Shown: positions 1 through 64,000 of the stretch, piece by piece
Position numbering within the stretch: position 1 is the first letter of the stretch
Layout: each line of letters opens with the position of its first letter
Assembly (NCBI RefSeq): GCF_006345805.1
Contig: NC_043021.1
Span: forward strand, 9,734,001 to 9,798,000
Direction: 5' to 3'
Source of the DNA: Octopus sinensis
Lineage: Eukaryota
DNA length: 64,000 bases
Notes under the pieces: model-generated
What the model was told of the DNA's origin: nothing
What the model saw: the letters and a program-made list of their open reading frames with translations, nothing else
Database searches by the model: none
Position numbers and translations under genes: made by a program

Positions 1-331
1 AATGTGTCGTTGAAGAGATAATGAGATTCCATAGAAACCGGTACCGAATAGGGGTATGGAAGAAGATCCAATAGCTGTAATTAGCAACTGGGTGAGCTGA
101 TAATTGATTAATCATAACTGTTTCTAATTGAGGCACAAAGCCAGCGATTTTGCAAGGGTGGGGATTAGTTGATTAAATAAGTCCCAGTACTTGACTGGTA
201 TTTTATTTTACCAACTCCAGAAGGATGAAAGGCATAGCTGTCCTCAGTGAGATTTGAACTCTGAATGTAAAGAGTCAGAATACCAAAAGGCATTTTTCCT
301 GCACCCTATCAATTCTGCCAATCCACAGCCC

Positions 332-362
<31 letters not shown>

Positions 363-467
363 GACAACCACCATCGGCATTATCATCAATTGCTTACTGT
401 GTGCAGGAAGCTGAGTAATTCTTCAGCCTGCCTACCAGTTCCGAAGATGGACGAGAATTTTAACCGA

Positions 468-473
468 TTTATT
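468..473 (-). terminator. Candidate polyadenylation signal (AATAAA) of HSDL1
   Basis: AATAAA on the minus strand ~170 nt past the stop codon; positional inference only. Confidence 0.4.
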
Positions 474-549
474 TTTTCGATAATTTTTTTTTTAATCTAT
501 GTCTTATTTCATGAGTATGTATAGGTGTATATGTCTGTATGTGTGTGCA

Positions 550-590
<41 letters not shown>

Positions 591-643
591 AAAATAAAAC
601 AGAAAATAATAGAAAATAATCGTAGTCCTAGTGTGCAGCAAAT

Positions 644-763
644 TTATGGTGTGTCAGTGACGCTGCCTGAGTTTCCTCTGCGACGTTGGCGGCGCAAGCC
701 GTTATTTAGATGTGTCGCACACCACATCCATAATGTGCTTGGCAACATCGTTAGCAAATAGAG
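644..763 (-). CDS. HSDL1: HSDL1-like, terminal coding exon 8
   Basis: CCCTTTTCAG acceptor; LYLLTMLPSTLWMWCATHLNNGLRRQ...TP*. The eight exons total 1011 nt = 336 aa plus stop. Confidence 0.88.
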   Translation of the reverse strand, partial: LYLLTMLPSTLWMWCATHLNNGLRRQRRRGNSGSVTDTP

Positions 764-1559
764 CTGAAAAGGGAGAAAGAAAAACGGTGAAACTCCTGCA
801 TGTAATATGTATGAGGATACATGTAGCATTGTATGAGACATGAGACAGACATGTAGCACAGAATGAGATATGGCAAGTGACAGCTACATGAGAGAGAAAG
901 GGAGGGATAGAGAAACATTACATTTTTACTTAATATTTGGATGCCCTTCGTTCTACAAACAACTCAACCGTGAAGTTTAGCATCATATGCCAAATGCTTG
1001 ACATAATGGTTGTATGGTTCAGAAACTGGCTTTGTAACCACATGGTTTCAAGTTCAATCCTACTCTGTGACAACTTGGGCATATGTCTTCTTTTATAGAC
1101 TTGTGTTGACCAATGCCTTGTCAGTGAGTTTGGTAGACAGAAACTGTGTGGAACCGGACCAGACCGGTTCTTGAATGGTACTAGCCCTTGGGTGCTTTTG
1201 ACAGAGTCTTTACTGCAAGCATTCAGGCCAGGTCACAAGTTTGAAGATAACTTTCTTTTTTTCTTCCTACCAATCTCAAAAGCCTTGACCAAGAACCAGG
1301 GTTAACCATTAGAAAAAGAAAAAAAAGTAGAGTGAACTCCAAACAGTGATGGGCGAAATACCACTAAGCATTTTGTCCAGCTTGATGAAGTTAGTAATAT
1401 AGACTTGTCTTCTAACTCTTCTCTGCTTCTTCTCATCATTTATGTGTATCACAAGTTATCACCCATGCACACACACACACACACACACACACTGAGATGT
1501 GTGTGTGTGTGTCCATGCAAGGAAAATTAGCTAAGAGAAATAACTCAGCATGACCAACG

Positions 1560-2010
1560 GTAAGTATATAATAATAATGAAATTATTGTATACAGTGCTC
1601 AGGTGCACCACAACTTGTCAGACAGTGCATATAAAGTACATGCAGTAATGTACAAATGTCTGGAAAGTGAACAGTGTATGAGTCAGATACATGCTTGTGT
1701 GTGTATGGAGGGGAGAAAATCAAGTGTAGTGTTGGCGAATCTCAGGAAGCATGGACGTTTTGAAGGATGCAGTGCTCCGACAACTAACAACTGATGCCGG
1801 CAGATTGTTCCATGCTTCAGCAATTCTTAGCATGAAAAAATGTTGCCGAAAGTCATGGGAGCTGTGCTGTTTTCTGACTTTGTAAATATGTCCACGGGTG
1901 TTAGACAGGTGGAGTTTGAAAAGGTGCTCAGAGTTATTGTTTGTAAGATGGTTAATAATTTTTTTAAACGTGAATAAAGATGTATTAAATAACATATAAG
2001 ATAAATTCTT
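1560..2010 (-). mobile_element. CR1/L2-type LINE 3' fragment
   Basis: TRGHIYKVRK...RQHFFMLRIAEAWNNLPASVV...FK C-terminal signature, 3' UTR and (TAT)n tail; short copies of the same 3' end at ~17998-18047 and ~20690-20790. Confidence 0.8.
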
Positions 2011-2108
2011 ATCATCATCATCAATCTTTAACATCTTGGAAGTGATTTCCACAAATCCAAACAGACAATGAAGAAGATTTAGTTATTGAGAAACCAAAGT
2101 AAACTTAC

Positions 2109-2418
2109 CATGAGTGAATGAGGCCAATATCCTGTTGTTCTGTTGGAGAAACCGAGCGTGGTAATAGCGTGTCTTGCATAGACGCTGGCTGAGGGGATCA
2201 AGAGATTTGGGTTTGATAGTGTTGCACTGAAGTGTGTCATTCTAGTGGCTACATAGAGAGGTACTAAGCTTTGAAAGATTACACCACTGTCCCTGTATTC
2301 ATACTGTAGTGCTTGTACAAAGTAGTCAACATATTTTTTAGTGCCTGCATAAACAGTCAGTTGGGGGGTGATATTGATGCAGCTAGCTGAAGACATCATA
2401 ACTATGGCACCTCGCTTT
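2109..2418 (-). CDS. HSDL1: HSDL1-like, coding exon 7 (catalytic S and YxxxK)
   Basis: ATTTCAG acceptor; KRGAIVMMSSAS...VYAGTKKYVDYFVQALQYEY...RTTGYWPHSLM; GTAAGT donor. Confidence 0.93.
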
Positions 2419-3109
2419 CTGAAATGTGAAATTTGGAGGCGGATTAAATTAGTTAAACAACACCATAAAAAAAAAACTGTTCAATTTCAGATGTCAATTT
2501 TTGTATCTATTTTTCGGTGCAAACTACAATGTTTTTGCTATCGATAGTAGTAGTAGTCGCAGCAGCAGGTATGTTTGTTCCTTTTCGAGCCATGCCTGGC
2601 TCATAAGGGCCAGTTTTCCGGTTTCACTGGCATATAGGTTCCCCACCTGGATAGGATGCCAGTCCATCAAAGGTGAGCTGCTAGATGCAGGAGGAAAGGG
2701 TGAGAGAAAGTTGTGGTGAAAGAATCAGCAGAAGTTCGCCATCACCTTCTGCCGGAGCCACGTGGAGCTTAGGTGTTTCACTCATAAACACACAAACATC
2801 GCCTGGTCTGAGATTCGAAGCCACAACCCCTCGACCACGAGTGCACTGCTCTAACCACTAGGCCATGTTCTTCCACAGTAGTAATAGTAGTAATCCTTTC
2901 TTATTTTGGCACAAGGCCAGCAATTACAGAGGAAGGAGGTAAGTCAATTACATCGATCCCAGTACTTGGCTCCAACTTATTTTATCGACCCAGAAAGGAT
3001 GAAAGGCAAAGTCGACCTCAGAACATAAAAATGAACGAAATACCACTAAGTATTTTACCCAATAATAGCGGTGACAGTGGTGAAATAATGATGTGGCATT
3101 AATTATGGT

Positions 3110-3450
3110 GGTGTTGACGGTGGCTCATACCTTCACATCAAATTCATCATTGAAATCATTATTGACCCTTACCTTACTGCATCTTTCTACATAGCTTACA
3201 TAAAGTTCTCACAAGTCATTTACCTACACCTAATTTCATTAGTAACCACCAAATCACCTAGTATGGTACCCAGTGAAACACCTTCTCCAAGTTCAACAGG
3301 TGCCAAGAATAGTGATTTACTCTTAGCCAAGTATTTCTCCTGTAATTGCCTCAAAGGAAGATTGCATTCATGGTACTTCTGCTAGGCACAAACCCAAACT
3401 GCATCTTATCAAGGCCTGCTTTGTCATGGATCAATTGTGCTGTAACGCTC
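3110..3450 (-). mobile_element. RTE LINE reverse-transcriptase fragment (degenerate)
   Basis: MQFGFVPSRSTMNAIFL*RQLQEKYLAKSKSLFLA...LEK resembles the RTE motif QFGF.PGRSTTDAIF..RQLQEK. Confidence 0.7.
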
Positions 3451-3508
3451 TCTCTCCATAACCTGATTCAGTTGTTTGATTCTTCTATAGTTTTTTTTTC
3501 CTCTAAGG

Positions 3509-4168
3509 CAGTGTTTCTGAACCTTTTTACCCTTGTGTAACCCTTAAAACCCCTGCACAAAAAAAAGTATATACCATATCTTTCACATATTTTTCATCAT
3601 AGTTCACATGGTAAATATCTCTCTTTTACTTGTTTCAGTCATTTGACTGCGGCCATGCTGGAGCACCGCCTTTAGTCGAGCAAATCGACCCCAGGACGCA
3701 TTCTTTGTAAGCCTAGTACTTATTCTATTGGTCTGTTTTGCTGAACCGCTAAGTTACGGGGACGTAAACACACCAGCATCAGTTGTCAAGCGATGTTGGG
3801 GGACAAACACAGACACACAAACATATATACATATATACAATGGGCTTCTTTCAGTTTCCGTCTACCAAATCCACTCACAAGGCTTTGGTCAGCCCAAGGC
3901 TATAATAGAAGACACTTGCCCAAGGTGCTGCACAGTGGGAATGAACCCGGAACCATGTGGTTGGTAAGCAAGCTACTTACCACACAGCCACTCCTGCACC
4001 TAATTATATATATATCATATATATAATTATATATATAATGTATGTATATGCACATATAACGTACATGTATAGGAATATTATGATCATGAAATTAGCATTA
4101 GCTTATCTCACACTTTCTTGCGGAACCCCTAGGAACCTTTTGCAGGGAACCATGGTTGAGAAACGCTG
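3509..4168. mobile_element. hAT-type MITE with nested SINE
   Basis: TIRs CAGTGTTTCTGAACC / GGTTGAGAAACGCTG; exact 8-bp TSD CTCTAAGG (3501-3508, 4169-4176); SINE-A inserted at ~3622-3998. Confidence 0.8.
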
Positions 4169-4855
4169 CTCTAAGGTATCTCCTCTGCCTAAACATGGAA
4201 TTATAACCAGAAAGTATGAAAGGGCATGGCCAAGTCATTAGATATTGCACTCACAAGAGTGAGATCATGGTTTTGAATACCAAACTGGTGGAGTGTTGTG
4301 TTCTTGAGCAAAACACTTCATTTCATGTTGGTTCAGTCCACACAGCTGTAAATGATTAACCCTGCAATGGATGGGTTGTCCATTCAGGGTAAATACTGGC
4401 CTGCCTGCTTAACCAGCGAGGCAACAGGCAGCATTCAAAAGCTAAAACAATGTGAGTTACATAGTCATCAGTGGTGTAAATAACCAGATCTGAGAATCTG
4501 GTTGACCCCGTGATAATGTGACAACAGCAAAATAGAAAGAGAACACCATGGTGCAAATGAATTGGGGAGCTTGCAGAATAATGTTGGAATTATGTCAACT
4601 GACTACATAGAAAGATGTGAAACACTGATCGAAACAAACGTAGAATATATATAAAGATAAAGGTTGTAAATATTGGGCCATCATCCGTGAACTCAGACAC
4701 CAACTCCCAGCCACTCTAAGAGTCAGCTGTTCATTTGTAACTGGGCTGATCCACTGGGAGTTTATGAATGCATTACTTGTTATTCCAAATTAGTCTTCTT
4801 CCTAAATGCTTATTATTCTAGCCTGATAGGGTTGTTTTGCATAAGATAAACTTAC

Positions 4856-4890
4856 CTGGAGACCATCTGTGGCAGTATCATATACGTCAT
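4856..4890 (-). CDS. HSDL1: HSDL1-like, coding exon 6
   Basis: TCTTTTCAG acceptor; MTYMILPQMVS(R); GTAAGT donor; ends in phase 2. Confidence 0.88.
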
Positions 4891-5485
4891 CTGAAAAGAA
4901 AATATATCACATTATATATATATTCTTTTATTCTTTTGTTTGTTTCAGTTATTTGACTGTGGCCATGCTGGAGCACCACTTTTAGTTGAGCAAATCGACC
5001 TCAGGACTTATTTGTTGTTAGCCTAGTACTTATTCTATCGGTCCCATTTGCCGAACCACTATGTTACAGGGACGTAAATACACCAGCATCGGTCGTCAAG
5101 TAATGTTGCGGGGGGACAAACACAGACACACAAACATATACATACAAGGCTTATATAACTTACTATTATAGTTACTAGATGAGGAATTACTGTCACCACT
5201 ACAAACTCGTTATTTCTCTGGTTAGAACATGTATGAGTGTGTGTGTGTGTACTTATTCTATTGATATCTTTTGCCAAACTGCAAAAGTTATAGGGACATA
5301 AACAGATCCATGCCAGTTGTTAAGCAGCTATGGCGGACAAACACAGACACAAAGACACACACACATCATACATAAATAAACATACATACACACAATCATT
5401 TACATCCATATAGACCTATCTATAAATGTTCTAATATCTACACAGCCTTGGTTTTTTTTTATCTCATTACGCAAAAAATTATTTT

Positions 5486-5487
<2 letters not shown>

Positions 5488-5562
<75 letters not shown>

Positions 5563-5580
5563 GATAGGCAGGCAGACATC
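5488..5580 (+). repeat. (GACA)n microsatellite
   Basis: Direct inspection. Confidence 0.9.
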
Positions 5581-6593
5581 ACCAAGCATATGTACAAAAG
5601 TAATATCATCAGACAAAAAAAATTACAAAAACTTCTCACCAAACAGAAGTGAGAGAAGTAACATCAGTAAACATGAGTCATAAATAATGTGACTATGACT
5701 GGACACATATGACTATAGAAATAGTATGACTAAATATGTATGATCACAGAACCGTTTCAACTACATTAATGTGACTAAAGATGTATCAAATACATGTGAC
5801 TACAGATGTAATGTGACTAAACATAAGTAGAGAAGTACTGTGATTAGACAAATGTGACTAATTGTGTGACTACTGATGTAATGTTACTAGATATACATAA
5901 CCACAAGTATGTAATTTATGAGTTAGCCCTTTAAAATTCAGATTATTTTGTCAAATGTAATGCTTATTTATTCACATTGTTTTGAATTAATTGTGCATTA
6001 TCTTGCAGCTTTGAGATTTTGAAAATGTCATTGTATATTTTTAAAATGATATTGTAGAGTAGGTGTGAGAGGCTGGATCTGACCAGTGTGAACATATGAT
6101 AGGTAGAAGACTTGAGCCAGTTTGAACATATAACTGGTAGAATATCTGGGCCAGTTTAAACATACCTGGGAGAATATCTGGACTAGTTTGAACATATAAT
6201 TGGTAGAATATCTGAGCAAGTTTGAGCATATCATCATCGTTTAACGTCCGTTTTCCATGCTTGCATGGGGTGGTCAGTTCGACCAGGGTCTCGGAAGCCA
6301 GGAGGCTGCACCAGGCTCCAGTCTGATCTGGCAGTGTTTCTATAGCTGGATGCCCTTCCTAACACCAACCACTCCACGAGTGTAGTGGGTGCTTTTTACG
6401 TGCCACCGGCACAGGGGCCAGAGGGGGCGCTGGCATCGGCCACGTTCAGATGGTGCTTTTTACGTGCCACTGGCACAGATATCACAACTACAATTTCCAT
6501 TTGATTCTTATTTTGATGCATATAACTGTTAGAATGTCTGGGATGGTTTGGGCCCAAATGCTAAAGAGTTAAGCAAGTCAGTTGAACACTTAC

Positions 6594-6638
6594 CATAGTT
6601 GTGGCTGAGATATTGACATTAATAAGTTGCCAGAGTCT
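6594..6638 (-). CDS. HSDL1: HSDL1-like, coding exon 5
   Basis: TTGTTACAG acceptor; RLWQLINVNISATTM; GTAAGT donor; phase 0 to phase 0. Confidence 0.9.
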
Positions 6639-7516
6639 CTGTAACAAAACAAAATGATAAAAACTATGTTAAACTACAATAGAATTATAATGAAGGCATA
6701 CTTTAAATATATTTCTCTTACATTGCATGTCTACAGGGAAGCTTAAAGAATTATTTCAGCTAATGAGGAAGCTTTTATATCAGACATGGGCAATTTTTCA
6801 ATGAAAATTGGGCAGCATGAGACATGGCTGATCAACAGACAGGTTGCACTACTAAAAAAATTCAAGGTAATTTTTTTATTAGGCATGCCTTTCAGAAAAT
6901 CCATGACTGTTCTATATAGTCATTTGACCTACTAGAAATAGTAGCTAAGTCTCCTTCAAATTTCATCCAACCAACTTTAAAAAATGAAGGACGCTTTAAA
7001 TAAAGAGATCTTAGATACAGTACATCTGAAGGAAAGATGGAATGGCCATAATCATAGTGCCCTTAATCATAGATCTGGGTTGAGACTGAACATCCACCCC
7101 ACCACTTCCAACACAACTCTTGGAAGCCACAACCTGGATACTCAACCTCTTTGAAGCAGCAACCAAATTTCCCTAAAATCATGCCCTACCATCTTACAAA
7201 AGGGCACATTGGATAATATAACTCTGGATTCCCTGGACCAGTGAAAAAGACAGGATGGTCATGGCTGGAATGCATTTGATTCCAGACCGCCACTGCCTTG
7301 CAACCATACCCAGCCATGGGAAAGGCTCATGATTATATAGGAACATAAAACAATTAGTGATGGCATGGTACAAGCTTCCAGATCATGGTCGCGAGTGATG
7401 GCTATGCCTGTTTCCATCAACTGAACCACTCCACAGTCAATGCCCCCCTCTTCAGCTTATCATTTATAATAATTTTACATTCCAGTTTGAAGCTCAATAT
7501 AAAACAGACCACTCAC

Positions 7517-7575
7517 CTCCTCGGGGACTTCAAGAAATAACTGTGGATAATGGTACATAACTCCAACATTATTGA
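7517..7575 (-). CDS. HSDL1: HSDL1-like, coding exon 4 (NNVG motif)
   Basis: TTTTTTCAG acceptor; INNVGVMYHYPQLFLEVPEE; GTGAGT donor. Confidence 0.9.
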
Positions 7576-8099
7576 CTGAAAAAATTTGATAAATAAATAA
7601 ATATATAGATAAATCAACTAATTTGTCATTAGCAATGAAAACAGTATTAGTTCAAATTAGCAGTCTGTGCATTACACTTAATGCAGATACACTGTAGCAA
7701 GCCTGGAAACTGTGGCATTTGTCTCAAGAAAGAATCTCTTATAGATGTATAGTGCTAAAAGACACTAGTGTCTAGCAGCAGTGGTGAAATTGCATCATCA
7801 TTAGCAAGCATCCACTAGCCCTACATGCTAAGACAAATTTAACCTACATTGATATAGAAAAACAGTGATTAATAAATCACTGGTGTTGCAATTAGCTGGC
7901 AGGCAGGATTTTGATATTAGCAACACAGAACATAGTATATCTGGGTTAAGTGTGACATACAGAATGCTAATTTGAACTAGTACTGCTCTCATTGCTAAAT
8001 AAACTAAAGACATAGTGCAAAGTAATAAGCATGGCTTTTGACCAGCTATGCAGTTACTGGCTGTAGCTAGTGACTAGACAGACAGACATTAGTCCTAGG

Positions 8100-8440
8100 T
8101 GTTCACTAGACAGACAGTTATTGGTTGTAAGTAGTGACTCAACAGGTAGTCATGACTCAACAGACAGACATTGGTTGTAGGAGGTGACAGACAGCTATTG
8201 GCTGTGAGTAGTGACTCAACAGATATATTGGCTGTAAGTAGTGACTCAACAGATATATTGGCTGTGAGTAGTGACTCAACAGATATATTGGCTGTAAGTA
8301 GTGACTCAACAGATATATTGGCTGTGAGTAGTGACTCAACAGGTAGTCATTGGCTCTAGGTAGTGACCCCACAGACAGACATTGGTTGTAGGAAGTGACT
8401 CAACAGACAGATATTTGCTGCAGGCGGTGACTCAACAGAC
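8100..8440 (+). repeat. 30-bp minisatellite (AGATATATTGGCTGT[G/A]AGTAGTGACTCAAC)
   Basis: Five near-perfect units at 8191-8340 alternating G/A, with degenerate flanking units. Confidence 0.9.
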
Positions 8441-8519
8441 AGGTGTTGACAAGACAGACATAAGTTATGGATGACAAGTGAACAGACACAGAGATTGTGG
8501 GTGATGTTTAGGCAGGTAC

Positions 8520-8830
8520 AAAGTGTTTGTGCAAGGTTTTCTTCTGCCTAATTCAGAAAGAGGAGCTTGCAGTACCTCTAAGTAACTCCTGTAGTTTCTG
8601 CATGGACCAAAGCATCTCCAGTCTTTATTTCACCTGAGGTTTGAGCATCCTAAGGTCAACTATTACCATATCCTTATGTCTTTCTTGGGATTCCTTTCCT
8701 GCTGCTTCCTTCCACCTGGGTAACTTGGCACTTCTTTACCCAATAGTTATCCTTCTTATGCATCACATGTCTGTAGCAGAACAGTGTTCTCTCTTGTACA
8801 CTACAGCCAATTTCTCTTATACCAAATTCT
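8520..8830 (-). mobile_element. RTE LINE 3' coding fragment
   Basis: RHVMHKKDNYWVKKCQVTQVEGSSRKGIPRKT resembles the RTE C-terminal GHV.R...WVKK....VEG...RGRPRKTW. Confidence 0.65.
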
Positions 8831-8939
8831 AATAGATAAAAAGATAAATATGCCAACATGGAAAGTGGATGTTAAAGGATGATGATGAAACATATATACA
8901 CATATATATACAAATATACACACATGCATGTATACACAG

Positions 8940-9332
8940 ACAATCTGTGCTGGTGGCATGTAAAAAGCACCATTCAAGCATGATTGTTACCAGCGTCACC
9001 TTACTGGCACTTGTGCCAGTGGCATGTGAAAAAACATTTGAGCGGGGTCGTTGGCAGTACCACTAGACTGGCTCCTGTGCAGGTAGCATGTAAAAAAACA
9101 CCCTCTGAGCGTGGCCGTTGCCAGTACTGCCTGACTGACCCTCATGCCGGTGGCACGTAAAAGCACTCACTACACTCTCGGAGTGGTTGGCATTAGGAAG
9201 GGCATCCAGCTGTAGAAACTCTGCCAGATCAAGATTGGAGCCTGGTGCAGCCATCTGGTTCGCCAGTCCTTGGTCAAATCGTCCAACTCATGCTAGCATG
9301 GAAAGCGGATATTAAACGATGATGATGATGAT
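8940..9332 (+). mobile_element. RTE-tailed SINE family C with (GAT)n tail (representative copy)
   Basis: Internal GTGCCGGTGGCAC repeats, GGTTGGCATTAGGAAGGGCATCCAGCTGTAGAAAC core, (GAT)n tail. Others at ~6231, 21240, 25437, 27185, 28295, 47145, 59255, 63035. Confidence 0.8.
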
Positions 9333-9602
9333 ATATATATGTATATAATACATTCACATACGCACATGGATAATGACATTAGGAAAAACAAATTCAGATT
9401 TCAACATTTATTTCTAACACAGGCCACACCACAAGGCCACATATTTTCTAAGAGGTATGTGGGTACACTCAATCACAGCTACACCAGTATCTGATTAAAC
9501 TTAATTCTATCAACCCCATAAATAGACATAACTAAATATCACAAATGACACAAACCATTTTGTAACCATTTTTCTACTTATTTTAACAATGTACCCTCCC
9601 CA

Positions 9603-9922
9603 CCATGGAGGCACATGGCCTAGTGGTTAGAGCAGCAAATTCGCGGTCGAGGGATTGCGGGGGTTTGAATCACAGACCGGGCGATGTGTGTGTTTATGAG
9701 CGAAACACCTAAGCTCCAAGCGGATCTGGCAGAAGGCAATGGCGAAACTTCTGCTGACTCTTTCGCCACAACTTTCCCTCACTCTTTCCTCCTGCATCTT
9801 GTAGCTCACCTGCAAAGGTGCCGGCGTCCCGTCCAGGTGGGGAACCTATATGCCAAGGAAACCATGGAAACTGGCCCTTATGAGACAGGCGTGGCTCGAG
9901 AAGGAACAAACAACAACAACCC
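9603..9922 (+). mobile_element. tRNA-derived SINE family D with (AAC)n tail (representative copy)
   Basis: A/B-box-like head TGGCCTAGTGGTTAGAGC...GGTTTGAATC. Others at ~2570-2878, 16035-16207, 24725-25095 (minus). Confidence 0.75.
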
Positions 9923-9940
9923 TCTCCCACCAGAATTTAC

Positions 9941-10335
9941 TCTTTTACTTGTTTCAGTCATTTGACTGCGGCCATGCTGGAGCACCGCCTTTAGTCGAGC
10001 AAATCGACCCCGGGACTTATTCTTTGTAAGCCCAGTACTTATTCTATCGGTCTCTTTTGCCGAACCGCTAAGTGACGGGGACGTAAACACACCAGCATCG
10101 GTTGTCAAGCGATGTTGGGGGGGGTGACAAACACAGACACACAAACACACACACACATATATACATATATACGACAGGCTTCTTTCAGTTTCCGTCTACC
10201 AAATCCACTCACAAGGCATTGGTCGGCCCGGGGCTATAGCAGAAGACACTTGCCCAAGATGCCACGCAGTGGGACTGAACCCGCAACCATGTGGTTGGTT
10301 AGCAAGCTACTTACCACACAGCCACTCCTGCGCCT
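9941..10335 (-). mobile_element. tRNA-derived SINE family A (representative copy)
   Basis: tRNA-like head (GGCTGTGTGGTAAG...GGGTTCAGTCCC), central microsatellite, tail ...CAGCATGGCCGCAGTCAAATGACTGAAACAAGTAAAAGAG. More than 15 copies or fragments, e.g. 3622-3998, 29660-29998, 43790-44285, 47340-47755, 48635-49033, 55618-55992, 62295-62668. Confidence 0.85.
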
Positions 10336-10416
10336 CCAGCCACTCCACATTCAATATAAAACATTCTTTTTTTAAAAAATCTGCACAAGAATATAATATG
10401 AGGTATTGGCACTTAC

Positions 10417-10527
10417 TTAGAATTCCTATTTCTTTGTCCTTAATCTGTGACCAAATTTTTTGATAAACTTCTTGGTTAGCAGAAAAGTCTACAACAATGG
10501 GAATGACTTCAACACCGAACTGATGTG
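10417..10527 (-). CDS. HSDL1: HSDL1-like, coding exon 3 (the only complete copy, at the end of the tandem array)
   Basis: TTTTTGCAG acceptor; AHQFGVEVIPIVVDFSANQEVYQKIWSQIKDKEIGIL; GTAAGT donor; 111 nt keeps the frame between exons 2 and 4. Confidence 0.9.
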
Positions 10528-13500
10528 CTGCAAAAATGAAATATAAACAAGAATTGAATGATTAAGATAACCAGTTAATTAAGATGACACCAGCAGATAA
10601 TCTGTTAGATAGAACAGGTTATCTACTGATATAAATATAAAATAAGTATTTAGAATTAAGGGCTGTTAGCAGAAAAGTCTACAACAATGGGAATGACTTC
10701 AACACCAAACTGATGTGCTGCAAAAATGAAATATAGACAAGAATTGAATGATTAAGATAACCAGTTAATTAAGATGACACCAGTAGATAATCTGTTAGAT
10801 AGAACAGGTTATCTACTGATATAAATATAAAATAATATTTAGAATTAAGGGCTGTTAGCAGAAAAGTCTACAACAATGGGAATGACTTCAACACCAAACT
10901 GATGTGCTGCAAAAATGAAATATAGACAAGAATTGAATGATTAAGATAACCAGTTAATTAAGATGACACCAGTAGATAATCTGTTAGATAGAACAGGTTA
11001 TCTACTGATATAAATATAAAATAATATTTAGAATTAAGGGCTGTTAGCAGAAAAGTCTACAACAACGGGAATGACTTCAACACCGAACTGATGTGCTGCA
11101 AAAATGAAATATAAACAAGAATTGAATGATTAAGATAACCAGTTAATTAAGATGACACCAGCAGGTAATCTGTTAGATAGAACAGGTTATCTACTGATAT
11201 AAATATAAAATAAGTATTTAGAATTAAGGGCTGTTAGCAGAAAAGTCTACAACAATGGAATGACTTCAACACAAAACTGATGTGCTGCAAAAATGAAATA
11301 TAGACAAGAATTGAATGATTAAGATAACCAGTTAATTAAGATGACACCAGTAGATAATCTGTTAGATAGAACAGGTTATCTACTGATATAAATATAAAAT
11401 AATATTTAGAATTAAGGGCTGTTAGCAGAAAAGTCTACAACAATGGGAATGACTTCAACACCAAACTGATGTGCTGCAAAAATGAAATATAGACAAGAAT
11501 TGAATGATTAAGATAACCAGTTAATTAAGATGACACCAGTAGATAATCTGTTAGATAGAACAGGTATCTACTGATATAAATATAAAATAATATTTAGAAT
11601 TAAGGGCTGTTAGCAGAAAAGTCTACAACAACGGGAATGACTTCAACACCGAACTGATGTGCTGCAAAAATGAAATATAAACAAGAATTGAATGATTAAG
11701 ATAACCAGTTAATTAAGATGACACCAGCAGGTAATCTGTTAGATAGAACAGGTTATCTACTGATATAAATATAAAATAAGTATTTAGAATTAAGGGCTGT
11801 TAGCAGAAAAGTCTACAACAATGGGAATGACTTCAACACCAACTGATGTGCTGTAAAAATGAAATATAAACAAGAATGAATGATTAAGATAACCAGTAAT
11901 TAAGATGACACCAGTAGATAATCTGTTAGATAGAACAGGTTATCTACTGATATAAATATAAAATAATATTTAGAATTAAGGGCTGTTAGCAGAAAAGTCT
12001 ACAACAATGGGAATGACTTCAACACCGAACTGATGTGCTGCAAAAATGAAATATAGACAAGAATTGAATGATTAAGATAACCAGTTAATTAAGATGACAC
12101 CAGTAGATAATCTGTTAGATAGAACAGGTTATCTACTGATATAAATATAAAATAATATTTAGAATTAAGGGCTGTTAGCAGAAAAGTCTACAACAATGGG
12201 AATGACTTCAACACCAAACTGATGTGCTGCAAAAATGAAATATAGACAAGAATTGAATGATTAAGATAACCAGTTAATTAAGATGACACCAGTAGATAAT
12301 CTGTTAGATAGAACAGGTTATCTACTGATATAAATATAAAATAATATTTAGAATTAAGGGCTGTTAGCAGAAAAGTCTACAACAACGGGAATGACTTCAA
12401 CACCGAACTGATGTGCTGCAAAAATGAAATATAAACAAGAATTGAATGATTAAGATAACCAGTTAATTAAGATGACACCAGCAGGTAATCTGTTAGATAG
12501 AACAGGTTATCTACTGATATAATATAAAATAAGTATTTAGAATTAAGGGCTGTTAGCAGAAAAGTCTACAACAATGGGAATGACTTCAACACCAAACTGA
12601 TGTGCTGCAAAAATGAAATATAGACAAGAATTGAATGATTAAGATAACCAGTTAATTAAGATGACACCAGTAGATAATCTGTTAGATAGAACAGGTTATC
12701 TACTGATATAAATATAAAATAATATTTAGAATTAAGGGCTGTTAGCAGAAAAGTCTACAACAATGGGAATGACTTCAACACCAAACTGATGTGCTGTAAA
12801 AATGAAATATAAACAAGAATTGAATGATTAAGATAACCAGTTAATTAAGATGACACCAGTAGATAATCTGTTAGATAGAACAGGTTATCTACTGATATAA
12901 ATATAAAATAATATTTAGAATTAGGGCTGTTAGCAGAAAAGTCTACAACAATGGAATGACTTCAACACAACACCGAACTGATGTGCTGCAAAAATGAATA
13001 TAGACAAGAATTGAATGATTAAGATAACCAGTTAATTAAGATGACACCAGTAGATAATCTGTTAGATAGAACAGGTTATCTACTGATATAAATATAAAAT
13101 AATATTTAGAATTAAGGGCTGTTAGCAGAAAAGTCTACAACAATGGGAATGACTTCAACACCGAACTGATGTGCTGCAAAAATGAAATATAGACAAGAAT
13201 TGAATGATTAAGATAACCAGTTAATTAAGATGACACCAGTAGATAATCTGTTAGATAGAACAGGTTCTACTGATATAATATAAAATAATATTTAGAATTA
13301 AGGGCTGTTAGCAGAAAAGTCTACAACAATGGGAATGACTTCAACACCAAACTGATGTGCTGTAAAAATGAAATATAAACAAGAATTGAATGATTAAGAT
13401 AACCAGTTAATTAAGATGACACCAGTAGATAATCTGTTAGATAGAACAGGTTATCTACTGATATAAATATAAAATAATATTTAGAATTAAGGGCTGTTAG

Positions 13501-13684
13501 CAGAAAAGTCTACAACAATGGGAATGACTTCAACACCGAACTGATGTGCTGTAAAAATGAAATATAAACAAGAATTGAATGATTAAGATAACCAGTTAAT
13601 TAAGATGACACCAGTAGATAATCTGTTAGATAGAACAGGTTATCTACTGATATAAATATAGAATAGTATTTAGAATTAAGGGCT
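10475..13684 (-). repeat. Tandem array of 17 x ~189 bp, each unit = intron-2 3' end + first 53 nt of HSDL1 exon 3
   Basis: GTTAGCAGAAAAGTCTAC recurs at 10475, 10665, 10854, 11043, 11233, 11421, 11609, 11799, 11985, 12174, 12363, 12552, 12741, 12929, 13121, 13307, 13496. Confidence 0.95.
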
Positions 13685-13932
13685 GGGTTCTGTTGCTCTT
13701 AATGATTTGGTCTGAAGAGGAAGGGTAGTGATCATCACCTTTTTTTCAGAACCTTCATGACTGATGGGACGAAAGGAGGTGTTATCCTCAGATAAAAACA
13801 CTTGACCTGTTTAATAAACACACCTTCGTGTACACACATACAATGTACATGCATATATGTGTGTGTGTGCATGTATATGTATGTGTATATAAAATATACA
13901 TATAACAAAATGAGTTGATAAAGGAATAAACA

Positions 13933-14160
13933 ATTATCTTGTGAACTTCATTAGCTTGCAGCTGTTTCTGCTATAAGATATGTTGGACTCATAGTTGAGT
14001 GCCTGGGTAACACCTTATAGCTTCATCAGAGCCTTGAATATGAAGCACTTCATATTCAAAGTTCCAATGAAGCCATAAGGTGTTACCCAGGCACCCAACT
14101 AGGAGTCCAACATATCTTATAGCAGAAACAGCTGCAAGCTAATGAAGTTCATAAGATAAT
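13933..14160. repeat. 228-bp near-perfect palindrome with hammerhead-like cores (Penelope-like terminus)
   Basis: Arms pair around 14046-14047; the minus strand reads CTGATGA-stem-GAAAC-AGCTG. Confidence 0.75.
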
Positions 14161-14171
14161 CATCTCTTTTA

Positions 14172-14385
14172 TATTTATATATATATATATATATGTGTGT
14201 GTGTATATATATATGTGTGTGTTTGTGTGTGTACGTACGTATATATGTATGAATGAATGTGTGTGTGTGTATATATATATGTGTGTGTGTGTATATATAT
14301 ATATATATGTGTGTATGTATATATATGTATATATGTATGTATGTGTATGTGTGTATATGTGTATGTATATATATATGTGTGTATG

Positions 14386-14434
<49 letters not shown>

Positions 14435-14599
14435 GTGTGTGTTTGTGTGTGTACGTACGTATATATGTATGAATGAATGTGTGTGTGTGTATATATATAT
14501 GTGTGTGTGTGTATATATATATGTATGTGTGTATGTATATATATATGTGTGTATGTATATATATGTATATATGTATGTATGTGTATGTGTGTATATGTG

Positions 14600-14644
<45 letters not shown>

Positions 14645-14651
14645 ATATGTG

Positions 14652-14691
<40 letters not shown>
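14172..14691. repeat. Compound (TA)n/(TG)n microsatellite with a 220-bp higher-order repeat
   Basis: Block GTTTGTGTGTGTACGTACGT...GAATGAATG at 14221 and 14441; source of the long spurious Y/I/H/T ORFs. Confidence 0.9.
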
Positions 14692-14694
<3 letters not shown>

Positions 14695-14933
14695 GACTGT
14701 AGAAAGCACACTCAATACCATAGTAGAGATAAATAATATATTTCATTTTGGTTGAGTCAATCTCTTGCAACACTGAATTTTGTCTGTGAGTGTACCCATT
14801 AAAAGGATGGTCATGGACAGAGTGGCTTTCATCATAGGTGGATTCAATCAGTGTTGACCAACAGGAATAACAACAACAACACCATCACCCAGCCATACAC
14901 AAGAGAAACCAGCTGCAATCACATTCGACTTAC

Positions 14934-15056
14934 CTATACTTTCAGCCGTTTTCTTCAGTAGCGTGTCACCTTTACTGACTAGTATGAGATTCATTCCCCG
15001 ACTGGCCAGTTCATGGGCGTAGGCTTTCCCAATACCCTCACTGCTTCCAGTAACAA
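14934..15056 (-). CDS. HSDL1: HSDL1-like, coding exon 2 (Rossmann TGxxxGxG)
   Basis: TTACAG acceptor; VVTGSSEGIGKAYAHELASRGMNLILVS; GTAAGT donor; phase 1 to phase 1. Confidence 0.92.
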
Positions 15057-16425
15057 CTGTAAGATACAAACATAAAGAAACAAATTAATAACCCTTTCTA
15101 CTATGGACACAATGACTGAAATTTGTGAGAGGGGGATAGTTGACTACATCGACCCCGAAAGGATGAAAGGCAAAGTTGACCTCGGCGGAATTTGAACTTA
15201 GAACATAGCGACAGGCAAAATACCACTATGCATTCTGCTCAGTGTGCTAACGATTCTCATTTCTTTATTGGCCACAAGGGGCTAAACATAGAGGACAAAC
15301 AAGGGCAGACAAAGGGATTAAGTCAATTACATCGACACCAGTGTGTAACTTGTACTTAATTTATCGACCCTGAAGGGATGAAAGGCAAAGTTGACCTCGG
15401 CGGAATTTGAACTCAGAACATAGTGACAGGCGAAATATCACTTTGCATTTTGCTCGACGTGCTAACGATTCTGCCAACTCACCGCCTTTGGAAATAAATT
15501 AATAATAAAGTGAAAGATTTATCTACTCAGAGTGAGGAGAAACCAATGTAATAATGGTTTCAAATTCAGGCACAAGATGAAAGGCAAAGTCAAGGATTTG
15601 AACTCAGAACATAAAGTCATGAAATGCTGCTAAGCATTTTGTCTGGCATGTTAATGATTTTTCCAGCCCACCACCTTAACCAGAATAATAATTGTTTCTA
15701 CTAAAGGTAGAAGGCCTGAAATTTTGGGGGAGTGGGGCTAGTTGACTACATTGACACCCCCGAAGTGTTTCACTGGTACTTAATTTATTGACCTTGAAAG
15801 GATTAAAAGCAAAGTTGACTTGGGAGAAATTTGAACTCAGAACATAAAGGCATATGAAATGCCACCAATCATTTCCTCCAGAATGCTAATGATTCTGCCA
15901 GCTCACTGCCTTTAACCAGAATAATAATAAAAACAAAAACAGCAGTCTTTGAAATGGTGCTGAAGATTAATCAGGCTCAAGTTTGCTGCATGATGGATCT
16001 CTTGTAGTTACAATGATGAACATTCACTTGTTTGGAAAGAGTGAGAAAAAGTTGTGGTGAAAGAGTCAGCAGAAGTTCACCATTACCTTCTGCCGGAGCT
16101 GCGTGGAGCTTAGGTGTTTCGCTCATAAACATACACATCGCCCGGTCTGAGATTTGAATCCGCAATCCCTCGACCGCGAGTCCGCTGCTCTAACAACCAC
16201 TAGGCCATTTTACCTGCACTTTGATGCCTGGGGATGCTTCAGAATATCCTGGGTGGGCACTAATTCGTAATGATGCTAAAGAGGAGTTTCAAAATAAGGA
16301 CATCACTATAAATTTGAGAGTGCACCACTGAATGCCATCCATTGTACCCCCTTAGCAACAGGCATGCAAGTATCATAGTTCACCAATGTTATCTGAGTAC
16401 CAAGGTGAAAATAGCAACCCTTAGG

Positions 16426-17330
16426 TATTCAGATTACCCTGTCAAAAGCAATGCTTGTTTATTCACATTGTTTTGCATTGCTGTTGGCATCCTTTTTGTC
16501 TCGGGAGACAATGGAGTTGCGCATAAAATAATCTTGTCTGGTTTTTACATTCCATGTCCTAATACATCTCCTGCTGTGGCTGTGTAGTCCTATCCTGGAC
16601 AAACACTCCCTCTGGCAGGTGCCGCAAATGTAGCGAAGGCTTTGCCCGACTGGTTGTAATGTTATAGTTTCTTGTTGATGTCTTTTCTTTCCATTTCTCC
16701 TCTCTCTCTCTCTCCTTTGTGTTCCTTCTTCTACGGTGCATCGCCAATCTCCACAGTTGCTAATATTGATGTCGCATGCCTTCATGTCCCTTTTGCAAAC
16801 ATCCTTGTATCGTAAGAACTGTTTTCCCACAGACCTAGTGCCCCTAGCAAGCTCTCTGTAGAGTATGTCCTTGGGAATTCTGCCATCTTCCATACGACTA
16901 ATATGTCCAAGCCATCTTATACGTCTTTGTATGAGGAGTGCAAACATGCTTGGTATTCCTGCTTGCTTGAGGACATCTTTGTTGGGGACATGATTCTGCC
17001 ATTTTATGCCAAAGATTTTCCAGAGGCAGCGCAGGTGAAAGATATTTAGGCAACACTCTTGTCGTGTGTATGGCATCCAGGTCTCACTGCCATGCAGTAG
17101 ACTGCTAAGTACACATGCCTGGTAAATCTTCATCATTGTTTTGCATTAATCATACAATATCTCACAGCTCCAAGATTTCAATGATGTGATTGTTTAGTTT
17201 GAGAATGACACTGTAGGATAAGGTATGGGAGGCCAAACCTGGCCTGTTTGAGCAAAAAACAGGTAAAATATTTTTGCTAGATATGGTCCGTTTTAATCCT
17301 AAAGGGTTAATTCACACCCATCGTCCTTTG
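16426..17330. mobile_element. piggyBac-like MITE (CCCTT...AAGGG-TTAA) interrupted by the RTE copy
   Basis: Ends AAAGGGTTAA; body matches another copy at ~5921-6230 once the RTE insert is removed. Confidence 0.6.
16480..17133 (-). mobile_element. 5'-truncated RTE LINE with 14-bp TSD
   Basis: YQACVLSSLLHGSETW...RWLGHISRMEDGRIPKDILY plus terminal CxxC...HxxxC; TSD CATTGTTTTGCATT at 16466-16479 and 17134-17147. Confidence 0.9.
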
Positions 17331-19952
17331 CACATGATTAATGAGGCACACCTTTGATCAAGGCTTGTTACTAACCCGGCTGAAACCGGCTCTGGCTCTA
17401 TAGTACAAATGTCTTGTTTTCATAAGTTTTGAATTAAAATCTTCCACCAAACCTTAGTCACAATTTATGTTCCTAACACTAGCTGAATGATAACCAAGTT
17501 ATTTTACTAAATTCTTTGTTATATTTAAAGTAATTGAAAGAAACACAGAGCATCTCAAAATAAATACAGTAACTTCTGCTTTGGTTGTCATCTGAAAATT
17601 CCCTTATCTCGCATCTTACCATCTTGTAACCTCTAGACACAGACATACTCCAGATAACATCTAACACAGATACGTTATCTGTTAATAGTTCACCCTTTTC
17701 TGTACCAATGTGTCCTCCACTCACACTGACTTCACGGCACAGCCACAAACTGAGTAAAACTCACAATACATAGTCTCTAGAACTCACATATTTTTTTTAT
17801 TGTTGTTTAACCACGGGGCATCCCTAGTTGAGCAGACCTATGACATGGATGTTCAAGCCTTAAACATCGATGTTTTGTCCCGAATTAGACCTGGTCGAGC
17901 AGAACAATGTATAAAGGTATTCCAATGACAAAATGACAAGTAGAACAAAAAACGGTAAATTTTCAGAGTAAAATTTACCAAAACACAAATGAATCCAAGC
18001 TTGTGGTGCACCCGAGCACTGTATACAATAATTTCATTATTATTATTTTTACTTAGACACTAGTGCCTTTGATATAATTAAGCTCAACAGGACAGTTTTA
18101 CCCCACAGACATTAATCCATAGGAACAAAAAAAAAAAAGAAAAGCATTCAAAACTCTCGACGATATAAGAACGAGTTTATCTCGTAATTGAAACTCATGA
18201 AAATAATTGCGCGAAATGATATTTCAAATCTGTTGAGTTGAATACGCTGATAAATTAGACCAACATTATACGAGTCATTTAAGTATTAACGGTGCAATTA
18301 GTAATTAATTGTAAATTTGGGTGACAAAAACAGGGATACTTGATGAAGTGAAACTGTAAATAAATTTCTGTTAACGAAATATCAAATTATATAGAAGCAT
18401 TAATCGATATATATATACACACGCACGCACGCACAGCCGTGTCGTTGAGAAACTTCGAAACCCAATGGGTTTAAGTTCAATCTCAAACCCATGTGTTTGT
18501 ATTTAGCAGTAAAAAAAAAAAAAACCAATGTTACGCCCCTTAATGTCAAAGAATACCAAGAGTGAATATGGTCGACTTAAAAAACCCCTTTTTAGCATGT
18601 GTCACAAAGTGGCTGCAGTGCAATGACCGAGGCCCTCCAACGAGTTTTTTTTTGGGTTTTTTTTTAAGAGTGTTAGGGAGGACGATCTTACCATTTAGAA
18701 TATTGATTGTTAATATAAGTACAAAGACAAATTTAAGGAGATGTCAGTTTCACGCTCTTGACTGGTGCTTTAGTTTATCGACTTCCACGAGGAAGAAGGC
18801 AATACAACTTCAAGATTTGAACTCATTTAAAATATTTTTTTAAAAAACACAGAAATTTTCTGACCCCCACCTCCTTTAATTTATTTATTTAATATCAAAA
18901 TGAATGGAATAGCAACAAAAAAAAAAACAGAAAAATGAGTGAAGTACATTTCGAGATTTCGTTACGTATCATTAATGTCGTGAGTTCAGTTTTCACCAGG
19001 GTCGACTTCGCCTTTCATCCTCCAGAGGTCGTTAATATAAAGTACCAGTCATAATTACAAGGATCGATATAACTAATTTAAGTACTAAACTGAAATATAA
19101 TGAATGTTTATGGAAAACAAAACTAAAAAGTTGTTGATGTGTTGACTAATTCTAAATATATTCATCCTAACAGGATTTCCTTTCTAGTATTCTAATAACT
19201 GTTCTATTGAAGGTAACCTTTCCATTTAATAGATAAGACACATCAAGACTTAATTAAAAAAAAAAAAAGGGACTCGCAGCATAAAACAATGTCACATTTT
19301 CTTTAAAGGGAAAAACTACAAGAGCATAGCAAGTGACTTTTATTTTGATAACTTAGAGTATAACAAAAATAATGAGTAGTATATTTATTTCTTTGGTAAT
19401 ATAGTTTGTATGAGTGTGAGGGGACAGAAAAAACAATACAAATAAAGGAAACAGACTCCGTTTCTTGTCTAGCTTAAAACTAAGTTACGGTGGGTCAAGG
19501 TCATTGGAAAACTATCACATTTCATAAGTTCTTACGCGTATTAAAAATGTTTTGTCTCGAGCGATCCGGTGTTTCGAGCAAAGAAAACTTTACTTTAATT
19601 CACATATAATAAACTCGAGCAAACATAAATGTCGACATGATAGGGAGGGGTCAGTTTTGTTTGTGTTTTGCTTGTTAGTTGGTTTTTTTCGCATAGAAAC
19701 TATTCCTTTTCGAAAAAAAAGTATCTTGACAAACTTCGCTGACGCGGTTTCAAAAGCAAGCTTCTGCTAAAGCGAGCGGTCTAAAAAAAAAAGGTGGGGT
19801 AAAAACAAATTAAATCTCTTGGTTTAAAACTGACCAGTATAATTAGGTCTGCATAAATTCACGAGAAATTCAAGAGGGTTACGTATATGTGAAACAAACA
19901 AACGCAATACAACCGCACGCACTCATAAACGTTAATTGCTAAACATACCTAC

Positions 19953-20160
19953 CTGCCCATTTGCCATAGAGCTGCTTAAAGTCTGACTGTTGTACTTTAC
20001 TCAACACATGGCAATTACACGAACGCAATATCGTGTACGTGAAACCAATTACTTTTTTAGCGCCGTAGTATACTCCAAGAATTGCTAAAGTGTCCCGGGC
20101 AGAAGAAAACACCTCGGCACATTGCCGAAAGAGGAGGCCGAAGCTGTCAACATAAGCCAT
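19953..20160 (-). CDS. HSDL1: HSDL1-like SDR, coding exon 1
   Basis: MAYVDSFGLLFRQ...LYGKWA resembles the HSDL1 N-terminus (human MAAVDSFYLLYRE...QYGRWA, recalled). Ends G|GTAGGT, phase 1. Confidence 0.9.
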
Positions 20161-20797
20161 CGTCGAATGCCATTGGTAATAAACCCTCTGCTAGAATTGG
20201 AGAGCACAGTCGGCTCAAGGCTGATAACTCTATCTATCTCAAATGATTTCTGTTCCTTGTGTTGTTTCATTGAGGAGTGGAGACCGGAGATGCGGCGACC
20301 TGGCAGAATCGTTATAACGCCGTGCGAAATGCTTCGCGGTATTTCGTCTGCCGCTACGTTCTGGGTTCAAATTCCGCCGAGGTCGACTTTGCCTTTTATC
20401 CTTTCGGGGTCGATAAATTAAGTACCAGTTACTGGGGTCGATATAATCGACTTAATCCGTTTGTCTGCCCTTGTTTGTCCTCTCTGTGTTTAGCCCCTTG
20501 TGGGTAGTAAAAAAATAGGAGATGCGAAGAAAGTGAGAATTCTCGTCACGCCTCCAAAACGCACAGCATACGAACTTTTATTATTATTATTATTATTATT
20601 CTTAATTAAAAGGTGCAACAATTTAGATCTCATAACCATGGCAACCCATCAACTTTTGTTGCATAAACAGGAAAGTACAGAACTTTCCATAGTCTACATT
20701 ACTGCATGTACTTTATATGCACTTTCTGACAAGTTGTGGTGCACCTGAGCACTGTATACAATAATTTCCTTATTATTATTATTATTTATTTAAATTT

Positions 20798-21079
20798 GGC
20801 ATTCCTTCGATATGGCTCGACAAAAATCAAAACAGTTCACTTCGGGGTATTTCCGCGGGTTGTGGAGTATAGACATAACGAAGATATATGCCAGCAATGG
20901 CTCGTTTTAAACTTGAAGAAAAAAAAGGCCTTGCATATTTGTTCTTACCTGTTTCGTGTGTGTGTGTGTGTAAAACCGCAAATTGCCAAGCAGAAAACAG
21001 AATCGAACTGTCATTTGCTTCCACGGAAATACCCGAAGTGAAGTGTTTTGATTTTGTCGAGTTATATCGAAAGAATGCC
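20798..21079. mobile_element. MITE with ~55-bp TIRs (GGCATT...AATGCC), copy 1
   Basis: Long imperfect TIRs; flanks TTAAATTT / TTAAAATT (7/8 match, TSD-like). Confidence 0.75.
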
Positions 21080-21915
21080 TTAAAATTTCTACGAGTGAGT
21101 ATACATGTACACATCTATCTAGCTCGTTATCCATATTTATATTCACACATAAACATACATACATATTGTGTGTGTGTGTGTGTAAAGTTTTGATGACGCA
21201 CAAAAATCTTAGCACTTGAGTCACTCTCTTACTTCCACCATTTCATCATTATCATCATTTTTTAACGTCCACTCTCTATGCCGGCATGGGTTCGACGGTG
21301 TGACAGGAGTTGGCCAACTAAAGAGCTGCCCAGCGTCCATTTCTCTGTTTTGGCATGGTTTCTATGGCTGGATGCTTTTCTTAGCGTCAATCACTTTACA
21401 GAGTGTACTGGGTGTATCTTACGTGGCACCGACACTGGTACTTTTATAGTTATTTATTAAAAAAATATTTAAGTATGAATGGATGAATGCATGTATGTCT
21501 GTGTATGTGTGCGTATGTGTATATATTATCTCTTACTTGTTTCATTCGTTAGACTGTGGCCATGCTGGGGTACCGCCTTGAAGAATTTTTAGTTGAATGA
21601 ATCGACCGCAGTACTTTTTTTTTAAGCCTGGTACTTATTCTATCGATCTTTGTGGCCGAACATACTTTTTTTTTGCCTTCGTAAAATAGTATGTTACCGT
21701 CATGGAGATTCTTGTAGTAGTAGAAAAGGAATTCTTAACTCCTATTTCTAAATTCGGCATGTGGTGAAGCAATTAGCTGAACCCTAATTATAATTATGTT
21801 TATAATTATAAAATATTTGTATAATTTTACCTATAAAGGTTCTTTTAACATACCGATCTACTTGGTGAAATTATTAACTAATTAATTTAATTAATAAATT
21901 TTACCCTTTTATTAT

Positions 21916-21953
<38 letters not shown>

Positions 21954-21975
21954 TGTGTATATGATAGAGAGAAAG

Positions 21976-22006
<31 letters not shown>

Positions 22007-22061
22007 CAGTGTGTATATGATAGAGAGAAAGATATATATATATACAGTGTGTATATGATAT

Positions 22062-22124
<63 letters not shown>

Positions 22125-22258
22125 TGTGTATATGATAGAGAGAAAGATATATATATTATATATATATATATATAATAATAAATATTAGGGAATATATCCA
22201 AATTTACAGGGAAAAAAAAATCAGATTTAGGATTAAATCCAATTTTATAGTAAAATAT

Positions 22259-22416
22259 TATAAAATATTATTTGAGACAAAACCACTATTTTGCAAAACA
22301 AACAAGGAAAGACTTAATCAATACATAAAATTTAATAAATTAAATTTTATGTATTGATTAAGTCTTTCCTTGTTTGTTTTGCAAAATAGTGGTTTTGTCT
22401 CAAATAATATTTTATA
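22259..22416. repeat. Perfect palindrome, 78-bp arms with a 2-nt centre
   Basis: 22259-22336 is the exact reverse complement of 22339-22416. Confidence 0.9.
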
Positions 22417-23419
22417 TATATATATATATATATACATTATGTATATGATAGAGATAAAGAGAGAGAAAATTCCATCTAATGACATGATGTAATAGCTATG
22501 TTCGATAAGTCCTGAGGTTGGTTTACCACTAAAACTGACTTAGACTGCAGCTAAAACAAAAAGTGGTGTTGAAGCTGCTGGGTATAAATAATGATTCATC
22601 ATTGAAAGGGTAGATATGTATATATATATTAGAAAGAAAGAATGGGCAAGCAAAACACATGGTATCACTTTAGAACATGTAATTTTAGAATTCAAACATA
22701 ATTGAAGAGTTGTTAGAGTAAATAAGGGATTAAGAAATAATGCAGAAAATTTCTTACAGCTGTTTCTAGAATAGTTGCACTTATGGTGATAGGCTATTGA
22801 GCAAGGTTTTCCATAGAAGCCAACTATTTTATCTTCTATAAAGAGAAACAAATGCCCATTTCCTATAATTAATTATTCCAAAATACAAGAGGCATTCATC
22901 ATCATTATTATATTTATTTGATGTGTTTTCTAAGCTGACATGGGTTGAACAGATTGACAGGAACTGGCCAGCTGGGGAGCTATCCTGGCTCCAGTTGTCT
23001 GTTTTGGCATGGTGTCTACAGAGTATGCTAGGTACGTTTTATATGCTACCACCATGGCTATTGTTGTTGTTGTTGTTAAGCAACAAGACGGGTAAGGGTG
23101 ATTAGGTGATGTCTAGGGCTTAGGGGCGGGAGACCCCAGACCTTGGAAAAAAAAAAACTTTGATCGTCTTGTTGTAGTCGAGGGCTCTTCGTTGATGCCC
23201 GACACCACTGGGATGTGGCCTTCAAAGTCGCTGGAAATGGAGATCTCCAGGTCCAAATTCTTGAACGGCTACCACCATGGCTGCATTTATGTGGTACTGG
23301 CACAAGAGCATCTTACATGGTACCAGCACCTCTAAGACAAAGACCTCTCAGTTGAGAGAGAGAGAGAGTGGGGGGAGGGTTGCCATAATAGATGCATCCC
23401 TGCCCCGTAAAATTCTGTT

Positions 23420-23777
23420 GTCTGTTCTTTGAGCCACTTCTTCACTACTTCCACACTCACCAGATTTAGCGCCTTCAGACTATCATCTCTTCGGAACCAT
23501 GAAGGAGGGTTTGAAAGGCAAACATTATCCCAGTGACAAGGAAGTGAAAACTGTGGTGAAGAAGTGACTCAAAGAACAGTTAACAGAATTTTATGGGGCA
23601 GGGATACATGCTCTCATTTGAAGGTGGAACATTGCTATTGAGAGAAAGAGTGACTATGTTGAGAAGTAGGGATGTGATCCACAGAGGACCAGCTTCATTT
23701 TGATGTATGGTACATGTTCCTGTGTTGGTAATTATACCTGTCCTAAACAAAATGCCATTACTTTTTGACTCACCCTC

Positions 23778-23780
<3 letters not shown>
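23420..23780 (+). mobile_element. Mariner transposase C-terminal fragment with right TIR
   Basis: SPDLAPSDYHLFGTMKEGLKGKHY...RWNIAIERKSDYVEK*; TIR-like TTACTTTTTGACTCACCCTCG followed by TA. Confidence 0.85.
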
Positions 23781-23836
<56 letters not shown>

Positions 23837-24241
23837 TATACATACTACTAAAATTCTGTGATTGCTTACTTTGATGTGTGCTTGTCTATAATTTAATACA
23901 CTCAAACTGACACAGAATGGGAAAATACTCTGAATGTAAGGTGCCCCTGAAATAGGAATCTAAACAGAATAAGAAAATTTTCATGTAAATCGGACTGCGG
24001 TTTTCCAAGATATGTGTTTTTTGGGGGTACCTTTATAAATAGTTAAACTGGTGCATAGTGGGGAAAATGCTTCGAAAGTAAGGTACCATTGAAATGTGAA
24101 TACAAACAGAATAAAGCAAGTTTCACGTCAATCGGACCATGGGTTCCCAAGATACATGGATTTTTCAGGTACCTTGAAGTATTGGTGACCTAACAGGTCA
24201 TGGATAGTCTAGTATACACACACACACATATATATATATAT

Positions 24242-24421
24242 TGTCGTGTCTGGGGAGAGTCATTCTCTTTTAGTGCCATGTTTTCCACTCATTTACTTAT
24301 TTATTTTTCTAAAAGTTTCACTGCACCTTGCAACCTTTCCAGTAAACGAGTGGAAATTTGACAGGTGAGTGTGTTAAATTATAAGGCACTAAAAGAGAAT
24401 GACCCTCCCCAGACACAACAG
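24242..24421. mobile_element. MITE with TIR (C)TGT(T/C)GTGTCTGGGGAGAGTCATT, copy 1
   Basis: ~35-bp TIRs; same family as 51062-51283. Confidence 0.7.
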
Positions 24422-26067
24422 AATATGCTTCAACACACGAAATCACATAAAGAATCTTACAAACCAAATTCAAAGATGAAATATAATATATTTATTCATT
24501 CACAAATCATTGGATGGCCTGGAGGAGCTGAAGTAGAAGACACTCAACATGCCATGCAAGGGAACTGATCCTGAAACCTCATAGTTACAAAGTGAGCTTC
24601 TTAACTCCACAGCCACTTTGCATGGTTGGTACAAATTCTGACCAACCTGCTTGAGAATTATTTTCCTTTCATCTTCATTAACTTTTCTGGCAGAACAGTG
24701 TGCAACTTATTAACCTTCTTGATTATTGTGGAAGCACTCCGTCGGTTACGATGATGAGGGTTCTGGTTGATCCGAATCAACGGAACAGCCTGCCCGTGAA
24801 ATTAACGTGTAAGTGGCTGAACACTCCACAGACACGTGCACCCTTAACGTAGTTCTCGGGGATATTCAGCGTGACACAGAGAGTGACAAGGCCGGCCCCT
24901 TGAAATACAGGCACAACAGAAACAGGAAGTAAGAGTGAGAGAAAGTTGTGGTGAAAGAGTACAGCAGGGATCACCACCATCCCCTGCCGGAGCCTCGTGG
25001 AGCTTTAGGTGTTTTCGCTCAATAAACACTCACAACGCCCGGTCTGGGAATTGAAACCGCGAGTCCACTGCCCTAACCACTGGGCCATTGCGCCTCCTCT
25101 TGATTATTATCAAGAGTTCCAAACGAATATCTTTCAGTTCAGTTCTTTTAAAATATCTTTGTTTGTATGGTTCATTTTATTTCAGTCGTATTTGGTGTTT
25201 GAAACAGGAAAAAAAAAACAACACAGGCCTCTCTTCTCTGTCTGTTACATCCTGGTCGTATACAGCTGGGTCAAGCTGAGTGGGCCAAGACAATGTCTGT
25301 GTGTCTTCATGAATAAACACTTAAAACAATTAACAAAAGCATAATACATGTTCAGTCTTACTTGCTTGTGAATTATGGGTATGGGGTTTCTATTGGATCA
25401 TCCATGAATAATGCATTTTTCTTATACTTCATGATGATGATCATCATCATCGTTTAACGTCCGTTTTCCACTCTAGCACGGATTGGACGGTTCGACCGGG
25501 GTCTGGGAAGCCAGGGGCTGCACCAGGCCCCAGTCTGATCTGGCAGAGTTTCTACAGCTGGATGCCCTTCCTAATGCCAACCACTCCGCGAGTGTAGTGG
25601 GTGCCTTTTACGTGCCACCTGCACAGGTGCCAGGGGGGTCTGGCATCGGCCACGATCGGTTGGAGCTTTTAACGTGCCACCGGCACGGAAGCCAGCCAAG
25701 GTGGCGCTGGCAATGGCCACGTTCAGACAGTGCTTTTTATGTGCCATCGGCACAGAAGCCAGTCGGGGCGGCGCTGGCATTGGTTACGTTCGGATGGTGC
25801 TTTTTATGTGCCATCGGCACAGAAGCCAGTCGAGGTGACGCTGGCAACGGCCACGTACGGATGGTGCTTTTTATGTGCCACCGGCACAGGTATCACAACT
25901 ACTATTTCCATTGATATTTATTTCGATGTTCATGTTCATGTACTTCGAAATAAATATCAATGGAAATAGTAGTTGTGATACCTGTGCCGGTGGCACTTGC
26001 GATAAACAAAGTTCGTTTTCAGTCTAAAATATACTCTCCTTCATTTTCTTCAATGCTCTTCCATCTA

Positions 26068-26505
26068 AATTATTTACATTTGACAGATATTTATCCTCAT
26101 CTTATTTGTTGTTAACACGTTTCGGCTGATATACCCTCCAGCCTTCACCAGGTGTCTTTTGGAAATTTCAAACCTGGGTTCTCATTCTTAATGTATTTTT
26201 CGATATTATTATTATTATTATTATTCAGTTCTATATTTAAGGGATGAGGAATTATGTACATTATTTACATTTGACGAATATTTGTCTTCATCTTGTTTGT
26301 TGTTAACACAATTCGGCTGATATACCCTCCAGCTTTCATCAGGTGCCTTGGGGAAATTTCAAACCTGGGTTCTCATTCCTAAGACACCTGATGAAGGCTG
26401 GAGGGTATATCAGCTGAAACATTGTGTTAACAGTAAACAAGATGAGGACAAATATCCGTTGAATGTAAATAAGGTACATAATTCCTCATCTCTTAAATAT
26501 AGAAC
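26068..26505. mobile_element. Penelope-like composite (partial direct repeat + (TTA)n + palindrome) with 14-bp TSD
   Basis: TGCTCTTCCATCTA at 26054-26067 and 26506-26519; palindrome 26226-26507; three CTG(A/G)TGA...GAA motifs. Confidence 0.65.
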
Positions 26506-27112
26506 TGCTCTTCCATCTATCTGGTAGGCTTGCAAGGCCCCTCTTCCAAAATTCACTTGTCCATAATGAAAAATATTCTTCCAGTACTGTTCTGACCTCA
26601 TCTTACAGAATTCATATATTTTCTGTCAAAATGATTTTCAAGACTGAGGAAAAAATGATAATCAGATGGAGCAACGTCTGGTGAATACGGTGGGTGGGGC
26701 ATCATTTCCCATTCAAACTGCTCCAGTCTTTGGAATGTCATCCTCAATGTATGTGGCCAAGCATTAACCTGATATGAAAAGAACAGCTTTTACATGCTTC
26801 TAGCACAGGAGCCAGCCCAGCAGCAGAGGCAACAACCATGCTCAAATGTTGTTTTTCGCGATATACATATATATATATATATATATGTGTCTGTTCCCTC
26901 CCACCATCACTTAGAAACCAATGCTGGTGTGTTTACATCCCTGTAACTTAGCAGTTCAGCATAAGACATAGATAGATAGAATAAGCACCAAGCTTATAAA
27001 GAATAAGTTCATGGGTCAATTTCTTCAACTAAAAGGTGGTGCTCCAGCATGGCCACAATCAAATGACTGAAACATGTAACAGTAATATATATTTATATAT
27101 GTATATATATAT

Positions 27113-27143
27113 ATATATAATCATATATGTAAATACATACATG

Positions 27144-27175
<32 letters not shown>

Positions 27176-28254
27176 CACACATGTATATCATCATCATCAT
27201 TAAACGTCCGTTTTCCATGCTGGCATGGGTTGGACAGTTTGATTGGGGACTGGCAAGCCAAGAGGCATCACCAGGCTCCAATCTGATCTGGCAAAGTTTC
27301 TACAGCTGGATGCCTTTCTTAACGCCAACCACTCCAAGTGTAGTGGTGCTTTTTACATGCCACCGCCACGGGAGCCAGTCAAGTGGCACTGGCATATATA
27401 TATATATACTAGCTGGACCCGTGGAAAATTCACGGAAAACATAAAAAATGTAAGCATCTGTAAACAGTGTACTGGTGCCATGAGAAATGTTTGTATATCA
27501 TGACCGTCTGTCTTTACGTTCTGAGTTCAAATTCTGCTGAGGTCAACTTTGCCTTTCGTCCTTGATAAATTAAGTGCCAGTTGTGTATTGGAGTTGATCT
27601 AATCAACTGGTCCCCTCCCCACAAAAATTTCAAGCCTAGAAAAGTATATTGTTACAATTACAGAATATAGAATGTGATGTAATACCAACGACTATATATG
27701 CATGTGTATATATATATATTATAGCCCCAAGCCGACCAAAGTCTTGTGAGTGGATTTCGTACATGGAAACTGAAAGAAGACTATTGTATGTTTGTATCCC
27801 CACCATTACTTGACAACCGATGTTGCTGTGTTTACGTTCCCATAACTTAGCAGTTCGGCAAGACATTAGGCTTACAAAGAATAAATCTTGTGGTCAATTT
27901 GTTCAACCAATGACAGTGCTCCAGCATGGCCAGTCACGACTGAAAAAGTAAAATAAATATACCAGTTTAATCCCAAGCAAGGTTTAAAAAAAAAAAATTA
28001 ATAAATACTGGGTCAATTCAGTAGACCCAAAAATCTTCAATGCAGTGCCCCAGCAAGTGAAAAAAGCCATCAAATATCTCTTAACTGAGCAAGAGTCAAA
28101 TCTTTTAGTGGTGGCCATATTGAAGCAAAAAAAGTATCAAATGTATTTCCTGATGTATAATTAACATTAAGGGAATCACCAGGAATTGTGGCTGCTATTT
28201 CTAGCATGAAAGGTGAGTCTTACATATATAATCATATATGTAAATACATACATG

Positions 28255-28286
<32 letters not shown>

Positions 28287-29317
28287 CACACATGTATATC
28301 ATCATCATCATTAAACGTCCGTTTTCCATGCTGGCATGGGTTGGACAGTTTGATTGGGGACTGGCAAGCCAAGAGGCATCACCAGGCTCCAATCTGATCT
28401 GGCAAAGTTTCTACAGCTGGATGCCTTTCTTAACGCCAACCACTCCAAGTGTAGTGGGTGCTTTTTACATGCCACCGCCACGGGAGCCAGTCAAGTGGCA
28501 CTGGCATATATATATATATACTAGCTGGACCCGTGGAAAATTCACGGAAAACATAAAAAATGTAAGCATCTGTAAACAGTGTACTGGTGCCATGAGAAAT
28601 GTTTGTATATCATGACCGTCTGTCTTTACGTTCTGAGTTCAAATTCTGCTGAGGTCAACTTTGCCTTTCGTCCTTGATAAATTAAGTGCCAGTTGTGTAT
28701 TGGAGTTGATCTAATCAACTGGTCCCCTCCCCACAAAAATTCAAGCCTAGAAAAGTATATTGTTACAATTACAGAATATAGAATGTGATGTAATACCAAC
28801 GACTATATATGCATGTGTATATATATATTATAGCCCCAAGCCGACCAAAGTCTTGTGAGTGGATTTCGTACATGGAAACTGAAAGAAGACTATTGTATGT
28901 TTGTATCCCCACCATTACTTGACAACCGATGTTGCTGTGTTTACGTTCCCATAACTTAGCAGTTCGGCAAGACATTAGGCTTACAAAGAATAAATCTTGT
29001 GGTCAATTTGTTCAACCAATGACAGTGCTCCAGCATGGCCAGTCACGACTGAAACAAGTAAAATAAATATACCAGTTTAATCCCAAGCAAGGTTTAAAAA
29101 AAAAAAATTAATAAATACTGGGTCAATTCAGTAGACCCAAAAATCTTCAATGCAGTGCCCCAGCAAGTGAAAAAAGCCATCAAATATCTCTTAACTGAGC
29201 AAGAGTCAAATCTTTTAGTGGTGGCCATATTGAAGCAAAAAAAGTATCAAATGTATTTCCTGATGTATAATTAACATTAAGGGAATCACCAGGAATTGTG
29301 GCTGCTATTTCTAGCAT
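27113..29317 (+). repeat. ~1.11-kb tandem duplication
   Basis: Copies ~27113-28207 and ~28224-29317 differ only by small indels on my read-through; 16-nt filler GAAAGGTGAGTCTTAC between them. Confidence 0.9.
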
Positions 29318-32202
29318 ATCCTTTACCGGGGGATCTAGTTTTTTTCATTCACAAAATATGCATCTTTTGAAAGACAGTAAAAGATTTGAAAACTAGCTAT
29401 AATAATGTAGCCTTCATGTCTCATTGCTCTGAATGTATGATCTGGAGAATAAAGCCAGGTTTTAAAAAAATATTTTTAGCCAATAGCAAGACAAATTTTT
29501 AGCATTTAGGGGAGCAGTGTCAACTTTAAGAGGCTGTAACCTGTGAAATCTCTTGTTTAGCGTCTGACCTGTTCATTGTAGGTTTCTAAATAAACAGAAA
29601 TACCGAATAAAATCAACAAGTATCACCTTACTGTTTCTTTTGTCTCTTCAGTGATTACTCCTTTACATGTTTCAGTCATTTGACAGCAGCCATGCTGGAG
29701 CACCACCTTTACTCGAGCAAATCGACCCCGGGACTTATTCTTTGTAAGCCCAGTACTTATTCGATCGGTCTCTTTTGCCGACCGCTAAGTGACGGGTCGT
29801 AAACACACCAGCATCGGTTGTCAAGCAATGCTAGGGGGACAAACACATACATATATATATACATATATACGACAGGCTTCTTTCAGTTTCCGTCTACCAA
29901 ATCCACTCATAAGGCATTGGTCGGCCTGGGGCTATAGCAGAAACTTGCCCAAGGTGCCATGCAGCAAGAGACTTACCATACAGCCACTCCTGCGCCTATG
30001 GTTTTATTTACTGTTATATTTTTATTTGTCTGCATGTGTTTATGCTTATTTCAGCATTATGTATTTGTGGATGTATGTATTCATATAATTTTATATGTAC
30101 ATTTATGCATGTGTGTGTATGAAGGAAGCGTTTATCTCCTAAACTCCAAAAGTTGAACATTTTCATGCTTTGATTTGTAAACTATGATAAGAATAACACT
30201 GGTCAACAAAGCATTTGTCCCAAGAAAAAGAATACATGTATCTTATATGATTTTACATGCGCAATTCCAAAATAATGTCAAATTATCTGTATCACCCACA
30301 GTTTCTCTGTTCCACAATATACCTCTCAGGTCCTGTTACGTGGGCTAAATTTCAGTTAAGCTGTTGAAATGTGAAGCTAATGGTGTAGGAAAAACTTAGT
30401 GAAAACATAAATCAAGCAGAGTCCCAAAAAAATACGAGAATAGTAAAAATAACACAGAAAAATTAAAACAAAAATATGCAGGTGAAAAGTATCTCATGGT
30501 GTGAATAATCAAGTGTGAAAAAAAAAAAAAAAAAAAAAATCAATAGTGAACCACAACACAGCATGCAGTTGTCATGGTAACAAGCTAATGCCATGCTGTT
30601 TGGCTAAAATTACCAAACATGTAATCTCAAATAACATCAGATTCTTCAATTTACAAGATAAAGTAATTGGTTGATCATAATCGAAATTCAGAGTAGCATT
30701 GATACAACAAAATTAAGGAGGGCTCATTTTGCCAATGAGAAAGACTAGATCCAAAATGGGTGTTTGGAATACCATTAAAATATGAAGCCCTCCCCTATTT
30801 GCAATGCCTTTTTAGCACTCAGAAGAACTCTCAGACTGGAGATTTTAGTGATGCAATCATATTCCTAGAATGGTACTGGGTAGGTGCAAGAGGCTGGATC
30901 TGACCAACTAGTACCTAAAACAGGTAGAACGTTTTGGCCTATGGCTGGTTTTAGTCCAAACTGCTGAATATATCCAAAGATTTCTATCTTGTAAAAAATA
31001 CCTTTAACGAATAGATGTGGCTGTGTGATTATTAAGTTGCTCCCAACCACAGTTTTGGTCTCACTGCCAGTGTGTTAGCACCTTGAATGCCATAGTAATC
31101 CCAGGTTGAATAAAGCCATGCAAATGGATTCAGTTGTCAAACTGAAAGCCTGTTACGTGTACATTTGCCTCCTCTTGACATATTGCCAATATTATGAAAA
31201 CACGACAGCATTATTAGCCTGCTTGGTGGAAAGAGTTGGTGATAGGAAGGGCATCCAGTTGTAAAAAGCCTGCCTTTGATAAACTAAGCATGGAAAATTG
31301 GAGGTTAAAATGGCAGACCAAACACTGCCTTTCAACCTTCTAGAGAACATATCTTCCAATTTAAGGTGTAGAGTCTCAAAGAATAGCTCGTGAGAAATTT
31401 ATGGCTATCATCTAACAGGTACTGGCTGATATTTTGACATGAAATGTTATCTTTGTACATTCTGATTCTGCACCATAGCCATTTACCAGACAGCCTTGGG
31501 TTAAAGAATTTAGTAGAAACCATTGTAGTATATGTGCCCGATTGTGACCCAAGTCCATGCTTGTCATTAAATCTGGTGACAGAATTTCAAATCTTTGAAT
31601 ATGGTGCAGACATTGAAGAATTGCCAAATATATTTAGAGATGAAGCTGGTACATAAATGTGAAAAGGTTTTATTCAATATTTGTCCTTTGGGTAGCAGCA
31701 TGTGCATTTTCGTGTCAATTCATTGTAAATTTCTTCCCATCGGTCAGCAACGTTTTACTTTGTTGAAATCTTATTCAGGTTTTGGTCCATTTAAGTTACA
31801 TCCGGCTAATAATTACCAATTCATCCGTTTAGTCAACACTCTTGCTAGAAATAAGTCATACCATATTAAAAAATACTTTTGCACATTTACCGATCCGTTT
31901 GCAGAAGCCACATCAAAATCTATTATTGGTTGCAACTCCATATCAGATGTGGCAATATAAATGGTAAGCAGTGCAAATAATAAACTGCTCGAATATCGCT
32001 CGTTAGCCAAAAAATGCATCACCAGAATTCGTAGATTTTAATACACATTCCCTTTAAGGAACATGACAATCCTCAGTGGTGCCCTATACATAACTCAAGA
32101 ACTTGGTTAGAAAAATTCCGTGTACAAAAAGAAAAACCCACAAGATAAATTTTAAGCAAGCATCATGCAACATCAACACAAACAACAAAATATTATGAAA
32201 TT

Positions 32203-32208
32203 TTTATT
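32203..32208 (-). terminator. Candidate HSP90 polyadenylation signal (AATAAA)
   Basis: AATAAA ~430 nt past the stop, followed by a TG/T-rich stretch on the minus strand. Confidence 0.6.
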
Positions 32209-32640
32209 TAGGAAACATTTGAACAAATATACAATGGAATTCAGTGCAGTTAATGCTTACACCAAGCAAATAAATAACTGAGTAGGTGCCAGCTGTCAAA
32301 GACTTCCGAGATGGAGGTCACAAGAGAGCCATCCATCCATTAACATATAAGACAAAACAAGATTCAGCAAATAATTGAGATGTCTGAAGAACTACAAATT
32401 TGTTGTTAATTGAGAAGAGTTCTTGAAGTATGGTAACTAATGTTAACAAGCAATGTTGGTTAGTTTTCATAGAAAACAGCTTAGTGTTTGAAAGCATCTG
32501 AGATAAACAATTCCACCAGGTTTTACTAAATTCTGACCACCTGGTCATTGAAATATGGAAATGAAAAGGAAAATGTACAAGGAATGAACCATCATTCTTC
32601 ATAAGTCTCAATTAGCTAATAAATGTCTCTTGTGAAATAA

Positions 32641-33084
32641 TTAATCAACCTCTTCCATTTTAGATAAATCATCATCTCCCTCTAACGCTGGCATATCGGC
32701 ATCATTCTCTACAGGTGCATTCTCTTCCATTATTTCCTCTTCGTCCAAACCAAGACCAAAGCTAATCATTCGATGAATACGACAGGCATGTGATTGTGGG
32801 TTATCAAGATTGAAACCTGACGACAACAGAGAGGTTTCATACATTAAGATTACAAAGTCTTTCACAGTTTTGTCGTTTTTGTCACTATCTACTTTGCTCT
32901 TTAATGCCTTAATGATGGAATGATCAGGGTTTACTTCCAAATGTTTCTTAGCAGCCATGTAACCCATGGTTGAAGTATCTCTCAAAGCTTGAGCTTTCAT
33001 GATACGTTCCATGTTCGCTGACCAACCATACTGACTAGTGACAATACAGCAGGGAGAGTCCACCAATCTGTTTGATACAACAAC
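32641..33084 (-). CDS. HSP90: HSP90 terminal coding exon (MEEVD)
   Basis: [36 protein letters not shown]...SKMEEVD*; MEEVD marks cytosolic HSP90; total 713 aa. Confidence 0.97.
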
Positions 33085-33201
33085 CTGCAACATACAGAGG
33101 AAACAATAATTCAAGTTAGTCATGGAGAACATAAAACAAAAAAAAAAATCACCAACAATTTTATAATTTAGCAACTAAACGAAATTTAAACTACTACCAA
33201 C

Positions 33202-33470
33202 CTTCTCGACCTTTTTGTCCAGAATGTCTTTGATAACTTTACACAAGCCTTCGTATGCTGTCTTATCCTCCTCCAGCTTCTTTTTAGACTCCTCATCGTC
33301 AGGAAGTTCCAAACCCTCTTTGGTAACACACACCAGCTGTTTGCCTTCATATTCCTTCAATTGTTGAGCAGCATATTCATCAATTGGGTCTACCATATAG
33401 ACCACTTCACAGCCAGATTTCTTTACTTTCTCAACAAAGGCAGAGTTCTTAACAGCCTCCCTGGTCTCAC
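33202..33470 (-). CDS. HSP90: HSP90 coding exon 5
   Basis: [16 protein letters not shown]...[17 protein letters not shown]...ILDKKVEK; the phase 1 start matches exon 4. Confidence 0.96.
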
Positions 33471-33563
33471 CTGTATAACGAGATGCAACAGAACAAGCAT
33501 TACAACTACATGTATACATGGATTACAGGCAACGGTGAAACAAATAATAGCACTGATACTCAC

Positions 33564-33711
33564 CAGTAATGTAATAGATATGTTTCTGGTTCTCCTTCAT
33601 GCGAGATACATAATCTTTAAGAGAAGACATTTCATCACCAGAGCTGGATGTGTGATAACGGAGGAAATCAGCCAACTTCTTTCTGTTTGTATGATCTTCA
33701 TGAATACCAAG
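33564..33711 (-). CDS. HSP90: HSP90 coding exon 4
   Basis: [49 protein letters not shown]; TAG acceptor, GTGAGT donor. Confidence 0.96.
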
Positions 33712-33830
33712 CTATTGAAAAACAGCAACAGATAGCCACATGAGTTACAGCAAAGAAAAACTTCATTCAGTGCATCACTACGTTAACAATATCAAAGATT
33801 AAAAATAGAAATCTTTAAAACTGAACTCAC

Positions 33831-34187
33831 CTTCAAATTCTTTGAAAATTGTTCATAAAATTTCTTGTATTCATCTTTGTTCTCAGCAACTGATTCAAAC
33901 AACTCAACACATTTCTTTACTAAATGTTTCCTAATCACTTTCAGGATCTTGCTCTGTTGCAGAGTCTCACGAGAAATGTTCAGGGGCAAGTCTTCAGAAT
34001 CTACAACACCTTTGATGAAGTTCAAGTATTCTGGGATCAAGTCTTCACAGTTGTCCATGATAAATACTCTGCGTACATACAACTTAATGTTGTTCTTTTT
34101 CTTCTTATTCTCAAACATATCGAAAGGAGCTCTTTTGGGGACAAATAGCAATGCCCGGAACTCCAGTTGACCCTCAACAGAGAAATG
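33831..34187 (-). CDS. HSP90: HSP90 coding exon 3
   Basis: [23 protein letters not shown]...[10 protein letters not shown]...[15 protein letters not shown]; 119 aa. Confidence 0.97.
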
Positions 34188-34310
34188 CTGCAAAACACAA
34201 AAATAACCAGGATCATTACAGAAATTTTCTTTTTTTAAATCAAAACTTAAAAATCATTCAAAGTGAAGCCATTCGAATAAAAATAATTTTAACCAAATGA
34301 ATCAACTCAC

Positions 34311-34520
34311 CTTAACAGCAAGATGTTCTTCCCAATCGTTGGTCAACGACTTATAGAATTCCCCATACTCTTCATTTTTAATATCATCAGGGTTCCTACT
34401 CCAGATGGGTTTAGTTTTGTTCAATTCTTCATCTTCAAAGTATTTTTCTTTGATGCTCTTCTTTTTCTTGCCTTTTGAGGTCTCTTCATCTTCTACATCT
34501 TCAATCTTAATCTTGTCTTC
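34311..34520 (-). CDS. HSP90: HSP90 coding exon 2
   Basis: [10 protein letters not shown]...[15 protein letters not shown]...[13 protein letters not shown]; AG/GT borders; 70 aa. Confidence 0.96.
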
Positions 34521-34620
34521 CTGTTAAGGACAATAGAAAATTAAATGTCACACTGATAGAACATTAATAATTAGACACCAATTAGATAATAACTCAACAA
34601 TAACCAGAAATATTACTTAC

Positions 34621-35334
34621 ACCTTCCTCCTCTTTGTCTTCTTTCTTTTCTTCTTCCTCTTCGTCATCAGATACTTCCTTGCTTCGTTCCTTCTCAACAA
34701 CCAGTTTGATGGGATAACCAATGAACTGACTGTGTTTCTTTACCACCTCTTTGATACGTTTCTCTTCCAGGTATTCAGCCTGGTCTTCCTTCAGGTACAG
34801 AGTGATCTTGGTACCACGGCCAAGTTTTTCACTGGTTGAAGTCTTAATGGTGAAAGTACCACCAGCAGACGACTCCCAGGTATGTTGGTCATCATCATTA
34901 TGTTTAGATTCAACAATCACTTTGTCAGCAACCAAGTAAGCAGAATAGAAACCGACACCAAACTGACCAATCATAGAAATATCAGCACCAGACTGCAGAG
35001 CTTCCATGAAAGCTTTAGTACCAGACTTAGCAATGGTACCCAGGTTGTTGACCATATCAGCCTTGGTCATGCCGATACCGGTGTCAATAATGGTCAATGT
35101 GTTATCCTCCTTGTTGGGGATGATCTTGATGTATAATTCCTTGCCGCTGTCTAGCTTGGACGGGTCAGTCAAAGACTCGTATCTGATCTTGTCAAGAGCA
35201 TCAGAAGAGTTGGAAATCAACTCCCTGAGAAAGATTTCTTTGTTGGAATAGAAAGTGTTGATGATCAAGCTCATCAACTGAGCAATTTCAGCCTGGAAGG
35301 CGAATACTTCTCCATCAGCAGTTTCAGTTGACAT
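34621..35334 (-). CDS. HSP90: Cytosolic HSP90, coding exon 1 (ATPase domain)
   Basis: [51 protein letters not shown]...[16 protein letters not shown]; GGT|GTAAGT donor; 238 aa. Confidence 0.97.
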
Positions 35335-36531
35335 CTGCAACAAATGAATTTACAATGAGTGTAAAAGGGAAGAATCCATCCATGCATTGTAACATTAAGG
35401 GGAGGGGGGGCCAATTCTGTCAGCATGCAACAAGTGTAAACTGTTCTCAAATAACACTGGACCGAAACGTCTAACAGGATCGATAACTACCATGTTGCTT
35501 CCACAGACAACATTAACCACCATCCCAGTCAACCCACCCCACCCATTAACTGCCATCTATTATCCTTCCTACTACTTGTGCAGTGTTTTTCACACACACA
35601 CCAGACACCCTTTAACGAATCCAAATATCGTAGTACTACTTTTTATAAGGAACTTCAAAAAAAAATTTTTTTTATCACACATTTAAAAAAAAAAAAAAAA
35701 AATGGCTTATATAAATCCATATGAATACGAAAACTACCAAACTGTCTCACAATCCAGAAACAATATTGTCTTCGATGAATGAGAGAGACTGAAAAGATAA
35801 AAGTTCTGCCGGACGAGATTCCGCCCCCCCCCCCTTACATTCTCGAAACTACGGTGCGGCGCAGGGGTGTAGGTTGGGGGCTTCTCCCCTCCTCAAAATC
35901 GCACGACCTTAATTGCTGTAATCTATTGAAATAGATCAGATTTATCACAGTTTTATGGTTAATGTTTCAGGTTTATGCTCATACCATCGATACCAACGAA
36001 TGATCTAACTGCAAATACTTTGAAAGTAGGGCAGTAACCAAAATTGAACCTTAATTTAAAGATTTTTTTTATTAAAAATCATGAGACCCACTAAGATAGG
36101 AGTGTCCTGGATAGCTTAAAAATTCGGGGGGGGGGGTCACCAAATCGGAACACCCATAAATAAAACCACAATGTTTTTTTTTCTTTTCCTTTGTGGAAAA
36201 AAAGCCGGAAAATTTCTAAGACAATTCCTATATAAATTGAAATTTCTTTGTACCCACCCTTCATTAATGAAGTTACAATAGAAATCCTTTATATAACCAG
36301 AGGTAATTCCTTTCTCAATGCTTATTGAAGCAAAAAAAAAAAAAAATTCAATATTTGAAAACAAAGACAAAAACGCCGACAAAATGAAAAAAACGTTGAA
36401 AGGCAAAAAAAATATGGAAATTCTTGACGGTTAATTTGGAAATTGTGATCTAGTATTTTCTAAAAAAAAGTATGCAATAATTGGAATTTTAAAAAAAGTA
36501 AAAAGAATAATTGCGGAATTAATTTTCTTAC

Positions 36532-36623
36532 CTTGAAAATTTTTAATGAATTATGATAGGAATTAGGGTGAGATAAAAAGTTTGAATGACGAGCCAAGCA
36601 ACAGCGACGCACTCGATTTGAAT
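36532..36623 (-). other. HSP90: HSP90 non-coding exon 1 (5' UTR)
   Basis: Starts at Inr-like TCATTC (A at 36623), has no ATG, ends AAG|GTAAGA near 36531. The start codon follows the next acceptor directly (CAG|ATG). Confidence 0.75.
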
Positions 36624-36649
36624 GAGAGTGTCGCACGAGGGACCAAGCC

Positions 36650-36656
36650 TTTTATA
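36650..36656 (-). promoter_or_regulatory. HSP90 TATA box
   Basis: TATAAAA 33 nt upstream of the Inr-like A. Confidence 0.8.
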
Positions 36657-36683
36657 TGGCCTCGTATTGATTCGCCGAGTAAG

Positions 36684-36733
36684 CTTCTAGATTGTTCTAG
36701 AAGCTTCTAGATTGTTCTGGTAGCTTCTAGAAG
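36684..36733. promoter_or_regulatory. Heat-shock element, 10 contiguous nGAAn/nTTCn pentamers
   Basis: cTTCt aGATt gTTCt aGAAg cTTCt aGATt gTTCt gGTAg cTTCt aGAAg; 7 perfect and 3 single-mismatch units, 28 bp upstream of TATA. Confidence 0.88.
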
Positions 36734-36893
36734 GATCCATCAATAATTCGCGGAAATTTCATTATAAAGGTTACTGTTTACGGTGATATTTTATTATCTG
36801 AAACTATTGAATGAGTTTTTTGCGTTATTTAAGTTTAATCTCAGGGAGATTTTCTAATTCGAATGTGGGAATATTTCGAGCCGAAGAACTGCT

Positions 36894-36913
36894 CTTCCGG
36901 TTTAAACGGAAGT
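36894..36913. promoter_or_regulatory. Inverted pair of ETS-like sites (CTTCCGG...CGGAAGT)
   Basis: Near-palindrome cttccggtttaaacggaag ~240 bp upstream of the HSP90 TATA; motif match only. Confidence 0.35.
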
Positions 36914-39019
36914 AGATGTATTCTCTCTACCTGCAGCATATGGACTTACTTCTGGTGACCTTTACAAAAATGTCAAATGATGTCATTGAAAGAAGCATGT
37001 CGAAAACGAAACTAGTTTCTGATTTCTTTGTTTAATGGTTCGTTTAATTTTTCTCAGAATTTACATATTCAGTCGATAGAGCACACTTCTATAGAAAGAA
37101 ATAAAGTGAAAGTATCGTTTGCCTTGGAAAGCGTTGAGTTTTTGTTTCATTCTTGTATAAAATCTTCATGTTATATTTCTATATCACACATGCGAATTGA
37201 TATATATATATTTATATATATCTATATACACTTTATGAAAGGTATTATATAAGGCCCTATCGATAAAAATCAACTCTAGCACTTTATTAGTACTTATTTT
37301 AACAACCTTAAAATAAAAGGTTAAGTCGACGCCCCGGTTCGATTTGAACTTTGACAATGGATACAAGCATGTTATAAAGCAAATGTATGTTGGTAATGTG
37401 ACATGTCGTTCATGCCCTTCTCGAAACTGACCCCATTTTCGTAACCGTAGTTCCACCCACAATGACCTGCTCCGCCTCCATAGCCAAAATTTCCCGCCAT
37501 ATCAAAATTTTTTGGTTATAGGTGTCTTGTATAAATATATGTAATGCCGTCGTATATAGGCATACGTATGTATATATGTAAGAAAGCATAGTTACTGTGC
37601 CGGATTTAAGGTCAGCTGGCACCCTATGCGCAGCCCAACAATAGTTCCCCTTGCGATCTCTGTTGAATTGACAGACTTAGCAGCCCTCGGGAATTTCTAC
37701 GAAGTATTTCTTTTCTTTTTAAAATCCACAACTGGGACTGTGGGTTCGTGCCCAGCCATATGCACCTTCTTTTGTTTAAGCTCGTTCAGGTCAGTGTTAC
37801 CAGCGTAGTTGTACCGTAGCAGACTAACATTGCCGAAGATAATTTCTGAATAAGAAATAATCGATTAAAATTTCAGCTTCCTTTCAGGCCATATGCCCCA
37901 CGACAGCCTATATTAAATATAAAGCTCGCTTTAATTTTATTTCTGTAACAATATATATGAAAAGTATTTAATTGTGACTAGAGCAACGAGATGGACGTAT
38001 TCACTTCTTTTATTCTTTGTATTTTTTAAACTGTTAAATTAGCAAAGAATTATTCTTTCTACCGATTTCGACATGTGGGAATTTTTGAACGAAGATAATC
38101 TAATGAAAAAATCTACGAAACGAAATATCCGTCGGCTTCTTCCTATATCGAAAGATACAAAGCAAAAATACTAACAGACATGGATCAATGCCGACTGTTG
38201 TCTACTTTATAACTTTATTTATACTTTTAAAAGTTTTATTATCATTATTATTATTATTATTATTACTATTATATTATTGTTTTAATTACGATCACGTAAT
38301 AACGATTCAAGTCCTCGACATCGAAGTTTCGACATATTTCCTCAAGCGATTCATTTTACTCATGAGTGATTTCGTTGCCCGAGCAGTATCAAACTGCAGA
38401 TTACAACATTCAATAATAGTTTACAACACAATAAGTTTTTTAACATCAACAGACAAGCCATCGCCGTTCCTGCTTCCCTGCTGGCAGCGAATGCTGCACA
38501 GCAAATTGCTTCCCAGTCGCAACCGGGCGAGCAAGCCATTGAGAGGATGTTGTTTTCCTGCGATCAAAGGCATTTCTAACCTCCTTCCTGTCTTTATTAT
38601 TGTATATGTATATTTAAATATATGTAGGAAACCTAGGAAAACATTATCCAGTATCATCCGTCTTTCCAAAGATGGCAGCATATGATTTAAGGGAATTCGG
38701 CTATTATTTCTAGCAAATTGAGCGACCTCATAGAGGCTCTTCTGCTGGATCGGGTTGCGACATGCGGCAATTTCGAGATTTTCAAATTTATCGTACTCGT
38801 TACTATATTTCACTATTATTATTAATGTTAATATTTTTGCTGTGTATGTATATATACATATATACATATACACATTTTTTGTGGAGCCTTGTTCATTTGA
38901 ACCTTAGCAAATCTTTTTTTATTAAAAACAAACTTCTGTACGGTCCAAAGCACGTGCTTATTTCGCTTAATGGTTCACTCCTACGTACATACGTGTATAT
39001 AGATAGATAGATAGATAGA

Positions 39020-39060
<41 letters not shown>

Positions 39061-39253
39061 CTTATTTCAGTCATTTTGACTGCGGCCATGCTGGAGCACC
39101 GCCTTTAATCGAGCAACTCGACCCCGGGACTTATTCTTTGCAAGCCCAGTACTTATTCTATCGGTCTCTTTTCCCGAACCGCTAAGTAACGGGGACGTAA
39201 ACACACCAGCATCGGTTGTCAAGCAATGCTAGGGGAGAAACACAGACACACAA

Positions 39254-39284
<31 letters not shown>

Positions 39285-39293
39285 CGACAGGCT

Positions 39294-39352
<59 letters not shown>

Positions 39353-40899
39353 ATTATTATTATTATTAATTGGTTATCTCAAGGGCCGAGAGTTTCGTCA
39401 TTTACGCTAATCGTTGGCTCTTCATAAATACCAATAAACGAAACTCAGGATCCCTGAATCACTCTAACTGCAACTGATTAATAATACACACACACATACG
39501 CATATACATTCAATTAAAAGAAGACGAGCTGACCATACCAATCGGTTTTGCACCGGATAATGTGAGTGTGCATGTACGCACGTTAGAATAAAATGTGTCT
39601 TAATTGTGGTCTAAATAATTTTGACATTTAAAATATTTATATACAATGCAGGCAGGTACACGTTACTTTATAACAACACTGTCCTATGGAAGAGAAGTTT
39701 CGGTCGAGAAAAGACCTGAAGGAAAGCTAAGCAAGAAAAGAAGGTCCTGGTCTATGATGCCCGGTCCCAAACTGAAAGATAAATAGTTACTGGAGATGTA
39801 TTTCTTCGCTCGTTACTGCTTCTTGTTGTTTAGCTCAATCAAGCCGACATATAATCAAAAACATCTCAAACGTAACCCTTCATTCCGTCCTGTTTTGGCT
39901 ATGTACAATTAGACTAGGTTATATTCTTTTATTTGTTTAGCATTTTGACTGCGGCCGTGCTGGAGCACTGCCTTTAAGTCGAACAAATCGGTCTCAGGAC
40001 TTATTCTTTGCAAGCTTAGTACTTATTCTATCGCTAGGTTTCGGGGACGTAAACACACCAGCATCGGTTGTCAAACGATGGTGGGAGACAAACACAGATC
40101 CACAAATACATACATACATATATATACATATGTGTGTATATATATATATATTTCTTTACTACCCACAAGGGGCTAAACATAAAGGGGACAAACAAGGACG
40201 GACAAACGGATTAAGTCGATTACATCGACCCAGTGCGAAACTGGTACTTTATTTATCGACCCCGAGAGGATGAAAGGCAAAGTCGACCTCGGCGGAATAT
40301 ATATATATATATATATGACTGGCTTCTTTCAGGTTCCGTCTACCGAATCCACTAATAAGGCTTCGGTCGGCCCGAGGTTGTAGTAGAAGTCACGCAGTGA
40401 GACTGAACCCGGAACCATGTGGTTGGGAAGCAATCTTCTTGTCACACAGCCACTCCTTCGCCTATATAATACATTCCTTTTTTTTTTTTTTTTTGTAATA
40501 TGGTAGGACTGAGGGCGATTCGACTGTTCTTTCTAACAGATCGAGCGACCACGTGGAAACTACTTCGTTGGCTTGTTAATGTTATTATGATTACGATAAA
40601 GTTTAACAGGTTTAAAACAACCGTTACACTCGTCGCCGACTCGTCCTTTTGAAAACCGTTAGAGGTGATTGCAAAAACATTTGTCTGCAATTTCTAGCTT
40701 GCAGTTGGTCATTTCCTTCTGAAGAACGTGGCTATTTAATAATTAGAACTAATGAATAATTAAATTAAGTGGTTCATGTTTTAAACATTAGAACCTTCGC
40801 TAGTCTTTTGAAAAATGGATTTCAATAGAGCGGCTGTTATTATAATTATTAGTGTTCTTGTTCTTATTGTTATTATCGAAGATAATTTCATCTGTTATT

Positions 40900-41390
40900 G
40901 TTAACGTTTGATAGCTATCGCATTTGTTGCAGTGGTTGTTGAGGTGGTGGTAACGGTGATGATGGTGATGGTGAAGAAGATGACGACCATGGGTCATGAT
41001 TTATGATGTTGATATTGATGGTGATGATGATGATGTGGGAGTGGTGGTGGCGGCGGTGATGTTGATGTGAATGATGGTGCTGGAGATGAAATGTGATGAT
41101 GATGTTCAAATGGTTAATACTGGTGATATTGGTGATAGGGATGCAGGTGAGAATGGTGGTGTTAATGGAGATGGCGTTGGTTGTGGTGATGATAATGGTG
41201 ATAGTTGTGGTGTTGACGGAGTTGGTGGCAGTGGTTGCGGTAGAGGTTGTGGTTCTGGAAATAGTAGTATGATGAGGACAATGATAGGGATGATGGTGAT
41301 AGCAGTGACGGTATTAAGGATGATGGTGATGGTACATGATAGTGATGAGGGTAGTGTTAACGGTGGTGACGATGGTAGCTCAGCATCAGA
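40900..41390. repeat. Cryptic (GAT/GGT)n trinucleotide low-complexity tract
   Basis: Degenerate GGT/GAT repeats. Confidence 0.8.
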
Positions 41391-41709
41391 CAAGAACGCT
41401 TAGCAGCATTTCTTCTGAATCTTTTATGCTTTAAGTTCAAATGCTACTCAGGTCACTTTTTGTCCTTCATCGTCTTGGGGTTAATTATTATTGTGCAAAA
41501 TGCTTAGCGGCATTTCATACTTTTTTTTTTTTTTGTATTCTGAGTTTAAATTCCACCAAGATCGACTTTGACTTTCATCCTTTGGGTGGACGTGGAGGGG
41601 GGTGATAAAAGAAATACCACTTAAACACTGGGGGTCAATGTAATTGATTTCCCCCCTCCCCCGAATTTGCTGGCCTTGTGCCAAAATTTGAAACTGTTAT
41701 TATTATCAT

Positions 41710-42183
41710 TGAGTGACAGAGAGCAGTGCATGCCATCAAAGTGACACCGGGGTAAAATATACGAAGCTCAGTATACCCATCATGACTACCCGTCTGATAA
41801 GGGTACACCAGGCACATGCATCACAACCAGACGTGCTGGACATGGCAATCTCATTTCAAGATTAACAGTGCATGACCTTGCAAGTAGGGCCCAGTTAGAA
41901 TTTTCTTCTGGTCGAGTAGCCCATCCCGCTCAAAAGGTCCTTGAATAAGGATTGTTTAAGGTTGTTGAACAAACCACCCATGTTTCCAAAGGTGAATTAT
42001 CCAAACCTTTAAGAATTCCTTTCAACACATGGCTATGATGCTCCCCCACTACTTCTGCTCACGATCAGAAATGCACATATCGTCAACCACTAAGGGACAT
42101 GGTCAACTGGTTAAGGTCAAACAACTGACAAGCAAATCTGTGGTTTTGAGCAGAATATTTGCTGTAGCCCATCTTTTATACCA
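41710..42183. mobile_element. ~480-bp interspersed repeat, copy 1
   Basis: Clearly homologous but diverged second copy at ~42743-43310. Confidence 0.7.
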
Positions 42184-42742
42184 ATTATTATTATTATTAT
42201 TATTAGTAGTAGTAGTAGTATTTTCCTTTGCAATGCTCTTGATATGGATAATCCTGTGAGAGAAGACAGCAACCTTGTTGTCAAAGGTCTCACAGGGTCT
42301 TTTTTTATTTGGTGAGCTGGCAGAATCGTTAGCATGCAGGACGAAATGCTTAGCAGTATTTCACCCGTCATTACATTCTGTGTTCAAATTCCGCCAAAGT
42401 TGACATTTGCCTTTCATCCTTTCGGGGGTCGATAAATTAAATACCAGTGAAACACTGGGATCGATATAATTGACTAGTCCCTTCCCTCCAAATTTCTGAC
42501 CTTGTATCCATACTAGAAAGAATTATTGCTATTATTATTATTAAGGCAGCAAGCTGGCAGAATTGTTACCACACCAGAAAGAAATGCTTAGCAGCATTTT
42601 GTCTGTCTTCACATTCTGAGTTCAAATTCTACCGAGTCTGATTTTGCCTTTCATCCTTTCGGGGTCAATAATGCCGTGGTTGATATAACTGACTTATCCC
42701 TTCCCCCAAAATTACTGGCCTTGTGCCAAAATTATTATTATT

Positions 42743-43310
42743 ATTGAGTGAGGGAGCAGTGCATGCCATCAAAGTGACACTGGGGTACAAATATACGAAG
42801 CCCAATATACCCATCATGACTACCTGTCTGATAAGGGTACACCAGGCACATGCATCACAACCATATGCACACGACATGGTGATCTCATATCAAGATAAAC
42901 AGCGCATGACTTTGCAGGTGGGGCCTAGTTAGAATTTTCTTCTGGTCGAGTAACCCATCCCACTCAAACGGTCCCTGAATAAGGATAGTTTAAGGATGTT
43001 GAACGAACCACCCACGTTTCCAAAGGTTAATTATCCAAACCTCCAAGAATCCCTCTCAACACATGGCTATGATGCTCCCCCACAACTTCTGCTCATGATC
43101 AGAGATGCACATATCATCAGCCAGTAAGGGACATGCTCAACTGGTTAAGGTCAAACAACTGACAAGCAAATCTGTGGTTTTGAGCAAAATGTTTGCTGTA
43201 ACCATCTTTTATACCAATACAAAACAATGTACATGATAACACTTGCAATCAGTTAAGATCAGAAGCCATGAGAGCCACTGTCTGGTACTGCATCAGAGCA
43301 TTTATTATTA
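42743..43310. mobile_element. ~480-560-bp interspersed repeat, copy 2
   Basis: See copy 1; flanked by (TAT)n on both sides. Confidence 0.7.
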
Positions 43311-44747
43311 TCATTATTATTATTAACAATAATTTTAGAAGTAATATGAACAATTTGTTTTAGTGATCATTAATTAATTGATGAAAGAGATTATATTCCC
43401 CAACATAGCCTACACCATCATCATCTAACCCTCAGCTATTATGAAATATTTGCACAACTTGCTCACCATGGACACTATTTCGACTAAAAGACTAGAATAG
43501 AAAAATAGAAAAAAAGAAAGACCAATATTGCTATTAATTTATCAACATTGCAGCCATGTTGCTTGTATTCTGACTTGATGGTGGAGTGTATGGACTAGAG
43601 TTTAATATTTTCCTGTGTAGCAAACATGATGTGAATGGAATTATTTTAGAAAAAGAACGAACGCTTAATGTTTTACAACATATTTGTGAGAAAGGCATGA
43701 ATGTCACATTATGCTATTTAAATTCCTTTTTTTCTCCCTTTACATGTCAGGACAAATCAAAAATGATCTCTTTTTTTTTCTTTTATTCATTTATTTGCTT
43801 TAGTCATTTGACTGCGGCCATGCTGGAGCACCGCCTTTAGTCGAGCAAATCGACCCCAAGACTTATTCTTTGTAAGCCTAGTACTTATTCTATTGGTCTC
43901 TCTTGCCAAACCACTAAGTGATGGGGACATAAACACACTAGCATCGGTTATAAAGCAATGTTGGGGGCACAAACACACATGTATATGTATGTATATATGT
44001 GTGTGTATACGGTGGGCTTCTTTCAGTTTCCATCTACCAAATCCAATCACAAGGCTTTGGTCGGCCTGAGGGTATAGTAGAAGACACTTACCCAAGTATA
44101 TGTGTGTTTGTCGCTTGACAACCGATGCTGGTGTGTTTACGTCCCCGTAACTTAGCAGCTCAGCAAAAGAGACTGATAGAATAAGTACTAGGCTTACAAA
44201 GAATAAGTCTTGGGATCGATTTGCTCGACTAAAGGTGGTGCTCCAGCATGGCCACAGTCAACAGACTGAAACAAGTAAGAGAGAATATATATATATATGA
44301 TGATGATGATGATGATGATACACACACATATATATATTGTTCAAGTTGGATTTAGAATCCTGGTAGTAAATATGACCCTTTTAAGAGCCTCCAAGACAAT
44401 GTCTCTGTAATATTAAATATGTTAGTGAATGAAGTAAACTTGATAGACCAATCTCTATATAAAACACTTTTGCTGGCAGCCAGTTCGAATATTGAACGAA
44501 GTGTGTTAACAGTATTCTGTCCTTTTGGCATACTGTACACCAGTAATTTAATTTTTGAATTAGCTGCCAAGAAACTATTATTTATGCAAATTTGTCTCCC
44601 CAGTTTATTGCAGTGCACAATGTTTCACAGTTGAAAAACACTAACAAAACAGGTTTGAAACATTGCTTTTTCTGTCCACATAAATATTGAATATGCATGC
44701 GTATTGTTTAGGTGTGTCCTTGACTACAACAATCAATAGATATGTAC

Positions 44748-44801
<54 letters not shown>

Positions 44802-45040
44802 CTATTATTTAAGTTGTCATTTGGCCAAATGCATTTTTTTTTTTCCAATATTTATTTTTGCTTGCAATAGCCAGTTCTTTTGGTCAAACTATTGTATCTC
44901 CAGCTGCTTCAGATGCCAAGCTATCAAAAAATTGTGAAAGTGTAGTACAATGGTTTTGCTATGGAATGGTGAAACTATTTTTTCGTTTTCTGAAAAAGCA
45001 AAATTTTGGACTTACGACACTTTTGCATAATAGCAATGAT

Positions 45041-45073
<33 letters not shown>

Positions 45074-45349
45074 CATATACGAGCAAAACGTGAGAAGGTG
45101 AAATTCACATGCAAAATATATTGCATCGTGCCATAAATAATGCAGTTTTTTCAATTGCATGAACTAAAAGTTGGAGGAGAACAGGATAAACTACCTGCAT
45201 CAACTTGCTATAAAAGATGGTAGTAATTTTACCTTGTGTTTATTCTTAGTGTTGGTTTTGAAGAGTGCAGTTCGATTTTAATAGTTATTTTTTCAAACCT
45301 ATAATGGAAGTGACAAAGGAGCACCTACCACCACTACCAACTACCACCT

Positions 45350-45612
45350 GTGTCATCTCTTGTGAAAGGTAGGAGAGTCCAGTTTGCTGGACATTGTTGT
45401 AGAGCTGAAAAAGAGGTAATTTCTACTCTTCTCCTCTGGAAGCCATCTACTCGCAATACCAGAGGGCACACACTCTCCTACCCTGATGTAATCTCCAGGG
45501 ATACAGGCATCCAGCAACAGGACCTCCGTAATGCCACGATGGACCGTGAAGTCTGGCGTAGCATGGTAAATTCCATTGTCTCGACCACGGTCGAACAATG
45601 ATGATGATGATA
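45350..45612 (+). mobile_element. RTE-type LINE 3' end with (GAT)n tail
   Basis: RRVQFAGHCCRAEKEVISTLLLWKP...DREVWRSMV followed by GAT repeats. Confidence 0.75.
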
Positions 45613-46015
45613 TTTTACGTGCGAGGAATGTTAATGCAGTATATGGGGATCGAATAATAAGTGTAAACCAGTGTCAATGGTGGTTCCAGAAATTTCCAGC
45701 CGGAAACAACAGCCTAGAAGTCGAGCCTCATCCTAGAAGATCTGTAGAGCTCAACAAGGTTGTCCTGCAAATCCTAGGGGAACAAAATCATATTGTAACT
45801 GTTGAGGAATTAGCAGAGAATCTTGGATTTGGTCATTCAACCATTCATCAACACCTGCGTGGCATCAGATAGGTCAGCAAATTGGGTCGTTGGGTTCCTC
45901 ACAAACTTTCCAAGTCTAATTGTGTGCAGAGAGTGTTTGTGCGCTCTTCTTTGCTGTCACATCTCACAAATGAACCTTTTTGGGACCGAATAGTGACCAG
46001 TGGCAAGAAAGGATC
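45610..46015 (+). mobile_element. Mariner transposase N-terminal fragment (degenerate)
   Basis: QWWFQKF...SLEVEPHPRR...TVEELAENLGFGHSTIHQHL...LGRWVPHKL...DRIVT (HTH and WVPHxL motifs). Confidence 0.85.
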
Positions 46016-47102
46016 TTTAGTCGAACAAATTGACCCCAGGACTATTTTTTAAAGCCTAGTACTTATTGTATTGGTTTCTTTTGGTGAACCGCTAAGTTAT
46101 GAGGATGTAAACACACCAGCACTGGTTGTCAAGTGGTGGTGGGGGACACACTGAGACACAAAGACACATAAATACACACACACACACACATATGGTGGGG
46201 TTTTTTTCAGTTTCCAACTACCAAATGCACTTCTATTTTTCACGTGCTGCTGGCAGAAGTGCCAGTAAGGTGCAGTTAATGGTAAATGTCAATAATATGG
46301 TGTAGAGTTGTTAATCTGGAGCAGGGATTCCCAAAATGTGCTCTGCTAAACCCCAGGCTTCCATGAAAGTTTTTAAAGGATTCTGTAGCTAAACGTTTGG
46401 GAACCACTGATCTAGTAATCAACTAAATGCTTTTAGGCTTACCAAAGTCATGCCTTTGTACGAATTCATACAGTGGTGTTTGCTGCTGTTTGTCAATAGA
46501 GCTGTCTGTGAAACATCTTTCTCACCATGAAAACAGATGAGCATATGACACGTGTGTTTATAGTATTTGGAGATGAGAAAAATATAAAGGTCTCATGGGA
46601 ACCACTGATCTAACAATTAATTGAATGTTTTTAGGCTTATCAAAGTCATGTTTTTGTTCGAATTTAGACAGTGACGTCTGCCAGTGTTCACCAATAGTGC
46701 TGTCCATGAAACACGTTTCTAATTATGTAAACAAGTGTATGACGTAAGTGTTTATTGTGCTTCAAGATGTATGCAGGCTTGCAGCATATCCTGTGCATAC
46801 ATTTTAGTAATGGTAATGTAGCATCTATCAACAGATGTGTAGTGCTTTAAACTATATAAGAACCAGGCATTCCATTATAAGCATCAAGCATTCTCCCTAT
46901 AGAGAAGGCTACAGTAAAGTAGTCACACAATTTTGTAACTGTTATTTCTATGTACAGGATAATACAGTACCCTGACCCACAAACGTTGTCCCGTGTTTGT
47001 GAAATACTAGGGTTAACTTTTATACAGGGTCTATGGAAAATTCTCAATTTTTTGGCCCAAAATAGGGGTTGACTTTTACATGAGATCGACTATTACTCAA
47101 GT

Positions 47103-47144
<42 letters not shown>

Positions 47145-47559
47145 CATCATCATCATCAATTAACGTCCGTTTTCCATGCTAGCATGGGTTGAACGGTTTG
47201 ACCGTGGTCTGGGAAGACAAGAGGCTGCACCAGGCTCCAGTCTGATCTCGCAGTGCTTCTACAGCTGGATGCCCTTCCTAACGCCAACCACTCCATGAGT
47301 GTAGTGGGTGCTTTTTACGTGCTATATATATATATATAGCATATTCTTTTATTCTTTCGGTTATTTGACTGCAGCCATGCTGGAGCACCACCTTAAAGGG
47401 AATTAGTCAATGAAATCAACCCCAGGACTTATTCTTTGTCAGCCTAGTACTTATTCTATTGGTCTCTTTTGCCAACCTACTAAGTTACAGAGATGTAAAC
47501 ACACCAGCATAGGTTGTTAAGCTATGGCTAGGGGGACAAACACATATACAAACATACAT

Positions 47560-47592
<33 letters not shown>

Positions 47593-50500
47593 CGACAGGC
47601 TTCTTTCAGCTTTCGTCTACCAAATCCACGCACAAGGCTTTGGTTAGCGCAAGGCTATGGTAGAAGATACTTGCCCAAAATGCCATGCAATGAAACTGAA
47701 CCTGGAACCATGTGGTTGGGAAGCAAGTTTCTTACCACACAGCCACGTCTGCACCTATATATATATATACACATATAAATAAAAATAAATGGGCCTGGTT
47801 TCAATGGCGTATGTGTTTCCCAGCTGGACGGGACACCAGTCCATCATAGTGTTACTCATTTTTGCCAGCTGAGTGGACTGGAGCAACGTGAAATGAAGTG
47901 TTTTGCTCAAGAACACAACGCGTCGCCCGGTCCAGGAATCGAAACCACAATCTTACAATCATGATGCTGACACTCTAACCACTAAGCCAGGCACCTCCAC
48001 TATATATACATATATACATATTTAAAATATATATGCACTGTAAAGTTCAACACAACCAAAATTTTGAGCTAAGTAGTACAGCCCACATCTCACTCCTGGT
48101 TAGGGTTGATGGTGGTGGCGGTGGGGTAACATGAAACCACCAGATGACTACTGTATGGAATATGAACTACATAACAGTGTTAACGAAATACAGATAATAT
48201 ATTTGGTATTTTCTGCTTTATAAAACACGTGTTTTGGCTTTTCAACTGATAGGATTACGCACAGTCGTTTGTTGAAAACTATACAATCTTATCAAAATAT
48301 CTCTTGAGTGTTTAGAAGAAAATACCATAACCAACTTGGCCTTTTGTCCTTTTGAGCTTAATAGATTAAGTAGCAGTGATTGAAACATTGGTGTCGATGT
48401 AATTGACTAACCCCTCCCACCTAATTTCAGGCTTTGTACTTATAATAGTGAGGATTGGCTCTGTTTTTTTCCCATCTGTATCACTAAACTTATGTATGTA
48501 CCTAGGCAGGTTGATAGGTAAAGAGGAGAGGAAGAGACTCTCATTGTGTGTGTGTGTGTGTGTTTAACACAAAAACATGCAGGAACATGTTGAAAACATC
48601 TTTAATTTTATTTATTACTCTTTATTCTTTTACTCTTTTACATGTTTCAGTCATATGACTGCGGCCATGCTGGAGCACCGCCTTTAGTCGAGCAACTCGA
48701 CCCCGGGACTTATTCTTTGTAAGCCCAGTACTTATTCTATCGGTCTCTTTTACCGAACCGCTAAGTGACGGGGACGTAAACACACCAGCATCGGTTGTCA
48801 AGCAATGCTAGGGGGACAAACACAGACACACAAACATATTCACACACTTATATATATATATATATACATATATACGACAGGCTTCTTTCAGTTTCCGTCT
48901 ACCAAATCCACTCACAAGGCATTGGTCGGCCCGGGGCTATAGCAGAAGACACTTGCCCAAGATGCCATGCAGTGGGACTGAACCCGGAACCATGTGGTTG
49001 GTTAGCAAGCTACTTACCACACAGCCACTCCTGATCTATTGTTATCATTGATCTTTTTTTTTTTGTTTCAGTCATTAGACTGCAGCCATGCTGGGGCACT
49101 GCCTTGAAGAATCTCTTAGTTGAATGCATTGGCCCTAATACTTAATTTATTATTGCTACGTTCTGAGTTCAAATTCCGCCGAGGTCGACTTTGCCTGTCA
49201 TCCTTTCGGGGTCGATTAAATAAGTACCAGTTATGCACTGGGGTCGATATAATCGACCTAATCCCTTTGTCTGTTCTTGTTTGTCCCCTCTGTGTATAGC
49301 CCCTTGTGGGCAGTAAAGAAATTATTATTATTATTATTATTATTTTGCTAGGTTGCAGGGACGTAAATACACCAGCACCGGTTGTCAAGCAGTGGTGATC
49401 ATTTATCTTTCACTTATTTCTGTCATTGCACTGCGGCCATCCTGGGATACCGTCTTGAAGAATTTCTAATCAAATGAATTGATCCTAGTACTTAATTTTA
49501 TTAAAAAAAAAATTTTTTGCTAAGTTGCGGGGACGTAAACACACCAACACCGGTTGTCAAGCAGTAGCGGGGGACAAACACAGACACGAAGGCATACACA
49601 TAGAAGGACTTCTTCCAGTTTCCGTCTATCAAAATCCATTTACAAGGCTTTGGTCGGTTCGAGGCCATAGTAGAAGACACTTGCCGAAGGTGCTATGCAG
49701 TGGGAGTGAACCCGGGAACCGTATTGTTGAGTAGCAAGCTTCTTACCACACAGCCACACTAAAATATTTCATGCCAAAATATTTGCCCCTTGTTATTTAG
49801 GATTTGCCCCTTCTTTATTTACATTCAAAACAAAATCAACTGAAATGAAAAACCGGACTGACCGAGTGTTTTCTAAAATTCACCGCTGCCTTTGTTTAAC
49901 CACAGGTCAGCACCGATCCAGCAGCTGGACCAATTGTAAAAGACATTCTTGACGTGACTGTCCTATATTTTGTTAATACAAAGTATATTCAAGGAGGCAC
50001 CTCGCTTCTTTGTTTAAGATAACAGGGTGTAAATTTGAAGATCTGCTGCTATTTCTGCTGTAGATAAAAAAAAAAAACCCTGTTGATTGTTGTTATTTTG
50101 TCCCTAGTCAATTTTATGATCAAAAGAATCCCATCATATAAAGAAATGTATCTTCTTTGTCGAGTTCACTGGATGGTAGTGAAAAATTTGGTAGAAAAGG
50201 ATCGTGACATGAAAGCGTCTTTTTTGACACCACCTTGCCTTCCACTAGCAATGTGTCCTTTTTTTTTATTTTTCTAATTCTTAACACGGTAGGATATGAT
50301 TTGAGGAATAGATGGTTGTTATTTCTAACAGATAGAGCCACCACATAGAAGCAACTCCTTTCCTCTATCGGCTTTTAACACACATACTTCTGCATAACAC
50401 GCCCTGTTTCGGCGAACGTGGAAGCCGCATATGTGGTTGCTCAACTTGCTAAAAATAGCAGCCATATTCCCTGCTGTCTAAGAAACAATACCAAAGACAA

Positions 50501-51061
50501 ATCGGACAACGTAGTCCCAAATACCTTTAGCAAGACAGTGTGGTCATAACTGGAATATCTTTGATCATAGGCCTGCTCTATTAGTTCTGACCTGGGTCTG
50601 TACAACACTCGTTTTTTCTAGAATTTCGACAACATTTTTATTGTGAAGAAGCAGTAAAAGTTAGTCACTGCTACTGCTGCTGCTACTACTACTACTACTA
50701 CTACTTGAGCTAACAAGGCGAGCCCCTATATGGTTGCTCCATCGGGTAGGTATACCCTACTGTATTATAAAAATAAAGGGCACGTAGAATGATGCGGTCG
50801 TGGGATCCTTGCACACAGTAAAACAAAGAAGAGATGGTGCTGCCAACTGGAATGCCTTTGATGATGCCTGTTTAACCATGGTTGACCTGGGGCTAAACAA
50901 CCACTGCTACTACTGTGATTTTTCGATGTACCCCGGACAGCATTAAAAAAATTCTTCAAATACGTACTCTCTTAATTAAAGGGAAATTACATTAAATAAT
51001 TTTTCGTTTTTGGATTTGGTTTGCAAGATTCTTTATATGAGTTCGTGTGTTGAAGCATATT

Positions 51062-51283
51062 CTGTTGTGTCTGGGGAGAGTCATTTTCTTTTTGGGCCTT
51101 ATAATGTAACACACTCACCGGTAAAATTTCCACTTATTTCTTATTTTTATTTTCCTAAAATTTTCGTTGCGTCTTGCAACCTTTTCAATTGTCAAAAGGT
51201 TGCAAGACGCAACGAAAATTTTACCGGTGAATGTGTTACATTATAAGGCACAAAAAGAAAATTACTTTCCCCAGACATAACAG
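51062..51283. mobile_element. Same MITE family, copy 2, with an internal perfect hairpin
   Basis: TIRs of ~55 bp plus an internal inverted repeat AAAATTTTCGTTGCGTCTTGCAACCTTTT / its complement. Confidence 0.75.
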
Positions 51284-54200
51284 TACATTAAATAATGTAA
51301 TCCTAGATGCACTATCTCTGAATAAAACAAGATGATGACGACTCTAATACCCCTTGATCACAGGTCTATTGGATCATGACGGACTTGAAAAAAGATACAT
51401 TAATGTAATCTAGAAGCGCTGTCGGAATAAAAGATGGTATGATCACAGGTGTTAAATCTTTGATCTGGAGTCAAACAACAAATAACAATACACTTGATTC
51501 ATTGTAGTCCTGGATACACTGTCTAAATAAAAGATATTAATATAAGGTCGTCGTTAGAATGTGTCTGATCATGTCTGCTACAATAACGTGGTTACCAACC
51601 TCTATCCCTTTCGACGCAACGAAACCCCAACGTAAAAGCTGTTTTCTATTTTAGTAACAGGTCGAAACGAATTCTTAGGTTCTGCTTGTATTCTATTTCA
51701 TGCTGAATTTGTGTAATACTTATACTCGGCATCGGGTAACACCCACTTAGTCATATCATATGTACTCGTGTTGCTGGTACGATGTTGATTTCGTTTTAAC
51801 TTTTTCTTTCGTTCCTAAGGGCTGCTAATTAGAAGAGTTGTTACTGCGCTCGCAGAGGCTAGCGTTAACTTTTTGACAAGGAAGTATATGCTTTGTACCA
51901 CATGTGATATGTAGGACATATTTCCCTGGTATCCATACATACACATTATACACATTTTTTTCGACTACTGGAGTAACTCGAGACTTAGGAACGGAAAGTT
52001 TTATATTATCCAGAAAGAATGAAATAGGTGTTATCTATAAGTTTGAAAAACAAGCACGAACGTTTAGGACAAACTTATTAAAAATTCTTTGGAGAAGTAT
52101 AAGGTTAGATTCATCGATAAATAAAGTATTAGAAGGTAGGATTGCTGGAACACACCGGACTGTCATGTATTGTTGGTTCTGTGATATATACCATTTGAAT
52201 TTAAATGCCACTCCTGTTACAAGTGAAGAAAAGAAACAGTGGTACTTCCGTCAGTGGCTATATGCAGTGTAAAAATTATAAATTGAAGTTATTTCGAAAT
52301 TTATATTTTTAGTAGGAGAGTGTGTGCGCAGTTATCTTCGGGACTTGGAGATAGAACAGTGGATCAGAGTATTTCCATTAATTGATTTACAAGTGAGCAG
52401 AGGTGTGAATGTGAATCAACAGCCGATTTTTCTCCAGAGCGTAGGGATATTGTTTGAGGAAATGGGGGATAGGCTGGGGGTTATAAATAATCGAATCGAC
52501 CCAGCGTATTGATGGTATTTGATCAATATCCAAGGAGTGGAAAGCGAAGTCGGCGAGTTTGTGATCCAAACAAAAGTCGGTGTAACGACGTTCAAATATC
52601 TGGTTTCATTTGTTCACCATCCTAATGACTTCCTATTTCCATCCATATTCGTTTGCTTTCCCACACGTGTAAGCGCTTCACCCCCGTATTTTAGGAAGAG
52701 GAGAAAAATTTTGATGCACATGCCCCTCCTAATATTGATTTCAAGTTTTGGTACAAGGCCAGCAATTCTGGGGAAGGGGTAAGTCGGCTACGTCGGCCTC
52801 AGTGTTCAACTGGTACTTATTTTATTGACCCCGGCGTATTTTGAATTCAGACCGTAAAAACGGACGAAATGTCGCTAAACATTTTGCCCGACGTGTTAAG
52901 GATCCTGTCACCACCTTAATGCCCCCTCCTAATATTGACTTCAAATTTTGGCACAAGGCCAGCAATTTTAGGGAGTGAATAATACCCCACCTAGTATTAA
53001 CAACCCATATGGAATGTTGGCGTTACTGTACAGCATAGGGGCCCTCTACATCTACGTAGATATGCTAAAAATAGCAGCCAAATGTCATTCAACTTATGTT
53101 TAACCGTCTTTAAAAGCCAGGCAAATTGGATGACGTGGCCATACCTATGCACTGACAATGTGTTTCGAACTGTCGTTGCTGGAACGCTTTTGACCAGAGC
53201 TTTTCTCCATTAGGGTTGACTTCGGACTAAAGAACAACTGTAGACCCCATTTCATAATTTATTTACCTTTCATTATTAAATGATTACATTCTTTTACTGG
53301 TTCCTTATTAAATGATAATATTAAAAATAAACTTAATCAGTATTTAATAATAAAACTGAAAAAAAAAAAAAAATTACGGAGATTGAAACCAATCATTTAG
53401 GGACGGTGGGTTGGCAGATTCGTTAGTATCCAACAAAATACCTTGAAGTATTTCGTTACGGCCCCTCTAACGTTCTGAGTTCAAATCCAGTCGTGGACAT
53501 CATTGCGTTATTCATTGTTTTCTGCTTCAGGGATTGATAACTTAAGATTTTAGCCAAATACTGGTGCTGATTTGATATTTCTACCGGCAGTATTTGTTCA
53601 AACTTTCATAGTTTAAAATCCCGAAAAGGCCAATGTCGTTTTCATTCTGCACATATTACATTATTTAGCATATAATCCCTTAATTTACGTATCAAAATTC
53701 ATGTCATTGATACATTTCACTTTTTTCCTCGTGTTATTATTTTATAATTACAATGGTATCGTCCACATAAATAAATAATTAGAAATTAACATAATGGCGG
53801 GAAATAGCACACACCATCACAAAATTGTCGGTAAATTTACTACGCAGTTATTTCATATCACAATTTGAAATATACTTACGAGTTCTTTCAATTCACTTTT
53901 TTATTATTAAACACTTTCGTCTTTCTTTAAATCATAATTAGACCTCAGTTTTTGAGTTTTCGTCTCGGAAGTGACTCCGAAGTTAACTTATTGTAGTTGA
54001 TTTCTTCCCTTCTTGGAATGGTCCACCTGAAGAGGTCAAGGAGTGTTTTATATCGTGGCCCAACCAATCCTTACCCCCAAAACTTTGTGAACACAAGGAA
54101 ATTATTTCTATAAGCAATCTAGATGTGAATAGAATTATAAAAAGAAAACAACGCTTAAATTATTGTCGCTGTGTACCTAATAAACAGGTTTTTTTTTCTT

Positions 54201-57200
54201 TTAATAATTTAAACTTTAGTATTAAATTTATCTTCAACGCTAATAATAGGGACAAACAAAATTGAGGTGTAATTATGCTTCAAAGAATAACAAAGGCCTT
54301 CATTCATAACAGAGAAATAAGTCGTTACGCACATGCAAAGAATATTCGAAATGTATATTTCTTTACTACCTACAAGGGGCTAAACATAGCGGGGACAAAC
54401 AAGGACAGACAAAGGGATTGAGTCGATTACATCGACCCCCAGAGCGAATCTGGTACTTTATTTATCGAACCCCGAGAGGATGAAAGGCAAAGTCGACCTC
54501 GGCGGAATTTGAACTCAGAACATAGCGGCAGACGAAATACCTATTTCTTTACTACCCACAAGGGGCTAAACATAGAAGGGACAAACAAGGACAGACAAAC
54601 GGATTAAGTTGATTATATCGACCCCGAGAGGATGAAAGGCAAAGTCGACCTCGGCGGAATTTGAACTCAGAACGTAAAAGATATGAAACAGCTGCCGGCA
54701 ACTTCCTGTTGTGCGGGTTGCCCATTTCCCGCCATTATTTCTTTTACCGTAGTGCTGTGTAATTACGAAATAATTACTTCTGCTGTAGGCATAATAAGGC
54801 CTGACATTTTGAGGAAGGGTGCCAGTCGATTACATCGTTCCCAGTGCTCAGCTGGTACTTATTTTATCGACCCCGAAAGGATGAAAGGCAAAGTTGGCCG
54901 TGGTGGCATTTGAATTCAGAGGGTAAAGCCGGGAAAAAATGCCGCTGAAAGGAAAGGATCCTGTGACTGATGTGGGCGAATGACACTGATTAATATAAAG
55001 GAGTGTTGTACAGAATGAATGAGTTTTTTTAAAATTAAATCTTTAATATTAAACATTTGTTTTAATTTAATTACAATGTTAATAACAATGAATAATTAAA
55101 TAACTAAGTCAACTTATATTTTAAAGAACAACGAAAGTATATGTTCTATAACGAAAGTGAAATACATGACTTAACACGTAATTCGAAGTGCCTTCGGACG
55201 GACATATTAAACAGCTGTGTGACCTACATTTGCCGGCAACTTACTACCTGTTGGACGGCATGCTCTATTTCCCGCCATTATGTTAATTTCTACTTCTTTT
55301 TGGTTCGCATGTATTTATGTAAGGTGCGGTGTAGCCGAATGGCTAAGAAGTTCGTTTCGTTACACACATAGTTCCGGGTCCGATCCCACGGCGGGACAAC
55401 AATGGCAGAAACTACTCTTTTATTTATTTATTTCAGTCACTGGACCGTGACCATACCGGAGCACTGCCTTGAAGGCTTCAGTCGAACAAATTGACCCCAG
55501 TACTTTATTCTATCAGCCGCTTTTTTGCCTAACCGCTTAGTTAAGGGACATAAACAAACCAAGACCGGTTATCAAGGAGTGATGGTAGACAAATGCAAGC
55601 ATAAAGAACACGCATATCTGGCTGTGTGGTAAGTAGTTTGTTTACCAACCACATGGTTCCGGGTTCAGTCCCACTGCGTGGCACCTTGGGCAAGTGTCTT
55701 CTACTATAGCCTCGGGCCGACCAAAGCCTTGTGAATGGATTTGGTAGACGGAAACTGAAAGAAGCCCGTCGTATATATGTATATATATGTATGTTTGTGT
55801 GTCTGTGTTTGTCCCCCTAGCATTGCTTGACAACCGATGCTGGTGTGTTTATGTCCCCCGTCACTTAGTGGTTCGGCAAAAGAAACCGATAGAATAAGTA
55901 CTGGGCTTACAAAGAATAAGTCCCGGTGTCGATTTGCTCGATTAAAGGCGGTGCTCCAGCATGGCCGCAGTCAAAATGACTGAAACAAGTAAAAAAAAAG
56001 AAAGAAAACAAAAGAATGTACATACATACATACGTACATACACACATGCATACAACAAAAATGATCAAGAACTTCTGATCTAAACATTTTAGAGGTATAA
56101 TGGCTGTGAGGCTAATATGCTGGACCACTGAACTGTATGTTCATGATAAAACCTCAATGCCCTGTAGTCTACTGAGCAAGGTACATAACTCCGATTGCTC
56201 CTTGGCTTGATCATCAGAAATCTTCTCATCTAGTTATTACAACCATCACTTTAACACTGCAATACTTAATCTGGAGGAAATTTTGATACTGTGGGAAATA
56301 CTTTGGGGATTCCAGTAGGGAAATAGCTTTTTGAGGTTGAAGAATTCTTTATCATTATATGTGAGCTGGTTCAAATTCCACTGAGGTTGACTTAGCCTTA
56401 CATCCTTTTTGGGGTCAATAAAATGAGTACTGGTTGAGAACTAGGGACAATACAATTAACTTATTCCTCTCCCAAGATCTCAAGCCTTGTGCCTATTGCA
56501 GAAAGGGTTATCATATGCATGGTTTTTGCTCAGATTTATATTCCATAATCTTGATGCAGCACGGAATTTTGTCAGTGAACAGGTCATTGTCTCAAAGCGA
56601 CGAAAATATTTTGTCAAATTAAATTTAAACGTTGAAGTGAATCTAACGGTTTTGTGTGTTTCTTAAATGGCTTATAAACACCTTCCATGCTGCAATTGTT
56701 TTTGTTCCAGCACACGATCTCAGATCAGGTCACTTGCTATGCAAGTACATCTATGATTTTAAGGTTGTTAATGTTAAATTAATATCAAATTCTGCTGAGG
56801 CCCACTTTGCAGGTAAGGCCTCTTTTGTGTAAAAATATCATACACTTTATATATATATATATTCATAAATAAGGGTGAAAAATTAGATATTAATTTAACA
56901 ACTTCGGTGGCTATACCAGAATAAGGAGCTATTTTTAGCACTAGAGTTAACCACTTAACGGTAACTCTCTTATATTTATGTATATATATATATATATATA
57001 TGTATGACAAGCTCCTTTCAGTTTCTGTCTACTAAATCCACACACAAGACTTTGGTTGACCTGAGGATATAGTAGATGACTCTTGCCCAAGGTACCACAC
57101 AGTGGGACTCAACCTGGAACCATGTGGTTGGTAAGCAATTTACTTACCACACAGCCACACCTGCACCTATATATCTAAAGTTAATTCAAATAAACAAACA

Positions 57201-57501
57201 ATTAAAAAAAAAAGGTAAAAAATGAACATGAGGACATGCACAGGAAATATATTAATTTGATGCTGGGTGAAGGGAGAGAGTTATTGGAAATGTTTCGCGC
57301 ATAGCTCTTTGTCGGAAACAGGAAAGTCCAATGAGAAGGAAGGAAAAATCACCAACAGTCCACATGCAGTTACATTTCTGAAGTGACCGGAAGTGGAAGG
57401 AGAAAGAGAAAGTGGCTTCTGGGACAGGAGAGCGTGAAGATGATCGGTATGTGTGTGGTAGCATATGTATGGTAGCATGTGAGTATGTGGTAGTGTGGTA
57501 G

Positions 57502-57730
57502 GCGGCGAGCTAGCAGAAACATTAGCATGCCAGGCGAAATGCTTAGCGGTATTTCGTCTGCGTTACGTTGTGAGTTCAAATTCCGCCGAGGTCGACTTTG
57601 CTTTTCATCCTTTCGGGGTCGATAAATTAAGTACCAGTTACGCACTGGGGTCGATGTAATCGACTTAATACCTATGTCTGTCCTTGTTTGTCCCCTCTAT
57701 GTTTAGCCTTTTGTGGGTAATAAAGAAATA
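57502..57730 (+). mobile_element. Nin/Deu-domain-like SINE family B (representative copy with TSD)
   Basis: Core GAGGTCGACTTTGC(C/T)TTTCATCCTTTCGGGGTCGATAAATTAAGTACCAG; 13-bp duplication GGTAGTGTGGTAG on both sides. Other copies at ~2890, 15100-15900, 20280-20520, 40150, 42310-42735, 49100, 54355-54945. Confidence 0.8.
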
Positions 57731-58361
57731 GGTAGTGTGGTAGTGTGTATGCATGTGGTAGTAACTGTATGTGTGGTAGCACGTGTGTGCATGTATATGC
57801 CACTCTGAGAGGACAATCAAAATCAGCAAGTATAATGAAAGGTATGTGAATGGGTGGGTGTGGTTGTGTGTATAGATGGAGTGAGCAGTAGTCTGGATGG
57901 TGTGTGAATGGATGGGTGTGGCTGTATGCGTGTGCACGCATGTGGGTATGAAACTTGAAATTTGAAAAAAATATGTGCTATGAGTCAATATGTATATGTG
58001 CACACCTACCAAATTTTCCCCATTTTTTCTTCCTCAACCCTTTCTTTTGGTGAGCAAATGCTTGAAACATCAAAGACTTTTCCATTCTTCCCAAGTGTCG
58101 AACTAACACGCCTGTTTGTTGCTCCCTGACTTGTCCTCGTCTTTTGTTTTCTGTAAACTTTACATATTTATATATGTCTATATAAATATATATTCTTTTA
58201 CTTGTTCCAGTCATATGACTGTGGCCATGCTGGAGCATCACCTTAAAGGGTTTTTTAATTGGAGAACAGGTGAAGCATGCCTGAAAAATGAACATGACAA
58301 CCTCCGTCTTCTTTTCAAGCACTGAATAATAACAACTCTCCTCCCCAAGCCTCACCTCATA

Positions 58362-59255
58362 TTCTTTTCCCAGTTTTCAGAGGTGGCACTGTCAATGTAG
58401 GCACACTGAAAAGTAGGTCTAGTGAGATTGTAGAGATGCTTAAAAGGAGATGGGTTGATGTATGCTGCACACAAGAGTTAAGATGGAGAGGAGCTTCAGC
58501 AAGGGTCCTCACAGGCAAGGTACATAGGTATAAAGTCTTCTGGCAAGATAACATGGATGGCCCTATACAGAGATGCTGTTAGTAGTGTTAGGATTGGAAA
58601 TGAGTATAGTGAAGAATTCCAGGTAGAAGTAGGGCACCACCAAGAAACAGCCCTCAGCCCCCTCTTATGCACCATAGCCCTGCAGACAATAACAGAGGAA
58701 TTCAAGACAGGTTGCTTCTGGGTGTTCCTCTATGCTGATGACCTGGCCCCCATAGCAGAATCACTACCAGAACTAGAGAAGAATCTTCAAATGTCGAAGC
58801 AAGGTTTAGAATTGAAGGGTCTTAGAGTCAATGTTGCAAAGAACAAAGTTCTGGTAAGTAGGAAGGCAAACACATCACACACCACTTCAGGTAAGTGGCC
58901 CTACTCAATCTGTAGAAAGGGTATAGGTAGAAACTCCATAAGATGTGCCCAGTGTAATCTATGGACACATAAGAGGTGCAGCAACATCAAAGGAAGATTA
59001 ACCAGCAAGATAGCTTTCACATGCAGCAGATGCACAGGGGCAATAAACTCCACAGATGCTCAGAAAACAGATTCCATCTCATGCCAGGGGGAGAAACTAG
59101 AAGTAGTTGATAGTTTCTGCTAACCTAGGTGACCAAGTCTGTAGTGGGGGTGGGTGGATGCCCAGAAACTGTTACCACTAGAATAAAAATAGCCTGGGCA
59201 AAGTTCAGAAAGCTTCAACCCCTACTGGTGACAAAGGGCCTCTTGCTCAGAGTGA
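58362..59255 (+). mobile_element. Internally deleted RTE LINE (endonuclease N-terminus joined to RT)
   Basis: GTVNVGTLKSRSSEIVEMLKRRWVDVCCTQELRWRG (APE-like), then HQETALSPLL...LYADDL (RT), then a Cys-rich C-terminus. Confidence 0.85.
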
Positions 59256-60670
59256 CCAGCTTCCGTGCCGGTGGCACGCAAAAAGCACCATCTGATCGTG
59301 GTCGATGCCAACTCCTCTGGCCCCTGTGCTGATGGCACGTAAAAAGTACCCACTACACTCACAGAGCGGTTGGCATTAGGAAGGGCATCCAGCTGTAGAA
59401 ACACTGCCAGATCAGATTGGGGCCTGGTATAGCCTCCTGGCTTCCCAGACCCCAGTTGAACCGTCCAACCCATGCTAGCATGGAAAACGGACGTTAAACG
59501 ATGATGATGATGACTCCAAGAATTATTCTTTGTAAGCCTAATACTTACTTTATTGATATCTTTTGCCCAACTGCTAAGTTATGGGGACATAAATATGCCA
59601 ACATCGGTTGTCAAGTGATGGCAGGAGACAAACATAAAGACACACACATAAATATCATTGATAGTAGTTGAATAATATGCTTAAGGCTGCAATTTACTCT
59701 CACACAGCATCTTTCAGAGTTTGTCACAAATTCAGTTCTTAACCAAATTGAAAACTTTTAACATGTTTGAAGAAGACTGGCCCCTAGCTATATTTTGGCA
59801 TAAAGAATTGAGATTTGATTGAGTAGAAAAAAGTTTACATAAAAATTTGTAGCAATGTTATAGGAGAGTAAGTGACACCACCTATCAAGTTTAGATCTAA
59901 ATAACTTTTTTATTTTAGAAGCAAAATATATTTATCTTAGCTTCACTGATAGAAGAAAGCATGAAAATTTTCATAGTTTTGGTCCCATGCAACGAAAATT
60001 TGTAAAGAAAAAGTTGTGAGGTAAAATATCATGAAAAAATATAAGGCAAAAAATTGGATTCAAGCATAATTAACTTTTTAATTTTAAAAACAAACTATAT
60101 TTTAATTAAGCTTAAGTAACAGAGCTAAATTTGAAGAATTTCATGGTTTGAATCTGATGCAGTGAAGTTTTAAAAGAAAAATATTAAGAGTGTTTGTTTC
60201 TCAAATTTGAGAGTGATGATATAGTTCTATACGTTTTTATGAATATAGTTCTGTAAAGGGACTTTTAATATATGCCACCAGTGTTATTGAGGTAAGGCAA
60301 AAATTATCAATGACACTGCTAATTGACACATTATTAATTAGTATAATAGCATAGTGGCGAACCTTCGGTATAGGTACACACGTGACTTTACATTTCTGAA
60401 GATAACAGAATAACAGAAACCCTTTTCTCCCCCCACCTAACCCCCCCCCCCCATATATAAAAAAACACTTTCTTGAAATGTATCCGGCAAAGTAGAATAG
60501 GATATATGGAAGGCAAATCCATTATGTAAAAAATTTCATTCAAAGAATATAATTTTTCTGTTAGTTATGAAGAAAAAAAATCTGGTGGGAACGTATACTT
60601 CTAGAAGTACGCCGAGAGTTGTCCATCTTGCCTGAAAGCAATTTCCGGTATATGGCATCCCGTTGTAAAC

Positions 60671-60856
60671 ATGGCTGTATCTCGTGTCCGAATCTGCACC
60701 AACTTTATACACACACAGGTTCTTAAACCGTTTTTTAACCGCAATGTCCGGACATTTTCTTCTTGCAACTCCGTGGCATCTTTCAAAAGTGCGCAGTCAC
60801 TCCACAGCCATTACCCCGACAGTAATCTGGATCCATATTCTCCGCCGTCATCCAAG
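60671..60856 (+). CDS. MRPL58: ICT1/MRPL58-like mitochondrial peptidyl-tRNA hydrolase, exon 1
   Basis: AAACATGG Kozak context; R/S-rich, acid-free N-terminus typical of a mitochondrial presequence; FKSAQSLHSHYPDS resembles ICT1 FKSIYSLDKLYPES (recalled); AAG|GTATTT donor, phase 0. Confidence 0.72.
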
Positions 60857-61208
60857 GTATTTCAAAAGACAAGTTATACTTAACCAGTGTTTTTTCGTTT
60901 TATTGTTTTGTTACGGGATTGATTCGTTTTGCTCTCTAATAAACACGGGTACACGGGGTGGGAGATACATTCACGGATACACGATGCATGTGTAAACAAG
61001 CAAGAAGAAAGATATTTACTATTTTTTGGAAGGTGAAACTTCAAAAATCGTTTCTCTGTCTCTTGTTACAGATGTTTTTCACCTTGATCAAAAGTGTTCC
61101 GGCTGTGACTATCATGTCTTTTTTTACCTTCTTCCTATCAGAGAGAATATTATCCACTCTATTTATGTCTTTATTTCAGGCCGTCGGCTCTACTGTGTTA
61201 AATTTTTA

Positions 61209-61481
61209 GGCATTCTTTCGATATAACTCGACAAGGTCGAGACATTTCGCTTTGGGTATTTCCATGGGTTGTGGAATATAGATATAACGAAATTACGCCA
61301 GCAATATCTCAATTTAAACTTAAAGAAAAAAAACCTTGCATATTTGTCCTTATCTGCTTCATGTGTGTATGTAAAATCCGTAAATTTCCAAGCAGAAAAC
61401 AGAATCGAATTGTCATTTGCTTCCACGGAAATACCTGAAGTGAAGTGTTTTGATTTTGTCGAGTTATATCGAAAGAATGCC
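61209..61481. mobile_element. Same MITE family, copy 2, in the ICT1-like intron 1
   Basis: Exact 8-bp TSD AATTTTTA on both sides; superfamily (hAT/Mutator/Merlin) not resolved. Confidence 0.8.
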
Positions 61482-62908
61482 AATTTTTAAAACGAATCAG
61501 TATCAGGCAAATTTCTTCATATTATTTAATCTCGTTGTTATGCGTTTTAAGTTCGAATTCCGCTTGACTAACCCAGCAAGTCCACATAATTACGCGGGCA
61601 GAGAATGATAACATGCGAAATTCTTGTTTGAGCATCTCATATAACCCCTTATAACCTTTTTATTATTTGGAATTTTCAGGTAATTTTTGTGAATTTGTGT
61701 TCTACACACGCTCATTCATACGATTTTTTAATGTTTGCATAATCGTATGAATTCGCGTGTGTATAACACAAATTCGTAAATAACAGCTAAATCTCTCAGA
61801 TCACACCTTACTAGTTTTAAATTGTGTGGACACACTTGATGCTCTACAAGTAGTGAAAAATAAGCATTTGCAAGGAGATGGTCGTGGCTAGAACTCCTTT
61901 ACTCGTATGTTTGCACGGTCTGGGCTGACCAGCGGCAAGTCAACAACTAATGCATGACATGGGTTATCAAAAGCAGCTGCATAGGAATTATCTCCCTTGT
62001 ATAAATGCTCATCATTGAAAGTCACCTCTACTTCACTAGCATGGTTGTGTAGTTAAGATGTTCTCTGTTCAACTGTGTAGTTTCGAGTTCAATTCCATTA
62101 GTAGAAAGAAACTGTGTAGAGTCTCTTTCTGTTCTTGGCTAGTGGAATTAATCCATTGCCCTGTTTAAGACCACATTTAGTCCTTGGCCTTTTAGTGGAC
62201 TTTGTTGCAAGCCATTAGTGTTTTGAGGGAAAAATTGGGCGCATAAGAGGAATTCGGGTTAGCATAAAATAAAAGAGAAAAAAAACAAAAACAGCGTAGG
62301 AGTGGCTGTGTGGTAAGTAGCTTGCTTACCAACCACATGGTTCCGGGTTCATTCCCACTGCGTGGCACCTTGGGCAAGTGTCTTCTACTATAGCCTCAGG
62401 CCGACCAAATCCTTGTGAGTGCATTTGGCAAACAGAAACTGAAAGAAGCCCGTCGTATATATGTGTGTGTGTGTGTTTGTCCCCCAGCATCGCTTGACAA
62501 CCGATGCTGGTGTGTTTACATCCCTGTAACTTAGCGTTTCAGCAAAAGAGAGCGATAGAATAAGTACTAGGCTTACAAAGAATAAGTCTTGGGGTCGATT
62601 TGCTCGACTAAAGGTGGTGCTCCAGCATGGCCACAGTCAAATGACTGAAACAAGTAAAAGAGTAAGAGTAGTGTGAAAAGGGTTGAAGAATGAAAGGACC
62701 AAGTCCTCATTTTGATCAGCAATTAGTTTGATCACGGCTATCTTGGAGTTAAACAAACCACAGCACTGTTACATTTATTGCATCTCAGACTTTTTTGTTT
62801 TTCACTGTTTCATTCCTCATTCTTTTAAGTTTCTGTTATTTTTAAGAAAAAAAAAATCTTGTCCCCATTTGTTCCATTTAACCAATTTTCTATTTTTCCA
62901 TTGTCCAG

Positions 62909-62957
62909 CACTCCTCCATAGATTCCGATGATAACTTCACAGGATATATTCCCATTG
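62909..62957 (+). CDS. MRPL58: ICT1/MRPL58-like, exon 2 (gene continues beyond the window)
   Basis: TTTTCCATTGTCCAG acceptor; HSSIDSDDNFTGYIPI, like the F(S/T)G(Y/F)IP segment that precedes the GGQ domain; G|GTGAGT donor; phase fits exon 1. Confidence 0.7.
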
Positions 62958-64000
62958 GTGAGTATTTTTTGTTTTGTTTTGTTTCCTCATGGGTTATTTA
63001 TTCATTCTTGGTAGCTAAATGAAGTGTCAATCACCACCATCATCATTTAACGTCCATTTTCCATACTGGCATGGGTTGGACAGTTTAACTGGAGCTTGTA
63101 AGGCCAGAGGCTGCACCAGGCATGGTTTCTACAGCTGGATGCCCTTCCTAACACCAACCTCTCCATAGAGTGTACTGGGTGTTTTGTATGTGGCACCAGC
63201 ACCAGTGTGTTTTATGTGTCACCTGCACCAGTATCAATTCTGCTGTGGCAGTTGTGTCTTCTTGAGTACAGGAATGCGCCAGACATCTTGGTCCTTAGTC
63301 ATCTCCTTTGTAAGGATCAGTGTCTTGAGACCAGCCTTCAACACTTTGTCCCACATCTTCCTGGGTCCCCCTCTTCCACAAACTTTATCCACTTCAAGTG
63401 ATCGGCACTTTTGTATACAACTCTACATTCATAAGTATCACACAACCAAACCAGCACAGTCTTCTCTCTCTGAAAGAAGCCCGTCGTATATATGTATATA
63501 TATATATGTGTGTGTGTATGTTTGTGCGTCTGTGTTTGTCCCCAACATCACTTGACAACTGATGCTGGCGTGTTTACGTCCCTGTAACTTAGCGGTTTGA
63601 CAAAAGAGACCAATAGAATAAGTACTAGGCTTACAAAGAATAGGTCCTTGGGTCGATTTGCTCGACTAAAGGTGGTGCTCCAGCATGGCCACAATCAGAT
63701 GACTGAAACAAGTAAAGGAGTTATGTGACGTTTTCATTGGCAAAATGAAATAACTGAAGTTACAAGATTTGAATTGTGACCATGTGGCCACTGGTTGAGT
63801 ACTTTTGCCCTTTAGCATTCAGATTATTCTAGGCGTAGCTGTGTGGTAAGAAGCTTACTTTCCAACCACATGGTTCCGGGTTCAGTCCCACTGTGCAGCA
63901 CCATAGGCAAGTGTCTCCTGTTTTAGCCTCATATCTAGCTGTCTTAAAAAATGAAGAACCTGATAGATAATGAAGTCGTTGTTTGATAGGCTACAGTTGA

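What the first reader, a model, noticed from the sequence alone, without database searches (positions are those of the whole stretch)
10417..13684. Sixteen decoy splice acceptors plus half-exons stacked in front of HSDL1 exon 3
Seen: the 189-bp tandem unit, read on the coding (minus) strand, is the last ~136 nt of intron 2 (including TTTCATTTTT(G/A)CAG) plus the first 53 nt of exon 3 (AHQFGVEVIPIVVDFSAN). Only the last of the 17 units continues into the rest of the exon and its GTAAGT donor. In the other 16 the frame runs GCT AAC AGC CCT TAA into a stop, with no consensus donor nearby. The unit junction also creates a new CTAAC-AG motif, and each unit carries a second TCTATCTAACAG acceptor-like site. 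Established: exon definition couples an acceptor to a downstream donor. Inference: the spliceosome must ignore 16 essentially identical, more proximal 3' splice sites over 3 kb. The array could act as a copy-number-variable rheostat of productive versus NMD/truncated HSDL1 mRNA, or as a natural test of exon definition against first-AG scanning.
Basis: partly seen in the sequence, partly recalled or inferred. Interest (0 to 1): 0.85.

Follow-up and report, generated by a model that had tools for sequence, protein, structure and literature searches.

The report
Splice acceptor repeated 17 times in tandem
In the East Asian common octopus, a young 189-bp tandem repeat has copied the splice acceptor and first 53 bases of HSDL1 exon 3 sixteen extra times into the preceding intron; it is a real, lineage-specific curiosity and a natural splicing experiment, but nothing shows it regulates anything.

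Summary
Window 10475-13685 holds 17 head-to-tail copies of a 189-bp unit. On the minus strand each unit is the last 136 nt of intron 2 plus the first 53 nt of exon 3 of an HSDL1 orthologue. Only the 17th copy continues into the rest of the exon and its GTAAGT donor. All 16 others run into a stop, and no donor in the array matches the consensus better than 5/9.

The window is Octopus sinensis GCA_006345805.1. RefSeq model XP_029651264.1 uses the last acceptor. O. vulgaris, O. bimaculoides and Argonauta hians each carry one copy, so the array is specific to O. sinensis and probably no older than about 2.5 My. Three recurring unit haplotypes form a 3-unit higher-order repeat. That argues for real growth by unequal exchange rather than an assembly artefact, although the exact copy number is uncertain.

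HSDL1 is intact, with pN/pS 0.17 against O. vulgaris. The closest known things are minisatellites whose first unit spans an exon-intron boundary and repeats the donor (F7 IVS7, IFI6, CBS, LMNB2, PDGF). This is the acceptor-side mirror image, and I found no described counterpart.

The rheostat idea has no support: the array is not conserved and no transcript data were reachable. The most likely reading is a tolerated intronic minisatellite, with the exon-adjacent acceptor chosen by exon definition.

The parts
10475..13685 (-). 189-bp x 17 tandem array. Each unit is the last 136 nt of intron 2 plus the first 53 nt of exon 3.
   Evidence: TRF; unit boundaries; unit anatomy.
10665..13684 (-). Units 1-16, the decoy modules. 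Each has branch-point candidates, a pyrimidine tract, a CAG acceptor and a 53-nt half-exon, and then runs GCT AAC AGC CCT TAA into a stop. Unit limits: 13684-13496, 13495-13307, 13306-13121, 13120-12929, 12928-12741, 12740-12552, 12551-12363, 12362-12174, 12173-11985, 11984-11799, 11798-11609, 11608-11421, 11420-11233, 11232-11043, 11042-10854, 10853-10665.
10475..10664 (-). Unit 17. It contains the authentic acceptor (AG at 10529-10528) and the first 53 nt of the real exon 3. It is a type-B-like haplotype.
10417..10527 (-). HSDL1 coding exon 3 (111 nt, phase 1 to phase 1), encoding (A)HQFGVEVIPIVVDFSANQEVYQKIWSQIKDKEIGIL.
   Evidence: The junctions match the O. vulgaris and O. sinensis proteins.
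10417..10474 (-). Distal 58 nt of exon 3, which is not duplicated. It is 66% purine with 3 GAR motifs, and is the only sequence that distinguishes the real acceptor from the decoys. The equivalent stretch after a decoy is 38% purine with 0 GAR motifs.
10411..10416 (-). Exon 3 donor, TAA|GTAAGT. It is the only donor matching the consensus at 7/9 or better downstream of any of the 17 acceptors.
14934..15056 (-). HSDL1 coding exon 2 (123 nt), donor TAG|GTAAGT. This is the 5' splice site that has to choose among the 17 acceptors.
10528..14933 (-). Intron 2, 4406 nt here, against about 2018 nt in O. vulgaris and about 2050 nt in O. bimaculoides. The excess is the 16 extra units.
13683..13685 (-). 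Upstream breakpoint. The CAG in ...GAACC-CAG-CCCTTAA is a possible 3-nt microhomology with the ancestral exon sequence GCTAA-CAG-AGAAG.
   Evidence: Alignment with the single-copy orthologues.
10472..10474 (-). Codon 129, the first codon after the duplicated segment. It is CAA (Q) here and in Argonauta, and AGA (R) in O. vulgaris and O. bimaculoides. It lies exactly at the downstream breakpoint.
10780..10818 (-). One example (unit 16) of the hairpin found in every unit: CAGTAGATAA-CCTGTTCTATCTAACAG-ATTATCTACTGG. It encloses the second acceptor-like site TCTATCTAACAG. 15 copies match at 3 or fewer mismatches.
   Evidence: MFE -24.7 kcal/mol, z -4.3.
644..20160 (-). The whole HSDL1 coding region, eight exons: 20160-19953, 15056-14934, 10527-10417, 7575-7517, 6638-6594, 4890-4856, 2418-2109 and 763-644.
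   Evidence: The translation is identical to XP_029651264.1.

Best explanation
This is a young, Octopus sinensis-specific minisatellite.

Origin and growth:
- A 189-bp segment straddling the intron 2/exon 3 boundary of HSDL1 was duplicated in tandem at a 1-3-nt microhomology.
- It then grew to about 17 copies by unequal exchange or replication slippage, in steps of one unit and of three units (567 bp).
- The one copy that keeps the rest of the exon is the most downstream, so the 16 extra copies lie inside intron 2. Each is a complete 3' splice-site module followed by a half-exon that runs into a stop.

How splicing copes:
- The productive mRNA joins exon 2 to the 17th, exon-adjacent acceptor.
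- The most likely reason is exon definition. Only that acceptor is followed by the purine-rich distal half of the exon and, 111 nt downstream, a strong GTAAGT donor.
- Decoys that do get used, most plausibly numbers 15 and 16 or the first-transcribed ones, would give transcripts with a premature stop. These are expected to be degraded by nonsense-mediated decay.

Net effect: a tolerated, neutral or slightly costly passenger, not an evolved regulator.

Shown: the structure, the gene identity, lineage specificity, the internal haplotype structure, the intact and constrained ORF, and the absence of donors in the array. Inferred: the duplication mechanism, exon definition as the selector, and the NMD fate and low usage of the decoys.
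For: - Array and unit anatomy.
- Source and annotation: the window is O. sinensis GCA_006345805.1. The spliced product using the last acceptor is identical to RefSeq XP_029651264.1, which is annotated as a single isoform.
- Lineage specificity: the unit is single-copy in O. vulgaris (an ONT-based assembly), O. bimaculoides and Argonauta. Intron 2 is about 2.0 kb there and 4.4 kb here.
- Age: mean pairwise substitution divergence between units is 0.015 (maximum 0.032). Sinensis-vulgaris intronic divergence is 0.044 and pS is 0.033. The species split is put at about 2.5 My.
- Real growth history: three multi-site unit haplotypes recur in the order AACCAC|BCC|A|BCC|BCC|B, with lag-3 and lag-7 minima.
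- Consequence of decoy use: all 16 decoys give a stop at 122-130 aa, and no donor in the array exceeds 5/9.
- What marks the real acceptor: the real distal half-exon is 66% purine with 3 GAR motifs, against 38% and 0 after a decoy.
- Gene still functional: the ORF is intact and pN/pS is 0.17.
- Precedent: in donor-side boundary minisatellites the exon-adjacent site is the one used (PMC1557585).
Against: - No RNA evidence was reachable. The choice of the last acceptor rests on a RefSeq gene model and on conservation of the protein.
- Decoy 16 paired with the real donor would make a 301-nt exon, and decoy 15 a 490-nt exon. These sizes are not obviously beyond exon definition.
- Upstream decoys are transcribed first and are locally indistinguishable from the real site.
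- pN/pS is computed over both lineages from only 12 differences, so it cannot exclude a recent loss of constraint.
- The copy number comes from a single assembly. The 12 private 1-bp deletions in the array show that it was poorly polished.
Confidence: 0.68

Rival explanations
1. Leaky decoys, giving a hypomorphic allele. A substantial fraction of HSDL1 pre-mRNA is spliced to decoy acceptors, or is stalled with intron 2 retained because 16 U2AF/U2 sites compete. Productive output in O. sinensis is therefore clearly lower. This would be a non-adaptive splicing load that varies with copy number.
For: - All 17 modules are locally equivalent from -136 to +53.
- Upstream copies are transcribed first.
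- Decoys 15 and 16 are within 490 and 301 nt of the real donor.
- In IFI6 and CBS, the pseudo-sites nearest the authentic donor are used constitutively (PMC1557585).
Against: - RefSeq annotates a single isoform.
- The ORF is still intact with a low pN/pS.
- In F7, LMNB2 and PDGF only the authentic site is used.
- There is no direct RNA data either way.
Confidence: 0.2
2. Adaptive rheostat. Copy number of the array is maintained or tuned by selection to set the ratio of productive to NMD-targeted or truncated HSDL1 mRNA.
For: Only by analogy. Boundary VNTRs can be polymorphic (F7 alleles carry 5-9 repeats), and the array shows recent multi-unit expansions.
Against: - The array is absent from three other octopods, including the sister species.
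- It is younger than or about as old as the species split.
- The units evolve like neutral sequence.
- No tissue, population or expression evidence exists.
Confidence: 0.04
3. Assembly artefact. The true genome has one or a few units, and the long-read assembler inflated the array.
For: - A single assembly supports it.
- The array carries 12 private 1-bp deletions in short homopolymer or dinucleotide runs and one 5-bp insertion. This is typical of poorly polished long-read consensus.
- The sister species has one copy.
Against: - Multi-site haplotypes recur in non-adjacent units: the 5-site type B in units 7, 11 and 14, and type C identical in units 6, 8, 12, 15 and 16. They form a higher-order pattern, which random error or read mis-joining does not produce.
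- Variant states at unit columns 118 and 133 match real states in O. vulgaris (C, G) and O. bimaculoides (T, A).
- A 3.2-kb array is easily spanned by single long reads.
Confidence: 0.07
4. The unit is something else: a structured RNA or miRNA cluster, a coding repeat, or a dispersed transposon-derived satellite that merely overlaps the exon.
For: Each unit contains a stable hairpin (z -4.3 and -4.1 on the two strands).
Against: - No Rfam family reaches its gathering score. The only hits inside the array are at E=1.
- The stem is only about 14+5 bp.
- There is no ORF of 50 aa or more in the array on either strand.
- The unit is found nowhere else in the window.
- It is colinear with single-copy intron/exon sequence in the orthologues.
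Confidence: 0.01

Closest known systems
Human F7 intron 7 VNTR (37-bp minisatellite whose first unit spans the exon 7/IVS7 boundary; Borensztajn et al. 2006, PMC1557585)
   Same: [quoted passage not shown] Only the exon-adjacent copy is used physiologically.
   Different: - F7 repeats the donor (4-8 pseudo-sites, 37-bp unit, 4 nt of exon). Here the acceptor is repeated (16 decoys, 189-bp unit, 53 nt of exon).
- In F7 the authentic site is transcribed first, so kinetic order and exon proximity agree. Here the authentic site is transcribed last, so they disagree.
- F7 usage and polymorphism are shown experimentally. Here neither is.
IFI6 (6-16) intron 2, CBS intron 13, LMNB2 and PDGF boundary-spanning minisatellites (as summarised in PMC1557585)
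   Same: Long arrays (25 pseudo-sites in IFI6; 15-20 repeats in CBS; 10-15 x 100 bp in LMNB2; 16-18 x 81 bp in PDGF) that repeat a splice site inside an intron. The copy numbers and unit sizes are comparable to this array.
   Different: All of them repeat donors. In IFI6 and CBS the two pseudo-sites nearest the authentic one are also used; whether the equivalent decoys 15 and 16 are used here is unknown.
Engineered tandem duplications of 3' splice sites in globin genes (cited in PMC1557585 as refs 40-42; Reed & Maniatis 1986, from my own knowledge)
   Same: Identical acceptors compete in cis for one donor. The outcome depends on proximity and on the flanking exon sequence, which is exactly what differs between decoy and real copies here.
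   Different: Those were two-copy artificial constructs assayed in vitro or by transfection, and they gave conflicting results. This is a natural 17-copy array in a 4.4-kb intron.
Decoy exons / decoy splice sites that promote intron retention (Parra et al. 2018, from my own knowledge; not checked here)
   Same: Intronic splice-site-bearing elements that may engage spliceosome components unproductively.
   Different: Described decoy exons are conserved, have both an acceptor and a donor, and are single elements. These units lack any donor and are not conserved.

Membership tests
Boundary-spanning minisatellite that repeats a splice site (F7/IFI6/CBS/LMNB2/PDGF class) | Tandem array of many near-identical units tens to hundreds of bp long, inside an intron. 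| tested here: met
   189 bp x 17 copies, 97% matches; mean substitution divergence between units 0.015.
Boundary-spanning minisatellite that repeats a splice site (F7/IFI6/CBS/LMNB2/PDGF class) | The terminal unit straddles the exon/intron boundary, so the authentic splice site sequence recurs in the intron. | tested here: met
   Unit 17 holds the real acceptor plus 53 nt of exon, and 16 upstream copies repeat it. The difference from the described members is that the acceptor is repeated, not the donor.
Boundary-spanning minisatellite that repeats a splice site (F7/IFI6/CBS/LMNB2/PDGF class) | Only the exon-adjacent site, or it plus its nearest neighbours, is used in mature mRNA. | tested here: inconclusive
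   The RefSeq model and the orthologous proteins fit use of the last acceptor. No transcript data were reachable.
Boundary-spanning minisatellite that repeats a splice site (F7/IFI6/CBS/LMNB2/PDGF class) | Copy number is polymorphic in the population (VNTR). | not testable with these tools
   Only one O. sinensis assembly is available. The higher-order structure shows recent multi-unit changes, which makes polymorphism likely but does not show it.
Conserved regulatory decoy exon / poison exon | Conserved across related species. | tested here: not met
   Single copy in O. vulgaris, O. bimaculoides and Argonauta.
Conserved regulatory decoy exon / poison exon | Has both a 3' and a 5' splice site, so that it can be defined as an exon. 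| tested here: not met
   No GT in the array matches MAG|GTRAGT better than 5/9, and there is no GTRAG at all.
HSDL1 (SDR family) orthologue | adh_short domain and best reciprocal similarity to proteins named HSDL1. | tested here: met
   Pfam PF00106 at 3e-32. Top hits are named HSDL1 across molluscs and vertebrates. The product is 100% identical to XP_029651264.1.
HSDL1 (SDR family) orthologue | 'Inactive' status: catalytic Tyr replaced, as in human HSDL1 (from my own knowledge). | tested here: not met
   Octopus and other molluscs keep Y in TVYAGTKKY where human has F in AAFSASKAY. The 'inactive' label is probably inherited from mammals.
Structured RNA / miRNA cluster | A match to a curated RNA family, or a pre-miRNA-sized hairpin. 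| tested here: not met
   No Rfam hit reaches its gathering score in 9500-15500. The hairpin in each unit has only about 19 bp.

The most novel reading that the evidence does not exclude
This is the first natural acceptor-side boundary minisatellite. Seventeen complete, locally identical 3' splice-site modules compete for one donor, and the authentic one is transcribed last. Kinetic ('first come, first served') models and exon-definition models therefore make opposite predictions. Decoys are used at a measurable rate that depends on copy number, which would make HSDL1 output a VNTR-tuned quantitative trait in O. sinensis.
Probability: 0.15. Interest if true: 0.65.

Novelty: new variant of a known kind. 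Interest (0 to 1): 0.42.

Why it matters
Boundary-spanning minisatellites on the donor side (F7, IFI6 and others) have been used to work out how a 5' splice site is chosen among identical copies. In those cases the authentic site is both exon-adjacent and transcribed first, so the competing models cannot be separated.

Here the authentic acceptor is exon-adjacent but transcribed last, behind 16 complete copies of itself. A simple count of exon 2 junction reads that continue past nt 53 would show how strongly exon definition overrides transcription order for 3' splice sites, and it would do so in an invertebrate with long introns.

The array also illustrates how an intron can grow by 3 kb in about 2 My or less by duplication across a splice site without killing the gene.

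If all transcripts use the last acceptor and copy number has no effect, it is simply a neutral curiosity.

Tried and rejected
- Transcript evidence, search 1: a protein search with the 70-aa exon 2 plus decoy peptide passed only 2 candidates through the word prefilter and gave no hits. This is uninformative.
- Transcript evidence, search 2: an exact look-up of the two predicted 130-aa truncated products found neither in the collection. The full-length protein is there only from genome annotation, so there is no transcript-derived positive control and the negative result carries little weight.
The same protein was reached as P0121 through the cluster listing.
- Structured RNA or miRNA: rejected.
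- Coding repeat on either strand: rejected.
- Dispersed repeat: rejected for this window and the orthologous loci.
- Recursive splicing: rejected, because the acceptors read CAG|CACATC and do not regenerate a GT.
- Pseudogenisation of HSDL1: no support.
- Acceptor-side counterpart in the literature: two searches found none. One search was rejected for syntax and its replacement returned nothing relevant. The library is limited, so this is not proof of absence.
- Splice-site strength models (MaxEnt): not available offline. They would not separate the copies anyway, because the copies are identical from -136 to +53 apart from G/A at -4 and a few distal variants.
Full report
**1. The observation**

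Tandem Repeats Finder reports a 189-bp period with 17.0 copies, 97% matches and a score of 6033 at window 10475-13685. No other tandem repeat in the 64-kb window scores above 342.

On the minus strand there are 17 copies of CATTTTT[G/A]CAG|CACATCAG, spaced 186-192 nt apart. Each unit is 136 nt of intron followed by 53 nt of exon. Only the copy whose exon side starts at 10527 continues into CAAGAAG...GGAATTCTAA|GTAAGT.

If exon 2 is joined to any of the other 16 copies, translation stops after 122-130 residues instead of 336. Thirteen of these read ...VVDFSANSP*.

**2. The gene and the source**

The minus strand carries eight coding exons with canonical AG/GT boundaries: 20160-19953, 15056-14934, 10527-10417, 7575-7517, 6638-6594, 4890-4856, 2418-2109 and 763-644.

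The product has an adh_short domain at 3e-32. Its best homologues are named HSDL1 from molluscs to mammals. It is 336/336 identical to Octopus sinensis XP_029651264.1.

The locus fetched for that protein matches window 23160..1 at 100% identity. The window is therefore O. sinensis assembly GCA_006345805.1, chromosome CM016883.1. RefSeq's single annotated isoform uses the 17th acceptor. The O. vulgaris, Argonauta and other mollusc proteins have the same exon 2/3/4 junctions.

**3. Lineage specificity**

| Species (locus) | Copies of the unit | Intron 2 length |
|---|---|---|
| O. sinensis (window) | 17 | 4406 nt |
| O. vulgaris (L001) | 1 | about 2018 nt |
| O. bimaculoides (L002) | 1 | about 2050 nt |
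| Argonauta hians (L003) | 1 | not measured |

The O. vulgaris reference was built from ONT long reads, so a 3-kb array is unlikely to have collapsed there. One copy is therefore the ancestral state, and the array arose on the O. sinensis lineage.

That paper puts the sinensis-vulgaris split at about 2.5 My and the split from O. bimaculoides at about 34 My. Substitution-only divergence between units averages 0.015 per site, with a maximum of 0.032. Between the two species, divergence is 0.044 in introns of this locus and 0.033 at synonymous sites. The first duplication is therefore no older than roughly the species split, and many units are much younger.

**4. Internal structure: real or artefact?**

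The units fall into three multi-site haplotypes:

| Type | Units | Features |
|---|---|---|
| A | 1, 2, 5, 10 | TTTTTACAG |
| B | 7, 11, 14, and partly the real unit 17 | Five linked variants |
| C | the remaining nine | Consensus-like |

- Their order is AACCAC | BCC | A | BCC | BCC | B. This is a three-unit (567-bp) higher-order repeat that includes the exon-adjacent copy. Divergence has minima at lags 3 and 7.
- Units 6, 8, 12, 15 and 16 are identical in substitutions, and so are units 7, 11 and 14.
- Two of the variable sites show the states found in O. vulgaris (C, G) and O. bimaculoides (T, A).
- This pattern is what unequal exchange produces. Assembly noise does not produce it.
- Twelve private differences are 1-bp deletions in short homopolymer or dinucleotide runs, and there are no private 1-bp insertions. 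These look like unpolished long-read consensus errors.
- I conclude that the array exists, that the figure of 17 could be off by a little, and that the frameshifts in decoys 4, 10 and 13 may not be real. I put the probability of a wholesale artefact at about 0.07.

**5. Breakpoints**

Upstream, unique intron sequence ...GAACC-CAG-CCCTTAATTC runs into unit 1. Every junction between units reads GCTAAC-AG-CCCTTAATTC.

In O. vulgaris and O. bimaculoides exon 3 reads GCTAACAGAGAAG (codon 129 AGA, Arg). With that sequence, the duplication would have used a 3-nt CAG microhomology. The present O. sinensis exon reads GCTAACCAAGAAG (CAA, Gln), as does Argonauta. There are two possible orders of events:

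- The duplication came first and the real exon later changed from AG to CA.
- The change came first and the duplication used a 1-nt microhomology.

Codon 129 is the only amino-acid replacement that polarises to the O. sinensis lineage, and it sits exactly on the breakpoint. This may be coincidence. It may also be a by-product of a single error-prone replicative repair event. I cannot decide between these.

**6. Splicing logic**

- Each unit is a self-contained 3' splice-site module. It has YTNAY branch-point candidates 34, 47 and 51 nt upstream, a 72-nt AG-free zone, a 75% pyrimidine tract and a CAG.
- AG scanning from a committed branch point can therefore only reach that unit's own AG. The choice among the 17 copies is made when U2AF/U2 commit, not by scanning from the donor.
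- The copies are identical from -136 to +53, apart from G/A at -4 and a few distal variants. Whatever marks the real site must lie beyond +53.
- The real exon's distal 58 nt are 66% purine with three GAR motifs and end in TAA|GTAAGT. The same stretch after a decoy is 38% purine with none.
- Inside the array no GT matches the donor consensus better than 5/9, against 7-8/9 for the gene's real donors.
- This fits exon definition as the selector, which is an inference from established splicing biology. It is not airtight. Decoy 16 with the real donor would give a 301-nt exon and decoy 15 a 490-nt exon, and the upstream decoys are transcribed first.
This hairpin is also present in the single-copy orthologues. 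O. bimaculoides lacks the AG there.

**7. State of the gene**

The ORF is intact. Compared with O. vulgaris there are 7.5 synonymous and 4.5 non-synonymous differences, giving pN/pS 0.17. The gene has therefore not visibly decayed. The test covers both lineages and has little power.

**8. Alternative identities**

- No Rfam family reaches its gathering score in 9500-15500. The sub-threshold miRNA hits fall in a TA/TG microsatellite and in a palindrome upstream of the array.
- There is no ORF of 50 aa or more in the array on either strand.
- The unit occurs nowhere else in the window or in the fetched loci.

**9. Comparison with what is known**

Borensztajn et al. (PMC1557585) describe a class of genes in which a minisatellite's first unit spans an exon-intron boundary and so repeats the donor:

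| Gene | Array | Sites used |
|---|---|---|
| F7 IVS7 | 37 bp x 5-9 | Authentic only |
| IFI6/6-16 | 25 pseudo-sites | Authentic plus the two nearest pseudo-sites |
| CBS IVS13 | 15-20 repeats | Authentic plus two pseudo-sites |
| LMNB2 | 100 bp x 10-15 | Authentic only |
| PDGF | 81 bp x 16-18 | Authentic only |

The octopus array has the same architecture and scale, but on the acceptor side. I found no acceptor-side example, although the searchable library is limited.

The acceptor-side case is more informative than the donor-side ones. The authentic site is transcribed last, so transcription order and exon proximity pull in opposite directions.

**10. Verdict**

The array is a real, young, O. 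sinensis-specific boundary-spanning minisatellite.

- Most likely it is a tolerated passenger whose decoys are largely ignored because they lack a downstream donor and exonic enhancer context (0.68).
- Alternatively the decoys leak substantially (0.20).
- An adaptive rheostat is unsupported (0.04).

It is a new variant of a known kind. Interest is moderate, because existing RNA-seq could immediately turn it into a clean test of 3' splice-site choice.

Noticed in passing
window 9936-10348 (minus-strand sense): A tRNA-like SINE of about 413 bp is inserted 69 nt downstream of the exon 3 donor in O. sinensis only. It is absent at the orthologous site in O. vulgaris and O. bimaculoides. A related copy lies at about 3623-3997. 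The element carries GTG|GTAAGT at 10314-10309. If that were used as a donor, exon 3 would be extended by 102 nt in frame, adding 34 aa.
   Followed up: partly
window 10472-10474: Codon 129 is CAA (Gln) in O. sinensis and Argonauta, and AGA (Arg) in O. vulgaris and O. bimaculoides. This dinucleotide difference falls exactly at the downstream breakpoint of the duplication, and it is the only amino-acid change that polarises to the O. sinensis lineage.
   Followed up: partly
window 13967-14126: A 160-nt near-perfect palindrome in intron 2, just upstream of the array. It gives sub-threshold Rfam hits on both strands (mir-190 at 36 bits against a gathering score of 48, and mir-2319). It is probably a foldback or MITE-like element.
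   Followed up: no
HSDL1 exon 7, window about 2330-2360 (protein residues about 217-221): HSDL1 in octopus and other molluscs keeps the catalytic Tyr of the YxxxK motif (TVYAGTKKY), where human HSDL1 has Phe (AAFSASKAY). The 'inactive' label in the annotations is probably inherited from mammals and may not apply.
   Followed up: no
L001 about 10548-10560 (O. vulgaris intron 2): O. vulgaris has a 26-bp deletion in the stretch homologous to the unit, lying between short direct repeats. It removes the branch-point candidates at -47 and -51. This suggests that the functional branch point lies within the last 40 nt or so.
   Followed up: no
window 16462-17145 (minus strand): A 228-aa ORF in intron 1, on the same strand as the gene, that looks like the C-terminal part of a retrotransposon polyprotein. 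I did not search it.
   Followed up: no
window about 27000-29400: An apparent tandem duplication of about 1.1 kb: the same long minus-strand ORF translations appear twice, about 1.1 kb apart. The period is too long for TRF.
   Followed up: no
L002 (O. bimaculoides), protein P0004: The O. bimaculoides RefSeq model (289 aa) lacks exon 1. It also skips the 35-nt exon 6 and reads through intronic sequence into exon 7. This looks like a mis-annotation rather than a real difference.
   Followed up: no
window 8196-8439: A 30-bp x 7.9 minisatellite in intron 3 whose unit contains GTAAGT-like and CAG-like motifs (TATTGGCTGTAAGTAGTGACTCAACAGATA on the plus strand). I did not examine it further.
   Followed up: no
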